A DNA stretch of 64,000 bases. It comes from Podarcis vaucheri. Lineage: Eukaryota. Below the pieces are notes generated by a model. The model ran no database searches. It was not told where the DNA came from and saw only the letters and a program-made list of their open reading frames with translations. The stretch lies in the NCBI GenBank assembly GCA_965113315.1, contig OZ220370.1; one strand, given 5' to 3'. Below are positions 1 through 64,000 of the stretch, piece after piece. Position 1 is the first letter of the stretch. The number at the start of each line of letters is the position of its first letter. A program made the position numbers and the translations under genes.

Positions 1-193
1 GAAGGGGAAGTCAGTTCCATCAGCTGGTGCAAAGTTGATAGCATTCCACAAGTTGTGAGTAGGTTAGAAGGCCTGACTATTTGTGCCCAAAAGATGGATC
101 CAATATTCCTTAATTATTCTGTCAGATTGTATCTACTTGAATAGATGAGCAGTCATTTGCCAGGAGGGATGCATTTGATTGAAAAAGAATTAT

Positions 194-246
194 TTGCATT
201 CAGTTCCTTGCTTTTCCTTGCATTCAGTTCCTTGCTTTTCCTTGCA
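194..246. repeat. 24-bp tandem duplication TTGCATTCAGTTCCTTGCTTTTCC
   Basis: Two exact copies (194-217, 218-241) plus a partial third. Confidence 0.9.
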
Positions 247-1229
247 GGTCTGCAGCTTTCTCCTACTCTCAAGGATACATATGAGATTGTAAAAGTCAAG
301 TTTATAACAGTGTAAGGGAAGCTTCCTTTCCCAGATAGTGTCACTAAAAGTCCTCTGTACTCTTGTTCTCTCAAAATGTTCCTCTGCCATCACTCACTTT
401 TAGATGTGGGTTATAAGTGAAGTAAAAAAGAGAAATACTGTCAAAGTACTAGCTTTCCATTCTGTCAGCAATTAATTTATAGCTCAACACTGAGCCCTGT
501 TTTGAGACCAATTCAGAATTGCCAACCTCCTTGCAGATATAAGTTCTTTGTTTATGTGTTGTTAGTACCTTCTTAAAAACCCCACTGACCTTTCTGTTCT
601 ATCTTAATATAACTTCCAAGTCTCATGATCTGGAGACATAATCATGTTCGGACATATTTGTGGAGTAGAAACAAGGTTGCCTGATCTATAGGCCCTTTTT
701 AGATCAACTGTACATAGGTGTGGAGACATGATAACTATAAAGGTGATTATAAACTACATTACTGAAGATCTCCCATGCTTTTGAGTGATGCAAAACACAT
801 TACTGGACTGTGCTGAAAGAGCAGACCAGACTACCGTACTTATACCATAGAAGGAAATTGCTTGTTGCAACTTTATCTGGAATATGGGTGTTTATTTAAC
901 ATTTGCCAAACTTTTGTAATCTTAGTAATTGGCTACTGTAACGTGTTCCATTGATTACTAATGCTCAGAACCTTCAGGTAGCATAAGATACAGGCTCCCA
1001 CTGACTATCAAGCATGGGATGTGGAGAGCATGTCCAACTGTGGTAGCTGCACCAGCTGCAAGAAAGATTCTAAGTCAGGGGCCTTGCATATTTGAGGCAT
1101 CTTTCTCTAGATATTCACCAGCTGAAATCTATGGAGGAGGTTCTGCTTAAGATTCCTTTATTAAGTATTCAAAATGGGGATCTTGGGGACAGGTTCCACC
1201 CAACTGATTGGTGGAACTGATGGGAAGCG

Positions 1230-2370
1230 TTATTAAAATGGAATTACCAAGCATATAGAACAACAAGTCTTGCTGAAGCAGAACCAGTGTAGCTTCCAAG
1301 AGAATATATCCTTCCTGACTAACCCTTTAGAGTTATTTGACAGTATCAATAAGCATATGGATAGGGGTGATCCATTCCAACAATGTATAGTATACAGTAC
1401 TTAGATTTTCAATTTTTTTTTAATAAAGTCTCAGTTCTCACAATAGAGGGATTTAAGAAGTGGGGTTCCCCAACTATATGTATTGGGACCTGTGCTTTTT
1501 ACTTGCACACGAATGACCTTAAATTAGAGGTGAGCAATGACGGAACCATGTTTGCTGATGACACTTGGATAAAAAAAAAGGGAATTTCAAGGAGCTCCAA
1601 AAGGAGCTCCCCAAAATGGATGAATGGGCATTAAATGACAAATGTGGTTCAATGAATGCAAGTGTAAAGTGATGCACAGTTGGACAAATAATACTAACTT
1701 CACCTATGCAATGATGGGGTTTGAACAGGTGGTGACTGGGGTTGTAGTGGATAGCTCAATGAAGATGTCGGCCCAGCAAGTGGCAGCTGTGAAAAAGGCC
1801 TAATTCTATGCCAAGGATCATTAGGCAAGGGGTTGAAAATAAATGCCAATATCGTAATGCCATCATATGAACGTATGGTGAGACTATACTTGGAATACTG
1901 TATACAGTTCTGGCCACAATATCTCAAAAAGGATATTGTAGAGCTGGCATAGGCTCAGAAGAGGGCAAGCAAAATAATCAAGGGAGTGGAGGAATTCTCA
2001 TTCAAGGAAAGGTTACATCTGGAGCTTTTTAGTTTAGGGGAGAAATATGAATAAGGAGCAGAGACAGGACAGCTATATATAAAAATATTCATAATGTGGA
2101 GAAAGTGGATGGAGCAAAGTCTCTCTCCCTTTCTCATAAAGCTAGAATGAAGCTGGGTGTTGGGAGATTCACAACAGCAAAAGGAAATACTTCTTTAACA
2201 ATGTAATTTGCTGCCACAAGATTAGGGAATTAAACAAATTCATGGAGGATATCAATGACTACTAGCTATGATGGCTATATACTGCTATCAATATTGGAGG
2301 CAACATGCCTCTGAATACCAGTTACTGATAATCACCAGTGCAATGAGTGCTGTTGTGCCAGGGCTTGCCT
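1230..2370 (+). mobile_element. Degenerate CR1 LINE, 3' part (RT remnant and 3' UTR)
   Basis: It carries an RT motif remnant (NDLKLEVS...MFADDT) and the CR1-typical LEYCIQFW segment. It is homologous to 44560-46640 and has many frameshifts. Boundaries are approximate. Confidence 0.85.
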
Positions 2371-3536
2371 ACCTATGAAGCATGGTGAGCCAGTCATCTC
2401 AGGTGGCAGATCTGGGCCTGGGGAGAAATCAACCTCTTTGTATTTTAAGCCACTAATGTGTATGGAGCCTTAGTCTGCTAAGAATATCTCCTGCTCCATG
2501 CAGCTTCAGTTTGCCTGCTAAAGAGCCAGGCATTTGGGGAAGAGGGAAGGCAGAGCCTTGATGGGCCAGATGCAACTGTGAATTAAGATTATATTAGGGC
2601 TGATGAATTCTAATAAGATTTTGAATATATGAATGGCTTATGGGATTCACAATTATTTGGTAATTTGTTCATTTTAAAAAAGGAGTGAAAAGCTGCCCAG
2701 GTCAGTTGTATTGCTTTAAGTGGGTAGTTCTTAATTTAGTTTCAAATTGTCTAATGCCACATTTTGGACTCCCATACTGTTTTTGCTTCACTTGTATTAA
2801 TTGCTAATCATTAAATCAGATGTATGAAGTATGTGATTGAGGGGAAATATAATTTTCTGGTTAGGTTAGAGCCATGCATGATCTGAATTCTATCTTCCTG
2901 TAAGCCCAATTGCACTCGGTCAAGCTGCCAGTTTTAACTTACCTTGTCTTCCAGCTTTTACTTGCTTGGCTTGATTAATAGTTCAAATATATATGCATTT
3001 ATTCAATTAATATTCATTCTAACTGGGCATTCTAGAAAGCATGGATTCCCCCCCCCCCAGAAAATGTGATGTTTTTCACTGCTTTCCTGCTATGTAAGGA
3101 AGATGGTTCATCTTCATTGAAAATAGACAATATAAAGTTTCAAAACTACTTAATAATGTGAAAATGAATTAAAAAAAATCAAGGCTAACATTTAATTTTA
3201 TCCCAGAATAAATCTTTAGGTAAGCTGAATATTCGTGGACTGAACACATCTCTTTCTTTCCTCTTTCCTAGCCACACTGGTTGGACAGCTTAAATACTGC
3301 TTTTCTCCCCCCGATCACTAACATTATTTTTCTGATCCTTTCTTGTTCAAATGAATATTTTGTTCCTTTTGGTGTTTCTTGTGTTTTCTTTTTCCCATTG
3401 ACTGAGTATGCGCTGCAGGTTTCTTTCTCAAACAATTGTGGCCCTTTCCCTCAGTGTCAGTTTTTCCTTCTGAGTACATCCTCTCACGTCCATCTTCTTT
3501 GTGTCTCTGTCTGTCCATTACACAACGTGATAACAG

Positions 3537-3569
3537 AAGAAGTGGACTCATCAAGGAGAAGAAACCCAG
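3537..3569 (+). CDS. RIMS2: RIMS2 33-nt symmetric (phase 1-1) microexon, x-EVDSSRRRNP-G
   Basis: A pyrimidine tract is followed by AACAG|AAGAAGTGGACTCATCAAGGAGAAGAAACCCAG|GTCTGT. The translation resembles recalled rodent RIM2 MITEDMDSTRKRNSGAMD and joins in frame (G+GT) to the GAMDVEER exon at 24842. Confidence 0.8.
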
Positions 3570-4584
3570 GTCTGTCTCTTCTATTGGTTTTCTCTGTTCT
3601 ACTTTCCTTCTAATTTGTCCTGTGATTTTTGCCATTACATTTCTCACATTTCTCTCATGTATGTCTACATACATAACTTTCTTTCTTTCCCTTATTTTGT
3701 CATCGCTAGAAAAGAATGAAACCTTAGGTGTTTGCTATTTGATTAATTATTTTGGGTAGGGTACAAAATCTACTGAAAATTAAAGCAGGCATTTTCATGA
3801 TGTATTACATTAACAATGTGGGGAGAAAACATTTTCATTTGTATTTATTTGTAGCTGGTTGTCACTATATTCTGTTTATTTAGATTTTAGGTAATCCTAA
3901 CAGTTACAACTTATCCAAAAGATTTATGTGTAAATTGTTAGCTATAGGACAATTTGTTAATTAAAATATTCTCTAGCCATAGTGAAGAGGGTCATTGGCC
4001 ACAAAACTAAGTTGAACAAGATCTAAGTACTTCAAATAGCAGCCACTGGCTAAGGAAATTAGAAGAAGAAAAGCTGATGTAAAAAGGATTAAAGGTTCAA
4101 AGAAGCCCAGTTCCTCCTTATGTGTTTTCCAGTACGGGAATAGTAGGAAAGTAAAGTGGTTATACATGCCCATTATTAATCTGAATTATGCCATAACAGA
4201 ATAAAGGGCAACTCTGTGTGCACATGGATAGAATTCAGAGGAACAGATCTGTTAGAGGGCAGTATGATACTTCCATGTCTGAACATGCTACCCTTGTAAC
4301 AAGCTTCAGCATATGATAAAACTTGCACAAAGCATTTAGTGCAAGGCAAGGTGCCTCCGAACATCTCATTAAATAATATACCATTTCACCTTTTGTAGAA
4401 GTTTAATTTCCCACACATGGTGCTATTCCTGCTTCTACCAAAGTGGCATGGTTCACATTTGCACCTTTGTTTGTTTATTTATTAAACTTATACTGCTTGA
4501 TCATAAAAAACTTCAAAGTGGTTTACAGAAATTATAAAACAATAAAATTATTAGTATAAACAATTAAACCATTAAACACTTCTT

Positions 4585-4680
4585 AATAGCTCTGCTGGTA
4601 AATAGATTAAGATTCTTAATCTCTGGGTTGTGGGTTTGGGCCCCATGTTGGGCTAAAGATTCCTGCATTCTTATGGGTTA
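4585..4680 (+). mobile_element. Degenerate tRNA-derived SINE head
   Basis: Weak A/B-box-like tRNA-Lys-type sequence (TAGCTC...CTTAATCTC...GGGTTGTGGGTTTG...CCCCATGTTGGGC) followed by AAAGATTCCTGCATT. Confidence 0.45.
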
Positions 4681-7600
4681 AAAAGCCACTACTTTTTCAT
4701 TGTACAATATTGGTCTTTTATACTGGCTGGCATGCTTTGTTCAAATAGAAGATGTTGGGAGATTGCTTTCTAGGACGCCGTACCTGAAATGATCCATTCT
4801 TGTTTGTTCCGTGGCTGCTGTTGTTTTTTGTAGCCAGAAGTGGGGAACACTGATGCAGCTGCTAGTTTTCCTTCCCAGTTCAACAGCAGCTCTCAGATCT
4901 GGGGAGCTTCTCTAGGTGGGCAGGTTGAGGGAGAGGGAAAGCTGCTGAATGTCCCTCAGCATCTCTGATGCCTTGGTCAACTTTTCCAGGAGGGCAGTGG
5001 GTACCGCCAACCCGCTGTCCTGTTTCCTGGCCTTCTGAGTCCTTGAAGTGGTGGGGTGTGGGACTGTTGGCGTCAGAAGCAGCAGCTGCTGTGGTCAAAA
5101 GGCAGGTGCTCTCACCAGATCATGCAGTCTCTTATGTAGGTGGAGGAGACATGCTCTCTGTGGGCTCCTGGCGGGACCTCACCTGACCAAGCTACCTGCA
5201 GCATCCCTGGCTTCCTGGTGCAGCACAGGTGCCAGGTTTGCTTTAAGCATCCTGAGCCACACATAGAAATGAAAAACTTAGCCCATCCTCTCCTTCCTAG
5301 AGTTGTGTCCCCTTATTCCTTAGATTTTTTGTTCGATTTCTCTTCCATTTCAAAACATTTACATAGTTCAAAGACCTTGACATGACCCTAACGCTAGTAT
5401 GTTTTGGATACTTCATTTACAATTAAGTGGTGTACAAATTCTGTTAAAGGAAAATAAAATAGTATGATTGATAGCTCTTGGTGGACTTTAACTTCCCATG
5501 ATTTATAAATAAATGAAGCAATTCTATTCACAAGAAGCTGGCATGAAGCAAGCCAGTATAATTTAAGCTGGTCTAAAGATATGCCTGACCCAAACTCCAT
5601 TCAGCAGTGGGGCTGCTTCTGCTGCTCTGCCTAAGCCTGGCAAAGAGGAAACAAGCATTTAAAATACTGTTCCATGCTGGGTTACCAATTCACATGACCA
5701 AGCTGAGTGGGCTTAGGAAACAACCTAAGCCCATCCTTTCTTGTTGTGCCCCCACCACACTACCAAAACACCCCTTTTGGGGGGACTTACACCAGTTTCG
5801 TCTCATTTAGGTTTGGTTCAGCCAGTTGAGCTAGGATGAGCAAATTACACTGGTGTATCTGCAGCTGAGCTGTGACTGGACACTTAATGCCACCTGAACC
5901 AGGAAGCAGCTGGCTGAACCAGAGATCTGCTTCATCCTAAGCTGTTTAGCCTGGAGGATCTTGTGTTGGATTGCCCCCATAGTGGCTAACTGGTTGCACA
6001 TCATCTGAATTCAGTATGCTATCTGGCTTCTACCGGTTTTATCCAATTTTTATCAAGGTTTGGTATAAACTTTGCCCGCAGTTTCTCTCCTAATGAAACA
6101 TCAAAGTATATCCAAAGGTTTGTCAGATTCCTGCTTTAATGCTGCATCTTTATTTTAGTGGTGTGTGGTACCTTGGTACTTACTTATGTTCTTCCATTGT
6201 TAGATGTTGTGGACTTTATTACAGAGCCTCTTCATTCATGAATACTCTTCTCACTACTCTTGAATTGTTCCGTGTCTGGTCTATAGCCCCGTTACATTAT
6301 CCTACCTCAACTGCGCACATAAGAATATATCATTTATTAGGGTGACATACTTTTTGCGCTGTTATTTTAAGGAAGTATGAACAGTTACCCCATTCTCTTT
6401 CTTGCAGCACAGTAGCTGAGAAGCAGAAACACTGACATACATACCCCTCCTAAACATTTGTGGTACTGTATCAACAGTGCTGATGTTTAATTATGGTCTG
6501 GGGTGTGGTAGCATAGCAGTTGGAAAATACAGCTTGCTTGGTGGCGAAGTGCTTTAGGTTCAAGACAGTTTTTTACTGTCTTCTTCAAATTCAGTAAGTT
6601 GGTTACGTAACCCAAACAAACTTTGTTTCTCCGAAATATATCAAAGTGTATGGACTACTCAAAACATGTTGTGTTTTAAATTCTTCATATGAATAGGTTT
6701 CATGGGTCAGGTTGTGATTTTTCTTACTCAAAATCTGTATTTCTGATTTGGAAATCTTACACCTCTATGTGGGATTAATTGGATGAGAAATTGTGCTTAG
6801 GAAATGTCAGAAACTATCTTTAATGCTAACAAAGCTTCCCCCCCCCCCAGCAGCATCTGTTTGTTTTAATTCACCTATCATCGCCTCATCTTGTTTCCAT
6901 TTTTCTAAAAGCAAAAGCTTCAAACACAGATCTAGTCTAAGACAGATCAGTCTTCTTCAGCCTGAGGCCCATGTTCCCTCATGGGCAACCTTCTGGGGGG
7001 GGGGTAACATGCCAGTGGAAGAGCCAAAGGGTGGTGTATATGACTCCTACCTTTGTACAGTAGGCAGCAATCCACACACACATAAACACACACACCACCT
7101 CCAGTGACACAGGCAAGAGGCATTATTACAGGTCAAAGCAAAAGCACTCAAGAAGGGATCAGAGGATGGCTAGTGAGGGGTGAGGCATGGTGAGACATTA
7201 AGTCATTTTAATGTGGGGAGGGTTGTCTGACTATTCAGCATTGAATGAATAATATGTACTACATTTTCAGAATGCTTTGGCATTCAACAGTAAAGCTTCT
7301 TGCAGCACATGCAGATTATAAATTACAGCAATGTCGTTCTGAAAGTCACTGTAAAAGATAAACCCCTCATATATACTTGGTTAGTGCAGCTTATTCACCA
7401 GCATCATGGTTAATTACCTTATTAGTTGAACTGTATCAGGAAGCATTGCCTGTGTCTTAAATTGTACATGCAAATTTAATTCTGTCAGCTCGTAATGTCT
7501 TGAGTGTTTGATGGGTGACCCTGATCTGCAACTCTGAGCACTGTCTGTCCTGTGCACTGAATGAGGTAGTGTCTGCTAGAAAAATAGTCATAGTCTGCTT

Positions 7601-7911
7601 TCCAAATAGAAACTGCCTCATTGAATTTTATGCACAGGGAATAGATAAAGACAGGGTATTGAGTAGTGATGTTTTATGTAAGGATCACTGAAGATAAGGG
7701 GGAGATTATTGTGAGGAAGCACCACAGTGATCTGTGTTAAAGTATATGTAAGGTTTGAAAGTCATATACAAGAACTCACAACTTGTTAATACAGCTGCAA
7801 TTTTCTGGATATTTATTCATGACAAATAACGCACATTACAATCTCCATTTCACATGAGTTACATTGAAAGGTGGGGAAAATATGGCACTTTTTAACCACC
7901 TTGCTTGTAAG

Positions 7912-8495
7912 AATAATAATAATAATAGTAAATTTTATTTGTACCTCGCCCTTCCCAGCCGTAGCCAGGCTCAGAGCGACTAACATCATACAAATAACAG
8001 GCATCAATTAATTAAAATACATCTTAACATTAATTCAGACAAATTAAAATCTGGACAAATGACAGTTATCAGGTTAAGATTGAGAACGGTTAATACTTGC
8101 CAGGACCAACTGTTTTCACTGATCATATAAGGACCTGCGCACAGGCTGGGAGGCCTCCTTCATGTTTGTTCTTATACAAAGGAAAATAGGTCACACTGCC
8201 CCCTGGCCAAAGGCCTGGCGGAACTGCTCTGTCTTGCAGGCCCTGCGGAAAGATGTCAAATCCCGCAGGGACCTAGTCTCTTGTGGGAGAGCGTTCCACC
8301 AGGCCGGGGCCACAGCTGAAAAGGCCCTGACTCTGGTCGAGGCCAGTCTAATTTCCCTGGGGCCTGGGATCTTCAGAGTGTTGTTGTTTGCAGACCGTAA
8401 GGTCCTCCATAGGGCATACCAGAGGAGACGGTCCCATAGGTACGAGGGTCCTAGGCCGTATAGGGCTTTGAAGGTTAAAACCAGCACCTTAAGCA
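7912..8495 (-). mobile_element. L2-clade LINE 3' fragment
   Basis: ORF 8191-8517 has L2 C-terminal motifs (KVLVLTFKALYGLGPSYL, RAFSAVAPAWWNALP, FRRACKT). A (TTA)n-type tail lies near 7912-7926. Confidence 0.85.
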
Positions 8496-9560
8496 ATATA
8501 TTATCTTCATTAAGCAATTTTGAGTATTTATTAGAAGATTGTGGTTTGAGTGTTAGGCTGCAGTCCTATACAAATTTACCAGGGAGTAAGCCTCATTAAA
8601 TGCAGTGGAGCTTACTTCAGAGTAGACATGCATAGGACTGTGTTTCAGAGAACTTTGTAAGGTTTGTGCCCTATGTTCTGGTGACTTTGAAGGGTTCTGA
8701 TTATTTCATTGCATGCTGACCTTAGCAGCAAGCCTCAGCAAAACTCAATACTTCCTAAAAGACAGACACAAAATGTAGATGGATTTCATGAAGGAAGTAA
8801 AAACCTGTCTTTAATCAGCTTCAAAGTTAAGGGGGGGGGGAATAGTGAATCGCTATAATATGAGTCAAATCGGGCAATTTCAAAGTTGTAATTTACTGTT
8901 TTAGGGATGAATAAATCTAGGAAATACACAGAGAAAAAGAGAGAGAGAGAGATAGCCAGTTCTTTGAGCATGCTTAAATTAACATTAACAGTATAAAATA
9001 AATTAAAACATTCAAATACATTATATAAGGATCACTGAAGATAAGGGGAAGATTATTGTGGGGAATACTTGAATCTACTTGATTCAATACTACTTGAATC
9101 TAGTATAAAATACCTTCATTTTTCCTTTGGGCAATAGAAGGAAAATGTGAATACAACTATTACGATAAAATTATTTCCATATTATTATTATTTATTAGAA
9201 TTTATATACTGCCCTATAACCGGGGGTCTCAGGGTGGATCACATAATAAATATATCTGAATATAACACTAAAACCATATTAAGTTTCCCCCAATGCATAT
9301 GTTTCATTTCAAATATTTTTGGCTATTGGAAATTTTTTTGAGATATTTATACAGCATGTAAAGTTAGCATGGCAAACATAATCAGTTTTGTTTACTAAAT
9401 ATATGTCAACAAAATACAGGTGGTGCCATAAAGTTTTCATTGTAATTATTTGTATGTTTTAAACAGACTTTATATTTGTGTATATATTTTTGATACTATT
9501 ACTGCTTATTTTTTAATCATTGTTTTTTCTAAGTTTTTAGTGATTCTTGTTTTTTCCTGT

Positions 9561-9620
9561 AAGTAGTAGTAGTAGTAGCGTAAGTAATAGTAGTAGTAGT
9601 AGTAGTAGTAATTAATAATA
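9561..9620. repeat. (TAG)n/(TAA)n microsatellite
   Basis: Direct reading of the sequence. Confidence 0.9.
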
Positions 9621-9777
9621 ATGCTAAAAGAAACCCCAATCAACATTTCCCCATTTTTCTTGATTTTAATTGTTTTACCTTTATGTAAACTGCTTTGAGG
9701 AATTTTACAGTTAAGAGGTGTATGCATTTTATGAAATAAATAAATAAATTGTGACCCACCTCATGTGTGTGAATAAA

Positions 9778-10010
9778 AGTATAGTGGTTAGTTAGAGTGT
9801 CAGACTAGGACCTGGGAGATCAGGGTTCAAATCTCTACCTGACCATGAAGCTCACTGTATGATGATGGGCCACTGTGTGCCTCTTCGCCTAACTTACCCC
9901 ACTGGCTCATTGGGAAGCTAAAATGGGGAGGAAGCAGAGATCCATGTACACCACATGGAGCTCCTTGGAGATGAAGGTGGGAAATGAATGAATGAATGAA
10001 TGAATGAATG
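9778..10010 (+). mobile_element. tRNA-derived SINE with (GAAT)n tail
   Basis: A box TAGTGGTTAG, B box GGTTCAAATC, a body resembling squamate SINE2 elements, and a GAAT tail. Confidence 0.7.
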
Positions 10011-10060
10011 TAGCAGCCACATTCTTTCAGTAGTACTTCTCCTGCCAGAGTTTATTTGTA

Positions 10061-10301
10061 CAGTGGTACCTTGGTGATCAAACGTAATCCGTTCTGGAAG
10101 TCTGTTCGACTTCTGAAACGTTAGAAAACCAAGGCGCAGCTTCTGATTGGCTCAGGCACCCCAGAAACAATAGCTGACAGCTGCATCGGACGTTCGACTT
10201 CCGAAAAACATTCAAAAATCGGAGCACTTCCCTGCAGGTTTTCGGCGTTTGGGAGCCTATTTGTTCTTCAAGTAAGTCATTCAAGAACTAAGGTTCCACT
10301 G
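10061..10301. mobile_element. Tc1/mariner-pogo (Tigger-like) MITE
   Basis: TIRs CAGTGGTACCTT / AAGGTTCCACTG flanked by TA dinucleotides. Confidence 0.85.
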
Positions 10302-10642
10302 TAGTTACTTCCAGGCAGGGATGTTAAATTGCAAGTGGATGATTCTGATCCAATTTTTTCTGTGGGCATGTTTGGCATGGTAGCTTCCATGCATTCTTGG
10401 TTATTTTTCAGTCACGGATGTTCTGCTGCTTGCAATAAACCCCATGGGTGGAGCTTGATGGAATGAATGCAGAGGGCTTTGTTTCTACCTTTTTGTACCT
10501 GTGCACTTTTTAAATAACAACAAAAATGTTAAGGGGTGCAAAGAAGACAAGAGCAAATGTTACTAGCCTTAGTTACCATGTTTCATATGGGCATTCATTT
10601 CCATTGGTAGTTGCTTTACTATTATTCTTACTACTACTAATA

Positions 10643-10775
10643 CAGTGGACGCTCGGGTTGCAAACGTGATCCGTGCGGGATGCACATTCGCAACCTGCAG
10701 CGGTACTTCTGGGTTTTGGTGGTTCGCAACCCGAAAAAACGCAATCTTAACCATCTGTAACCCGAGGTATGACTA
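10643..10775. mobile_element. Short Tigger-like MITE
   Basis: TA|CAGTGGACGCTCGGGTTGC ... GTAACCCGAGGTATGACTA|TA, with imperfect TIRs. Confidence 0.75.
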
Positions 10776-10783
10776 TAATAATA

Positions 10784-11017
10784 CAGTGGTACCTCAGGTT
10801 AAGAACTTAATTCATTCTGGAGGTCTGTTCTTAACTCGAAACTGTTCTTAACCTGAGGTATGACTTTAGCTAATGCGGCCTCCTGCTGCCGCTGCTGTGC
10901 GATTTCTGTTCTCATCCTGAAGTTAAGTTCTTAACCCAAGGTACTATTTCTGGATTAGCGGACTCTGTAACCTGAAATGTCTGTAACCTGAAGCATCTGT
11001 AACCCGAGGTACCACTG
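10784..11017. mobile_element. Tigger-like MITE
   Basis: TA|CAGTGGTACCTCAGGTTA ... TAACCCGAGGTACCACTG|TA. Confidence 0.88.
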
Positions 11018-11969
11018 TACTGAATGTTATTTTCTGACTAAGGCTTGTACAATGAAGTGTCCTATGGAACCCTGATAAATTAAGGTTTCTAAAGTTTTCC
11101 TCTGTCATCTTCTGTTGCAGATTGTCTGCTATAAAAACGTGCTTATGAGATGTTTATTGTCATCTACTTGGCCAGAGTAAAGTGAGAACCTAATAAAACT
11201 CTGGCACTTACTTACATTTCTTTTCTTTTCAGTGAACTGTAAGGGGATACTGTGTGCCTAGTAGTAGCATGTCTTCCCAAAGCTTTTGAAAAAAAAGCCT
11301 ACAAGTGTATAATCATCAGTTAATATTAACCCCCACATACTGCTCCTGCCCCCCAGTTTGGTTTTGCAATTGAGCGCTAGGAATGGTTTTGCTACCTAAG
11401 CATATGCCAAGACACTTAGATCTGTTCTGCCTCAAAACCCCTTTTCAAAAACATAGAACCCTTCACCCTTTCATCATGACTGAATCTTAACATAATGAGT
11501 TCAAGCAATGTGCTTAAAGCAAAAATCCTATATCCATTATTGGTTAGGAGCTCTGTCTTTTAGCAGATGCTGTGTCTCTAAACAGCTTTTAGCCTAAACA
11601 AAATGGCAAGGCCAACAGCAGATTTAAGCCGTATCTTCATCAACATCATCATTTTTTTAAAAAAGCTTTGGATCTTAATCTAACCTCAGTCATCAAGCCT
11701 TGAAATGACTGAGCATCAAAGGCTTCTAACGTTGCAGTAAGCAAGACTTTCCTGCCTAGAAACCATAATAGAAACTCATAGAGAAAACTAACCAAAAATA
11801 ATTTTGCCAAATGGGATTCAGGAATACTGTGTGGCATAGATTTATATTCAGCGATCACTGTCAATGGAAATGAAATCGGTGTCAGGCAAGTGTCTCTAGT
11901 GATTTCCACAGACAGGGTGCTGCAGCTGAAAATGCCCTCCCTCTGCTTGCCATTCACCTCACCTCCAAT

Positions 11970-12830
11970 GTCTTGGGCACTTAGAGAGGAGCATGAACAT
12001 ATTGTTGTAGGGCAGAGGAAAATGATATGGAAGTTGGTACCTTGAAGTACCTGGGTTCTAAGCTATGTAGGACTTTATGTATAAGCACAAACACATTGGT
12101 GTGTGCATAGAAACAGGCAGAGAGCTCTTTGAACACCAGCAAGTTGTGTTCTTGGTAATCATTCCCAGTTAAAACTAGCAGCTGCTTTCTGTTCTGTGTC
12201 ATTTTCTGAGCCATCTTGAAAGGCAGTCCCATTTGCAACACATTACAGTAGCCAAGGAAGTGGATGCCAACAGCAAGACAATCTCTGTCCAAGGAAAGTT
12301 GCAATTAATGCACCAGCCTAAGTTGGTGAATGTGCCCTGCCACTGAGCTCACTCGGGAGTTTACAGACAAATCTAGATCTAAAAGTACTTCCAAATTGCA
12401 ACCCCATCCAAAACACAATGGCAAATCATCTTCCCAAATAACCTTGATTGTCTCAGGCTTGAACCCACAATACTGAATGCTCAGCTCCTGGTGGATACAA
12501 GCCATGCACCTGAACCATTGGGGACTAACAGCAAAAACCTCAGGGATCAGGCAGGAATATAAGGGATATATTCCTTGATATATCCTGGACCCAGCCTGAG
12601 GAGTATTTACTAAATGAGTAATGTCCAATCCATCACTTATTTGTGGCAAAGTGAGCTGGTTTCATTCCACTGCTGCTCCATTTCCCGCTGTCCCGCTGTT
12701 TCCTATGGCAGCATTATATTGTTGCACACCACCCCAATCTCTGAGCAGTGTGAAATTCCAGAGGTTCCAGGTGCTTCACCTGTGTTCAGTTTCCTCAGAA
12801 TGAGCAACGACAGAGACTCTGGGATATGGC
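11970..12830 (-). mobile_element. Old L2-clade LINE RT/C-terminal fragment
   Basis: Degenerate L2 motifs (GYCNVLQMGLPFKMAQKM, VLIHKVLHSLEPRY, LDLDLSVNSRVSSVA) appear in minus-strand ORFs. Confidence 0.7.
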
Positions 12831-12849
12831 TTATTTACACATTGAAGAT

Positions 12850-13725
12850 TTCACTTGTTTGTCCTTTGTCTCCCATTCCAATTACATTTTATACACTTTA
12901 GATATTACTTTAACATTACAGTTTAACAGGTCTCTCTCTAGTTGTGATAGTTGTTCCCCAAACCCCCACTTCATATCCTTTTTAAATACTTCATTCAAAT
13001 GATGATATTGTAACCATGTTGTTAACATCCCTGATAAATTCTTAAACTATTTTAATTTAAATTCTCCACCCTTCTCTCTTAGCAGATTTCTATGTCACCC
13101 AACCTTCCATCATATTTTTATTTTTCAACACTATGACTTCCAAAGGTGAAAGCCAAAGTGGTGTTTTAGTCTCCAATAAGTTTTTATATTTATCCCATAT
13201 TCTATACATTTTTTCCCTAATTATATGGTTTGTGAAACCTTATGTACTTTTGCCTTTTCATACCACAAATAAGCATGTCAACCCCAAATATTATCATGAC
13301 CTTCCAAATCTAAAATATGCAAATTCTTCAATAACAACCACTCCTTCAACCAGCACAGACAAGATGCTTCATAATATATCTGGTGGGGAGAAACCTCCTC
13401 CCTCTTTCGTATCTATCAGTATTTTATATTTTATTCTCTGTTTTTTCCCTTGCCAGGTATATTTAGAAATATATTTTTTGCCATTTGTTGAAACAATCTG
13501 TCGTGTCAATCACCAGTATTGATTGAAACAAAAATAAGATTTTTGGTAGTACATTCATTTTTATGGTTGACACTCTGCCCAACAATGAAAGCTTCATTCT
13601 ACCCCATATTTGCAAATTTCTATTAATATCCTCCCAAGTTCCCAAATAGTTATCTTTATAAAAATTTATATTATTTGCCGTTAACCATACACCTAAATAT
13701 TTTGTAGGTTTTTATTACTCTCATC
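12850..13725 (-). mobile_element. L1-clade LINE ORF2/3' fragment
   Basis: Peptide W...KLSLLGRVSTIKMNVLPKILFLFQSI is typical of the region after the RT in L1 ORF2, and the minus strand is A-rich. Confidence 0.8.
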
Positions 13726-14896
13726 ATTTATATTTTTTACCAGGAGCTTGATTTAATCTTTATTAATGTTAAGACCTGCTTTTTTTTTCTTTTTAATGTG
13801 TGCTTTTAAGTTTACAGAACAAATACATAGGTCAAGAATGGGAACCTTTGGCCCTCTAGTTGATGCCGGACTAAAACTCTCATCCTGGCATTTGGCTATA
13901 CTGGTTGGTGCTGATGAGTCCAGTGAATATGAAGGGTTTATATAATAAACTGTGGTTTTCATAAAGGGTAGGAGATGACTTACTGCATTTTAAACTTAGA
14001 AAAATAGAGCTACTCTTACACACACAAAACGTTACACTCTGGCTATTTATTCTCCTAGATTCTACTTATTTTACAAGGCATTCCTCTGCTGCTTATAATT
14101 TCTTCTCCTAATAACAGTGTCTTTTGAGGGAGTGATGGTTTCCCTTTAGGTATGTCATATTTCCAGAGAAAAGGGTATTGTCTTTTATTTTAGAACAATT
14201 TATTCTTACATGCCTCATATATACTGCAGTTTATGAAATATTGAAGGCTCATAGTCAGGTTACTCAGATCATCCTCCCCTCTAATAGCAAACATAGGTGG
14301 TTGAGTGCCTATTGGTTTGGAAACAAAATATTACCAAGCAATAAGGTAGCATGTTCTGCATATTTGTGGGACTACGTATGTATGATGATGTGCTCAAATT
14401 CATAAATTACCTGACAAATAACCTGTCAGCTTGTACAACGCTGGTGGCAGTTGACAGCTGGAGAGATAGAGAACATGAGGCTAATGATAGGACAACTTTG
14501 TTGGATACAACCCGTAGTTATTAAATGCTTTTGAGATGGGTGCCCAGTTGCATGGTGGGAAAAGTTGTTTAACTACATCATGATGGTTCATTACAGTTGA
14601 AACAGAAGGGTTAAAAGTCTCATTTGTCATTTATATCATCATTGTTTTTATTCCTTTAAAACCATTCTTCCACTCTGAGATGGTTTTGTTTCCAAAGGCT
14701 AAAAGATTCTCATTGCTAAGAATTTGTTCTAGCAAGATTGCATTTAGCAGGTAAATCTTAACAGACTCACATTTTGAAGCATTGGCATGCCTTTTTAAAA
14801 AATCATGTACACCAATGAGGGCTGTACCGTGTGATTTTTCTGAATGTGCAGAAGAGATGAAATAGCAAAACCACTACAGTTTCCTGCTATTTAAAT

Positions 14897-15260
14897 CAGG
14901 GCTGAGGAACCTCAAGCCTGGGGGTCAAATGCAGCCCTCAAGACCTTCTTATCCAGCCTTTAAGAGTCTTCCCAGCCATGCCCCATCCTGGGTCCATGGT
15001 CCTCATTTGTCCTGCTCTGTGCTGTCCTGTGTGCTTTCATCGGTCTGAAATGTGTCCTTGAACTATGGTGATGCCTCTTTCTTTGCCTGGCTGGAGATTA
15101 ATTAGATGTGTTGTGGAATGATCTAGCTTTTGAGTGAGTAGAATATAGCAGACAGTGCACTTTCCCCCCCCTTTGGCCCTCCCCACCATTTTTATGTAGC
15201 CCCCGTAATGTTCCCATGAGCATTCATGAGCAGGCTAAACAAATTTCTCCATCCCAATAT
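14897..15260. mobile_element. Degenerate hAT-type non-autonomous element
   Basis: The terminus CAGGGCTGAGGAACCT...GGGGGTCAAATGCAGCCC resembles hAT-Charlie/MER20-like ends, and a decayed opposite end lies near 15255. Confidence 0.5.
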
Positions 15261-15785
15261 AAACAAAAATGCTGGTGAAATGCTGTTTCACGTGCTATTT
15301 TGTTCTTACAGCTGGCCTACAGATGCAGGAAAATCACATGGCAAAACTTTTTCTTCCTCCTAAGAACCCAAGCCTATCATTTTCTTGACATGCTTTCTGT
15401 TGGCATGCAGTTTTTGATGTAGTTTTTTGTTTGTAGTTGCATCCAAACGTGGGATCAGAGCAAGACAGAGTGAGGCAGCTGAGTCCTGCTTCACTGCCCC
15501 CAGGTGTAGAGGAGCATGCTGTCCCTTCACCAGTGCTGAAGTAAGAGTCAATTATTAGTCAGTTGGCTTTGGGCTTTGGTACATGGAATAGGAGAGGCAT
15601 GCCATCTTGTCTTTCCTAAGACAGCAAAATACTTGCATTAGATCTTCTCACCTGCATTCTGATGTGGTATAGTTAAAAAGGACTATACTGTCAGTTTTTT
15701 TCTGAATGTGTAGCTGACCCTTCATGAGACCCATAAAGCAGGCTTGTATGGGTTGAATTAGCGTGACATTACTTTTAAGACACAC

Positions 15786-17915
15786 GGACTTCCGGGTTAG
15801 CGCTATCGGCAAATGGCGGAGTTCCTCCGACCAGAGGAACTGGCTCCGTGGAAACTGGGTCTTCCCGCCGCGGCGAAGGTGGGGACCCGCTAGAAATCCC
15901 AGGTGGAGGAAGCCTGGGGACGTGGGGTTCGGCAGGGCACCTACGCACCGGGAACCCCATTTTGGGGCTCCGGAGTGAAGTGGGGTGAGTGGCGCGGTGC
16001 TGCGAACTGATTGCTACTTTCACGGAGTGAAGCCGCACAGCCATTGCCGAAGAGCGCTGACTTTTTCCTGTGGACAATTGGATTTAAAATAAGTATCCGT
16101 GAGTAGAAACGGAAAATTGGATCAAGAAATATCTTAATTTGGCACCGAAGCGGGAAGGTTCAAAACAGGAACTCCGCCTTCCGCTTTTTGTACATAGACT
16201 GAAGCAAAAACCTTGTAAGCTAAAGCCTGGAAAGTCATTTAAAAAGTTTAAATTTCCTTCATTTTTAATTACTGAAACCCCCTTGGAAGCAGGAGAAAAG
16301 GGGGGGGGACTTTGTTTAATGCCTGCAGGAGAGCGAGTGAAGAAAGATAAGTTTCCACCGTCTCTAACCTGGGAATGGGGTGTCAGAGACAGAAATTCTT
16401 GGAGAGGTTCATTGACTGTGAATGGAATACTTTGACAGATAGCTAAAGAAGATGTTGCCTTCTGAAAAAATATCTGAAAAATGAAAGTAATTTTCCTTTG
16501 TTGGACTTGCCTTAAAAAAATGGATACAAATAGAAGTTGTCTCCTCTAGAGGGAGCTTGCTAAATTGTTGCTGCAGTCTACTTGAGGACTCTACAGCTGT
16601 CAGATTAAGATCGTGGGACCAGTCCTTTTTGACCTTGACTAAATATGAGCTGGGAGGAAGTTTTGGTGCTTGCTTTATGCAAGACAAGTGCCTTGCTGGA
16701 ACAGATGGCATGAGAAGATGGATTTGATGAATGAGAAAATGAATTTGATGACTGTTGTGGTTAATAACTGTGGACAAACAGGGAATATTGATACAGAAAC
16801 TATTCAGGGACCAACTCAGGAACCTGTACTGATTGGGCAAGTGCAGAAGATAATGGAGGAGGTTGCGGTTGCACCTCAAATAATACAAATGGAGAGACCC
16901 AAGGCCCTACAGGAGCATAAGCCGCTGTCTTTGAAGATTGAAGTTGGAGTCGGCCAGGGGGAGTCTGGAGCTGAGGAGGTCCTTAACTTTGGAGAGACCT
17001 TGAAATATGTTTTTAAATATTTTTTGGACTACATTGATGACTGTGGGGAGTAGGACTCTGGGGAATGGGCTGGTTGGATGAAGGGAGACGAAGATAATTT
17101 TGGGTTGGAATCCCCCAGAGACCTACTCCCCAACGAGAAAGGAAAGAAACTAAGAAAGAGACCAACAAAAGACAGGGAGAAGTGCAAGTATAAACAAGAA
17201 GAAGAAAATCTGCAGAAGGGACATGGAAGAGACTTAAGGGCCTCGGACATTAGATTACCAGGTTGATGGACTAGATGGAATGGACAGTAAGGACTGACAC
17301 GACCCGAGACCAGGAAGAAGAGATGTTGGATGAAGATTGGAAGAAAATTTATAAAGAAAAAAAATCCCCCCCTAGGGAATTAGCCTAAAATTAATGAACA
17401 TTAGGGAAAATGTTGGAATGAAACTATATGACTCTAGTAGAAAAGATATCAGGAGTTATGTATGATCGAGTATTAAGCGTTAAGCTCTAAAGTATTTTTT
17501 TTTTTGGTAAGATAAGGTTAAATAACTTAAGGTAATTTGAATAACAGAATATGGGGAAAGGATGGAAAGGATTTGTTGTGTTAATTAATAGGTTAAATTG
17601 TTAAGATAAATTATTTAGTAAAAATTGAGAAAGATGGAAAGAATTTGCTGAAATAATCAATTAAACTAGAATACAAAAAGGGAGGTGTGAGGAGGTCAAT
17701 GAAACAAGCAAATGGAAGTTAAAGATATGTAATATGGGATTTGTGTCTTTCCCCCCCCTTCTTTTTTATCTTTTTGCTGTATTGTTGCATTGGTTTTTAT
17801 GTCTTGTTTTTTCCCCCTCTTGTTTTTTCTCTCTCTATGTATTGTAGTGTTGTTGTTGTTTTTTTCTTTTCTGTAATTTTGAAATTATTAATAAATATTA
17901 TTTTTTTTAAAAAAA
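15786..17915 (+). mobile_element. 2.13-kb non-autonomous L1-like (HAL1-like) retroelement
   Basis: It has an exact 16-bp TSD TACTTTTAAGACACAC (15770-15785 and 17916-17931), a CpG-rich 5' end with ACTTCCGG and AAATGGCGG, broken central ORFs, and an L1-type 3' end with AATAAA (17890) and an A tail. No RT motifs were seen. Confidence 0.8.
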
Positions 17916-18377
17916 TACTTTTAAGACACACAATGGTGTTGAAAAGCTGTGAAAACTTCCTTTTAGAGCAACCTCAAGACTTTTATTTGGATTCTTTTCC
18001 TTTAGGTATCATTTTGGCATGTTGTTCTTTCTTGAAAGCATACGTGTTATTGAGTTACTGGGTTATTTCATGTTTTGATCTTTTTTTATATAAAAAAAAA
18101 TCTGTCTAGTTACTCTCTGCCTCTTTTTTTAAAGTTTGCAATAGCACTATTAAGTGCTGCTGTTACAGTCCAGAAGACGAGATCCCCGTTGGAATCCATC
18201 TCCCATGCAAATACCTCATGTGAATGTGTATCTTTTGTTCCTCCACATCCAGTGGACAATTTTTGTGCATGACTAGAGTTGAATTGGAATCCGTATATTC
18301 TTCACCATCTGGTTCTGCTAGGTTTAAAAATGGGATGCTGACTTAACAAAAGAAGAGTTTTACAAAATATGTCTATA

Positions 18378-18709
18378 CAGTGGTGCCTCGCAAGACGAAA
18401 AGAATCCGTTCTGTGATTCTCTTCGTCTAGCGGTTTTTTCGTCTTGCAAAGCAAGCCCATTGACGGATTAGCGGATTAGCGCTATTAGCGGCTTTTAGCG
18501 GCTTATCTGCTGATCGGATCAGCTGATAAGCGGCTTATCGGCTTAGAAAAAGGGGGGGAGGGGAAAACCAGCAGGAACTCGCAAGACATTGTCGTCTTGC
18601 GAAGCAAGCCCATCGGAGATTCGTTTTGCAAAGCACCTCCAAAACGGAAAACCCTTTCGTCTAGCGGGTTTTCCGTCTTGCGAGGCATTCGTCTTGCGGG
18701 GCACCACTG
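18378..18709. mobile_element. Young Tigger-like MITE
   Basis: 22-bp TIRs CAGTGGTGCCTCGCAAGACGAA / TTCGTCTTGCGGGGCACCACTG (1 mismatch), a TA TSD, and retained CpGs. Confidence 0.9.
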
Positions 18710-18986
18710 TAGTTACAAGTAGATTAATCCTGATGAAAAGTGAATCATTATCCTTAGTGTTCTGGATAGCCATTGCTGTTTATTCTCATAAAGACTTACT
18801 ATATTGTGCTTTTGATAGAATGAAATGCTTAGGAGCACATTTCTCTCATAAGATGCTTTTCTAATGTACACTTTATCCATGGAGAAATCTGTGCTCCCTC
18901 TCCTTGTATAAAAAATGTAACTTTTGTGTGCTGGACAGTGAATGGGGGAACTTACCACTCTTAATAAGCATTCATCCTTCTATGAG

Positions 18987-18988
<2 letters not shown>

Positions 18989-19021
<33 letters not shown>
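18989..19021. repeat. (TG)n microsatellite
   Basis: Direct reading of the sequence. Confidence 0.95.
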
Positions 19022-19023
<2 letters not shown>

Positions 19024-21449
19024 ATACACAAATATAAGGGACTCAATACTGCAGCGCTATCAAGTGCAAAGCATTCACATCAGCATTCCCAAGAAGGTGT
19101 GGCAAAGGCATAGAGAATTTCCATGGATAGTGTTTTGTGAGTCTCTTACATATTGTAACATATGTAAAGGACTCACTCTGGCTACATGAAACCTTAACTG
19201 CTGGCATCACTAGTGGGCATTTCAGGATTCCAGGTGGGTGGTAGGGAGTTCTACAGCACAAGCTGAATCTGCCTTCCATTGAGCACTGGTGGGCGGTAAG
19301 GAAATTTTACCATCAATAAAGATGCATTAGTGGGCGGTAGGTATAAAAAGGTTGACTACCCCTGATTTAGACAGACCAGGCAGCATAATTCAAGATCGCC
19401 TACTTCCTCTTCTTCTTTGGCGATCACTTGTACCCTACCTACTATGTAGTGCTTAAGTCCAGGCTCTGGCAATACTTCTTGTTTGCATCCCATACAAATT
19501 AAGAATGTGTTCCAATAATTCTGTATGCCAAAGGAATTTTGGACAAACTCTCCATTTGTTCATTTTAATAGCCATATATCTGCCCAAGCTTTCACTGCGT
19601 TTTCCCATGAACTGTGACTGCTGGTCAGCCTACTGTGCACAGCTAATTATTATTCACACTGTTTTTGATTGATTGATAGGTTGATAGGTATTTTGTATGC
19701 TGAAAAGTATGGAAATTCCTAAGTGACATACATTTTAAGACTTGAAAGCATATATTGCACAAAATAAAATATAGGAAAGCATCTTGAGTAGTGCAACCAA
19801 CATGGCTGACTCACACTACAGGGAGAGCCATACCACAGTCAACACTCAAGGTGAAGCCTTCCTATAAATTGATTTTCCACAAAAAATGCTTCAAGTAGCC
19901 ATTGGAAACAATTCTGCAGCATTCAGTTTTCTGCTAGTCCAGCTTGGCTACACATTGAACAGATTGTGCTAAAAATATAGCATGCATGCTTCTTTTTCAG
20001 TCACCGGTCATTCTAGAGAAAAGAAGCATAAGCTAACTGTATCTGACGCCTCCTGTGCTGCTTTTTCTGAAGACAGTTTTAATGATTCTAGAAAAGAACA
20101 AATGCCCATGAGTTTCCTCTGATAAGCCTATACTTGAGACCCAGGAACATTGCCAGTGATGTGGATACATCTGTAAAAATGGAGCACCAGCTATGGTTGA
20201 CCAGCTAAAGAAAAAAAATGTTTTGTTGTATTTTATTCATGCTTATTTTATTTTAAAAAATCCATTATTTCTGCCATATCTTCATTTTTATTTTTGCATT
20301 TTCTCTCCCTTTTTTAAACACATCGCAGTGCCAGAGAATGGGGATGAAGGTAGGGCAGTTTATTGACTGTTTTATTTCTTCTGTAGCTATGATAGTCTTC
20401 AGTGTGTTACTGACTGTATTCCTTGGGCTGAAAATATTGTTTTGAAAGGATTGCCTCAAATAGCCCTCTTTGTGGTTATAGCCTGCCAGCACTTCATGGG
20501 CTCCCCATGCAACTGTTGTCATCATTGTTGTTAATTTGTACCCCGCCCATCTGACATGGTTGCCCCAGGCGCTAGGTGTTTTCCAACATATATAAAAACA
20601 CAATAAAACAAAATAAAACTGCTAGTTGAAAAGCCATGGTCACCTCAACATACAGGCCCCACCACAATCACCTGATCAGGTATGAAGCCCAGGAAACCAC
20701 ACCTTTACTCGATTCTTTCTTTTGCCTTATCAACTAACATGCACAGAAGTCAGACTCTTAAATCAGGACCAAAATGGGGCCTCCCAGGGGCAGGGTGAGC
20801 AAGGCTGAGCCTGCCTCAGATCTGTTGGATTCCCAAGCTGGCTTCACGGCTGTCACGTGATCACACAGGGCCTGATGCAGTTCTGATGACTGCACTGGGG
20901 TCACTCTGCAGGAAGAGACCAGCCCAATCCACCTCCAGCCTGGCACAAAGGGCATTTGGATTGCTCTGAATGCTACGACGTAAGAGGATAAGAATTTTTG
21001 ACCCTAAAGGTAAAAAGCCTTAAAAGTACACAAAACCCTTGATAATCAACGAGAAACGGAATATCCACAGGTTAGTAGCAGGGGGAAAAACAAGCTCCCC
21101 TTCCCCTGCTTTAAAACAATCATGCCCAGAGGGAGGCTACATTTCTAATTGAAGCTGAAGAGGATTATTAATGAAGCAAGAGACCTTTTAAATTGTATGA
21201 AAGGTGGAATTTTGAATGGAATTCACTTTATTAGCTCTCAAAATAAACTTCCACACATCACAACTTCTTAATTACACTGATTACCTGGTATTTACGCTCC
21301 TTGAAACGGACATGAAAGTGACATCTCCCATCAGGCTTGTCATTAGTTTTAACATCTCATCATTGTCCTAAGCCAGGCAAGAGCAACCTAGCTGGTCACT
21401 TGGGCTAGTAATATTTTTAGCTGAGCCAATGAAGCATGCCAGCAGGCCA

Positions 21450-21704
21450 AAGAAGAGGAGAAGGAGGAGTTTGGATTTGATATCCCGCCTTCCACTCCCC
21501 TTAAGGAGTCTCAAAGTGGCCAACTATCTCCTTTCCCTCCCTCCCTCACAACAAACACTGTGAGGTGAGTGAGGTTGAGAGACTTCAGAGAATAGTGACT
21601 AGCCTAAGGTCACCCAGCAGCTGCTTGTGGAGGAGCGGGGCAGCGAACCCAGTTCACCGGATTATGAGTCCATCGCTCTTAACCACTACACCATGCTGGC
21701 TCTC
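21450..21704 (-). mobile_element. Squam3-like tRNA-derived SINE
   Basis: Reverse complement of the SINE at 50147-50400, with a tRNA-like head and a CTT-type tail. Confidence 0.85.
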
Positions 21705-24700
21705 ACACCACTATGCCATGGGCATGCTGAACCATGAGCTGGGTCTCATCAGATTGAGGCTGCAGCTGCTTCAATGCTTTTATCATCAAACAAGTGTGTA
21801 GGAAAGGGCATTTCGAAGCTAGCATTTGTGGAATGTCATAGTCTAAGGAATTACAGAGACAGCATGCTAGGTTTATGGGCTGGTTCACTTGTACACATTT
21901 TTAGGCCTTGAATGCCTATTCTAGATCCCTTCATCTCTTGCATATGTATTTTTAAATATATTTTATTCATATGAAATCAACGTGATGGTTTATATTCTCA
22001 AAAATGGGATCATACTTAAGTTTCCAACCAACCCACTTGTTACCTACTTCATGGTATAAATATGCATTGTTCTCAATTCTTTTTGAGTAAGGGGATAGAA
22101 AAGACTTTCCTTAAAATGCCACACAGTCAGAGACTGAAATATTCTGTACAGTATATTGCCACAAGAGTAGTATTGGTTGTCAACTCGGGTCAACTCAACT
22201 ACATGATGATGGGACCACAGAAATTCAGAATATTATATGAAAACAATAATGACAGTTATTCAGGTATAGAACCTTGGGTAGACATTTGATCTCTTCATCT
22301 TTTAAGAGAGCCGGTATTTTCAAACTTTTCCTGAATCTAGAATGGGCTAGAAACTCAGTGTTTAAAATGGAAGCTGCAGTGGTATGTTTCACCAGCTGCT
22401 ATTTTCCAAAAATAGTGAAGTTGGCTGTATTCAGGAAAACTGCTTTGGGGTAAGCAGTACAACGGACATCTGTCTCATCACCATATTGTCTTACTTTAAA
22501 GACAAAACAAAAACAATCCCTCTTCCCCTTGTCACAAACTTGAAAATCTGTTTTGGAAAACAAAATACAAGTGTCATCCTATGGCAGAAATGTTTTTCTC
22601 TTGTTAACTGTTGTGTCTTTGACATGGCGGACATGATTGGGATCCCAAGAACAATATAACATAGAAATCTGTCTAGCCTACACAACAACACGGATTGCAG
22701 TGGCTTCCTTAATAAATGTTTAAGGGTTAAATACTAGGCTTACATTCCTTTACATTCCTTGGAAAATATTTTTTTTTTTGTTAAATATTGCCATGTAAGA
22801 CCTGCCTTCCTTGCAAGTGGAGGAGATAAAGGGGTTGCTCGTTTGCATATGTTCATTCATTTAAACAGATATAGATGATGATAATGATGATGATAATAAT
22901 AATAATAGGCATATAAATAAATTATTGGTTTGATTAACGCTATTAACCACTTCCTATAAAACATCTCAGAATGATTAACAATAATAACATAAACAATAAA
23001 AATGTATAAAACAATTTAACATATAAGAGCAATTAAAACCATTCCATATATAAACAAATAAATAAATTCCAGTGCAGATACCGATTGGGATAAAAAATCC
23101 CCACTTAAAAGTGTTGCTGAAAAGGAAGGTTTGCAGGAGGCACCAAAAAAACAATAGTGATGGTGTTTGACTGATATGTAGCAGGAGGGAGTTTCAAAGG
23201 CTTGGTATCACCACTCTGAATGCATTGTAACTGTATTATCAGAATTGTCTAAAAGATGGTTGGATAAAAATCCAATAAAGCTAGTTTACAAGAAAATGCC
23301 AAGCACCAATATAGCATTTCTATAGTTTGCTTCTCTGATGTGTATTTTGTACATTAACTAGGACATAGTTAATTCATATCCATATTTGATATTAAAAGTA
23401 TTATAATTAAGGGAGAATGTAGAAGAGGTTAGTATCATTGGTATTGTACAGGAATCTTGGTCATAGTTCTTCTATTTTGTTTCCTAAATTAATGATCAGT
23501 AGCAGCAGTTACTGTTATTTCTTTTAATTTTGGCTTGAATATTCTTAAATAATTGCATGTACTGATTTATGACTAAGTGAGAACAACAGACCTCATAATC
23601 ACAGAGCTACAGAAGAATAGCTTCAGTCCAGAGAAACTTAAGCATGTTTATGTCTGAGCAAAGCCTCCTGTATCATTTTTGAAGCCTCTTTGAGCAACAA
23701 TTTGCCATTATTAAAAAAAATGCTTTAGCACCTCATTGCATACATATTCTTGTTCTCTCACCCTCCATTATAATATTTGGTATACATTTCTGACACTTGA
23801 CTGCAGTTTCATTCTGTTCTAGATTGTTACTACAATATCCTTCTGCTTAACTAAACTGCTTCCATGAAACGCATTATTATATATTTTCAATTACTATTTG
23901 ATAGTTGTGTTGCAGAAATGGTTGTTGGGAATTTCTTAAATAAATACATACAGCAGCCATTAATATAAAACTTTTTGTTAGCTTCTACATGCTAATATTT
24001 AGTGAAGGAAAATGTAGCTTTTAAGAATAGCTTTTACACTTTAATTTTTTGTTAGGATAAAAAGTATTACTCTTATAAGTCATTCTTCCATGCCACTAGG
24101 GATGAACATATTTGGCAATGTATCAAATATTTTAAGCATTAATTGTTAGGCCCACAAACATAGGATATCCAATGTTAATCACGTTCAGAGTAAATCCACT
24201 GGAATGAATGGGTTTGTGTCCATTTATTCCTCATTAGGTCTACTCTGAGTATATTGCCCATACTCATTTTTTTTAAATACAGAAAATATCTTACCAAGAT
24301 TATTTGATTTCATTGGAAGTAAATTTTACAGGATAGCTTCTATACAATATATAAAAATTATGAGGAAACATTATTTTGTGTTGACTGATCATGTTAAGCT
24401 GGCCTTCATTACTGGCACATTCAAAAATGATTTCCATTTTGAAAATCTATATGCTTGTTCCATGTGTTTCTGCTTTTTAAAAATCATAATGGGTTTGTTT
24501 GCTTGTTTTTCCTCTTGGATAGTCTAGCAACAGCAACAAATCTTGTCAAAACCTTATATTAGAACCATGTTAAATGTTGACACAGTTGGTGTTAAACAAT
24601 TAAATTCTCAATGATTGGGTTTTTTGTTTGTTTGTATATGTGTTTTTGCCTTTGTAGCTATCTTATTCATCACAAACAAAAGAATGGATTTATTGTTTAT

Positions 24701-24841
24701 GTTGAAGAACATACATAATCATTTAAGTCAATCTCCCAATATTCACCATTATGAGTAAAAATGCTTATATTGATGCCATTTTTTAAAAAACAACAACACA
24801 GAATTGTAAATTAACTGGTTATTTTATTTTGAATTTGACAG

Positions 24842-24942
24842 GTGCTATGGATGTGGAAGAAAGAAATCGCCAAATGAAAATGAACAAATACAAACAGGTA
24901 GCAGGATCAGACTCCAGGCTGGAGCAAGATTATCATTCAAAG
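24842..24942 (+). CDS. RIMS2: RIMS2 exon (G)AMDVEERNRQMKMNKYKQVAGSDSRLEQDYHSK; phase 1 to 0; GC donor
   Basis: The acceptor is TTTTGAATTTGACAG. The translation nearly matches recalled RIM2 AMDIEERNRQMKxNKYKQVAGSDPRLEQDYHSK. The exon ends AAG|GCAAGG and has an internal donor CAG|GTAGCA after 24897. Confidence 0.93.
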
Positions 24943-27900
24943 GCAAGGGCATTTTGTTTTGAAAAGCAGCAAAATGAGTAACTGTTTAATCAGGCAGTGA
25001 AATGCTAGTAATCATTGCATGGTAGCATTTGTAATTAAGAGCGAAATCCTGTACATGTTTACTTGAAAGTGAATCCCACTGTATTCAATAGGTTGGACCT
25101 TTGCTAAAAGGCTTGTTAGCTCCCATTTTTTGTAGCAGTGTCTGCCTGAGGTTAGGGTCCTCAAGAGTTGAACCCTACAAAGCATAAGGGTTTATTGCCA
25201 GACAGAAAAACCACCTCACCTCTCTGTACTTGAAAAACTGTGTTCTGCATATGCAAAGGGGATGGAGGGTAATCCCATGTCAGTGTGTATAGAACTGCAG
25301 TCAGGAGATTCTGATCAGATTTTTAAAACTATAATTAATTTTACCAAGCTCTCATTGAATGTAAATCAGAACTAGTGTGCTAAGAATAGAAAGAATGTAA
25401 AGTAGTTGCCTGCTTCAGAAAGTGATTAATGACCAATTAATCATGTGATAGAATGTACCAATAATAGGAAATGAGCTTAGTAAACTGTAAAGAGATAAAC
25501 TGATTTAGTACATGTCTGGAATTAACATTTTTTTAAAAATCTACTATGTTCTATATCTTATTCTTATGCTGTATAAAATACATTAAAGTTTTCAGTATAG
25601 CTCTGATTTTCACCAAGCTTTAAATCTTAAGGTTGCAATCCTATACATACTTACCTGAAACTAAGTTCCACTGAACTCATTTACTATGTTCAAGATGTAA
25701 TGATAAACCATGCTTAATGCTATGGGAATAAGCTGCAGTGAGCCTTGAGATTTTACATTTATCCTTTCATGTAGGGGGAAGGAGTACTTTGGAAGCAATT
25801 TCAAATTCCCTTAATCTTGGCTTGCCATTCCATCAAAACCCAGAATCATGGTTTATCATCAGCTATGGTCAGTTTCCAAGCAAGTCATATTATGACTTCT
25901 GAAGCTGCAGTCTGTTTCATCATTGTTACTGTAAATCACAGTCCCAAGCTTCGGTGAAATTGCAAGCTGTTTTCGGGGGAAATGGAAAGCAAGCACAACC
26001 AAAGTCATCTTCCTGTAGTATATGAGAGGGGAGGAAAGAACAGCCAAACCTAAGCCATAGCTCATTCACAGACTGCTAAGCCATGGTTTAGTCTTACATC
26101 TGAGTAGACACATATAGGATTTCACTATTAGGTACTACTAATAAGAACAGATAGATTTCAGGCACATAAATGGAGGGATGCTTCAGGTGCTGCCATATCA
26201 GTGGATTCAGGTGCTGCTATTTTTTGGGGGGGTGTCTATATAGGTTTATAGCATTATTATTGCTCTTGGAATATTCCTTTCTAAGTTACCAAAAATAAAT
26301 AGATTGTGTCATACTATGAGAGATTTTATTAATCTCATGTGACATGAAAATTATTCATTTATCAGAAACTGGATATTGACTGTTCAAAGTTTGATGATTC
26401 CATTGGAAAATTACTGTACTTCATGTTCTGCTATTGAGCATTACTTAACGTCCATTGGTAATTGGAGTAGCATCTTATTAGATAAAACTTTTGATGTATT
26501 GCTAAAAAAGAAAAAGTCATTGCCACATTTGTATATTAGTTGCTTGCTAAAAAGATTGGGCAAGGTGCCTCAAACCACACTCACAGGCATTTGAAAGACA
26601 AAACTTTCTCAATAAGCATGATTAGTAATATGGACAATTTCAGCCTTCTTAATATTTAGTCCCGAAAGTGTTTGCATCAAGCATGTTCTTCAACTGACCT
26701 TAACCTTCAGGGAGTCTTTTGATGGGCTGCTGCCATGAGTAGGGAGCTGCAAAGCTAGACGTTTGTAGCTAGAGAGCTGTGGCTTAATCTCATTCATTCA
26801 GTCATCATTTTATTTGTATGCCTCCTTTCCGTAGCTGGAAACATGCTCAAGGCGGCTTACAACAGGATCAAATTTACGTAATTACAAACATAACATAACA
26901 AAAGTAGCAGTAGAAAAACCATCCAAAATTACACAACCAAAATGAACAATTTTCACCTGAAACATAAGAAGCCCCTGGACTTCTATTAGAAACTATCTCC
27001 GTTGAGGCAGCCCATCTTCTTGTTGTCACAAATAGCTTTCACACTTTTGTATATGAATAAGAATGTCATTTAGGCAAAACAAACAAAAGGAATAAGTAAA
27101 TATTTAGGTCCTTGGAATGAAATTATGGCTCTGTTAGAGCATATTTTGGAATGTCCAATAACTTCCTTCTGTTGGAATGTATGTTCTAAATCATCTGGCG
27201 CTGGTAGTTTTCCAAACGTTTCTTGCTGAGGAATGCAGTAAGCATACACCAGACACCTAAGAATAGATTTCCTTTTATGTAGGCAAAGATATCAACAAAC
27301 ACTAGGAAGTGAGTTCTACTTCACTTCTATTTCAGTCATATGCACAAATCCAAGTGTCACAGTTGGTAATATAAAAAGTGAAAACACAAATGGAAATATC
27401 CCTCCTTGGTTGAGTTTGCTAGGACTCTATGCCTAAACCAGTGCTTTCACTCAGTTAAAGATATCTTAGCTGATTAATCATTTGAATTTTATGGAATAAA
27501 TTAATCAATGCAATTCTTGTATTCATATTTCCCAGTAGCAACTTAGAAATATGAACATAAAAATATACACATATGGATTGGAATGCATATTTTCCCCCTC
27601 TCAGAATCACACACATAGACACTTCTTCTAACCACATGACAACATAGCCATACACACAGAGCAGGAAAGTCAACTCAGTCAAGACACACATATAGAAACG
27701 TAACCAAAATAGAATAACCAGCTCTCTTTTTCAAACCCACACAAATACAACACAACACACAAAGGGCAAAGTGAGGAGAACTCACCACTGGCACCAGCTG
27801 AGGCTAATCCACTGCTGCCACTCTTACCACAAGGCAGCAGCCATTCATTGCTTGCTGAACAGAAATCCTCCCTTCTGCCACCCGCCTCTGCACTGCCAGT

Positions 27901-28059
27901 CATCCTTCTTCCGCAGCCAAGAATGCTCTATCATCTGCCATCAAGAGTTCCATTGGCATTCTACCATAAGGAAGCATGCTTAGGCTCAGACTCCCTGACT
28001 TGCCTTTCTAAGGCTCCATCTGCACTGTACATTGAAAGCAGTATCATTCAACTTTAAAC

Positions 28060-28240
28060 AGTTGCAGAATCATGGGAACTGTAGTTTCTTAAGAGTGCTA
28101 AGAATTGTTAGTTTCTTATAGAGCTACAATTCCCAGAGTGCTAATCAATCCCTATTTGCAGGGAACTCTGGGAATTGTAGCTCTGTGAGGGAAATAGGGG
28201 TTTCCTAACAATTCTCAGCACCCTTAACAAACTACAATTA
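28060..28240. mobile_element. Palindromic MITE-like repeat
   Basis: Inverted arms GAGCTACAATTCCCAGAG / CTCTGGGAATTGTAGCTC, plus outer TGTAGTTT..AAGAGTGCTAAGAATTG / CAATTCTCAGCACCCTTAACAAACTACA. Confidence 0.7.
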
Positions 28241-28870
28241 ATTTGTTGTAGTAGTTAGTTTAATTGTTGTTGTTGTAATTAGTTTAATCAACTCAACACT
28301 GAAGGTCCTATCTTGAACAAATGTCATAGGGAGTCTGTCCTTCTGAGTAAATGACCTTACATTGCTGCCTGCCACTATTTATTTATTTATCCTGACATTT
28401 ATGTTCAGCTTGACAACTTGATAACAAGATATTGAAGTGCATCAGAAAATCTTTATAATATAATCAAATCAAACATGAGTGCAACACAAACTAATATATA
28501 AAGGGGGAATAAGAATTGCATCCCTCACAGTTGGAGCAGAGGTGGACAGAAAGGTGACAAATATGCATTGTTGCCCATACCAGTGCTCTCTATCTGCCGT
28601 CAGCTCTTATGCATGCTGGCTCACCCATTCACTTTAGAAGAGGCACAGCTCCATACATTTGTCTCTGTTCACACCAAAGCTCTGTCTCCAGTTAAATTAA
28701 TGGAACTGTACTTTCAGCTCGGTGTGTCCATTGGAGCCCTCACTTAGCCTGGATTGTGTACATCATCATAAGAGTAGTATACCCATCTGAGGAACAGAAA
28801 AGCTCTGTTGTAATTGAGTTGTAATTGAGAGAAATTGTATGCCCATATATGTTTTTTTCTGGCAACTGGG

Positions 28871-28872
<2 letters not shown>

Positions 28873-28911
<39 letters not shown>

Positions 28912-28914
28912 TTT
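28873..28914. repeat. (TTTA)n microsatellite
   Basis: Direct reading of the sequence. Confidence 0.95.
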
Positions 28915-29639
28915 GATACATTTTTGTCTTTGTTATCCAGTGACTAATTTATTCTGGTAATTTACTAAGGAAATTGTTCAGTGTATATTAAAATGAAGAG
29001 TCGGAAAGGAAAAGGCAGCAATATATATATTAGTACTGGGAGGCCTACACTTACTGTTGAAAATGGAATTGGTATTCAAGCTGGTATCCTACAGTTGTAA
29101 TGAGCAGACTGGTAGAGTAAACTCATTGATGAGGGAAAAACCTTAGCTTTGGCATACTATGTTTATCACACTGTTTACCTTAAGCAATCAAAGTTACTGA
29201 GTGCTAGCTTAATAAGACTCAGAAAAAAAGAGTCTGAACTTTGCAAGATTAACATTCACTGAAGACCTCCACCAAGTCAGATCCATGACTATCAAGAATC
29301 AAGACTATAACATCTTAATGGTCAACACTATTTAGGCTGGAATCTTTTACCCATTCACTGGGAGTAAGTTCTCATTGAACATAATGAGACTTATTTTTGA
29401 GTAGATATGTATAGGATTGCACTGTAAGTTTGTTATTTTACATTTCCATTTTGAGACTGGAGCAGAGAAATAAATATATACTTTTCAGAGGAGCAACATA
29501 TGCAGCACAAACTACAACTATAACCAAAGCTGCAGCAATATTATTTAGCAGCAATAAAATTAATTTTGTAGTATTGGATAAATAGTAGAGGGTGACAAGA
29601 AATGTATTTTCCTAAGAATAAAGTGGGTAGGAGAGGGTC

Positions 29640-30360
29640 AGTTATCAAATTTATATATGCCATGAATGCTTCTCAAAAGCAGTTAGAAAACATCAACAAT
29701 CTAATAGGAAAACTAAATGATTTTGTGAAGGGAAATTGATTATAGGAAGAGGCTAGAATGCATTTAGAAACCGAATGATAGATAAGAATAGGCAAGGCCT
29801 GGGAAATGTGGTAGAGGCAATTTGAAAGATGGATGAAGGCAAAATAGGTTGTGGACATACGTAATAAATTCCCATTTATTTTTCTCCTATTAATTGTGAT
29901 CTAATCAATTTACTCTTAAACTGATTTACATTTATCTCATACCTTCTGCATTAATGAGAGATTGACTAAAATATTTTATCAAAATCTATATGAATATTGG
30001 AAATTCAACTTGATTAATGTATATTAGTTACAGCTTTTGTGGGCATGCCCCATGACTCTAACCTTTAGATATGCTGCAACCGTGTTGTTGGCACTATTAA
30101 TGAAAATTTGAGAGGGTAGAGAATTTGTCATAAGTATATTAGCAGCAGCTAACATAATTTTGGCAAGATGCTGGAAGGTAAGTACAACACTCATCAGAAA
30201 TAATGAATGAATAAATGAGTGAATGTAGTAGAAATGAAACCATTATTAAGTATTATACTAGAGATTAGTGTAGACGTATACACAATTCTAATAAAAGTGG
30301 AGTCAATAAAGATATACAATTGCCAAGTTTTCTCTGAACTATATATAATGTGAAAAATAT
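29640..30360 (+). mobile_element. Old L1 3' fragment
   Basis: A remnant of the L1 ORF2 C-terminal motif (ILAAANIILARCWK) lies near 30140, in A-rich sequence. Confidence 0.5.
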
Positions 30361-30965
30361 TATTTGTGCTTTTGTTACATTATTTTATTTAACAGAATTT
30401 ATATAACACACAAACTGAAGTCCTCCAAGCAGTTTACAAAAGACAATGTTATCAACATTTTGCTGTCAGTGTCTATTGTGTCCTTTTCTTTATCTTTTTA
30501 AAAGTAACAAATTTGTGACAATTTTGTATTTGGAGAATAGACACATAAATGACAGGTTTCCCCCCTGGGACTGTGAAGCTATAGTTCTTGGCAATGGACT
30601 CAGGTTTGAATCCTATCGATAGTAGGCATGTGCTCCTTTTGTTTGCAGTAAAACTCTGTAATGCAGCAGAATGTAACTTTCCTGTATTTGCATGGAACTA
30701 TTACAGAGAGATCGGGGTTTTATTAAGTGTTAGGATAGAATATATATGAGGACAGATTTGAGTCTCTCTGTATATGTGGAGATGGTGCTTTATTACTATA
30801 TTGATCATTTTGAGAGAGAAACAGAGGGAATTCATCTCCAAGGTAACTGTGGAGCAAAATTCTCTGCAAATCAAGAGGCTTTGTTGACCAACATTATGAA
30901 AAACAGCAAAGACGATCAGTGAAAAGTAGAAATCCTACATATTGGCATAAGCACTATTTTAAATA

Positions 30966-31310
30966 GGGACGCGGGTGGTGCTGTGGATTAAATCACAGAG
31001 CCTAGGACTTGTTGATCAGAAGGTCGGCGGTTCAAATCCCCACAACGGGGTGAGCTCCCATTGCTCAGTCCCTGCTCCTGCCAATCTAGCAGTTCGAAAG
31101 CACGTAGATAAATAGGTACCACTGTAGCGGGGAGGTAAACGGCGTTTCCATGCACTGCTCTGGTTTGCCAGAAGCAGCTTAGTCATGGTGGCCACATGAC
31201 CCGGAAGCTGTATGCTGGCTCCCTCGGCCAGTAAAGTGAGATGAGCGTCGTAACCCCAGAGTCAGCCACGACTGGAGCTAATGGTCAAGGGTCCCTTTAC
31301 CTTGACCTTT
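30966..31310 (+). mobile_element. Sauria SINE
   Basis: GGGACGCGGGTGG head with A/B boxes, ACCTTT tail, TSD ACTATTT(T)AAATA, and similarity to three other copies in the window. Confidence 0.92.
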
Positions 31311-31946
31311 ACTATTTAAATATTAAATATGAAAACCATGCTTTTGTAAAAAAATAAATAAATCTACATGTCACTTTAAACCATAGCTCAGTATAATGTG
31401 CACCTTTGATTGTTGAACTAAGCATGAAACTATAGTTTAGCTGCAGTTTGTTGATTTGAACAAAACAACAAACTGTAGTTAAAAGCAGAAGCAAAGGCAC
31501 CTGAACTTCTCCTTCCAAACTGATGGGAGAGGGAGGAGTTACAACCCTAATTCTCACTATACCTATGGTTCAGGCAAATCCTGAAGGAAAGCAGCCTGGT
31601 TCAGAAAAAAATTGGGATTTTCCAAGTCAATGTAGGATCTTTTTGAAGTGCCCCAAACTGAAGTGGGATCTCTGTAGTGATAGGAGTGCTTTGAAGCTTT
31701 ACAAGTTTTTGCCTTTTTAAAAAAAAATGCCTGCAAAAATGGAAATATTTCTCCCCCAGCTTGCCCTATAAGTAAAATACCAAGTACAGAAGAGGGCACG
31801 GAGAGTCCTTTCGTGACAGACATATCTGGTTTCTAATCAGAGGAAAATAAAATCACAATGCCTGGGGGAAGATGTGTTGATGTAACGTATATCTTGTTTG
31901 CATGCCCAGGAGCATGATTCCTGCAGCCCAGTAAGGGACTAACCTT

Positions 31947-34900
31947 GTTGTTGTTTAGTCGTTTAGTCGTGTCCGACTCTTCATGACCCCATGGACCAGA
32001 GCACGCCAGGCACTTCTGTCCTCCACTGCCTCCCGCAGTTTGATCAAACTCATGCTAGTAGCTTCAAGAACACCATCCAACCATCTCATTCTCTGTCGTC
32101 CCCTTCTCCTTGTGCCCTCCATCTTTCCCAACATCAGGGTCTTTTCCAGGGAGTCCTCTCTTCTCATGAGGTGGCCAAAGTATTGGAGCCTCAGCTTCAC
32201 GATCTGTCCTTCCAGTGAGCACTCAGGGCTGATTTCCTTCAGAATGGAGAGGTTTGATCTTCTTGCAGTCCATGGGACTCTCAAGAGTCTCCTCCAGCAC
32301 CATAATTCAAAAGCATCAATTCTTCGGCGATCAGCCTTCTTTATGGTCCAGCTCTCACTTCCATACATCACTACTGGGAAAACCATGGCTTTTACTATAC
32401 GGACCTTTGTTGGCAAGGTGATGTCTCTGCTTTTTAAGATGTTGTCTAGGTTTGCCATCGCCTTTCTCCCAAGGAGCAGGCGTCTTTTAATTTCGTGACT
32501 GCTGTCACCATCTGCACTGATCATGGAGCCCAAGAAAGTAAAATCTCTCACTGCCTCCATTTCTTCCCCATCTATTTGCCAGGAGGTGATGGGCCCAGTG
32601 GCCATGATCTTCGTTTTTTTGATGTTGAGCTTCAGACCATATTTTGCGCTCTCCTCTTTCACCCTCATTAAAAGGTTCTTTAATTCCTCTTCACTTTCTG
32701 CCATCAAGGTTGTGTCATCTGCATATCTGAGGTTGTTGATATTTCTTCCAGCAATCTTAATTCCGGCTTGGGATTCATCCAGCCCAGCCTTTCGCATGAT
32801 GAATTCTGCATATAAGTTAAATAAGCAGGGAGACAATATACAGCCTTGCCGTACTCCTTTCCCAATTTGGAACCAATCAGTTGTTCCATGTCCAGTTCTA
32901 ACTGTAGCTTCTTGTCCCACATAGAGATTTCGCAGGAGACAGATGAGGTGATCAGGCACTCCCATTTCTTTAAGAACTTGCCATAGTTTGCTGTGGTCAA
33001 CACAGTCAAAGGCTTTTGCATAGTCAATGAAGCAGAAGTAGATGTCTTTCTGGAACTCTCTGGCTTTCTCCATAATCCAGCGCATGTTTGCAATTTGGTC
33101 TCTGGTTCCTCTGCCTCTTCTAAATCCAGCTTGCACTTCTGGGAGTTCTCGGTCCACATACTGCTTGAGCCTTCCTTGTAGAATTTTAAGCATAACCTTG
33201 CTAGCATGTGAAATGAGTGAAATTGTGCGGTAGTTGGAGCATTCTTTGGCACTGCCTTTCTTTGGGATTGGAATGTAGACTGATCTTCTCCAATCCTCTG
33301 GCCACTGCTGAGTTTTCCAAACTTGCTGGCATATTGAGTGTAGCACCTTAACAGCATCATCTTTTAAAATTTTAAACAGTTCAGCTGGAATACCATCACT
33401 TCCACTGGCCTTGTTATTTGCAGTGCTTTCTAAGGCCCATTTGACTTCACTCTCCAGGATGTCTGGCTCAAGGTCAGCAACCACACTACCTGGGGTGTAC
33501 GAGACATCCATATCTTTCTGGTATAATTCCTCTGTGTATTCTTGCCACCTCTTCTTGATGTCTTCTGCTTCAGTTAGATCTTTACCACTTTTGTCCTTTA
33601 TTATGGTAATCTTTGTACGAAATGTTCCTTTCATATTTCCGATTTTCTTGAACAGATCTCTGGTTCTTCCCATTCTGTTGCTTTCCTCTATTTCTTTGCA
33701 TTGCTCGTTTAAGAAGGCCTTCTTGTCTCTCCTTGCTGTTCTTTGGAAATCTGCATTCAGTTTCCTGTATCTTTCACTATCTCCCTCGCATTTTGCTTGC
33801 CTTCTCTCCTCCGCTATTTGTAAGGCCTCGTTGGACAGCCACTTTGCTTTCTTGCATTTCTTTTTCATTGGGATGGCTTTAGTTGCTGCCTCCTGTATAA
33901 TGTTGCGAGCCTCCACCCATAGTTCTTCAGGCACTCTGTCCAGCAAATCTAAATCCTTAAACCTGTTCCTCACTTCCACTGTGTATTCATAAGGGATTTG
34001 GTTTAGATTGTATCTTACCTGTCCAGTGGTTTTTCCTACTTTCTTCAGTTTAAGCTTGAATTTTGCTATAAGGAGCTGATGATCTGAGCCACAGTCAGCT
34101 CCAGGTCTTGTTTTTGCTGACTGTATAGAGCTTCTCCATCTTTGGCTGCAGAGAATATAATCAATCTGATTTCGATGTTGCCCATCTGGGGATGTCCATG
34201 TGTAGAGTCGTCTCTTGTGTTGTTGGAAAAGCGTGTTTGTGATGACCAGCTTGTTCTCTTGACAGAACTCTATTAGCCTTTGCCCTGCTTCGTTTTGATC
34301 TCCAAGGCCAAACTTGCCAGTTGTTCCTTTTATCTCTTGATTCCCTACTTTAGCATTCCAATCCCCTATAATGAGCAGAACATCCTTCTTTGGTGTCACT
34401 TCGATAAGGTTTTGTAAGTCTTCATAGAACTGGTCAATTTCAGTTTCTTCAGCACCAGTAGTTGGTGCATAAACTTGGATTACTGTGATGTTAAAAGGTC
34501 TGCCTTGGATTCGTATCGAGATCATTCTATCATTTTTGAGACTGCATCCCAGTACAGCTTTCGCCACTCTTTTGTTGACTATGAGGGCCACTCCATTTCT
34601 CTTACGGGTTTCTTGCCCACAGTAGTAGATATGGTAGTCATCCGAACTGAATTCGCCCATTCCCGTCCATTTTAGCTCACTGATGCCCAGGATGTCAATA
34701 TTTATTCTTGCCATCTCATTTTTGACCACATCCAACTTACCCAGGTTCATGGTTCTTACATTCCAGGTTCCTATGCAATATTTTTCTTTACAGCATTGGA
34801 CTTTCCTTTCGCTTCCATGCATATCCACAACTGAGCGTCCTTTCGGCTTTGGCCCAGCCGCTTCATCAGCTCTGGATCTACTTGTACTTGTCCTCCGCTC

Positions 34901-35165
34901 TTCCCCAGTAGCATGTTGGACACCTTCCGACCTGAGGGGCTCATCTTCCAGTGTCATAACTTTTATATGCCTGTTGTCTTTGTCCATGGAGTTTTCTTGG
35001 CAGGGATACTGGAGTGGCTTGCCGATTCCTACTCCAGGTGGATCACGTTTGGTCAAAACTCTCCACTATGACCTGTTCATCTTGTGTGCCCTGCTCGGCG
35101 TAGTTCATAGCTTCTCTGAGTTCTTCAAGCCCCTTCGCCACGGCAAGGCAGTGATCCATGAAGGG
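31947..35165 (-). mobile_element. Full-length BovB (RTE-clade) LINE, 3.2 kb
   Basis: A 12-bp TSD GGGACTAACCTT (31935-31946 and 35166-35177), a (CAA)n tail, a BovB-type 5' end and a single intact ORF. Confidence 0.96.
31955..35056 (-). CDS. BovB APE endonuclease-reverse transcriptase ORF (1033 codons from TTG; first ATG at 34987, 1010 aa)
   Basis: APE motifs (GTWNVR, ILGISE, GDWNA, QIDYI, SDH) and RT motifs (QAGFR, FIDYAKAFD, GVRQGCILSP, YADD) are present, with no stops or frameshifts. Confidence 0.96.
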   Translation of the reverse strand: MTKRDPPGVGIGKPLQYPCQENSMDKDNRHIKVMTLEDEPLRSEGVQHATGEERRTSTSRSRADEAAGPKPKGRSVVDMHGSERKVQCCKEKYCIGTWNVRTMNLGKLDVVKNEMARINIDILGISELKWTGMGEFSSDDYHIYYCGQETRKRNGVALIVNKRVAKAVLGCSLKNDRMISIRIQGRPFNITVIQVYAPTTGAEETEIDQFYEDLQNLIEVTPKKDVLLIIGDWNAKVGNQEIKGTTGKFGLGDQNEAGQRLIEFCQENKLVITNTLFQQHKRRLYTWTSPDGQHRNQIDYILCSQRWRSSIQSAKTRPGADCGSDHQLLIAKFKLKLKKVGKTTGQVRYNLNQIPYEYTVEVRNRFKDLDLLDRVPEELWVEARNIIQEAATKAIPMKKKCKKAKWLSNEALQIAEERRQAKCEGDSERYRKLNADFQRTARRDKKAFLNEQCKEIEESNRMGRTRDLFKKIGNMKGTFRTKITIIKDKSGKDLTEAEDIKKRWQEYTEELYQKDMDVSYTPGSVVADLEPDILESEVKWALESTANNKASGSDGIPAELFKILKDDAVKVLHSICQQVWKTQQWPEDWRRSVYIPIPKKGSAKECSNYRTISLISHASKVMLKILQGRLKQYVDRELPEVQAGFRRGRGTRDQIANMRWIMEKAREFQKDIYFCFIDYAKAFDCVDHSKLWQVLKEMGVPDHLICLLRNLYVGQEATVRTGHGTTDWFQIGKGVRQGCILSPCLFNLYAEFIMRKAGLDESQAGIKIAGRNINNLRYADDTTLMAESEEELKNLLMRVKEESAKYGLKLNIKKTKIMATGPITSWQIDGEEMEAVRDFTFLGSMISADGDSSHEIKRRLLLGRKAMANLDNILKSRDITLPTKVRIVKAMVFPVVMYGSESWTIKKADRRRIDAFELWCWRRLLRVPWTARRSNLSILKEISPECSLEGQIVKLRLQYFGHLMRREDSLEKTLMLGKMEGTRRRGRQRMRWLDGVLEATSMSLIKLREAVEDRSAWRALVHGVMKSRTRLND

Positions 35166-36928
35166 GGGACTAACCTTAGGAATAAGAAAAAGGACATTGG
35201 TATCGGGTTGAAATAGGCCACAACTATTGATTACAGGTATATGTAGGTTTTGGCCAAGGCATTGGGTATGTATCCAATATCAAGCAGCCTGACTACTGGT
35301 TGATAAGTAGGATGGGCTGACCCTGACTTCAGGGTCGCTTCTTGACATGCACCTTATAAATAATGGTTGGGAAACAGCTTCAGACTTGTGTTTTGCTCAC
35401 TTGGCATCCAAAGTCACAGAAACTAAGTATAAAGCTGATTTTAAAGGAGTGGATGTGTGGACACAATGGCAGATAGGCTTGAAGTTCATTTTCCAAGTAG
35501 GCACCATTTGCAGAACCAGCAAAAACACAGAACAGATATAACTTCCTAGCAACTGTACCCATCCATCTTATATTTTGCAGGTTATGTTACTGGTGGTGGA
35601 GAAGGGATGGGGATGGTTTTAGCAAGTGCCACAGCCATGACTGTGTCTGGTTAAATCAACTGTAATTGTTCCTTCACTCCAAATTTAAGGTTAGACTGCT
35701 ATAAAGTGCTCAACTATAGAGGTTTTGCTTGATGGTTGTACCCAAACTTCAGTTGTTGCAAAGGCGGCAACTTTCTTTCCAGTGTTGATATTTTTCCAAA
35801 GCATATTGTATCTAAGCTCCATTATCTACAGTGGTTTCTGCATATCTTCCGGATTCTGAATATATGAAGTACTGGTATGGACTATAAAATCCTACAGATC
35901 TCTGAGTTGGAACCCCAGTATGCCAAATAGGGTGCTTTTTTAATGGGAGGTAATCCTTGATTAATCGCAGAAAGGTAGCTATCCATCAGCATTTTCATAT
36001 AAGCACAAAATACTAGAAACAGAATGCAGTGAAACGTTTTTGCTCATGGGTGAGTGCAGAGAATTGAAATTTAAATGCAACAGATTTTTAAAGGGAGTCA
36101 ATTAACCTGGAATTCAAAACATAAAAAGAAAGACAACCTCAAACAGTTTTTCATTCATCATAGCTCCCTAATCCCTACACCTATCCTAAAACTTTATGGA
36201 TTACTTACCTAAGAGAAAAGTCTCTGACCTATTTGTCTGAAATTTGTCATTATTCCCTCAGAAGGGGCAACAATGCCTTCAAATTTAACCCTCTTCTACG
36301 AAGAGGTGAACTAGCTTTTGGGGTCTCATTTAAAACAAACCCCATACCTCAAACGTGTATTGCATAGAAACCCTTGCACATATTTGTGAAGTTTGGAAGG
36401 CCTCTACATGTACAAATTCATCCAGTTCATCCCAGTTAAAAACATTGTGGCCTTTTGGTCACTTCCCCAACTAAATCACTGGGAAGACATATGAAACACT
36501 GAAGTTCAAAGCAAGCACCTACTTCACATCTGAGGCCAAGGGATCTAAAGTAACCTAAGTCAAATTGGCTCACTTTCTGAAGCACCAAAGCAGGGTCCAA
36601 TCCAAATGTCTTTGTTGCATGTCCCTAATTTTTACCCCATGGCAGCTTTATAAATTTTTTTTACCCAAACCAATGAGAATCTGCAATCTGAATCCCTGGG
36701 CACTAGAGTCCCTCCCTGTATTTGAGGGAAAGCCTTCAGAAATGCATATTGTGATCCTAGGATAGAGGGCAGTATAGGAAATGAAATGAAATATGTCCAG
36801 AAGGTTATCAACCCTACTAGAGCTGAGCGTCTCCACCTGCCAAGTCAAATTGAGATTCCATAGGACAGGTAGACCGATTATACCTTTTCACCCGAAGAAA
36901 CATTTTGGTGACAAGTAATCCTCAATAT

Positions 36929-37271
36929 GGGACGCAGGTGGCACTGTGGGTTAAACCACAGAGCCTAGGGCTTATTGATCAGAAGGTCAACAATTCGAAT
37001 CCCCGTGATGGGGTGAGCTCCCGTTGCTGGGTCCCTGCTCCTGCCAACCTAGCAGTTCAGAAGCACATCAAAGTGCAAGTAGGTAAATAGGTACCACTCC
37101 AGCGGGAAGGTAAACGGCGTTTCTATGCACTACTCTGGTTTGCCAGAAGCGGCTTAGTCATGCTGGCCACATGACCCAGAAGCTGTGGCCAATAAAGCGA
37201 GATGAGCACCGCAACCCCAGAGTCGTCCGCAACTGGACCTAACGGCCAGGGGTCCTTTACCTTTACCTTTT
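36929..37271 (+). mobile_element. Sauria SINE
   Basis: Same family as 30966, with TSD TAA(T/C)CCTCAATAT. Confidence 0.92.
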
Positions 37272-40200
37272 TAACCCTCAATATGCATGACCAGCAAAGA
37301 TATACAAAAGGAAATCAAGGAAATTAAACCTCCAGACAGTCTAGTGAAGGCTGGTTAGTTTGCAGGCTTTGCTAATGCCTAATTATGTAGTCCATAGTAC
37401 ATAAAATTAAAATATCCTGTGCAAAGTGTCGCAGTAGCTGTGTGAGGGGAAGAACATGAATCCAGAAGCCAATGCCTAATCATACAGAGCTCTCACTTGA
37501 GTAATTCTTTTTCTACTTTTTGTTTTTGAGGTGAGAGAGAAATTGTTCAGATGGGGTCTTCACTTGATGAGATTTTGACATTCAGTGTCCAGCTCATTCA
37601 TTATTTCTCTTCACAAAGATTCTTACACCATTGATCTTTTCATTGACCGTTTCACTCGTAGAGGTGCAATATTGACATCTTACCATTGTTGCTTGGTTGC
37701 CACCTCTAATAGCTCTCAGCTCTTTTAACACCAGCTATTCTAACACTGTTATTTGCTTTAGATCTCCTCTTATATTGGGTACCAATAAATAGCATTAGGG
37801 AAAATAATTGTTCTTTGTGATGTACAGTAAAAACCCTCTTGTTACCTTAGCTTTCTAAAGACACTGCCAAAGATCCTATTGGTTGCAGTCCTTTGGGAAA
37901 ATTAAAGCCAACTTCCAAAAAAGTGCACTACAACTGCTTTGCTGATAGTGATATTTAAATGATAGTGATACCAGTGGCTTGATAGCTAACAAAGCAATCC
38001 TAATGTGCTACTGTGGCCTTGTGGAATGGCAAAGCTACTGCTGCATCTGTGGCCCAGCCACTCATGGCAGTTGAAGTGTGGGGCAGACAGATTGGGCTGG
38101 AACAGCACTCTGCCCTGGATCAGGCCCTTCATGGACAGCTGACATCAGCTATAAGAGTGGCTTGTGAGCCAGCAGACCCCAGGCCAGCTCAGCCCTTCCC
38201 TTAGAATGGGCCATTTCAGGACCTTCTTCTGGACTCTGTCAATGGGAATTTCAGTGCTTGGTGGGCAAATAAGGGTGGTCTGCACCGTTGGAGTGATGCA
38301 AGTGTCCCTTCAGTGGTAGTGACCTGGTGAGCCAGCTGATACAGGTGGAGGAATCCCTTTACTCAAATCTAAGCTCACCATAGTCTGACATAAGGAAGGT
38401 TTGGATTGTAGCCTTTAGAAGCTTGGAAGCTCAGGACTGAAAGCTTTTTATTGCATTATGTTCTATTTAGAGATATAATGGTTAGAACAATATAATCAAA
38501 TAAATTACATTTATTCATTCATTCTTCATTTACTTCCTGCCCTATTACCCTAAGGCCTCAAGGCAACTAACAACACTTAGCTTGTATGCATTGGTCCGTG
38601 TCCCTTAGAGGACTCACAGTATATGTAGGTCATATCATCAACAAGGCAAGAAAAAGAGAAGGAAATAGCAAGGGAGGAGAATTTTTAAATCATTGAACTC
38701 ACCACCACAAAAAAGCTTTACATAAAAGGAATAATTTTTAATTTCCCTGAATACATGGGAGGAAGGCAGTAGAAGGACTAATTCTCAAGTAATTTAGGAA
38801 CAGGTATGTGGATGGTGTCTGTACTTGTGTCACTGTCCTAGCTTTCTCACATATGACTGTTGATTATATGTGGTCACTGTGGTGAGAGAAGGATCAGTCT
38901 AGCTGGCCTAGAGGGAAGTACATAGATGTTTGCCCCAGTCCCCAGGAGATATGCATGAAGAAGTAGACTTCTGCATGCATAGCATTTGCTGGATGAATAG
39001 TCACTTATGTAAATCAGATGTGCAAATCACATCTGTTGCCAGTTTGTACTGTGTTGCTTTCGGAGTGATGTGTATCTCAATGCACATTCCCATCCATGTT
39101 AGATCTGGGCTGGTATAGTCACTTTCTTACACAGGGCACTTGATATTTGTTTTTTGGTTTTTTAAAAAAGTTTTGTTTTTTCATGTTTTTTCTGATGTGC
39201 TTACTTGGGATGCATCTGCCTTGAAATATATATTTTTTTGGCGGGGAATTATGCTAAAATTGTAATTATGATTGTAAACAGACATTGTAAATCTTTTATA
39301 AATTGGAAAATTCAATAATGGTAGCCCTTACCAATAAGTTGAGTTAATATTTGTATCCTGCTTTACCAACAACAAATGTAGAGCTCAAAATGGCTCACCT
39401 TCCTCCTCCCCCCCCCACCTTGTTTTGTGAGTTTGGACCTCTTCCTTGACTAGCTGGCTGTCTAACTACCGTTTTATAAACCACTTAGAGGTTTAATTAC
39501 AATCAAGCTGTATATACATTCTGTTAAATAAAAAAAACAGCAGGAATAGCTATAACTTTTTCCAGCCTCAGTGCCACATTCGTCCTCTGGGAGGCTCATG
39601 CCAGCAGTGGGTGCATATACCCCACATGCACGCTGTGCACAGATATGAAATGAAATTAAATATGTGCAGAACACATACACAGGCCACACATATGTACACA
39701 GACACAGACTCACATCACTTCTCTGATTATCTGTGCAGAGGACAGGGTTTGTGGCATCCTCCTTGCTCATCAGATGATTGATGTGATGATCATGATCAGG
39801 TGATTGATCTGATTAGGGAGGGAGCTCCCCCCCACACACACATCAGGGTACTCTACCGAGCTCTGCACCCTGATGGGGTTAAAAACCACCCTCTTCTCAC
39901 ATCAGATGACTGATCTGAAGGGGGAGAGGGCAATTCTCTCCATGACGTCTTTCAAACCAGTTTTGTTCTACCTAACAAAAAAGCAATTTCCACATGTTCA
40001 GAAGCACATTGCTCTTAGGTCCCCATTGCTGGGCTCCTGCAGCTATTGCTAGTCATGGATGCAGGGAATGAAACCCTTTTCTTAGTGTGGATCATTTGGG
40101 CAACTGCTACTTCCAGGTTCTTTGCTTGCAATAATGTCCAGCTGCTGGTGATGATCACCAAACAGCTCAGAAAGTAATCTCATCACACATCAGAAGGCAG

Positions 40201-43200
40201 AGTGGCTTCAGCCCCCCCCCCCGCCCCATCTTACCCCATGATAGCTGTAAGCCCTTCAGATGCTTCAGCCACCATCAGGTTTCCCTTAGTGCTGCTATAT
40301 GCAGTTGGGGTCTCTCTCTCCCCCACTTCATTACTTCTAATACCACTAACAATTTCAGTAGGTTGTCTGGGATTCAGACTCAGCCCATCGGTTGTCAGTC
40401 AGCACTCCTGAACTGTATGCCATTTCTGTAAGACTCTAGCCACTCCTTTTATGATATTTGCCTCTCACTGACTTGCAGTTCTATCTAATCTTTGGTGCTA
40501 AATGCTGAATTAAGTCTCATATGCGAAGTGTGTGTAGGCAGCTTTCCACAGCCGTCTCAAGGGCTGTCTTGTGCCGTGATGCTCTTGAGCTATTTAATCA
40601 GTTTAGTGCAATCTTTCAAACAATATTTTCAACAAGAATTAACAGATTTCATGTAGCATTTCACCCTCCATAAAGTCTAGCTTACCTATTTCTCTTTCAC
40701 TACCCTCATCAAGTCTATTAAGTTGTTCATAATTAAAATATCCCTCAGTGTCTTATACCAGAAAGAAATGAGCCCATATTTTTGCTGTGAACAATTGTGG
40801 CACAAATTACCCAGAGGCCCTTGCATTATGGGGAATAAAAACTGGCCAGATGGTCCCTGAGTTGTTCCAGCTGTTCTTGAAATTTTCATAGGAATTGCTG
40901 ATATGCCCAAGGGAAAATGTAATGAAAGGCAAGATTTAACTTTATATAAAGAACAGTAGACTACAAAAATGGAATCTTTCCTTAACATCAAAAAAATGTT
41001 TTGAAGGATCTATGTTATTCTTAAGGGTATTAATGCAATGATCTCCTTTACACTTATAACTTAGTGTCCTTCAAGATTTTTCACCATTTTTGTACTTAGC
41101 TATAGACACTGGATATAATTTTCTTGTTTTAAAAAAGACCACATATATAGAGGCACTCCAGAGCTTTATAAAAATAAACTCTTGAGTTTCAGAAACACCA
41201 TGGTTTGTTGAGCCATCCTGCCGCAGACACTACTCAAGCTACAAAAGCCTAAAGCAAGAGCAACTAGAAAATGAACCAAGCTTTGTCATGGCATATTTGC
41301 TCATATGTGACAAAATGCAGGGCTTGTTAAACAAACCATGGTTTTTAGAAAAGGATTTGCATTATGCAACCAGTGTAAAGTGAAAGTGGGTGTGGCCTTC
41401 TGGTCAGCATGCTGAGCTGAGGCCACTCCCACCCTACTGATGGAGACTCAGAGGCTCTGGCCCTGGTTACATAATAAAGTCTTGGAGAAACTTTGCTTTC
41501 CAAAGTGGTTTGGACAAGTATTAATGTCATCTATTTCAAAAAAATATATTAAAAAAAATCTGTCGAGGCAGTAAGGTGAATTAAACGGTGATGACTCCTG
41601 CTACACCAGCTGTTCTTGATAATTGCCTACTCTGAGGGGGGAAAAATGTTTTCCCCATTTCTCCTCTTGCAAATGATGACCAAAGGTACCAACTGTGAGC
41701 AGCCTCCAAGCATTCATGAAGCAAATGAGAAAGTAGATATCTGAGCCTTCTATGTGCACTATAATGGTAGTGAGATTTTTTGCCCTTGCAGAAGAGAGTA
41801 AAGTAGTCAGGTCAAAACAAACAACCTGGAAAGCAGAGCATTTAGGACTAATTTGTGTGTTACATGGATCTCTGAAATGTTGGTGTGGGAGAAGAATTAT
41901 ATTTCATTTGAGACCAACCTGCTTAAGAAAGATCATGACCTTTCTGATGGCTATGTAGCCTAAAATCAGATGGGAACTGTGCAGTTTGACAGCCGAGGGA
42001 GACCTATCCATGGCATTCATAATTGTTGTTGTTTTTTGTATGCTTCTGAACTGCTCTGGGACTAAGAAAAGGGCAGTTTACCTGGTGTCAAAATCAAATC
42101 TCAATGAAAATGTCTCCAGACTATGCCAAAGAAATTGCTGACCAGAGGTGAAATTTTAACAGAACTGAGAGACTAGTCAATAAAACTAGTTTTTGCCCCT
42201 ATCAGACGGAGGACAGATATCATGAGACAAATGTGCAGATATCATGGGACAAATATGTCCCTCAGGAACTCTGGCGAGGCTGTCTACTTCCTTGACTCTG
42301 TTGAAGGACCTGAACCTGATGAAGAATGAAAATAACATTACAAGTTTGTTTATTACTGCACCTGTCTTTTAGCTCCTATACTGCATGGACAAGTTGCAAA
42401 ACCTCTCTGGTGTCTTCTTCACAGAAAAAAAAAATATGTTCCTCATCTGACCCATCTCATTGGAAGTGAGACCCTCTGCTGTCAGAACAGGCAGGAAGGG
42501 AGAAACTTGGTGTAGTTCACCCTGGAGTCTTGTTTGGCAGTCTCTCTGATTTCTTTTGGGTATTCTGTGAAGTCCTAGGCTTGTTAGTGTGCTTCAGCTT
42601 CCATCTGAGGGTCTTTCTCCCTGTTGTTTCTATACTTTCCAGTACCTTAAAGTTCTGTTTTCCTATACATCTATATCTATGTTTCTCTAGGTCCTTGAGC
42701 TTTGAAAGTAATGAGGCTGCTGTAAATGGAATATTTTATAATGCACAGATATCAGACAAATCTTGGAGCCTGTGTGTGGTCATACAGTCAACCTATGGTG
42801 TTTGTGACTAAACTCAAGCAATAAATTCCTTTCATTGTCCCTTTAGAACAATAGCTGTTTGGTCCTGTTGTACTTTTTAAGAGAAAAAGAAAAAAGAAAC
42901 CCTTAATTTATATTTATTGGAGAGCAACCCAATCAAACCTGGTGTACCTTACTTCTGAATAGACCTGCACAAGACTGGGAGTTTAGCCATGTGAAAAAAG
43001 TGAAACAGGACATTTTTTATTCTCTGTTACTTACTCCAGAACATCACTGGTTGTGGCTCTACTCACCACCAGCATGCAGGGCTCAATAGGCTACCCCCAA
43101 AAAATGTGGATCTTGAAAGGGAAAAGGAGGGCCAAACCCTGAATTTAGTGTTCTTTGTGAAAAAATAATAATTTAAACCAAGGGGGAAATTGTATGCTGC

Positions 43201-44399
43201 CTCTAGACATCGTGCCTCCCCACCTCTGAAATGTATTCCCAGCTTTCTGTTTGTTCAACGTGTCCTGAAGACTACTACTTCCCATTGCAGGGAAATGAGT
43301 GCTAATAAAAAGTAATGATGATACCATTGACCTAGCCACTTACCACGCCCATTCATGTTCACATAAAACTATGCAAAATATATGGACAACTATAGCATAC
43401 CATTAACAAATACTAGACCTGCGTGTTGATGAAGGAATTAGGAAACCACCAAAAAATGTTGCTCACACAACTGAATGCCTAACTGATCTAGCCTTAGGAG
43501 ATCATATATTATATGGAAGTTGTTTTAATTTGGTTGTGTACTTTTTGATGCTTTTTATTGTTTACTTTTGTTCTGCTTGTGATTATGTGTTTTTTCATGT
43601 CTTAAGCTGCCTTAAGCATGGTTTTAACTGTGGAAAGGCAGCATACATATAAAATTATGTATGTATGTATTAGGGTGCTCTAGCAACTTTGCAACTATGT
43701 TCATCAACTGCAAACATCAGGGTTTTTTCAGAATTTGTGTATTTGCCATCATATAATTTCATATCCAATGACAAATAATGAAAAATCAAGATTGAAATTC
43801 AGCATTTAAACTTGTCACAAAGAATAGACCCCTCAGAACTCTCCAGTTCATTCCTGAACCTGGTATAACAGTATTTTATTAGGAGCCGAACTTATGCCAG
43901 GATCTTCAAATGGAACATCTTGTAGAACTAAGAATAAAACTGGGCCATTGCCATTTGCTTGAATGGTAATTAGTAGAGAGGTTTGACAATTTTGGCATCT
44001 GTTGTATGTAGGTGGAGAGAGAAAGCAAGTTCTGCTTTAAATGTGCAGTCATGAAACAGTATACCTTAAGCTCAAATGCCATCTAAAAATAAAGAACAAA
44101 ACTACTTTTAATAGAAAGCAGGAAGTGCTTCTTCAAGTACAATTGTCATTAAATATGTAATAGTTGCTACCACAACTGCATATCTATATAAAAAGTGCCT
44201 TGTAACTGGAATATGAAATAATGGCTGATGGTCAGATTTCATTACAGGTAGTAAGTGCTGGCTTCAAAACATTACTAATATATATTTAGGAGGCGAAATC
44301 ATTTTTTAAATGTCAAATTCAGAACATATATCGGGAATGCTATCTGTGAGGAAAATGTTATCACTGAGAGTATTGTACTTTTCACCAGGGTTTGGTCTA

Positions 44400-44520
44400 A
44401 AACAGGTCTTCCCAACCTGTTGACCTCTAGATGTTTTGGAGTACAGGTCCCCAATATTCACAGGAAGCATGGGCAGTAGTCATGAATGATGGGAGTTTTG
44501 GAACGCGCATCTGGAGGGAA
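44400..44520. mobile_element. Short hAT-type MITE remnant
   Basis: CAGGTCTTCCCAACCTG..CTCTAGATGTTTTGG with inverted CATCTGGAGG; a related copy lies near 58765-58876. Confidence 0.5.
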
Positions 44521-44559
44521 ATTACAGGCCAATATAGATTAATGCCTGTCCCCTGAAAA

Positions 44560-45542
44560 CTGGTAAAAAAACATTGTCAAAGATAATATAACCAAGCATA
44601 TAGAAGAACAAGCCTTACTGAAACAGAGCCAGCGTGACTTCCGCAGGGGCAAGCCCAGTCTCATGAACTATTAGAGTTCTTTTAGAGTGTCAACAAGCAT
44701 ACAGCTAGAGGTGATCCAGTTGACATAGTAGACTCTTACTTTCAAAAAACTTTGGACTAAGTACCTCACCAAAAACTCTTCAGTAAGTTTTACAATCGAA
44801 GAAGGGAAGAAGTTCTATTGTGGCTCAGGAATGGGTTGCAGGAAGCAAATAATGGAGACAAGTGAAATTTCAAGTCCCCCCCAAGGATCTGCATTGAGAC
44901 CTGTGATTTTTTTAACCAGATTGTTAATAAATGATCTGGAGTTAGGAGTGAACAGCGAGGCGGCCACGTTTGCTAATGATATTAAATTGCTCAGGGTTGT
45001 TCAAACAGAAAGAGATTGCCAAAAGCTCCAAAAGGAGCTCTCCAACCTGACTGAATGGGTGGTAAAATGGCAAATGCGATTCAGTGTATATAAATGTAAA
45101 GGGATGCATGTTGGGGCAAAAAAAACCCTTAATTTTACATATATGCTCATAGGATCTGAACTGACAGTGATGGACCAGGAGGAAGACATTGGGATCATAG
45201 CAGATAGTTCAGTGACTATATCAAACCAGCATTCAGCAGCTGTGAAAAAAGCCAGTTTTCCATGCTAGGCTGTAACTGTAATTGGAATACTGTATACAGT
45301 TCTCGTCACTTCACCTCAAAAGAGATGTTGTAGTGTTGGGAGAAGTTCAGGTAGGGGTGACCAAAATGATCAAGGGGATGGCATGACTTCCCTATGAAGA
45401 AAGGCTGCAGCATTTGGGACTTCTTAGTTCAGAGAAAAGGAGAGTAAGAGGTAAAATGAGAGAAGTTTATGCATGGCATGGAGAAAGTGGATAGAGAAAG
45501 GTTTTTCTCCCTCTCTGATAACACTAGAACTCATAGACATCC
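44560..45542 (+). mobile_element. CR1 LINE fragment, left part (interrupted by a Penelope element)
   Basis: RT remnants (PQGSALRPVIF, INDLELGVNS..FANDIKL, KWQMRFSVYKCK). Confidence 0.9.
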
Positions 45543-46401
45543 TAAATAAAAAAATTCCTTCCTGTAGCACCTTAAAGACCAACTAAGTTAGTTCTTGGTA
45601 TAAGCTTTCGTGTGCATGCACACTTCTTCAGATACACTGAAACAGAAGTTGCCAGATCCTTCTATATAGTGAGAAGGTGGGGAGGGGTATTACCCAGAAG
45701 GGTGGTGGGAATGGGAGATTGGCAGATAGCTGAGATGAGCCTGTTGACGACTCTTAACGACTGTAATAGGTCTTACAGGAAAAGGCAAGGGGTGAGAAGG
45801 TGAGAAATGGCTTAGTCATGTATAATTAGATAAGAATACAATGTCTTTGTTCAGACCAGGTCTCTCCATTGTTTTAAGTTTGGTAATGAGTTGCAATTCA
45901 GCAGCTTCTCTTTCCAGTCTATTTCTGAAATTCCTTTGTAGTAAAACAGCTACTTTGAGATCTTGTATAGAATGTCCTGGGAGATTGAAGTGTTCTCCTA
46001 CTGGTTTCTCTGTTTTGTGATTCTTGATGTCAGATTTATGTCCGTTTATTCTTTGGCGTAAGGTTTGGCCTGTTTGTCCAATATAGAGAGCTGAAGGACA
46101 CTGTTGGCATTTGATGGCATACACAATGTTAGACGATGAGCAATTAAATAGTCCCGAGATGGTATGTGTGATGTTGTTGGGGCCAGTAATGGTGTTGTCC
46201 GGGTGTATGTGGCAACAAAGTTGGCATCTGGGTTTATTGCAGGCTCTGGTGCCAGTGTCCGTGTTAAGTCTGGTTGTGGTATTATTGTGGGTTAGGAGTT
46301 GTTTAAGATTGGGTGGCTGTCTGTAGGCAATGAAAGGTCTTCCTCCCAGAGCTTGAGAAAGAGAACTGTCATTGTCCAGGAGAGGTTGTAGATCTCTGAT
46401 G
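45543..46401 (-). mobile_element. 5'-truncated Penelope-like element (Neptune-type) with GIY-YIG endonuclease and 3' pLTR
   Basis: An open frame of about 195 codons carries a Cys-rich linker (ACNKPRCQLC) and a GIY-YIG domain (VYAIKC..C...LYIGQTG..LRQR...H...GLN). The element splits a CR1. Confidence 0.9.
45597..45636 (-). ncRNA. Minimal type I hammerhead ribozyme of the Penelope pLTR
   Basis: The minus strand reads GUAU-CUGAAGA-A-GUGUGCAUGCACAC-GAAA-GC-UU-AUAC. It has both core boxes, a palindromic stem II, stem I GUAU/AUAC and a palindromic AGCU in place of stem III. Confidence 0.75.
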
Positions 46402-46640
46402 ATCCAATTGAGCTGAATGTTGGAAGTTTCAGGACAGATAAAGGAAAGTAAGCTCTGCCTCTACACTTTGAGGCAGCAATGGTTCTGAATGCCAGTTGCT
46501 GCAAACCACGGGGGGGGGGGGAGCGTGCTCTTGTGCTTAAATCCTGCTTGTAGGGTTTCCCACAGGCCAGTGGTTGGCCACTGTGAGAACAGGATGTTGG
46601 ACTTCAACGGGCCATTGGCCTGATCCAGCAGGCTCCTCTT
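46402..46640 (+). mobile_element. CR1 LINE fragment, right part (3' end)
   Basis: The CR1 resumes at ATCCAATTGAGCTGAATGTTGGAAG, as in the uninterrupted copy near 2150, and ends in a CR1-type 3' UTR. Confidence 0.8.
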
Positions 46641-48009
46641 AGGTGGTCCACCCTACGATTCTGTTGTTTCAGGCTATAGATAAAAAGATGAAATGTCATC
46701 TTACTAGTGAACAAACTATTAAGAATGTCACAAAAAAAGTTGGGTTACATCAGCAGAACAAAGGAGCCTTCAAATATTTAACTCCTCCTAGTAACTTGTA
46801 TGCAAAGATAATGATCCAAGTTAATTAACACTTTCCTACTAACTCTGTTAAAAGTTTACTATGAAACAAAGTGTCCACCTTGCTAAATTAAGAAGAAAAG
46901 CCATACCACTTTGGTGTGATTTTTTTAAAAAATTAGTGCTCATTTATTGGCTTAACTTCACATTACTGATTTCTGAGAAGATCAGATAGATACATATATG
47001 CACACCTAGATGTGTCATTTTTGTACCATATATTTGTTTTTACTTTTTGTATGATAGGTGCATTAAATGCTATCTCATTAATAATTCTTTATCTAGAATC
47101 TCACCTTCGGTTCAGCAGATTCCTCAGACTTACTGTACTTCCTTGCTTGTTGTATATTGGCAGTGCAGGTAGTTTTGACTATATCAGGGTTTGGTATAGA
47201 AAAAAAATATATATTTCAGCTCATAAATTTTAATACTTCTATAATAATTTCACACACTGAGTCCCTTGACAGCTGCTTGTATACTTCTCATTCCCTCCTA
47301 GAACAGATGATATATTGCTGATCATCTGATTGGGGCTATCCTGATGTGGGCTCCAGTGCCTTTGCTATGTTTATAGGCTGCTCTGCAAGAAAATATCAGG
47401 GCACCTGACACAGATGAATGAAAACAAATTAAAATTCAATGACAATAAGCACATACTAATAAAAATGTACCAAGCATAAAAGACCGAAGTAGCAAAGGCA
47501 AACAAAGCAAAACCCCACATCCAAACTAAACAAAGTTAAAAGACTTGTGGGGGGAGAGGAGAAGTCTTTACCTTGGACCACAATGACAAGCAAGCCTCAC
47601 TAGGTAAGGTGTTCTCTAGGCAGGGTGCCACTACTGTAAAGGCCCTTCAGTGACCAACTATCTGCATCTCACCCAGAAATGTACACACATTTGGTTCTTT
47701 AGCTAACCAAAATTACGTATGACAACTCCTGGCTTGGGGCAGCTATACTATAGAATATTCTTAAAATGGGATACGATATCTTCATTGTATTAGACAAACA
47801 TCAATTCTGTTTTCAGTTACAAAGTCCGACTTAGGCCTGGTTTGTTCATAGAACAAAATGATGTGAGAATGAGATAAGAAATAATTCAAGTGGTAGAGTG
47901 GACCCTATTAGTCGAGGTCATGTTTTTAATCCCCCCCCCCAACTTCCCTGGTCTAGAACCTTTCTCTCTGATGTGCTAGATAGGTTTTTGTTTTGTTTTT
48001 ATTTGCATG

Positions 48010-48385
48010 ACAATTATTTATTATTTCTACCTGTGGGCCCATCCAAATGGTTATAGGGTGGGTTGCATAATATCACAATTAAAACAAGTATATGCTATAT
48101 TACAATCATAGAGTAAAACGACAAAGCTAACCGAATGGAGCACATCCACTCAAGCCTGAGCAAAGAGGTGTGCCTTAACCAATTGTCAAAAAAGTATACA
48201 GTGATGGCGCAAGATGCCCCTGGGAGGAAATCATTCCACATCCTGGGGCCAATGCAGATAAGTCCCTCTCACGTGTTGCCTCCCCTCTAACCACAGGAGG
48301 CAGGGGCAGTGCTAACAGAGCCTTGCTGATTTTAACACCTGGGCAGATTGATTTGGGAGGAGCCCAAGTTGTTCAGGGATATATA
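48010..48385 (-). mobile_element. Old L2-like 3' fragment hosting the microsatellite and inverted repeat
   Basis: The layout resembles 7912-8495 (GCCTG..AAAGAGGTGTGCCTT, TTCCACA..CTGGGGCC). It is degenerate. Confidence 0.45.
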
Positions 48386-48446
48386 GATGTATGTATGTAT
48401 GTATATATGTATGTACGTATGTATGTGTGTGTATATATATATATAT

Positions 48447-49315
48447 ATGCAGGTTTTGGTGTCTTCGGGTGTCTTCCCGTGTAAGAGTCGGGGTGTCTGT
48501 GCGACGTTTCGACGAGGTCTCACTCGTCATCTTCAGGCTGGTGCTTTCGGCTTCTTGTTACTGGAACAGAGCAGAGTCTGGTGTTTGAGTTCCTATAAAT
48601 ACTGTTGAGGGGTGTGGTGTATAGCCTCCAACGTTCTGGGCAAAGAGGAAGTTCCTAGATTAGTGTGCCTTTTCTTCTTTTGTTCCTTAATTACTTGAGG
48701 GATATCTTGGGTGATTTCATGAGTGGTATTCAGAATATCACTGGGTGGGTCATTAAGTGTAGATTAGTTGCTAAAGCTTTCGTGTCTTGACCTCTTGAGC
48801 TTGTGAAGAGTTTTTCTGAGAAGATGGCTGTGCTGCATTTAGTTGTGCTCTGGCTCGCCCCTATACACGAAGCCAAGCCAGAGCACAACTAAATGCAGCA
48901 CAGCCATCTTCTCAGAAAAACTCTTCACAAGCTCAAGAGGTCAAGACACGAAAGCTTTAGCAACTAATCTACACTTAATGACCCACCCAGTGATATTCTG
49001 AATACCACTCATGAAATCACCCAAGATATCCCTCAAGTAATTAAGGAACAAAAGAAGAAAAGGCACACTAATCTAGGAACTTCCTCTTTGCCCAGAACGT
49101 TGGAGGCTATACACCACACCCCTCAACAGTATTTATAGGAACTCAAACACCAGACTCTGCTCTGTTCCAGTAACAAGAAGCCGAAAGCACCAGCCTGAAG
49201 ATGACGAGTGAGACCTCGTCGAAACGTCGCACAGACACCCCGACTCTTACACGGGAAGACACCCGAAGACACCAAAACCTGCATTCCTGTACCCGTGAAA
49301 ATCTACGAAAGCAAA
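48447..49315. mobile_element. Inverted pair of Penelope-like pseudo-LTRs (409-bp arms, 20-nt spacer, about 31-nt tail) in a (TA)n/(TATG)n tract
   Basis: 48447-48855 is the reverse complement of 48876-49284, with no mismatch found by eye. Each arm carries a hammerhead core and a TATAAATA motif. Confidence 0.88.
49191..49232 (+). ncRNA. Minimal hammerhead ribozyme motif (mirror copy on the - strand at 48499-48540)
   Basis: GC-CUGAAGA-U-GACGAG-ugagac-CUCGUC-GAAA-C-GUC-GC: intact core, 6-bp stem II, GUC triplet and palindromic ACGU. Stem I is short. Confidence 0.72.
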
Positions 49316-50146
49316 TATATATATATATGTATATATATGCTTATGTGTTAACAACTTAAAATGGGCTTGGTAATGGGTCTGTTTGTGGGAACAGCTATAG
49401 TGGCACAGCCCAGCCGACTACCTCTGGATTCCATCACCTTATTCTGTTGCATATATAAATCATTTCCTAAAGTTTGGAGCAGCTTAGATTTTTCATTTTC
49501 CCAGCAGACCTAAGAATGTAGTCATCCAAGAGATTAGCATGCCCTAACACCGCAGTTAGAACTTAATGTAATGTCTCCTCATAAACAGTGCTATTCAGTG
49601 AAGTCATTTCAGACATTTAAGCTGTGAGTCATCCTAAGCTCTGTTCATGCAACCAAATGATAGAGTGAAAGCATGCATGGGGGAGCAGGAGGAACTCTTC
49701 TTTGCAGAGCCTTTGCGCATACAACTTGCACATGCACAGCTCTTTCTGAATCATGCAGAGACAGCCTACTGTATACAAACTGCATCCCTGAAAATTTGAT
49801 GCAGAAGTCTCAGTGAATGGGTAGAAGCCTGTTACTATGTTCCTCCTCTATTCTGCATACACACTTTACCCTGTTTTGTTACATGAATAGTGTCATAGAG
49901 TAAACTAAGTGACCAAGGGATGAATACGGCTGTGATAAACAGCCATCACACATAATGACTTCCTCAAAAGAATCCTATGAGCTCTGCTACAAAGTAGGGA
50001 TTTAAACTTGAGCCTGCTATATCAAATTGCAACATATCCCACCCCATGGCCAGCAATTGCAACCTTAAATATAGTTGCTTTATTTAACTCTATTTTCTAT
50101 TTTCTACCCATTGGGCTGTATTCAGCTACCACATCCCAACAGTACT

Positions 50147-50400
50147 GGAGAGCCAGTATGGTGTAGTGGTTAAGAGCGGTAGTCTCGTAATCTGGTGAAC
50201 CGGGTTCTCGTCTCCGCTCCTCCACATGTAGCTGCTAGGTGACCTTGGGCCAGTCACACTTCTCTGAAGTCTCTCAGCCCCACTTACCTCACAGAGTGTT
50301 TGTTGTGGGGGAAGAAGGGAAAGGAGAATGTTAGCCGCTCTGAGACTCCTTCAGGTAGTGATAAAGCGGGATATCAAATCCAAACTCTTCTTCTTCTTCT
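50147..50400 (+). mobile_element. Squam3-like tRNA-derived SINE
   Basis: Head TGGTGTAGTGGTTAAGAGC...CCGGGTTC and a (CTT)n tail. Confidence 0.88.
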
Positions 50401-51494
50401 ACAAGGAATTCCACTTGACAGCTGAACTTTCCCTCTTCTTCTCACCTCCGCACACACACTGCACCTTCTCTAATTCTGCTCCAAAGAGTTATAGAAACCC
50501 CTAAAACTGGTTTAGGGAGTGTGAGGGGTCAAGGAGAGGGGGAGGGGGTGTTCCATTGCGCAAGCAGAATTTCTTGAGCCAATGTAGCAGGATACTTAAT
50601 GTGACTTTGAATTCCACCCTTAATTTTTAGCACTTGGCATAAAGAATAGGTGGCTGAAGAAACCCAAGAAACAGAGGGTATAACAAGCTGCATGTGTGCA
50701 TATGTGTTTGAGAGACACAGTGTCTTATACCCTTAAATACAAATGACAGTCACAGATTGTATTCACATGTAATGCTTAATCCAGACAGTGGCTTACCATG
50801 AAGATGCAGGTTCCCAGGGAGGAAATGACAGCTGGTTTGTTCCTCCTCCCTGCTCCTTTTAGTTCAGTTATATGGTACAGCCAAGGTTTGGGTAGCATGT
50901 TGTCTGAACCCTGGATTATAGATATGTTTTGTTCTCCTTCATCACAATCTGCAACCAAGGTAGATTCTTCAGCCAAATTCTTTATGCGGCAAAAAATTAT
51001 GAAGCTCTATTTGAGGAGCAAAAGAACTTGCGGTGACCCTTGAGATGTCAAGCTGTTTGCTGTTGGGCAGGGTTGTTTCGTTGGCAGCTGACAGTTTGGA
51101 TGTAGCCCCAAAAGCAATTTGAGCTGGCCCCTGGTGTCCCTACCAAATTAAATCAAGCTTTGGTTGAGGTTGCTTCACCTGTAAGGAAAATGAAAAAAAG
51201 GCTTGCAACTGAAAGGAATGTCACACTTTCATGTTATACTTTTGTAATTCGTCATACTCTACCTATGCCTGGGCACATGCAGAGGTGAATTTAGGGGAGC
51301 GCAAACGGTTTGTCTGCACTGGGCACCTAGCCAAGAGGGCAGCACGGGGTACCGCAACAGTGACTTAGAACAGAGCACAAGAGTGCCAAATTTTGGCATC
51401 GTACAGGGTGCTGCTGAAATTTGAAAGTCCAAAGTCCACCATTGACACATGGTCCTTGATTATTATACCTCACTGTAAAAAGAAGTTGGCAGTG

Positions 51495-52081
51495 TTTTTT
51501 TTTTCCCCAAATTCTTTTTATTTTTATTCCATACAAACCAGACACACACAAAAAATCAACAAAACACAAACATATAAAGAAAAAGACAAAAAGTCTCAAT
51601 CACAACAAAAAAGCGCACAAAGTTCTTATTTCCATAGTTTTTTCATAACATATTTCTTTCTTTTGGGACTTCCTTCAGCCTGGCCGCAAATCATACGGAG
51701 TAAATAAGTAAAGTCACACGTTTCATCCTTTATATTGTCATTATGTCCAATTTTGTTCTCTATTTTCCTTATACAATAACCTTAGTCTATCACAGTACAT
51801 CTCTAAACCCCCTTAACGTTATTTGTCCATCACTGATGTTTTCCAGATAGTTTGCATATTTTCCCCAGTCCCTGATAAACACTTGATCTTTTATATATCT
51901 GATCTTTCCCGTTAATTTGTCTAACTCTGCATATTCAGTTAGTTTACATCTCCACTCCTCTACTGTTGGAGTTTCTTCCTGTTTCCATCTTTGAGCTATT
52001 AAGATCCTTGCTGCCGTAGCCGCATAGTATACCATTTTGCAATCCTCCTTTCTTATCTCTCGTTGTAGTATTCCTAATAGG
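51495..52081 (-). mobile_element. 5'-truncated L1 (587 bp) with TSD
   Basis: TSD AAAGAAGTTGGCAGTG (51479-51494 and 52082-52097), a poly-T run, and the ORF2 C-terminus AATAARILIAQRWKQEETPTVEEW. Confidence 0.9.
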
Positions 52082-52893
52082 AAAGAAGTTGGCAGTGTTT
52101 TTTATGGACCATGTAAGGAGATCAGTTTGTGGGCAAAATAGATTCCCAGCTGCCTGTATACTCTTTTGAGAATATGGCACTTCCTTAGAATATTGAAGTT
52201 GTGTGGCCTAAGACACTGAATTACTGAGTGCCGATTGTGCATTTAGCATGGACATAGAAGCAGTGTATAAAACTTGAAGCTGTGCTACACAGATGCTGTG
52301 GTGCACAAAGTTTTAAAAAAATATATATATAAAAGAATTGTCACAGCTACATTAATTTTTTTAAAATGGAAGTATTAATGAAACAGTATATAATAACCTA
52401 AAAACACCATAGGCCCTTTATCATGTACTGACATTTTGTTTGCATTTAGGGGGTTAAATGTATAAATGCATTGGAACTGTTTTTTTTTTTTTTTCATTGT
52501 AGTGCATATCCCACACATTTCAGATTTTGCAGGGTTTCTGCACAAGGACTAAAACTGTTTATGGTAAAAATAATAAGTAGTAGCTCTATGGATCATTTAG
52601 CTGTTATTATATCATTCAACTTGTTTTAGTTTGAATTGCATTTTTTATTTTATCGAACCCATTCTGAGCACTTTGAAAAGCTCTCCTGGAATGTTTAAAG
52701 TAAACAAAATGCAATAAATTTCTGTGTGAGGTTCTGCAATTGTGGTAATTGCTGAATAAATAGAATCCTCCCTATTCTGCAAGAGCTTTGTGAAACTGGC
52801 AGCAACAGTACTGGTACAGAGAAGTTGTAAGCAGTTGTTTGACTGGCTACATAGACTAAATTTGTACACTCATCTGTATACTCATTTTTACAG

Positions 52894-53066
52894 TATCGAC
52901 CAGGGCGGGACCCTCAACGAGGCTCTGACAATGTTTCTAACAAGTCTTCAGACAGCGATGTAAGCGACGTGTCGGCTGTATCGAGGACCAGTAGCGCTTC
53001 CCGCTTCAGCAGCACTAGCTATATGTCTGTACAGTCAGAAAGACCAAGAGGGAACAAGAAAATTAG
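52894..53066 (+). CDS. RIMS2: RIMS2 exon YRPGRDPQRGSDNVSNKSSDSDVSDVSAVSRTSSASRFSSTSYMSVQSERPRGNKKI; phase 0 to 2
   Basis: Acceptor CATTTTTACAG and donor AG|GTAAGA flank an open, CpG-rich frame. It carries the RIM-family SSDSDVSDVSAVSRTSSASRFSSTSYMSVQSERP motif, and its phase matches the upstream exon. Confidence 0.95.
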
Positions 53067-53096
53067 GTAAGAAACTGTAAAGTTGACCACTTCCAA

Positions 53097-53301
53097 CAGA
53101 GCTTTCCAAACTGTGTGTTGCGACACATTAGAGTGTTGACTGCAGTGTGTGGGTGTGTCGCACAAACACTCCCTTTGCTCCTCCTGGGGCTGGAAAGGGG
53201 TTAGTTTAGCCTCCAGTTTGCTAGTAAGACTGAATTGCTGTGTCGGGAAATGATGCATGTCCAAAAGTGTGTTGCGAACATGAAAAGTTTGGAAAGCTCT
53301 G
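53097..53301. mobile_element. hAT-type MITE
   Basis: Perfect 15-bp TIR CAGAGCTTTCCAAAC / GTTTGGAAAGCTCTG and an 8-bp TSD ACTT(C/A)CAA. Confidence 0.9.
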
Positions 53302-54733
53302 ACTTACAAGGTTGTATTTTTGAACAGCAGATCAGCTTTCCACCGATTCCACTTGGTTCAAGTAACACAGTTCCCAAAAGATTTTTTAAAATCTTATGCT
53401 AGTTTTCTGCGACAGTGGAGTGTTTTCCTGGATTGAAAATGAACCTATTATTGACAATTCAAGCCAGTATTTAAAGTCAGTTATTGTACTTTACAGATAT
53501 TAGAAATTCATTTATACATCTTAGTAGCTGCATTTGATAAGTCTACGTCATGGAGCTATAGAAACAACCTACTGTAGATCTAGTACATTAATGACCTTAC
53601 TATGGGATGTGGTGAGGAAAACATGAAATGTTTGCATGTTCATGGCATGCCTACAGCATAATGTGATATATAGCCTCCTCTGTCAAAAAAGGAAGATTAC
53701 ACAAACATGCGCAGCTGATCACAAGTGTTCACATTCCTCCAAACCAACTAAGGAGCTATGAACCGTAGGTCTGTAGTTTAGACATTGGCCCATGGGTGGC
53801 CAACTCCACAATTAAAGAGACTATTGGAATTGCCATAAAAGGCTTGTGTGCTTTAAAATGTATTTTAAAAAAAGTAACAGGGAAAAGGAAGTAAGGGGTT
53901 TCAAAAAAATTTCAGGATTTTTTTCAGGATTGCACAGAACAGCCAAGACAGAGGCCATTTTTAATCCTCCCTTTCATGACTAGAGTAGCTTTAGCATTTC
54001 ATAACCCTTCAAATCTCTTTGCATCTTTTGATTAATCACACCCATTTATATGATTCTCCCCTGCCCTTAAATATGTGTTATATATACCCCTGTATATATA
54101 ACACATCTTTAACTATTCTGCAAAGGATTGACTGATGATAACGACTGACTGTATGATCAATTCATACAGTTATCCAAATTGCCAAGGCAGTTTCCCATTA
54201 GCTAGTAATCAGAAATTTGAACTATATCTGTGCTGCTTCTCCTTTGCTGACCCGGGAGGAAATTAAGTACTGTGCTGGCTTAGTGATATGTGCAAACGAG
54301 TTTTTGTGTTTTGTATCTTTTTTCAACAAGTCATGAGAGGAAGCCAAGAACAAGGCTTGAAACTGTGACTTGTTATAACATGTAAAGTGGCCCATTGTTA
54401 TAATAGCTAGACATAGGCAGTCCAAAGGATGAGTTGCTTGTGTGCTGCTGACAAACAAGCAGTCTCTCGTGAGAAGGAAAGATTAGCAGTAGCAGCCAGG
54501 AAAGTTGACTCAGCACTCCATCAGTAACCTTCAAGCAACCCCAGGGGCAGTGGACTAGAAACAAGTGACTGCCTCTTAGCAGAATCTAGCACAGAATGGA
54601 TGCTGGGTTGTGAAAATTTCATTTCCACTTCTCATACTTACATTGACTTTCAGAATGACAAGCTGGAATGGGTGCATGTACGCTTGCAGAATGCAAGCTG
54701 AATTTCCATGCATAAATGTGCACATATATGTGC

Positions 54734-54734
<1 letters not shown>

Positions 54735-54770
<36 letters not shown>
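54735..54770. repeat. (AC)n microsatellite
   Basis: Direct reading of the sequence. Confidence 0.95.
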
Positions 54771-54772
<2 letters not shown>

Positions 54773-55011
54773 TTAACTGCTAGGAAACTACCCATACTAA
54801 TTTTAAAAGAACTAATTTTGAGTATTGTTTATTTTCATTTAGCTTATTGCACAATATATCTGCCCTTTAGTTACTCCTAGAAAAACTGACTATACCTTTA
54901 TCATTACCTAGACTATGCCAAGTAATTAACCAGCATGTTTTTTTTGTCATCGTGGCATAATTCCATTTGTTGTATGATTTGTCAATTCATTTTCTTTTGC
55001 CCCTTAGTGAA

Positions 55012-55076
55012 TGCATGTTTCGCTTCTGTCCACTCGTCCTAACAAGCTTCTGTCTTCTTTTTTGTTTATTTGCATG
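55012..55076 (+). promoter_or_regulatory. Two TGCATG RBFOX-type splicing elements upstream of the acidic exon
   Basis: TGCATG occurs at 55012-55017 and 55071-55076, within 100 nt of the acceptor. A further GCATG lies near 54933. Confidence 0.55.
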
Positions 55077-55104
55077 CTTCCTCAATTTTCGTTAACTTTG
55101 GAAG

Positions 55105-55350
55105 ATCAAGTGAGGAAAGAAAAGAGGGAGGGGAGGGGGAGATATTCCCTGAGGAAGATGAGGAGAATCAGGATCTTGAGAAAAAGGAGGATGAAAAAGG
55201 GGAAGGGGAAGAGGTGACAGAGAACTGTGATAAGGAGGAGAACAAAGAAGCAGAAGAGAATGAAGGGACCCAAGATGAGCAAACTGAGAAAGGGACAGAA
55301 ACAAAAAATAAAGAGGATTTGCAAAGGCGATACTCACAAGATGATCTCAG
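55105..55350 (+). CDS. RIMS2: Candidate RIMS2 Glu/Lys-rich cassette exon (82 codons, phase 2-2)
   Basis: A long upstream pyrimidine tract leads to acceptor GGAAG|ATCAAG. The open, purine-rich frame reads SSEERKEGGEGEIFPEEDEE...QRRYSQDDL and ends at donor CAG|GTAAAA. The length is 246 nt and the frame continues the exon ending at 53066. Confidence 0.72.
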
Positions 55351-55577
55351 GTAAAACAGATCCCCGTAACATTGCTTCCCTCATGACTTGACCCTATTCC
55401 TTGCTTGCCCTCCATCACTCACAGTAGCTTGTTGTTTATACTCCCTTTGTCCTGCAATTATTTTTAATTTCAGCCATAATGTTTTAATAGTTGAGTTTAG
55501 TGGACTGCTTTTGCAAACAAAATTATGAATTATAGCCACGTATAGCTTGCTGTATAGCCTACCAGTTCTGAACTAGT

Positions 55578-55635
55578 CATCCTTGGTTCAAATCAAGCAT
55601 CCTTGGTTCAAATCACCATCCTTGGTTCAAATCAG
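55578..55635. repeat. Three tandem copies of CATCCTTGGTTCAAATCA(AG/C/G)
   Basis: Direct reading; units are 19-20 bp. Confidence 0.9.
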
Positions 55636-57927
55636 CCACTCATGAAAGTAATTTTCAGCCAACTCCAGAGCTTTCTTAAACTCTGCTGTCAACAGAATAC
55701 AGTATATATTCACCCTAACAATGGGTGGTTTGATCTTCACACACAGCAACACCATGAATGAGTGCAATGTGTTCCTCTTCCAGGGGCTTTTTAGTGCCCT
55801 CCATAATGGCTGGTATTTCATTAGTAGGGACAATAATACTTGATTGTTTCAAGAATTCACTACTGAATGGTGCATGCGGAGTCTTGAACTAGTTTGGGTA
55901 ACGTGCTATAGAAAATGCTGAGTACTATTATTAGTACTACAGTACTGAGGACAGGGATGTTACAGAAGTTTTTCATGTTCCAAACATTAACTACTTTAGA
56001 TAATTCTTTTCCGGTGACATCACTACAAAGGAATATGTGCTTTGCCTAATATGTAAGAGAAGGGAACTATTGATCTTGCTCATCTGTATAGTAATCGTAT
56101 TTGCGATACATAAGTAGATCTTAAAGTGCCTTTTCATTCCTGTAAGTTACTTCTATGTCACTCTGCTGTGTATAATACATCCCATTGATTTTTATAGAGC
56201 TATCACCCAGTGAGAAGTGTATGTGAACTCTGAGTACACTGCAGAAGGCTGAAATCATTCATTTTTAAATTACATTGGTGGTTTCTTGGTGTGTAAGTGG
56301 ACAGTGCTGCATTTTTACAATATAGTTTCTGATGGTGTGAGTTTAAAGTACAAACTGGAGGGGAGTTCTCTCCCCCTCCTCACCTATCCCTACTACGCTT
56401 CCTTGTTTCCAGAAGCTGCATGTAAAGCCTTCCCCACTTCCCAAAACAAACTCCTTTCCTTCCCCTTGTAAAAGCAGATAGGCATGGCAGCAACGAAAAG
56501 GGGGGTTTTCCACTCTCTCCCTCTGAAGCTCTAGTGCACTAATTAGCAGCACACAATGGGAGCCCAAGGGGGGATGTTGTTCCCCCATCATTGCGGATAG
56601 AACAACCTTCAGTAAAACTACAACACCCATGGGCCATGGGTTCCATTGCTCTAGTGTGCTGCTAATGACTGCACAGGGCACTGGAGAGGGAAGGCAGGAG
56701 GGGGGACTCTCTCCCTCTCAGCTGTTTGCATCACTGCAGTCATCTGCTTTTACAAGGGAAGGGAAGGGGGGAGTAAGGGTCAGGGCTCAAGGACTGGTGA
56801 AGTGGGCTTCTAGGGATAGCCAGGGCCAGTATGGATGGGAAGTCCTTTCCTCGCCAGCTAGGAAAAAGACTCCCTTGGAGAGTCCTTCTCAAGAGATTTG
56901 AGTGGAAGGTTTGAAGAGGCCCTGCTTTCCCATCCTTGGCATGTGGCAGTATCCAACCCCCCACCTTCGTGGTTTGAGGCATATCAGTGTGTCATTTTGC
57001 CTGAACTGTTAAACCACGGTTGCACTTGCTCTGCAAACAGGGAGTGAAAGCTAGGGTTTGATCCAGAGCTCAAATTATGGGGAAATGTACAAGCCCTTTC
57101 TGAAATCGAAAAGCCCCAAGCCCTGATTTCCCCCTGCCACTGAGACTAGTGAAGAGACTACAGCCATGGACAGGTAATCACCATAAGAACAAAGCAAGTT
57201 TTGCTTTTTTTTGTTTTTTAAAAGTTAGATTTTATCTTAAGCTAAAATGAAAATCAGTCTTCGGGTTAGAGAAGCCTTTTCACCTATTTAAAGTGTTTGT
57301 ACTGTTTCTTCAATGAACACTTCAATGAGTCAAGTCGTGGCAGCAAAGTAATTCGTAGCATTTATGCTTTAGGAATTCTACTTCCTACGCTGATTATTTT
57401 TTGTTTCTAAGTCATAATTATTCCATTAAATTGGACATCTTTACATCCCACTGTCATCTCTTTATTCTTATCTGTGTTCTTCTACTTTGCCGTCACAAGC
57501 ATTTTATAGCTGACATTTTCCTTGATTCAGAATATTTTTTTTTACTCCCACGCCATGCTGAGCTAAGCAAGGTTTTAGTGTGTCTTCCAAACCTGGGCTC
57601 AGGTTAGTGAGGAGCCTGGATTCTGGCAATGACAAGCTTAGCCAAACCTTGGCATGGCTTAGCTTAGCTTAGTACAAAGACATAGGGGTACAAAACTGGG
57701 GAGGAGCAAAATGCCTACAGCCTCCTCTCAAATGTTTGTGTGGTCCTGGTCCTGGTAAGGTATGGTTTGGCTTGCCATGACACGTGAACCAGACCTGTTC
57801 AATACAGTCTGCCTGACAAGTACCTTTTGAAAATAATTTACATACATAAAATATTTCATAGGTCCAATTCTTCACAAAGTTTCTATTAAAAACTCCCTAA
57901 AGTTAGGGGATAACTATATATTAAACA

Positions 57928-58284
57928 GGGGACACGGGTAGCTCTGTGGGTTAAACCACAGAGCCTAGGACTTGCCGATCAGAAAGTCAGTGGTTCAGAT
58001 GCCCGCGACGGGGTGAGCTCCCATTGCTCAGTCCCTGCTCCTGCCAACCTAGCAGTTCGAAAGCACGTCAAAGTGCAAGTAGATAAATAGGTACCACTCC
58101 AGCGGGAAGGTAAACTGTGTTTCTGTGCACTTCTCTGGTTTGCCAGAAGCAGCTTAGTCATGCTGGCCACATGACCCGGAAGCTATACGCCGGCTCCCTC
58201 GTCCAATAAAGCGAGATGAGCGGCGCAACCCCAGAGTCGGCCATGACTGGACCTAATGGTCAGGGGTCCCTTTACCTTTACCTT
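57928..58284 (+). mobile_element. Sauria SINE
   Basis: Same family as 30966, with TSD TATA(T/C)ATTAAACA. Confidence 0.92.
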
Positions 58285-60699
58285 TATACATTAAACACAA
58301 ATAATAGAGATCTAATGCCATTTTTAAAAGGGTAAAATTGAAACGCAGAAGTGGCGTAAGGGAGAACCGGTGTGTTGTGCCCCTACCTGCCACTGCTCCT
58401 ATCCCCCTGCTGCACCAAAGAAGAAGCTAGGTTGTTTAGTCACAGCTGCTGTCACTCATCTGAACATGACAGCGGACTGCGGACATAGCTAGAAGAGGAA
58501 GCTGTAGCATTGGATTCAGAAACTGCTGATAAACTGGAACCTTAGGGACAGTGGATGCTGCATGAGAGGGGAGAAAAGAAATAGGAGAGTTTCAAAAAAG
58601 TAGAGAGAAGGAGTTGTGAGCTTAGACACTGTAGGTTTGAGTCTAGAAAGAAGAGCACCAGTCCAACATAACAGATATGGAAGATCTGAGATAACTCAAG
58701 GATCAGGGTGAAGAAAGCCATTGGCTTCTCTACCTTTTCTATAATACTGAATAAGGAATATGTGGCCTTCCAAAGGTTGTTGGACTCCATCAACCCCAGC
58801 TAGCATCACCAGTGATCAGGGATGATATGAGTTGTCATTCAGCAACATCTTTGAAACTGCAGCTTCCCTACCCCTGCTCTGTAACAAATACCTTCTAGCA
58901 AAAAGTGAGTCAGAAGGGATATTAAACTACCTCTTGTCCCAGCAGGGCTTATAAAATGCTTCAACCGTTTCCTATCCTGCTGCTTCTCTGCTCCAGATCA
59001 TTCCTCCTGAGCTGCTTTTTCTCCCGCAGGTTTCAAAAAGTGGGAAGAAGTAGTTTGAGAGAGTGATTTGGAGTACAGAAATGGCAGGTAAGAAACGCTC
59101 TGCCAAATTCTGGCCTCCCAAAGCTCTTTCTGTCTTGGTAGTGACAAACTGTGTACACATGTTTGCATATAGCTAGGCCCAGTTATTTGTGGTTTATGTA
59201 TAAGGTGAATGGCAAAGCTACATGTTCCATGAGGGGGTTGGGGCTTTCCCCATCTCTCAGCACACTGAGAGAGGACATTATACATCCTTTCCCCTCCAGG
59301 CATAAAAACTGATTAGGGTGGTGGAGGACTTTTAGTTGAAAATAGATATGGTTAAGGAGCCATTCTCACCCTGTACTTGCTTAAAGTTGCAATGGCTGAA
59401 GTATATATATATATTAAATCTGAAAACAAAGAATGATGGAAATTGCACACTCATAAAAATCAGTATAGTGCATACCAGTTTTCTTCCATGATTCCCCCCC
59501 CAAAAAAAATTAAAATCATACATGTTAACATTATGAAAAATAATACAAAATTATTCTAGGGCTAGGTTAATTGGCAATTACTTTATTTGTATAGGAAAAA
59601 TCAAATATAGTTTAATTTGTAGTGTTGTATCTTAATTTAGCTCACCCAAGGTATTCCTGGGTATTATAAAATCTAGCCATCCTGTAATGTTATTTCCATA
59701 CTCATTATCACTCTTCTTCTCCATAACAGAATTTATATTAGATGTTCCTTAACTTCTGGTGTGGTTGCTAATTAGAGAAATCTTCTCCTCAGCAAGCTTT
59801 TAATTTATTGAATAAAACTGGTCAACCATGTCTCTTCTTACCCTACAGCTGTGTCATGATTTTTCTTTATCTTGGATATTTTTGACAATTCATTGCCTCC
59901 AATGTGAATCACTGTGAAAATAGCTTTTTCTATATTATTTATCTCATTTTTATGACATGATTAAAAATTCTCCTTTTTGCAGTTTGCTTTCAGGGTCATG
60001 TTGGATTTAGAACACAGCTGAATGCCTTACTTCCATTTCTTGATTTTAATATTTATTACTAGCTTTAAGCAGGGTTGTATTCTTCTTTCTCCTGATTCTG
60101 AAAATCACTTAGGGGTGAACATAAATTCAATTGGAGTTGAACTCATGATTAAAGTTATCTAACTCAATTACATATCCCTAAGCACATAATTTTAGTCACT
60201 CTTCTAAAGCATGGGTGGCTTTTTGTTTCATTTTTTGTTTTGCAGAGTAGTACCGCCTGTAAAAGGCTAATTAATGGCAGCAACATTGTCATTGACACTC
60301 CATTAAAAATGTGGATGTTTATTTGACAAGCTGAGCCAGAAAGACTGCTCACTTTACGGCTTGAATGATTTACTGCCTGATAAGTTGTTCAGCCTCTCAG
60401 GTCATTTACTTGGTATTTTCAGATTTAACTGAGACGTTATTTTCAGTTTAATTTGAGACCTGGCCTTTATCTGGGAGGAAGCTCCCTGGTTATCAGGCTG
60501 TAAGTGCAGTAGGGCTATAGCTAAATAACCACTGTAGCACTTCTGGATACTAACTGATTAGGTTAGATGTCACCTATGTTAGGTCTGATTTTAAGGTCTC
60601 AAAACTTTGGGTCCTTGTTTGCGTTAAGGTTCTTATTACCTAATTCTTATTATAAATTCTAGTCCTTATTCTGACACAATGCCAGCTAAGCACAGATGA

Positions 60700-61080
60700 A
60701 TGAGCAATTGTACAGGTTCCAGGAGAAGTGATCACACTTGCTTTGTTCCTCCCTGGTTGTTCTGCACTAAGTTAAGCCATGGCTTGGGTTAGTATGTCGT
60801 CCAAACCAGGGCTCATGGTTTAACTCTCCCAGACAATCCACAAGCTGTAAACTGTAGGACAAACCATGGTTGCAGCTTGCGGTTTGCTTGGACAGAACTA
60901 AACTATGAGCTGTGGTTCAGATGGCACACTAAGCCAAACCATGGCTTAGCTCAGTGCAGCATAGCAGCAGAATGACCAGAGGAGGAACAAAGTGGTCACA
61001 GTCTCTCATCCAGCAGCCCAAATGCTTGCCTGTTCACACTAAGTCATGGTTTGGCTTAGCATTTTGTATGAACCAGGCCT
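60700..61080. mobile_element. Long imperfect palindromic (foldback) MITE-like repeat
   Basis: Arms CTTTGTTCCTCC..GGTTGTTCTGC / GCAGAATGACC..GGAGGAACAAAG and repeated AAGCCATGG/CCATGGCTT motifs. Related pieces lie near 25840-26100 and 57550-57800. Confidence 0.6.
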
Positions 61081-61110
61081 TAGTTTGCATAAATGTATGA
61101 CACAATGGAA

Positions 61111-61460
61111 GGGACGCGGGTGGCACTGTGGGTTAAACCACAGAGCCTAGAACTTGCCGATCAGAAGGTCAGCGGTCCGAATCCCCGCGATGGGGTGAGC
61201 TCCCATTGCTCGGTCCCTGCTCCTGCCAACCTAGCAGTTCGAAAGCACCTCAAAGTGCAAGTAGATAAATAGGTACCGCTCCAGCGGGAAGGTAAATGGC
61301 GTTTCCGTGCGCTGCTCTTGTTCACCAGAAGCAGCTTAGTCATGCTGGCCACATGACCCGTAAGCTGTACGCCAGCTGCCTCGGCCAATAAAGCGAGATG
61401 AGCACCGTAACCCCAGAGTCGGTCACGACTGGACCTAATGGTCAGGGGCCCCTTTACCTT
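61111..61460 (+). mobile_element. Sauria SINE
   Basis: Same family as 30966, with TSD TAT(G/A)ACACA(A/C)TGGAA. Confidence 0.92.
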
Positions 61461-62889
61461 TATAACACACTGGAATCCAAACTACATTTCTAAGATGAGG
61501 AAATGTGTTTTTCAGGTAATAATAGCATTATTTTGAGCCAGGGTTTGTCAAATGTTCTACTAAGCCAGGCTTTGCAGGCAGAGAGCCCTGGTTCAGTCCC
61601 CAGCAGGTATTTGAAACGGAGAGTGTCTTTTGTGGGATCTGTGTTGTTTACTCATGCAAGGCCTTTTTTGACAACACTGCTGTCAAAATGCTATTCTGTA
61701 TTCACCCTGCCCCATTTCATTAGGATAATTTATCTTCCCATAGAAAATCTGAGAAGTTGAATCAAGTTGTTGCCAACAACATTTGAAGGACGCATTTGCA
61801 GTATGAAGAATAGGCCACTGTGGTCTGGTAGGAGGTAGTTAGGTAGATCTCTGGTTTGCAGTAGCTCAGCAAAAGTTTCTGACACCCAGTTATTTTTATA
61901 GTAACAACAACAAAAAGGCTCCCTCTTCCTCCAGACTAAGACTTCTGAAAAGAAGCGAGGTTGGGGGGAAACCAGGACTGGATTTTTCTGTGACTTGACT
62001 GTGATCTTATTTTCAATACATAACACTAATTCCTGGTTCAGAGACACACTATTCCTTAATTCTGAGGATGTGTCTGCCCCTGTCCTCAGGCTAATATTTT
62101 GACTGCCTCTGATTGGTGGCCCTTTGGGGTTTTAGTGAAAAACAAAGTAGCTCTCATAAGCCTAAAGTCTCCCACACCTGGTGGCTGAGCTAGAACACTA
62201 CATTACTGAGCTTGATGGACCAGTGGTCCCAATCAGTATATGACAGCTTCCTGGTTTCTAACTAGATCAGAGGGGAATATTATATAGACTGCAGATGGGA
62301 CTCACATGCATATAGAAACATTCCCTGCACATACAAAATAAATGTGTCAGGGGAGAGGCTAGACTAGAACTTTTCTCCCAGGCATTAAGTTGTCTTTGAA
62401 GGAGAAAATATTTTATATGTAGGACTATTCAATCATATGAGTCCATAACCGCAGTCTTTGTTCAGGTCAGACACAGGTTTGTCACCTCCATGAGAAATAA
62501 AGCCTATTAATCTGATCAGTTTTTATCCAAGGGAGGGCTTAAGATTTTTATAGTTTAAAAACTGACACTGTCCCTTTCCTTTGATACCAATAGGCCAATG
62601 AAAACACATACAGTATACTGGGTGGAAAAGTAGCTTCTGCTGCATAATTGTTCTGAACATGCCATTATCATTCACATTGTTTGACTAATCAATGAAAGAA
62701 ATGCTTCTCTGACTAGGAGATAGGGCTTGTGTTAAAACCTCTATTAAGAAATCTTCAGAGGTCTGTTCATTTGATGAGTCATAACTCAGATTAAAATTTA
62801 TTTCCATAGCAACTAAAAATCATTCGTTCTTTCCCTAGAAACCACCAGAGCACATCAGTGCATTAATATATGCATTCCCTGTTTTTCTT

Positions 62890-63105
62890 GAAGATGGAGA
62901 AATACACTTACGAGGAGTACAGTTCTGGTTACCACACCTCAAAAAGGCTAGTGTAGTACTGGGAAAGGTTCAGAAAAGGGCTACCGAAACGATCAAGGGG
63001 GTGGAGCAACTTCCTTATGAAGAAAGGTTAAAACATTTGGGGCTTTGCAGTTTAGAGAAAAGGCAAGGAAGATGGACGTGCGTACAATTGAGCATGGTGT
63101 GGAGA
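62890..63105 (+). mobile_element. Short CR1 fragment
   Basis: GTACAGTTCTGG..CACCTCAAAAAG..GGAAAGGTTCAGAAAAGGGC, similar to 1900-2050 and 45290-45480. Confidence 0.8.
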
Positions 63106-64000
63106 TGCCAGCACTGCCGCAAGGTGCTGATGTTTGGGTGAGGGCAGTGTCAGTGCCGCCGGCAAGTTCACATCTTCCTGGAGCAGCAGGGAGTGGGGGG
63201 ATTTCATGGTAGCAGCACCAAATGGAGTGGATTTTGTGGTCTGTGCATGTGTACCGGTTGGCACCAGCCTGTTAAGGACATACATATGTCAGCTGGTATA
63301 CATGCACCAAACATGCCCAGAGCTCTACTCAGCACCACAGTTCACCCCACTAAACAAAGCATAGCAAAACCAACTTACATGAATTTCTCAATGCAGCTTT
63401 CCACAGAAGCATGATATTTGTTACTTAAAACCCAAGAGAAAAGAGTGGTATATAAGTATGATTTAGTTCCATGGCCTTGTACATAGCCACTGCTTCACTG
63501 TGGGTAACGTTCCTGGTTCAGACCTCTACCTGGGTGGCAGAAGCTGTTCTCTGACTCCTAATCCTACCTAAGGTATGTCAAAGTGTTCCATTGAATATGT
63601 TTCTGCCCCAAAACAGTGGTCGCTTTGAAACCATCCTCTGATAACCAGCATGGGAATATTGTCCTGTTGATGCACCATTATATTGTGCAAGAGATAGCTA
63701 GAGAATTTGCATACGGCACAGTGAGATGATGTTGACAGTTGTGAGTTGAGAAGCTGCTGTGTTCACACTCTGAGAGCATTTCTTTGGGAATGGAGCCATA
63801 GTGAATTTGGCATTTTCCCAGTTTCGGGTACCATCTAGTCTACCAGAGTTAGATCAGTATGGGGATTTATGTGTACGTGTGGGCTTCCATCCTGTTTAAG
63901 GAAGCTTCTTGTTCACACATGTGCATGTCTTGTGTGTGGCACCATTCAAAGAAAATAAAGATGTTGAATGTGTTGAACTTCATGAATGGTCCACATAAAG

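Follow-up and report, generated by a model that had tools for sequence, protein, structure and literature searches.

Penelope-like elements (PLEs) typically insert with an adjoining inverted, 5'-truncated copy and a tail of 30 to 40 bp at one end (Craig et al., PMC8557442). Schostak et al. described inverted terminal repeats of this kind in D. virilis (PMC2377424), and Arkhipova et al. reported head-to-head junctions together with an optional 31-bp tail and proposed self-priming (PMC3846280); the origin of the inverted copies is still treated as an open question (PMC8557442). The PAc protein of Anolis carolinensis cleaves both strands of AT-rich DNA and extends each of them (Frangieh et al., PMC11167929). 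Its reverse transcription starts inside the open reading frame (ORF), mainly at +111 to +118, and a pair of start sites delimits the tail (PMC11167929).

Two further properties of these elements concern their RNA. Metazoan PLEs carry minimal hammerheads, which show little or no cleavage without a dimer and have already been seen as opposite-strand pairs 100 to 700 bp apart (PMC4209133). In lizard brain, Porath et al. counted more than 40,000 unique hyper-edited Penelope sites, compared with 8,663 in all SINEs (PMC5625713).

Here we analyze an intronic inverted repeat in a 64-kb window (the whole 64,000-nucleotide stretch of Podarcis vaucheri DNA). We read it, with a probability of about 0.88, as a head-to-head pair of 5'-truncated, non-autonomous copies of Penelope/Poseidon type that was formed as a PLE insertion and has no selected function.

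Geometry and identity of the inverted repeat

The insertion, its flanks and the neighboring host exons are listed below by position in the window, with features named according to this reading.

24842..24942, + strand: upstream host exon of 101 nt, probably RIMS-family, with a GC donor after it
48387..48448, no strand: left target flank, (TATG)n, (TG)n and (TA)n simple repeat, with the last AT common to the element end
48447..48855, - strand: inverted, shorter 5'-truncated PLE copy without the tail; outer end at ORF +84 (+82 if the shared AT is not counted)
48503..48536, - strand: minimal hammerhead motif in the left copy, its core beginning at 48536 and its lower coordinate mirrored from the motif on the right
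48856..48875, + strand: unpaired 20-nt spacer between the arms
48876..49284, + strand: right arm, with a probable ORF 3' end, a 199-nt untranslated stretch and the initial 84 nt of the PLE ORF
49195..49228, + strand: minimal hammerhead motif of the right copy, predicted cut after 49228
49201..49317, + strand: 39 codons of the PLE ORF start (MTSETSSK...ENLRKQI), truncated where the insertion stops
49285..49315, + strand: one-sided 31-nt tail, ending near ORF +115
49315..49338, no strand: right target flank, (TA)n
52894..53066, + strand: downstream host exon of 173 nt that continues the reading frame of the upstream one

When aligned to each other, the arms at 48447-48855 and 48876-49284 are exact reverse complements, with no indel and no mismatch (0 of 409 positions). 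The first-pass annotation had described two such 409-bp arms, a 20-nt spacer and roughly 31 extra nt on the right copy only, and each of these stands; the extra sequence is exactly 31 nt and has no mirror on the left. This is the longest of the 33 inverted pairs in the 64-kb window (the runner-up is 162 nt long, 83% matched and 28 kb apart), and the window holds no further copy of the arm. With only 20 nt between the inverted copies, the entire insert forms a single hairpin. The predicted fold of its + strand RNA (-839.3 kcal/mol) lies far below that of 20 shuffles (-243.1 ± 4.7 kcal/mol), in agreement with its earlier description as a strong former of double-stranded RNA (dsRNA).

Read in + strand order, the right copy contains a 48-codon open frame (48855-48998), a stop codon (48999-49001), 199 untranslated bases and an ATG at 49201. 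The 48-codon frame may be the 3' end of a preceding PLE ORF; used as a query in a word-indexed protein search, this supposed 3' end returned 29 candidates, none of them related. The spacer, which opens this frame (starting SPLY), is probably an extra 20 nt of 5' sequence belonging to the longer right copy. We also observed a TATA-like word at 49130-49137 (+), with its mirror near 48594-48601 (-), about 65 to 70 nt before each ORF start. If active, the two words would drive outward transcription, which on the left would run antisense to the host gene.

The 39-residue peptide that begins at the ATG identified relatives of the element. A word-indexed protein search with this peptide yielded no match among 3 candidates, and a profile search of 1.84 billion representatives yielded two, P0001 and P0002. 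We dropped P0001 as a repeat artifact because its 19-residue match recurs across 15 segments of a protein that is itself repetitive. The alignment of P0002 with the window peptide begins at residue 1 of P0002 and shows 69% identity (E = 1.5e-4); used as a query, P0002 matched one of 397 longer candidates, a protein of the rattlesnake Crotalus adamanteus (P0003; E = 8.5e-64), whose N terminus is identical to the window peptide at 23 of 39 positions (59%). Downstream of this region, P0003 carries what we take to be the motifs of the start of a PLE reverse transcriptase (RT); a comparison of P0003 with Pfam gave nothing significant, and one with the Atlas gave DUF8422 only and no PLE-named family. 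The insert itself lacks both RT and endonuclease and retains just 39 codons of the ORF. Its placement with Poseidon rather than Neptune elements is suggested by a by-eye likeness to PAc, in a copy that has neither RT nor linker.

Each arm also contains a minimal hammerhead motif. The motif in the right copy has a CUGAAGA core, a single bulged U, a 6-bp helix II and GAAA; a palindromic ACGU replaces helix III, helix I is just 2 bp long, and the ATG at 49201 lies within the motif, at the start of helix II. A minimal-hammerhead descriptor matched twice in the 64 kb, once per arm (with any match in 5 of 100 shuffled windows), and the two motifs lie on opposite strands 659 bp apart. Rfam gave no match at gathering score across the whole window, and its 33 subthreshold matches at the locus were of generic hairpin or TA-repeat type, none from a hammerhead family.

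The first-pass annotation had overlooked that each arm holds a hammerhead motif and an ORF start, and these identify the element and fix its orientation. Because they point outward in both arms, the copies lie head to head with their truncated 5' ends in the center. That annotation had recognized a Penelope-like inverted pseudo-LTR with a one-sided tail: the Penelope label is supported by the peptide matches and the hammerhead motif, and the arrangement stands as well.

The window contains other repeats. A second Penelope-like fragment (45819-46460, - strand), 2 kb upstream, carries a GIY-YIG domain (Pfam, E = 7e-6) and a CxxxxCxxC linker. This linker, we presume, places the fragment in the Neptune clade. 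Assignment to Neptune by the linker is consistent with PMC8557442. At 31958-35065 (-), 1,036 codons stay open without interruption and encode endonuclease and RT domains; this frame looks to us like a young RTE/BovB-type LINE. Imperfect palindromes at 28077-28239 (70%), 31436-31483 (83%) and 54067-54112 (87%) are possibly old and MITE-like, and a 350-nt direct repeat is present in four copies with 80 to 90% identity (30955-31311, 36924-37273, 57917-58288 and 61110-61462).

Target site, formation and age of the insertion

The insert is flanked by (TA)n on both sides, as expected from its earlier description as an insertion into a (TA)n microsatellite. Any target duplication would be at most 14 nt long and would lie wholly within (TA)n, where it is indistinguishable from the repeat. 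The left copy extends to ORF +84, where an AT is common to element and target, and the right copy ends at about ORF +115, a position blurred by 1 to 3 A/T bases in common with the flank.

Formation of this structure would begin with a cut in the (TA)n tract by the GIY-YIG endonuclease of the element. Reverse transcription from the element's internal start sites would then produce a head-to-head pair of short, 5'-truncated copies, the first stopping ahead of the tail (ORF ~+84) and the second beyond it (~+115), with arms identical from the start. The joining could occur by either of two routes. Each nicked target strand could prime a cDNA, one per start site, and the two cDNAs could join at their 3' ends (route a), or a single cDNA could fold back and copy itself, with the product resolved before the tail (route b). 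At both flanks, the inward-running strand is the antisense of the element RNA, a requirement of route (a), and one cDNA per start site would explain the one-sided tail directly. Route (b) might be helped by the spacer, which can extend a stem on the cDNA strand, but not above controls: when folded as DNA, 48 of 441 alternative 20-mers did at least as well, as did 43 of 300 shuffles, and for the RNA minus strand the counts were 24 of 441 and 33 of 300; neither result was significant, and the plus strand was weaker. Route (b) thus gains no real support from the spacer, and we would favor route (a) only slightly, at about 55:45. Since one end lies before the tail and one after it, the locus would allow two-strand priming to be weighed against fold-back, given the sequence of the parent element.

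The perfect identity of the arms had been taken to mean that the insertion is very recent or has been homogenized, which overstates what identity can say. If both arms were copied in one insertion event, they were identical or near-identical at the start; identity therefore gives only an upper bound on age, and homogenization is not required. Zero differences over 409 positions put the 95% upper limit at 0.9, 1.8, 3.7 or 7.3 My if the rate per site and year is assumed to be 4, 2, 1 or 0.5e-9, respectively, so that only a bound of 0.9 to 7.3 My remains of the original claim. The CpG observed/expected ratio is 0.66 in the insert and 0.23 in the window, and this weak CpG depletion fits a young insertion. 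As to stability, lengthening the spacer of an Alu inverted repeat in yeast from 12 to 20 bp lowered recombination about 40-fold (PMC10164571), which suggests that a hairpin with a 20-nt spacer is fragile but not extreme.

Two other origins have to be weighed against a PLE insertion. A fold-back artifact, in which assembly or library preparation duplicated a single copy, would also leave arms with 0 of 409 differences, and inverted PLE structures are known to trouble assemblies (PMC8557442). At this locus, the flanks are not mirror images (two chance matches of 12 to 20 nt, E = 0.48), the host exons are in order and in frame across the site, the arms end at the biologically expected points before and after the tail, and the window contains no ambiguous N base. 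Because the flanks are unique and collinear, we consider an artifact very improbable. Long terminal inverted arms in a TA target also recall a fold-back or MITE-like DNA transposon, and a long hairpin could belong to a microRNA-type gene, but the ends are asymmetric where symmetric terminal inverted repeats would be expected, with the 31 extra nt on the right only. Both arms moreover contain a hammerhead motif and the start of a PLE ORF, and the Rfam search gave no family at gathering score, its weak matches being generic. A DNA transposon or hairpin gene is accordingly the least credible of the explanations considered, and we regard it as exceedingly improbable beside a PLE insertion.

Host intron and predicted fate of the hairpin RNA

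Both host exons are on the + strand and share a reading frame across an intron of 27,951 nt, within which the insert is located 23.5 kb 3' of the exon at 24842-24942 and 3.6 kb 5' of the exon at 52894-53066. The peptides of these exons are, we believe, those of RIMS2; searches of Pfam, PDB, the Atlas and the literature returned no name for either. Of the earlier placement in a RIMS2 intron, the intronic position between two in-frame exons therefore stands, with the neuronal gene RIMS2 as the putative host. The upstream exon ends AAG/GCAAG (24942-24948, +), and this GC donor makes the hairpin-bearing intron of 27,951 nt look like a GC-AG intron. Farther downstream, a candidate 246-nt acidic cassette exon (55105-55350, +) is in frame with the exon at 52894-53066 and has matching splice phases. 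A link to circRIMS2 was considered and dropped; that circle was reported from mouse exons 4 to 19, which are not mappable onto the exons of the window. An inverted pair at 21451-21704 and 50148-50400 (84%) flanks the exon at 24842-24942 and could pair around it in pre-mRNA. We presume these SINE-like repeats to be Sauria SINEs; along with the rattlesnake origin of the nearest named relative of the element, they point to a squamate as the probable host.

During transcription of the host gene, the antisense arm would precede the sense arm and should capture it during synthesis, giving a 409-bp duplex that would be nuclear and intronic. Such a duplex would bury the hammerhead, attract ADAR and be degraded along with the intron. 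With the hammerhead masked, a helix I of only 2 bp and no sense partner in cis, cleavage of the host pre-mRNA appears unlikely. The duplex contains 222 adenosines (73 + 149), and the other three inverted pairs in the intron have 70 to 83% matches. ADAR editing of the intronic hairpin, which the first-pass annotation had raised, is likely in view of the heavy Penelope hyper-editing in lizard brain (PMC5625713), a prediction tempered by the observation that a long hairpin in mouse was just slightly edited (PMC3245926). Neither the sections of PMC5625713 consulted nor the literature searched gives a structural cause for Penelope editing in lizards, and the supplements of that paper may say more. 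Head-to-head copies could be such a cause: we rate it slightly better than an even chance that they are the reason why, of all LINE-class repeats in lizard brain, Penelope is hyper-edited most heavily, in which case the present locus offers a concrete structural reason for that heavy editing.

The first-pass annotation had also proposed that the hairpin may be diced to small interfering RNAs that silence the Penelope family in trans. A perfect 409-bp duplex that spans the untranslated stretch and the ORF start would be a suitable precursor. Antisense small RNAs are also directed at PLEs in rotifers and Drosophila (PMC3846280), but those in rotifers are mostly piRNA-sized, at 25 to 32 nt (PMC3846280); likewise, long hairpins cause strong RNAi in mouse oocytes but are poorly diced in mouse somatic cells (PMC3245926). 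In addition, intronic RNA is generally nuclear and short-lived, and neurons are not germline. Silencing in neurons would not limit germline transposition. Taken together, these points make silencing from this hairpin very unlikely, and the broader proposal that head-to-head PLE copies in transcribed introns feed Dicer in germline or neurons and act as brakes on the family in squamates is highly doubtful as well. If the broader proposal were true, the PLE insertion route itself would build perfect hairpins, and each transcribed intronic head-to-head copy would be a ready-made dsRNA gene. A silencing role would be of greater consequence; nothing at this locus supports one. An ordinary PLE insertion is the preferred reading; as a single locus it carries little weight alone, and it is a useful test case for PLE insertion and for editing.

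Comparison with described systems

The closest described element is PAc (Poseidon_Ac of Anolis carolinensis), a member of the Penelope/Poseidon clade. In both, the ORF starts at hammerhead stem II, the predicted cut lies just past the start codon (25 nt here, 26 nt in PAc), and the target is AT-rich; the tail ends at about +115 here, and RT starts at +111 to +118 in PAc (PMC11167929). By eye, the short motifs between the hammerhead and the end of the tail follow one another as they do in the printed PAc RNA. The present element nevertheless belongs to a different family, with no match by eye over the first ~30 codons, and its helix I is 2 bp rather than 3 bp (PMC11167929). Unlike PAc, the insert has neither RT nor endonuclease. 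Head-to-head pairs are not treated in the parts of PMC11167929 available to us.

Such pairs are found in the PLE insertions of D. virilis, Adineta vaga and Naiads (PMC2377424, PMC3846280, PMC8557442), which share with this locus a head-to-head inverted 5'-truncated copy, simple-repeat targets and a one-sided tail of 30 to 40 bp (A. vaga Pen2a has 31 bp, this locus 31 nt). They differ from it in spacing, as just 20 nt separate the inverted copies here. The hammerhead motifs share with those of other metazoan PLEs the unpaired base before G10.1, the G10.1-C11.1 pair, the 6-bp helix II, the palindromic 15.2-16.2 positions and an opposite-strand spacing within 100 to 700 bp (PMC4209133). They differ in that their opposite orientation leaves a dimer without a second sense copy in cis and in that the antisense arm should mask the motif. 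A non-LTR retrozyme was rejected on the same arrangement, with hammerheads on opposite strands and no tandem array; the tandem forms described in the retrozyme preprint (10.64898/2026.07.22.740005) are not applicable here.

As an RNA, the insert resembles the ADAR-edited Harbinger repeats of Xenopus (PMC5625713), which likewise fold on themselves through a short loop and need no neighboring copy; the palindrome of such self-folding repeats is part of their consensus, whereas here it would come from the insertion route. The inverted copy, the one-sided tail, the AT-rich target and the paired hammerheads have all been published, so that the architecture is known in each of its parts, and the insert, without sign of function, is a clean and ordinary case of the published PLE insertion shape.
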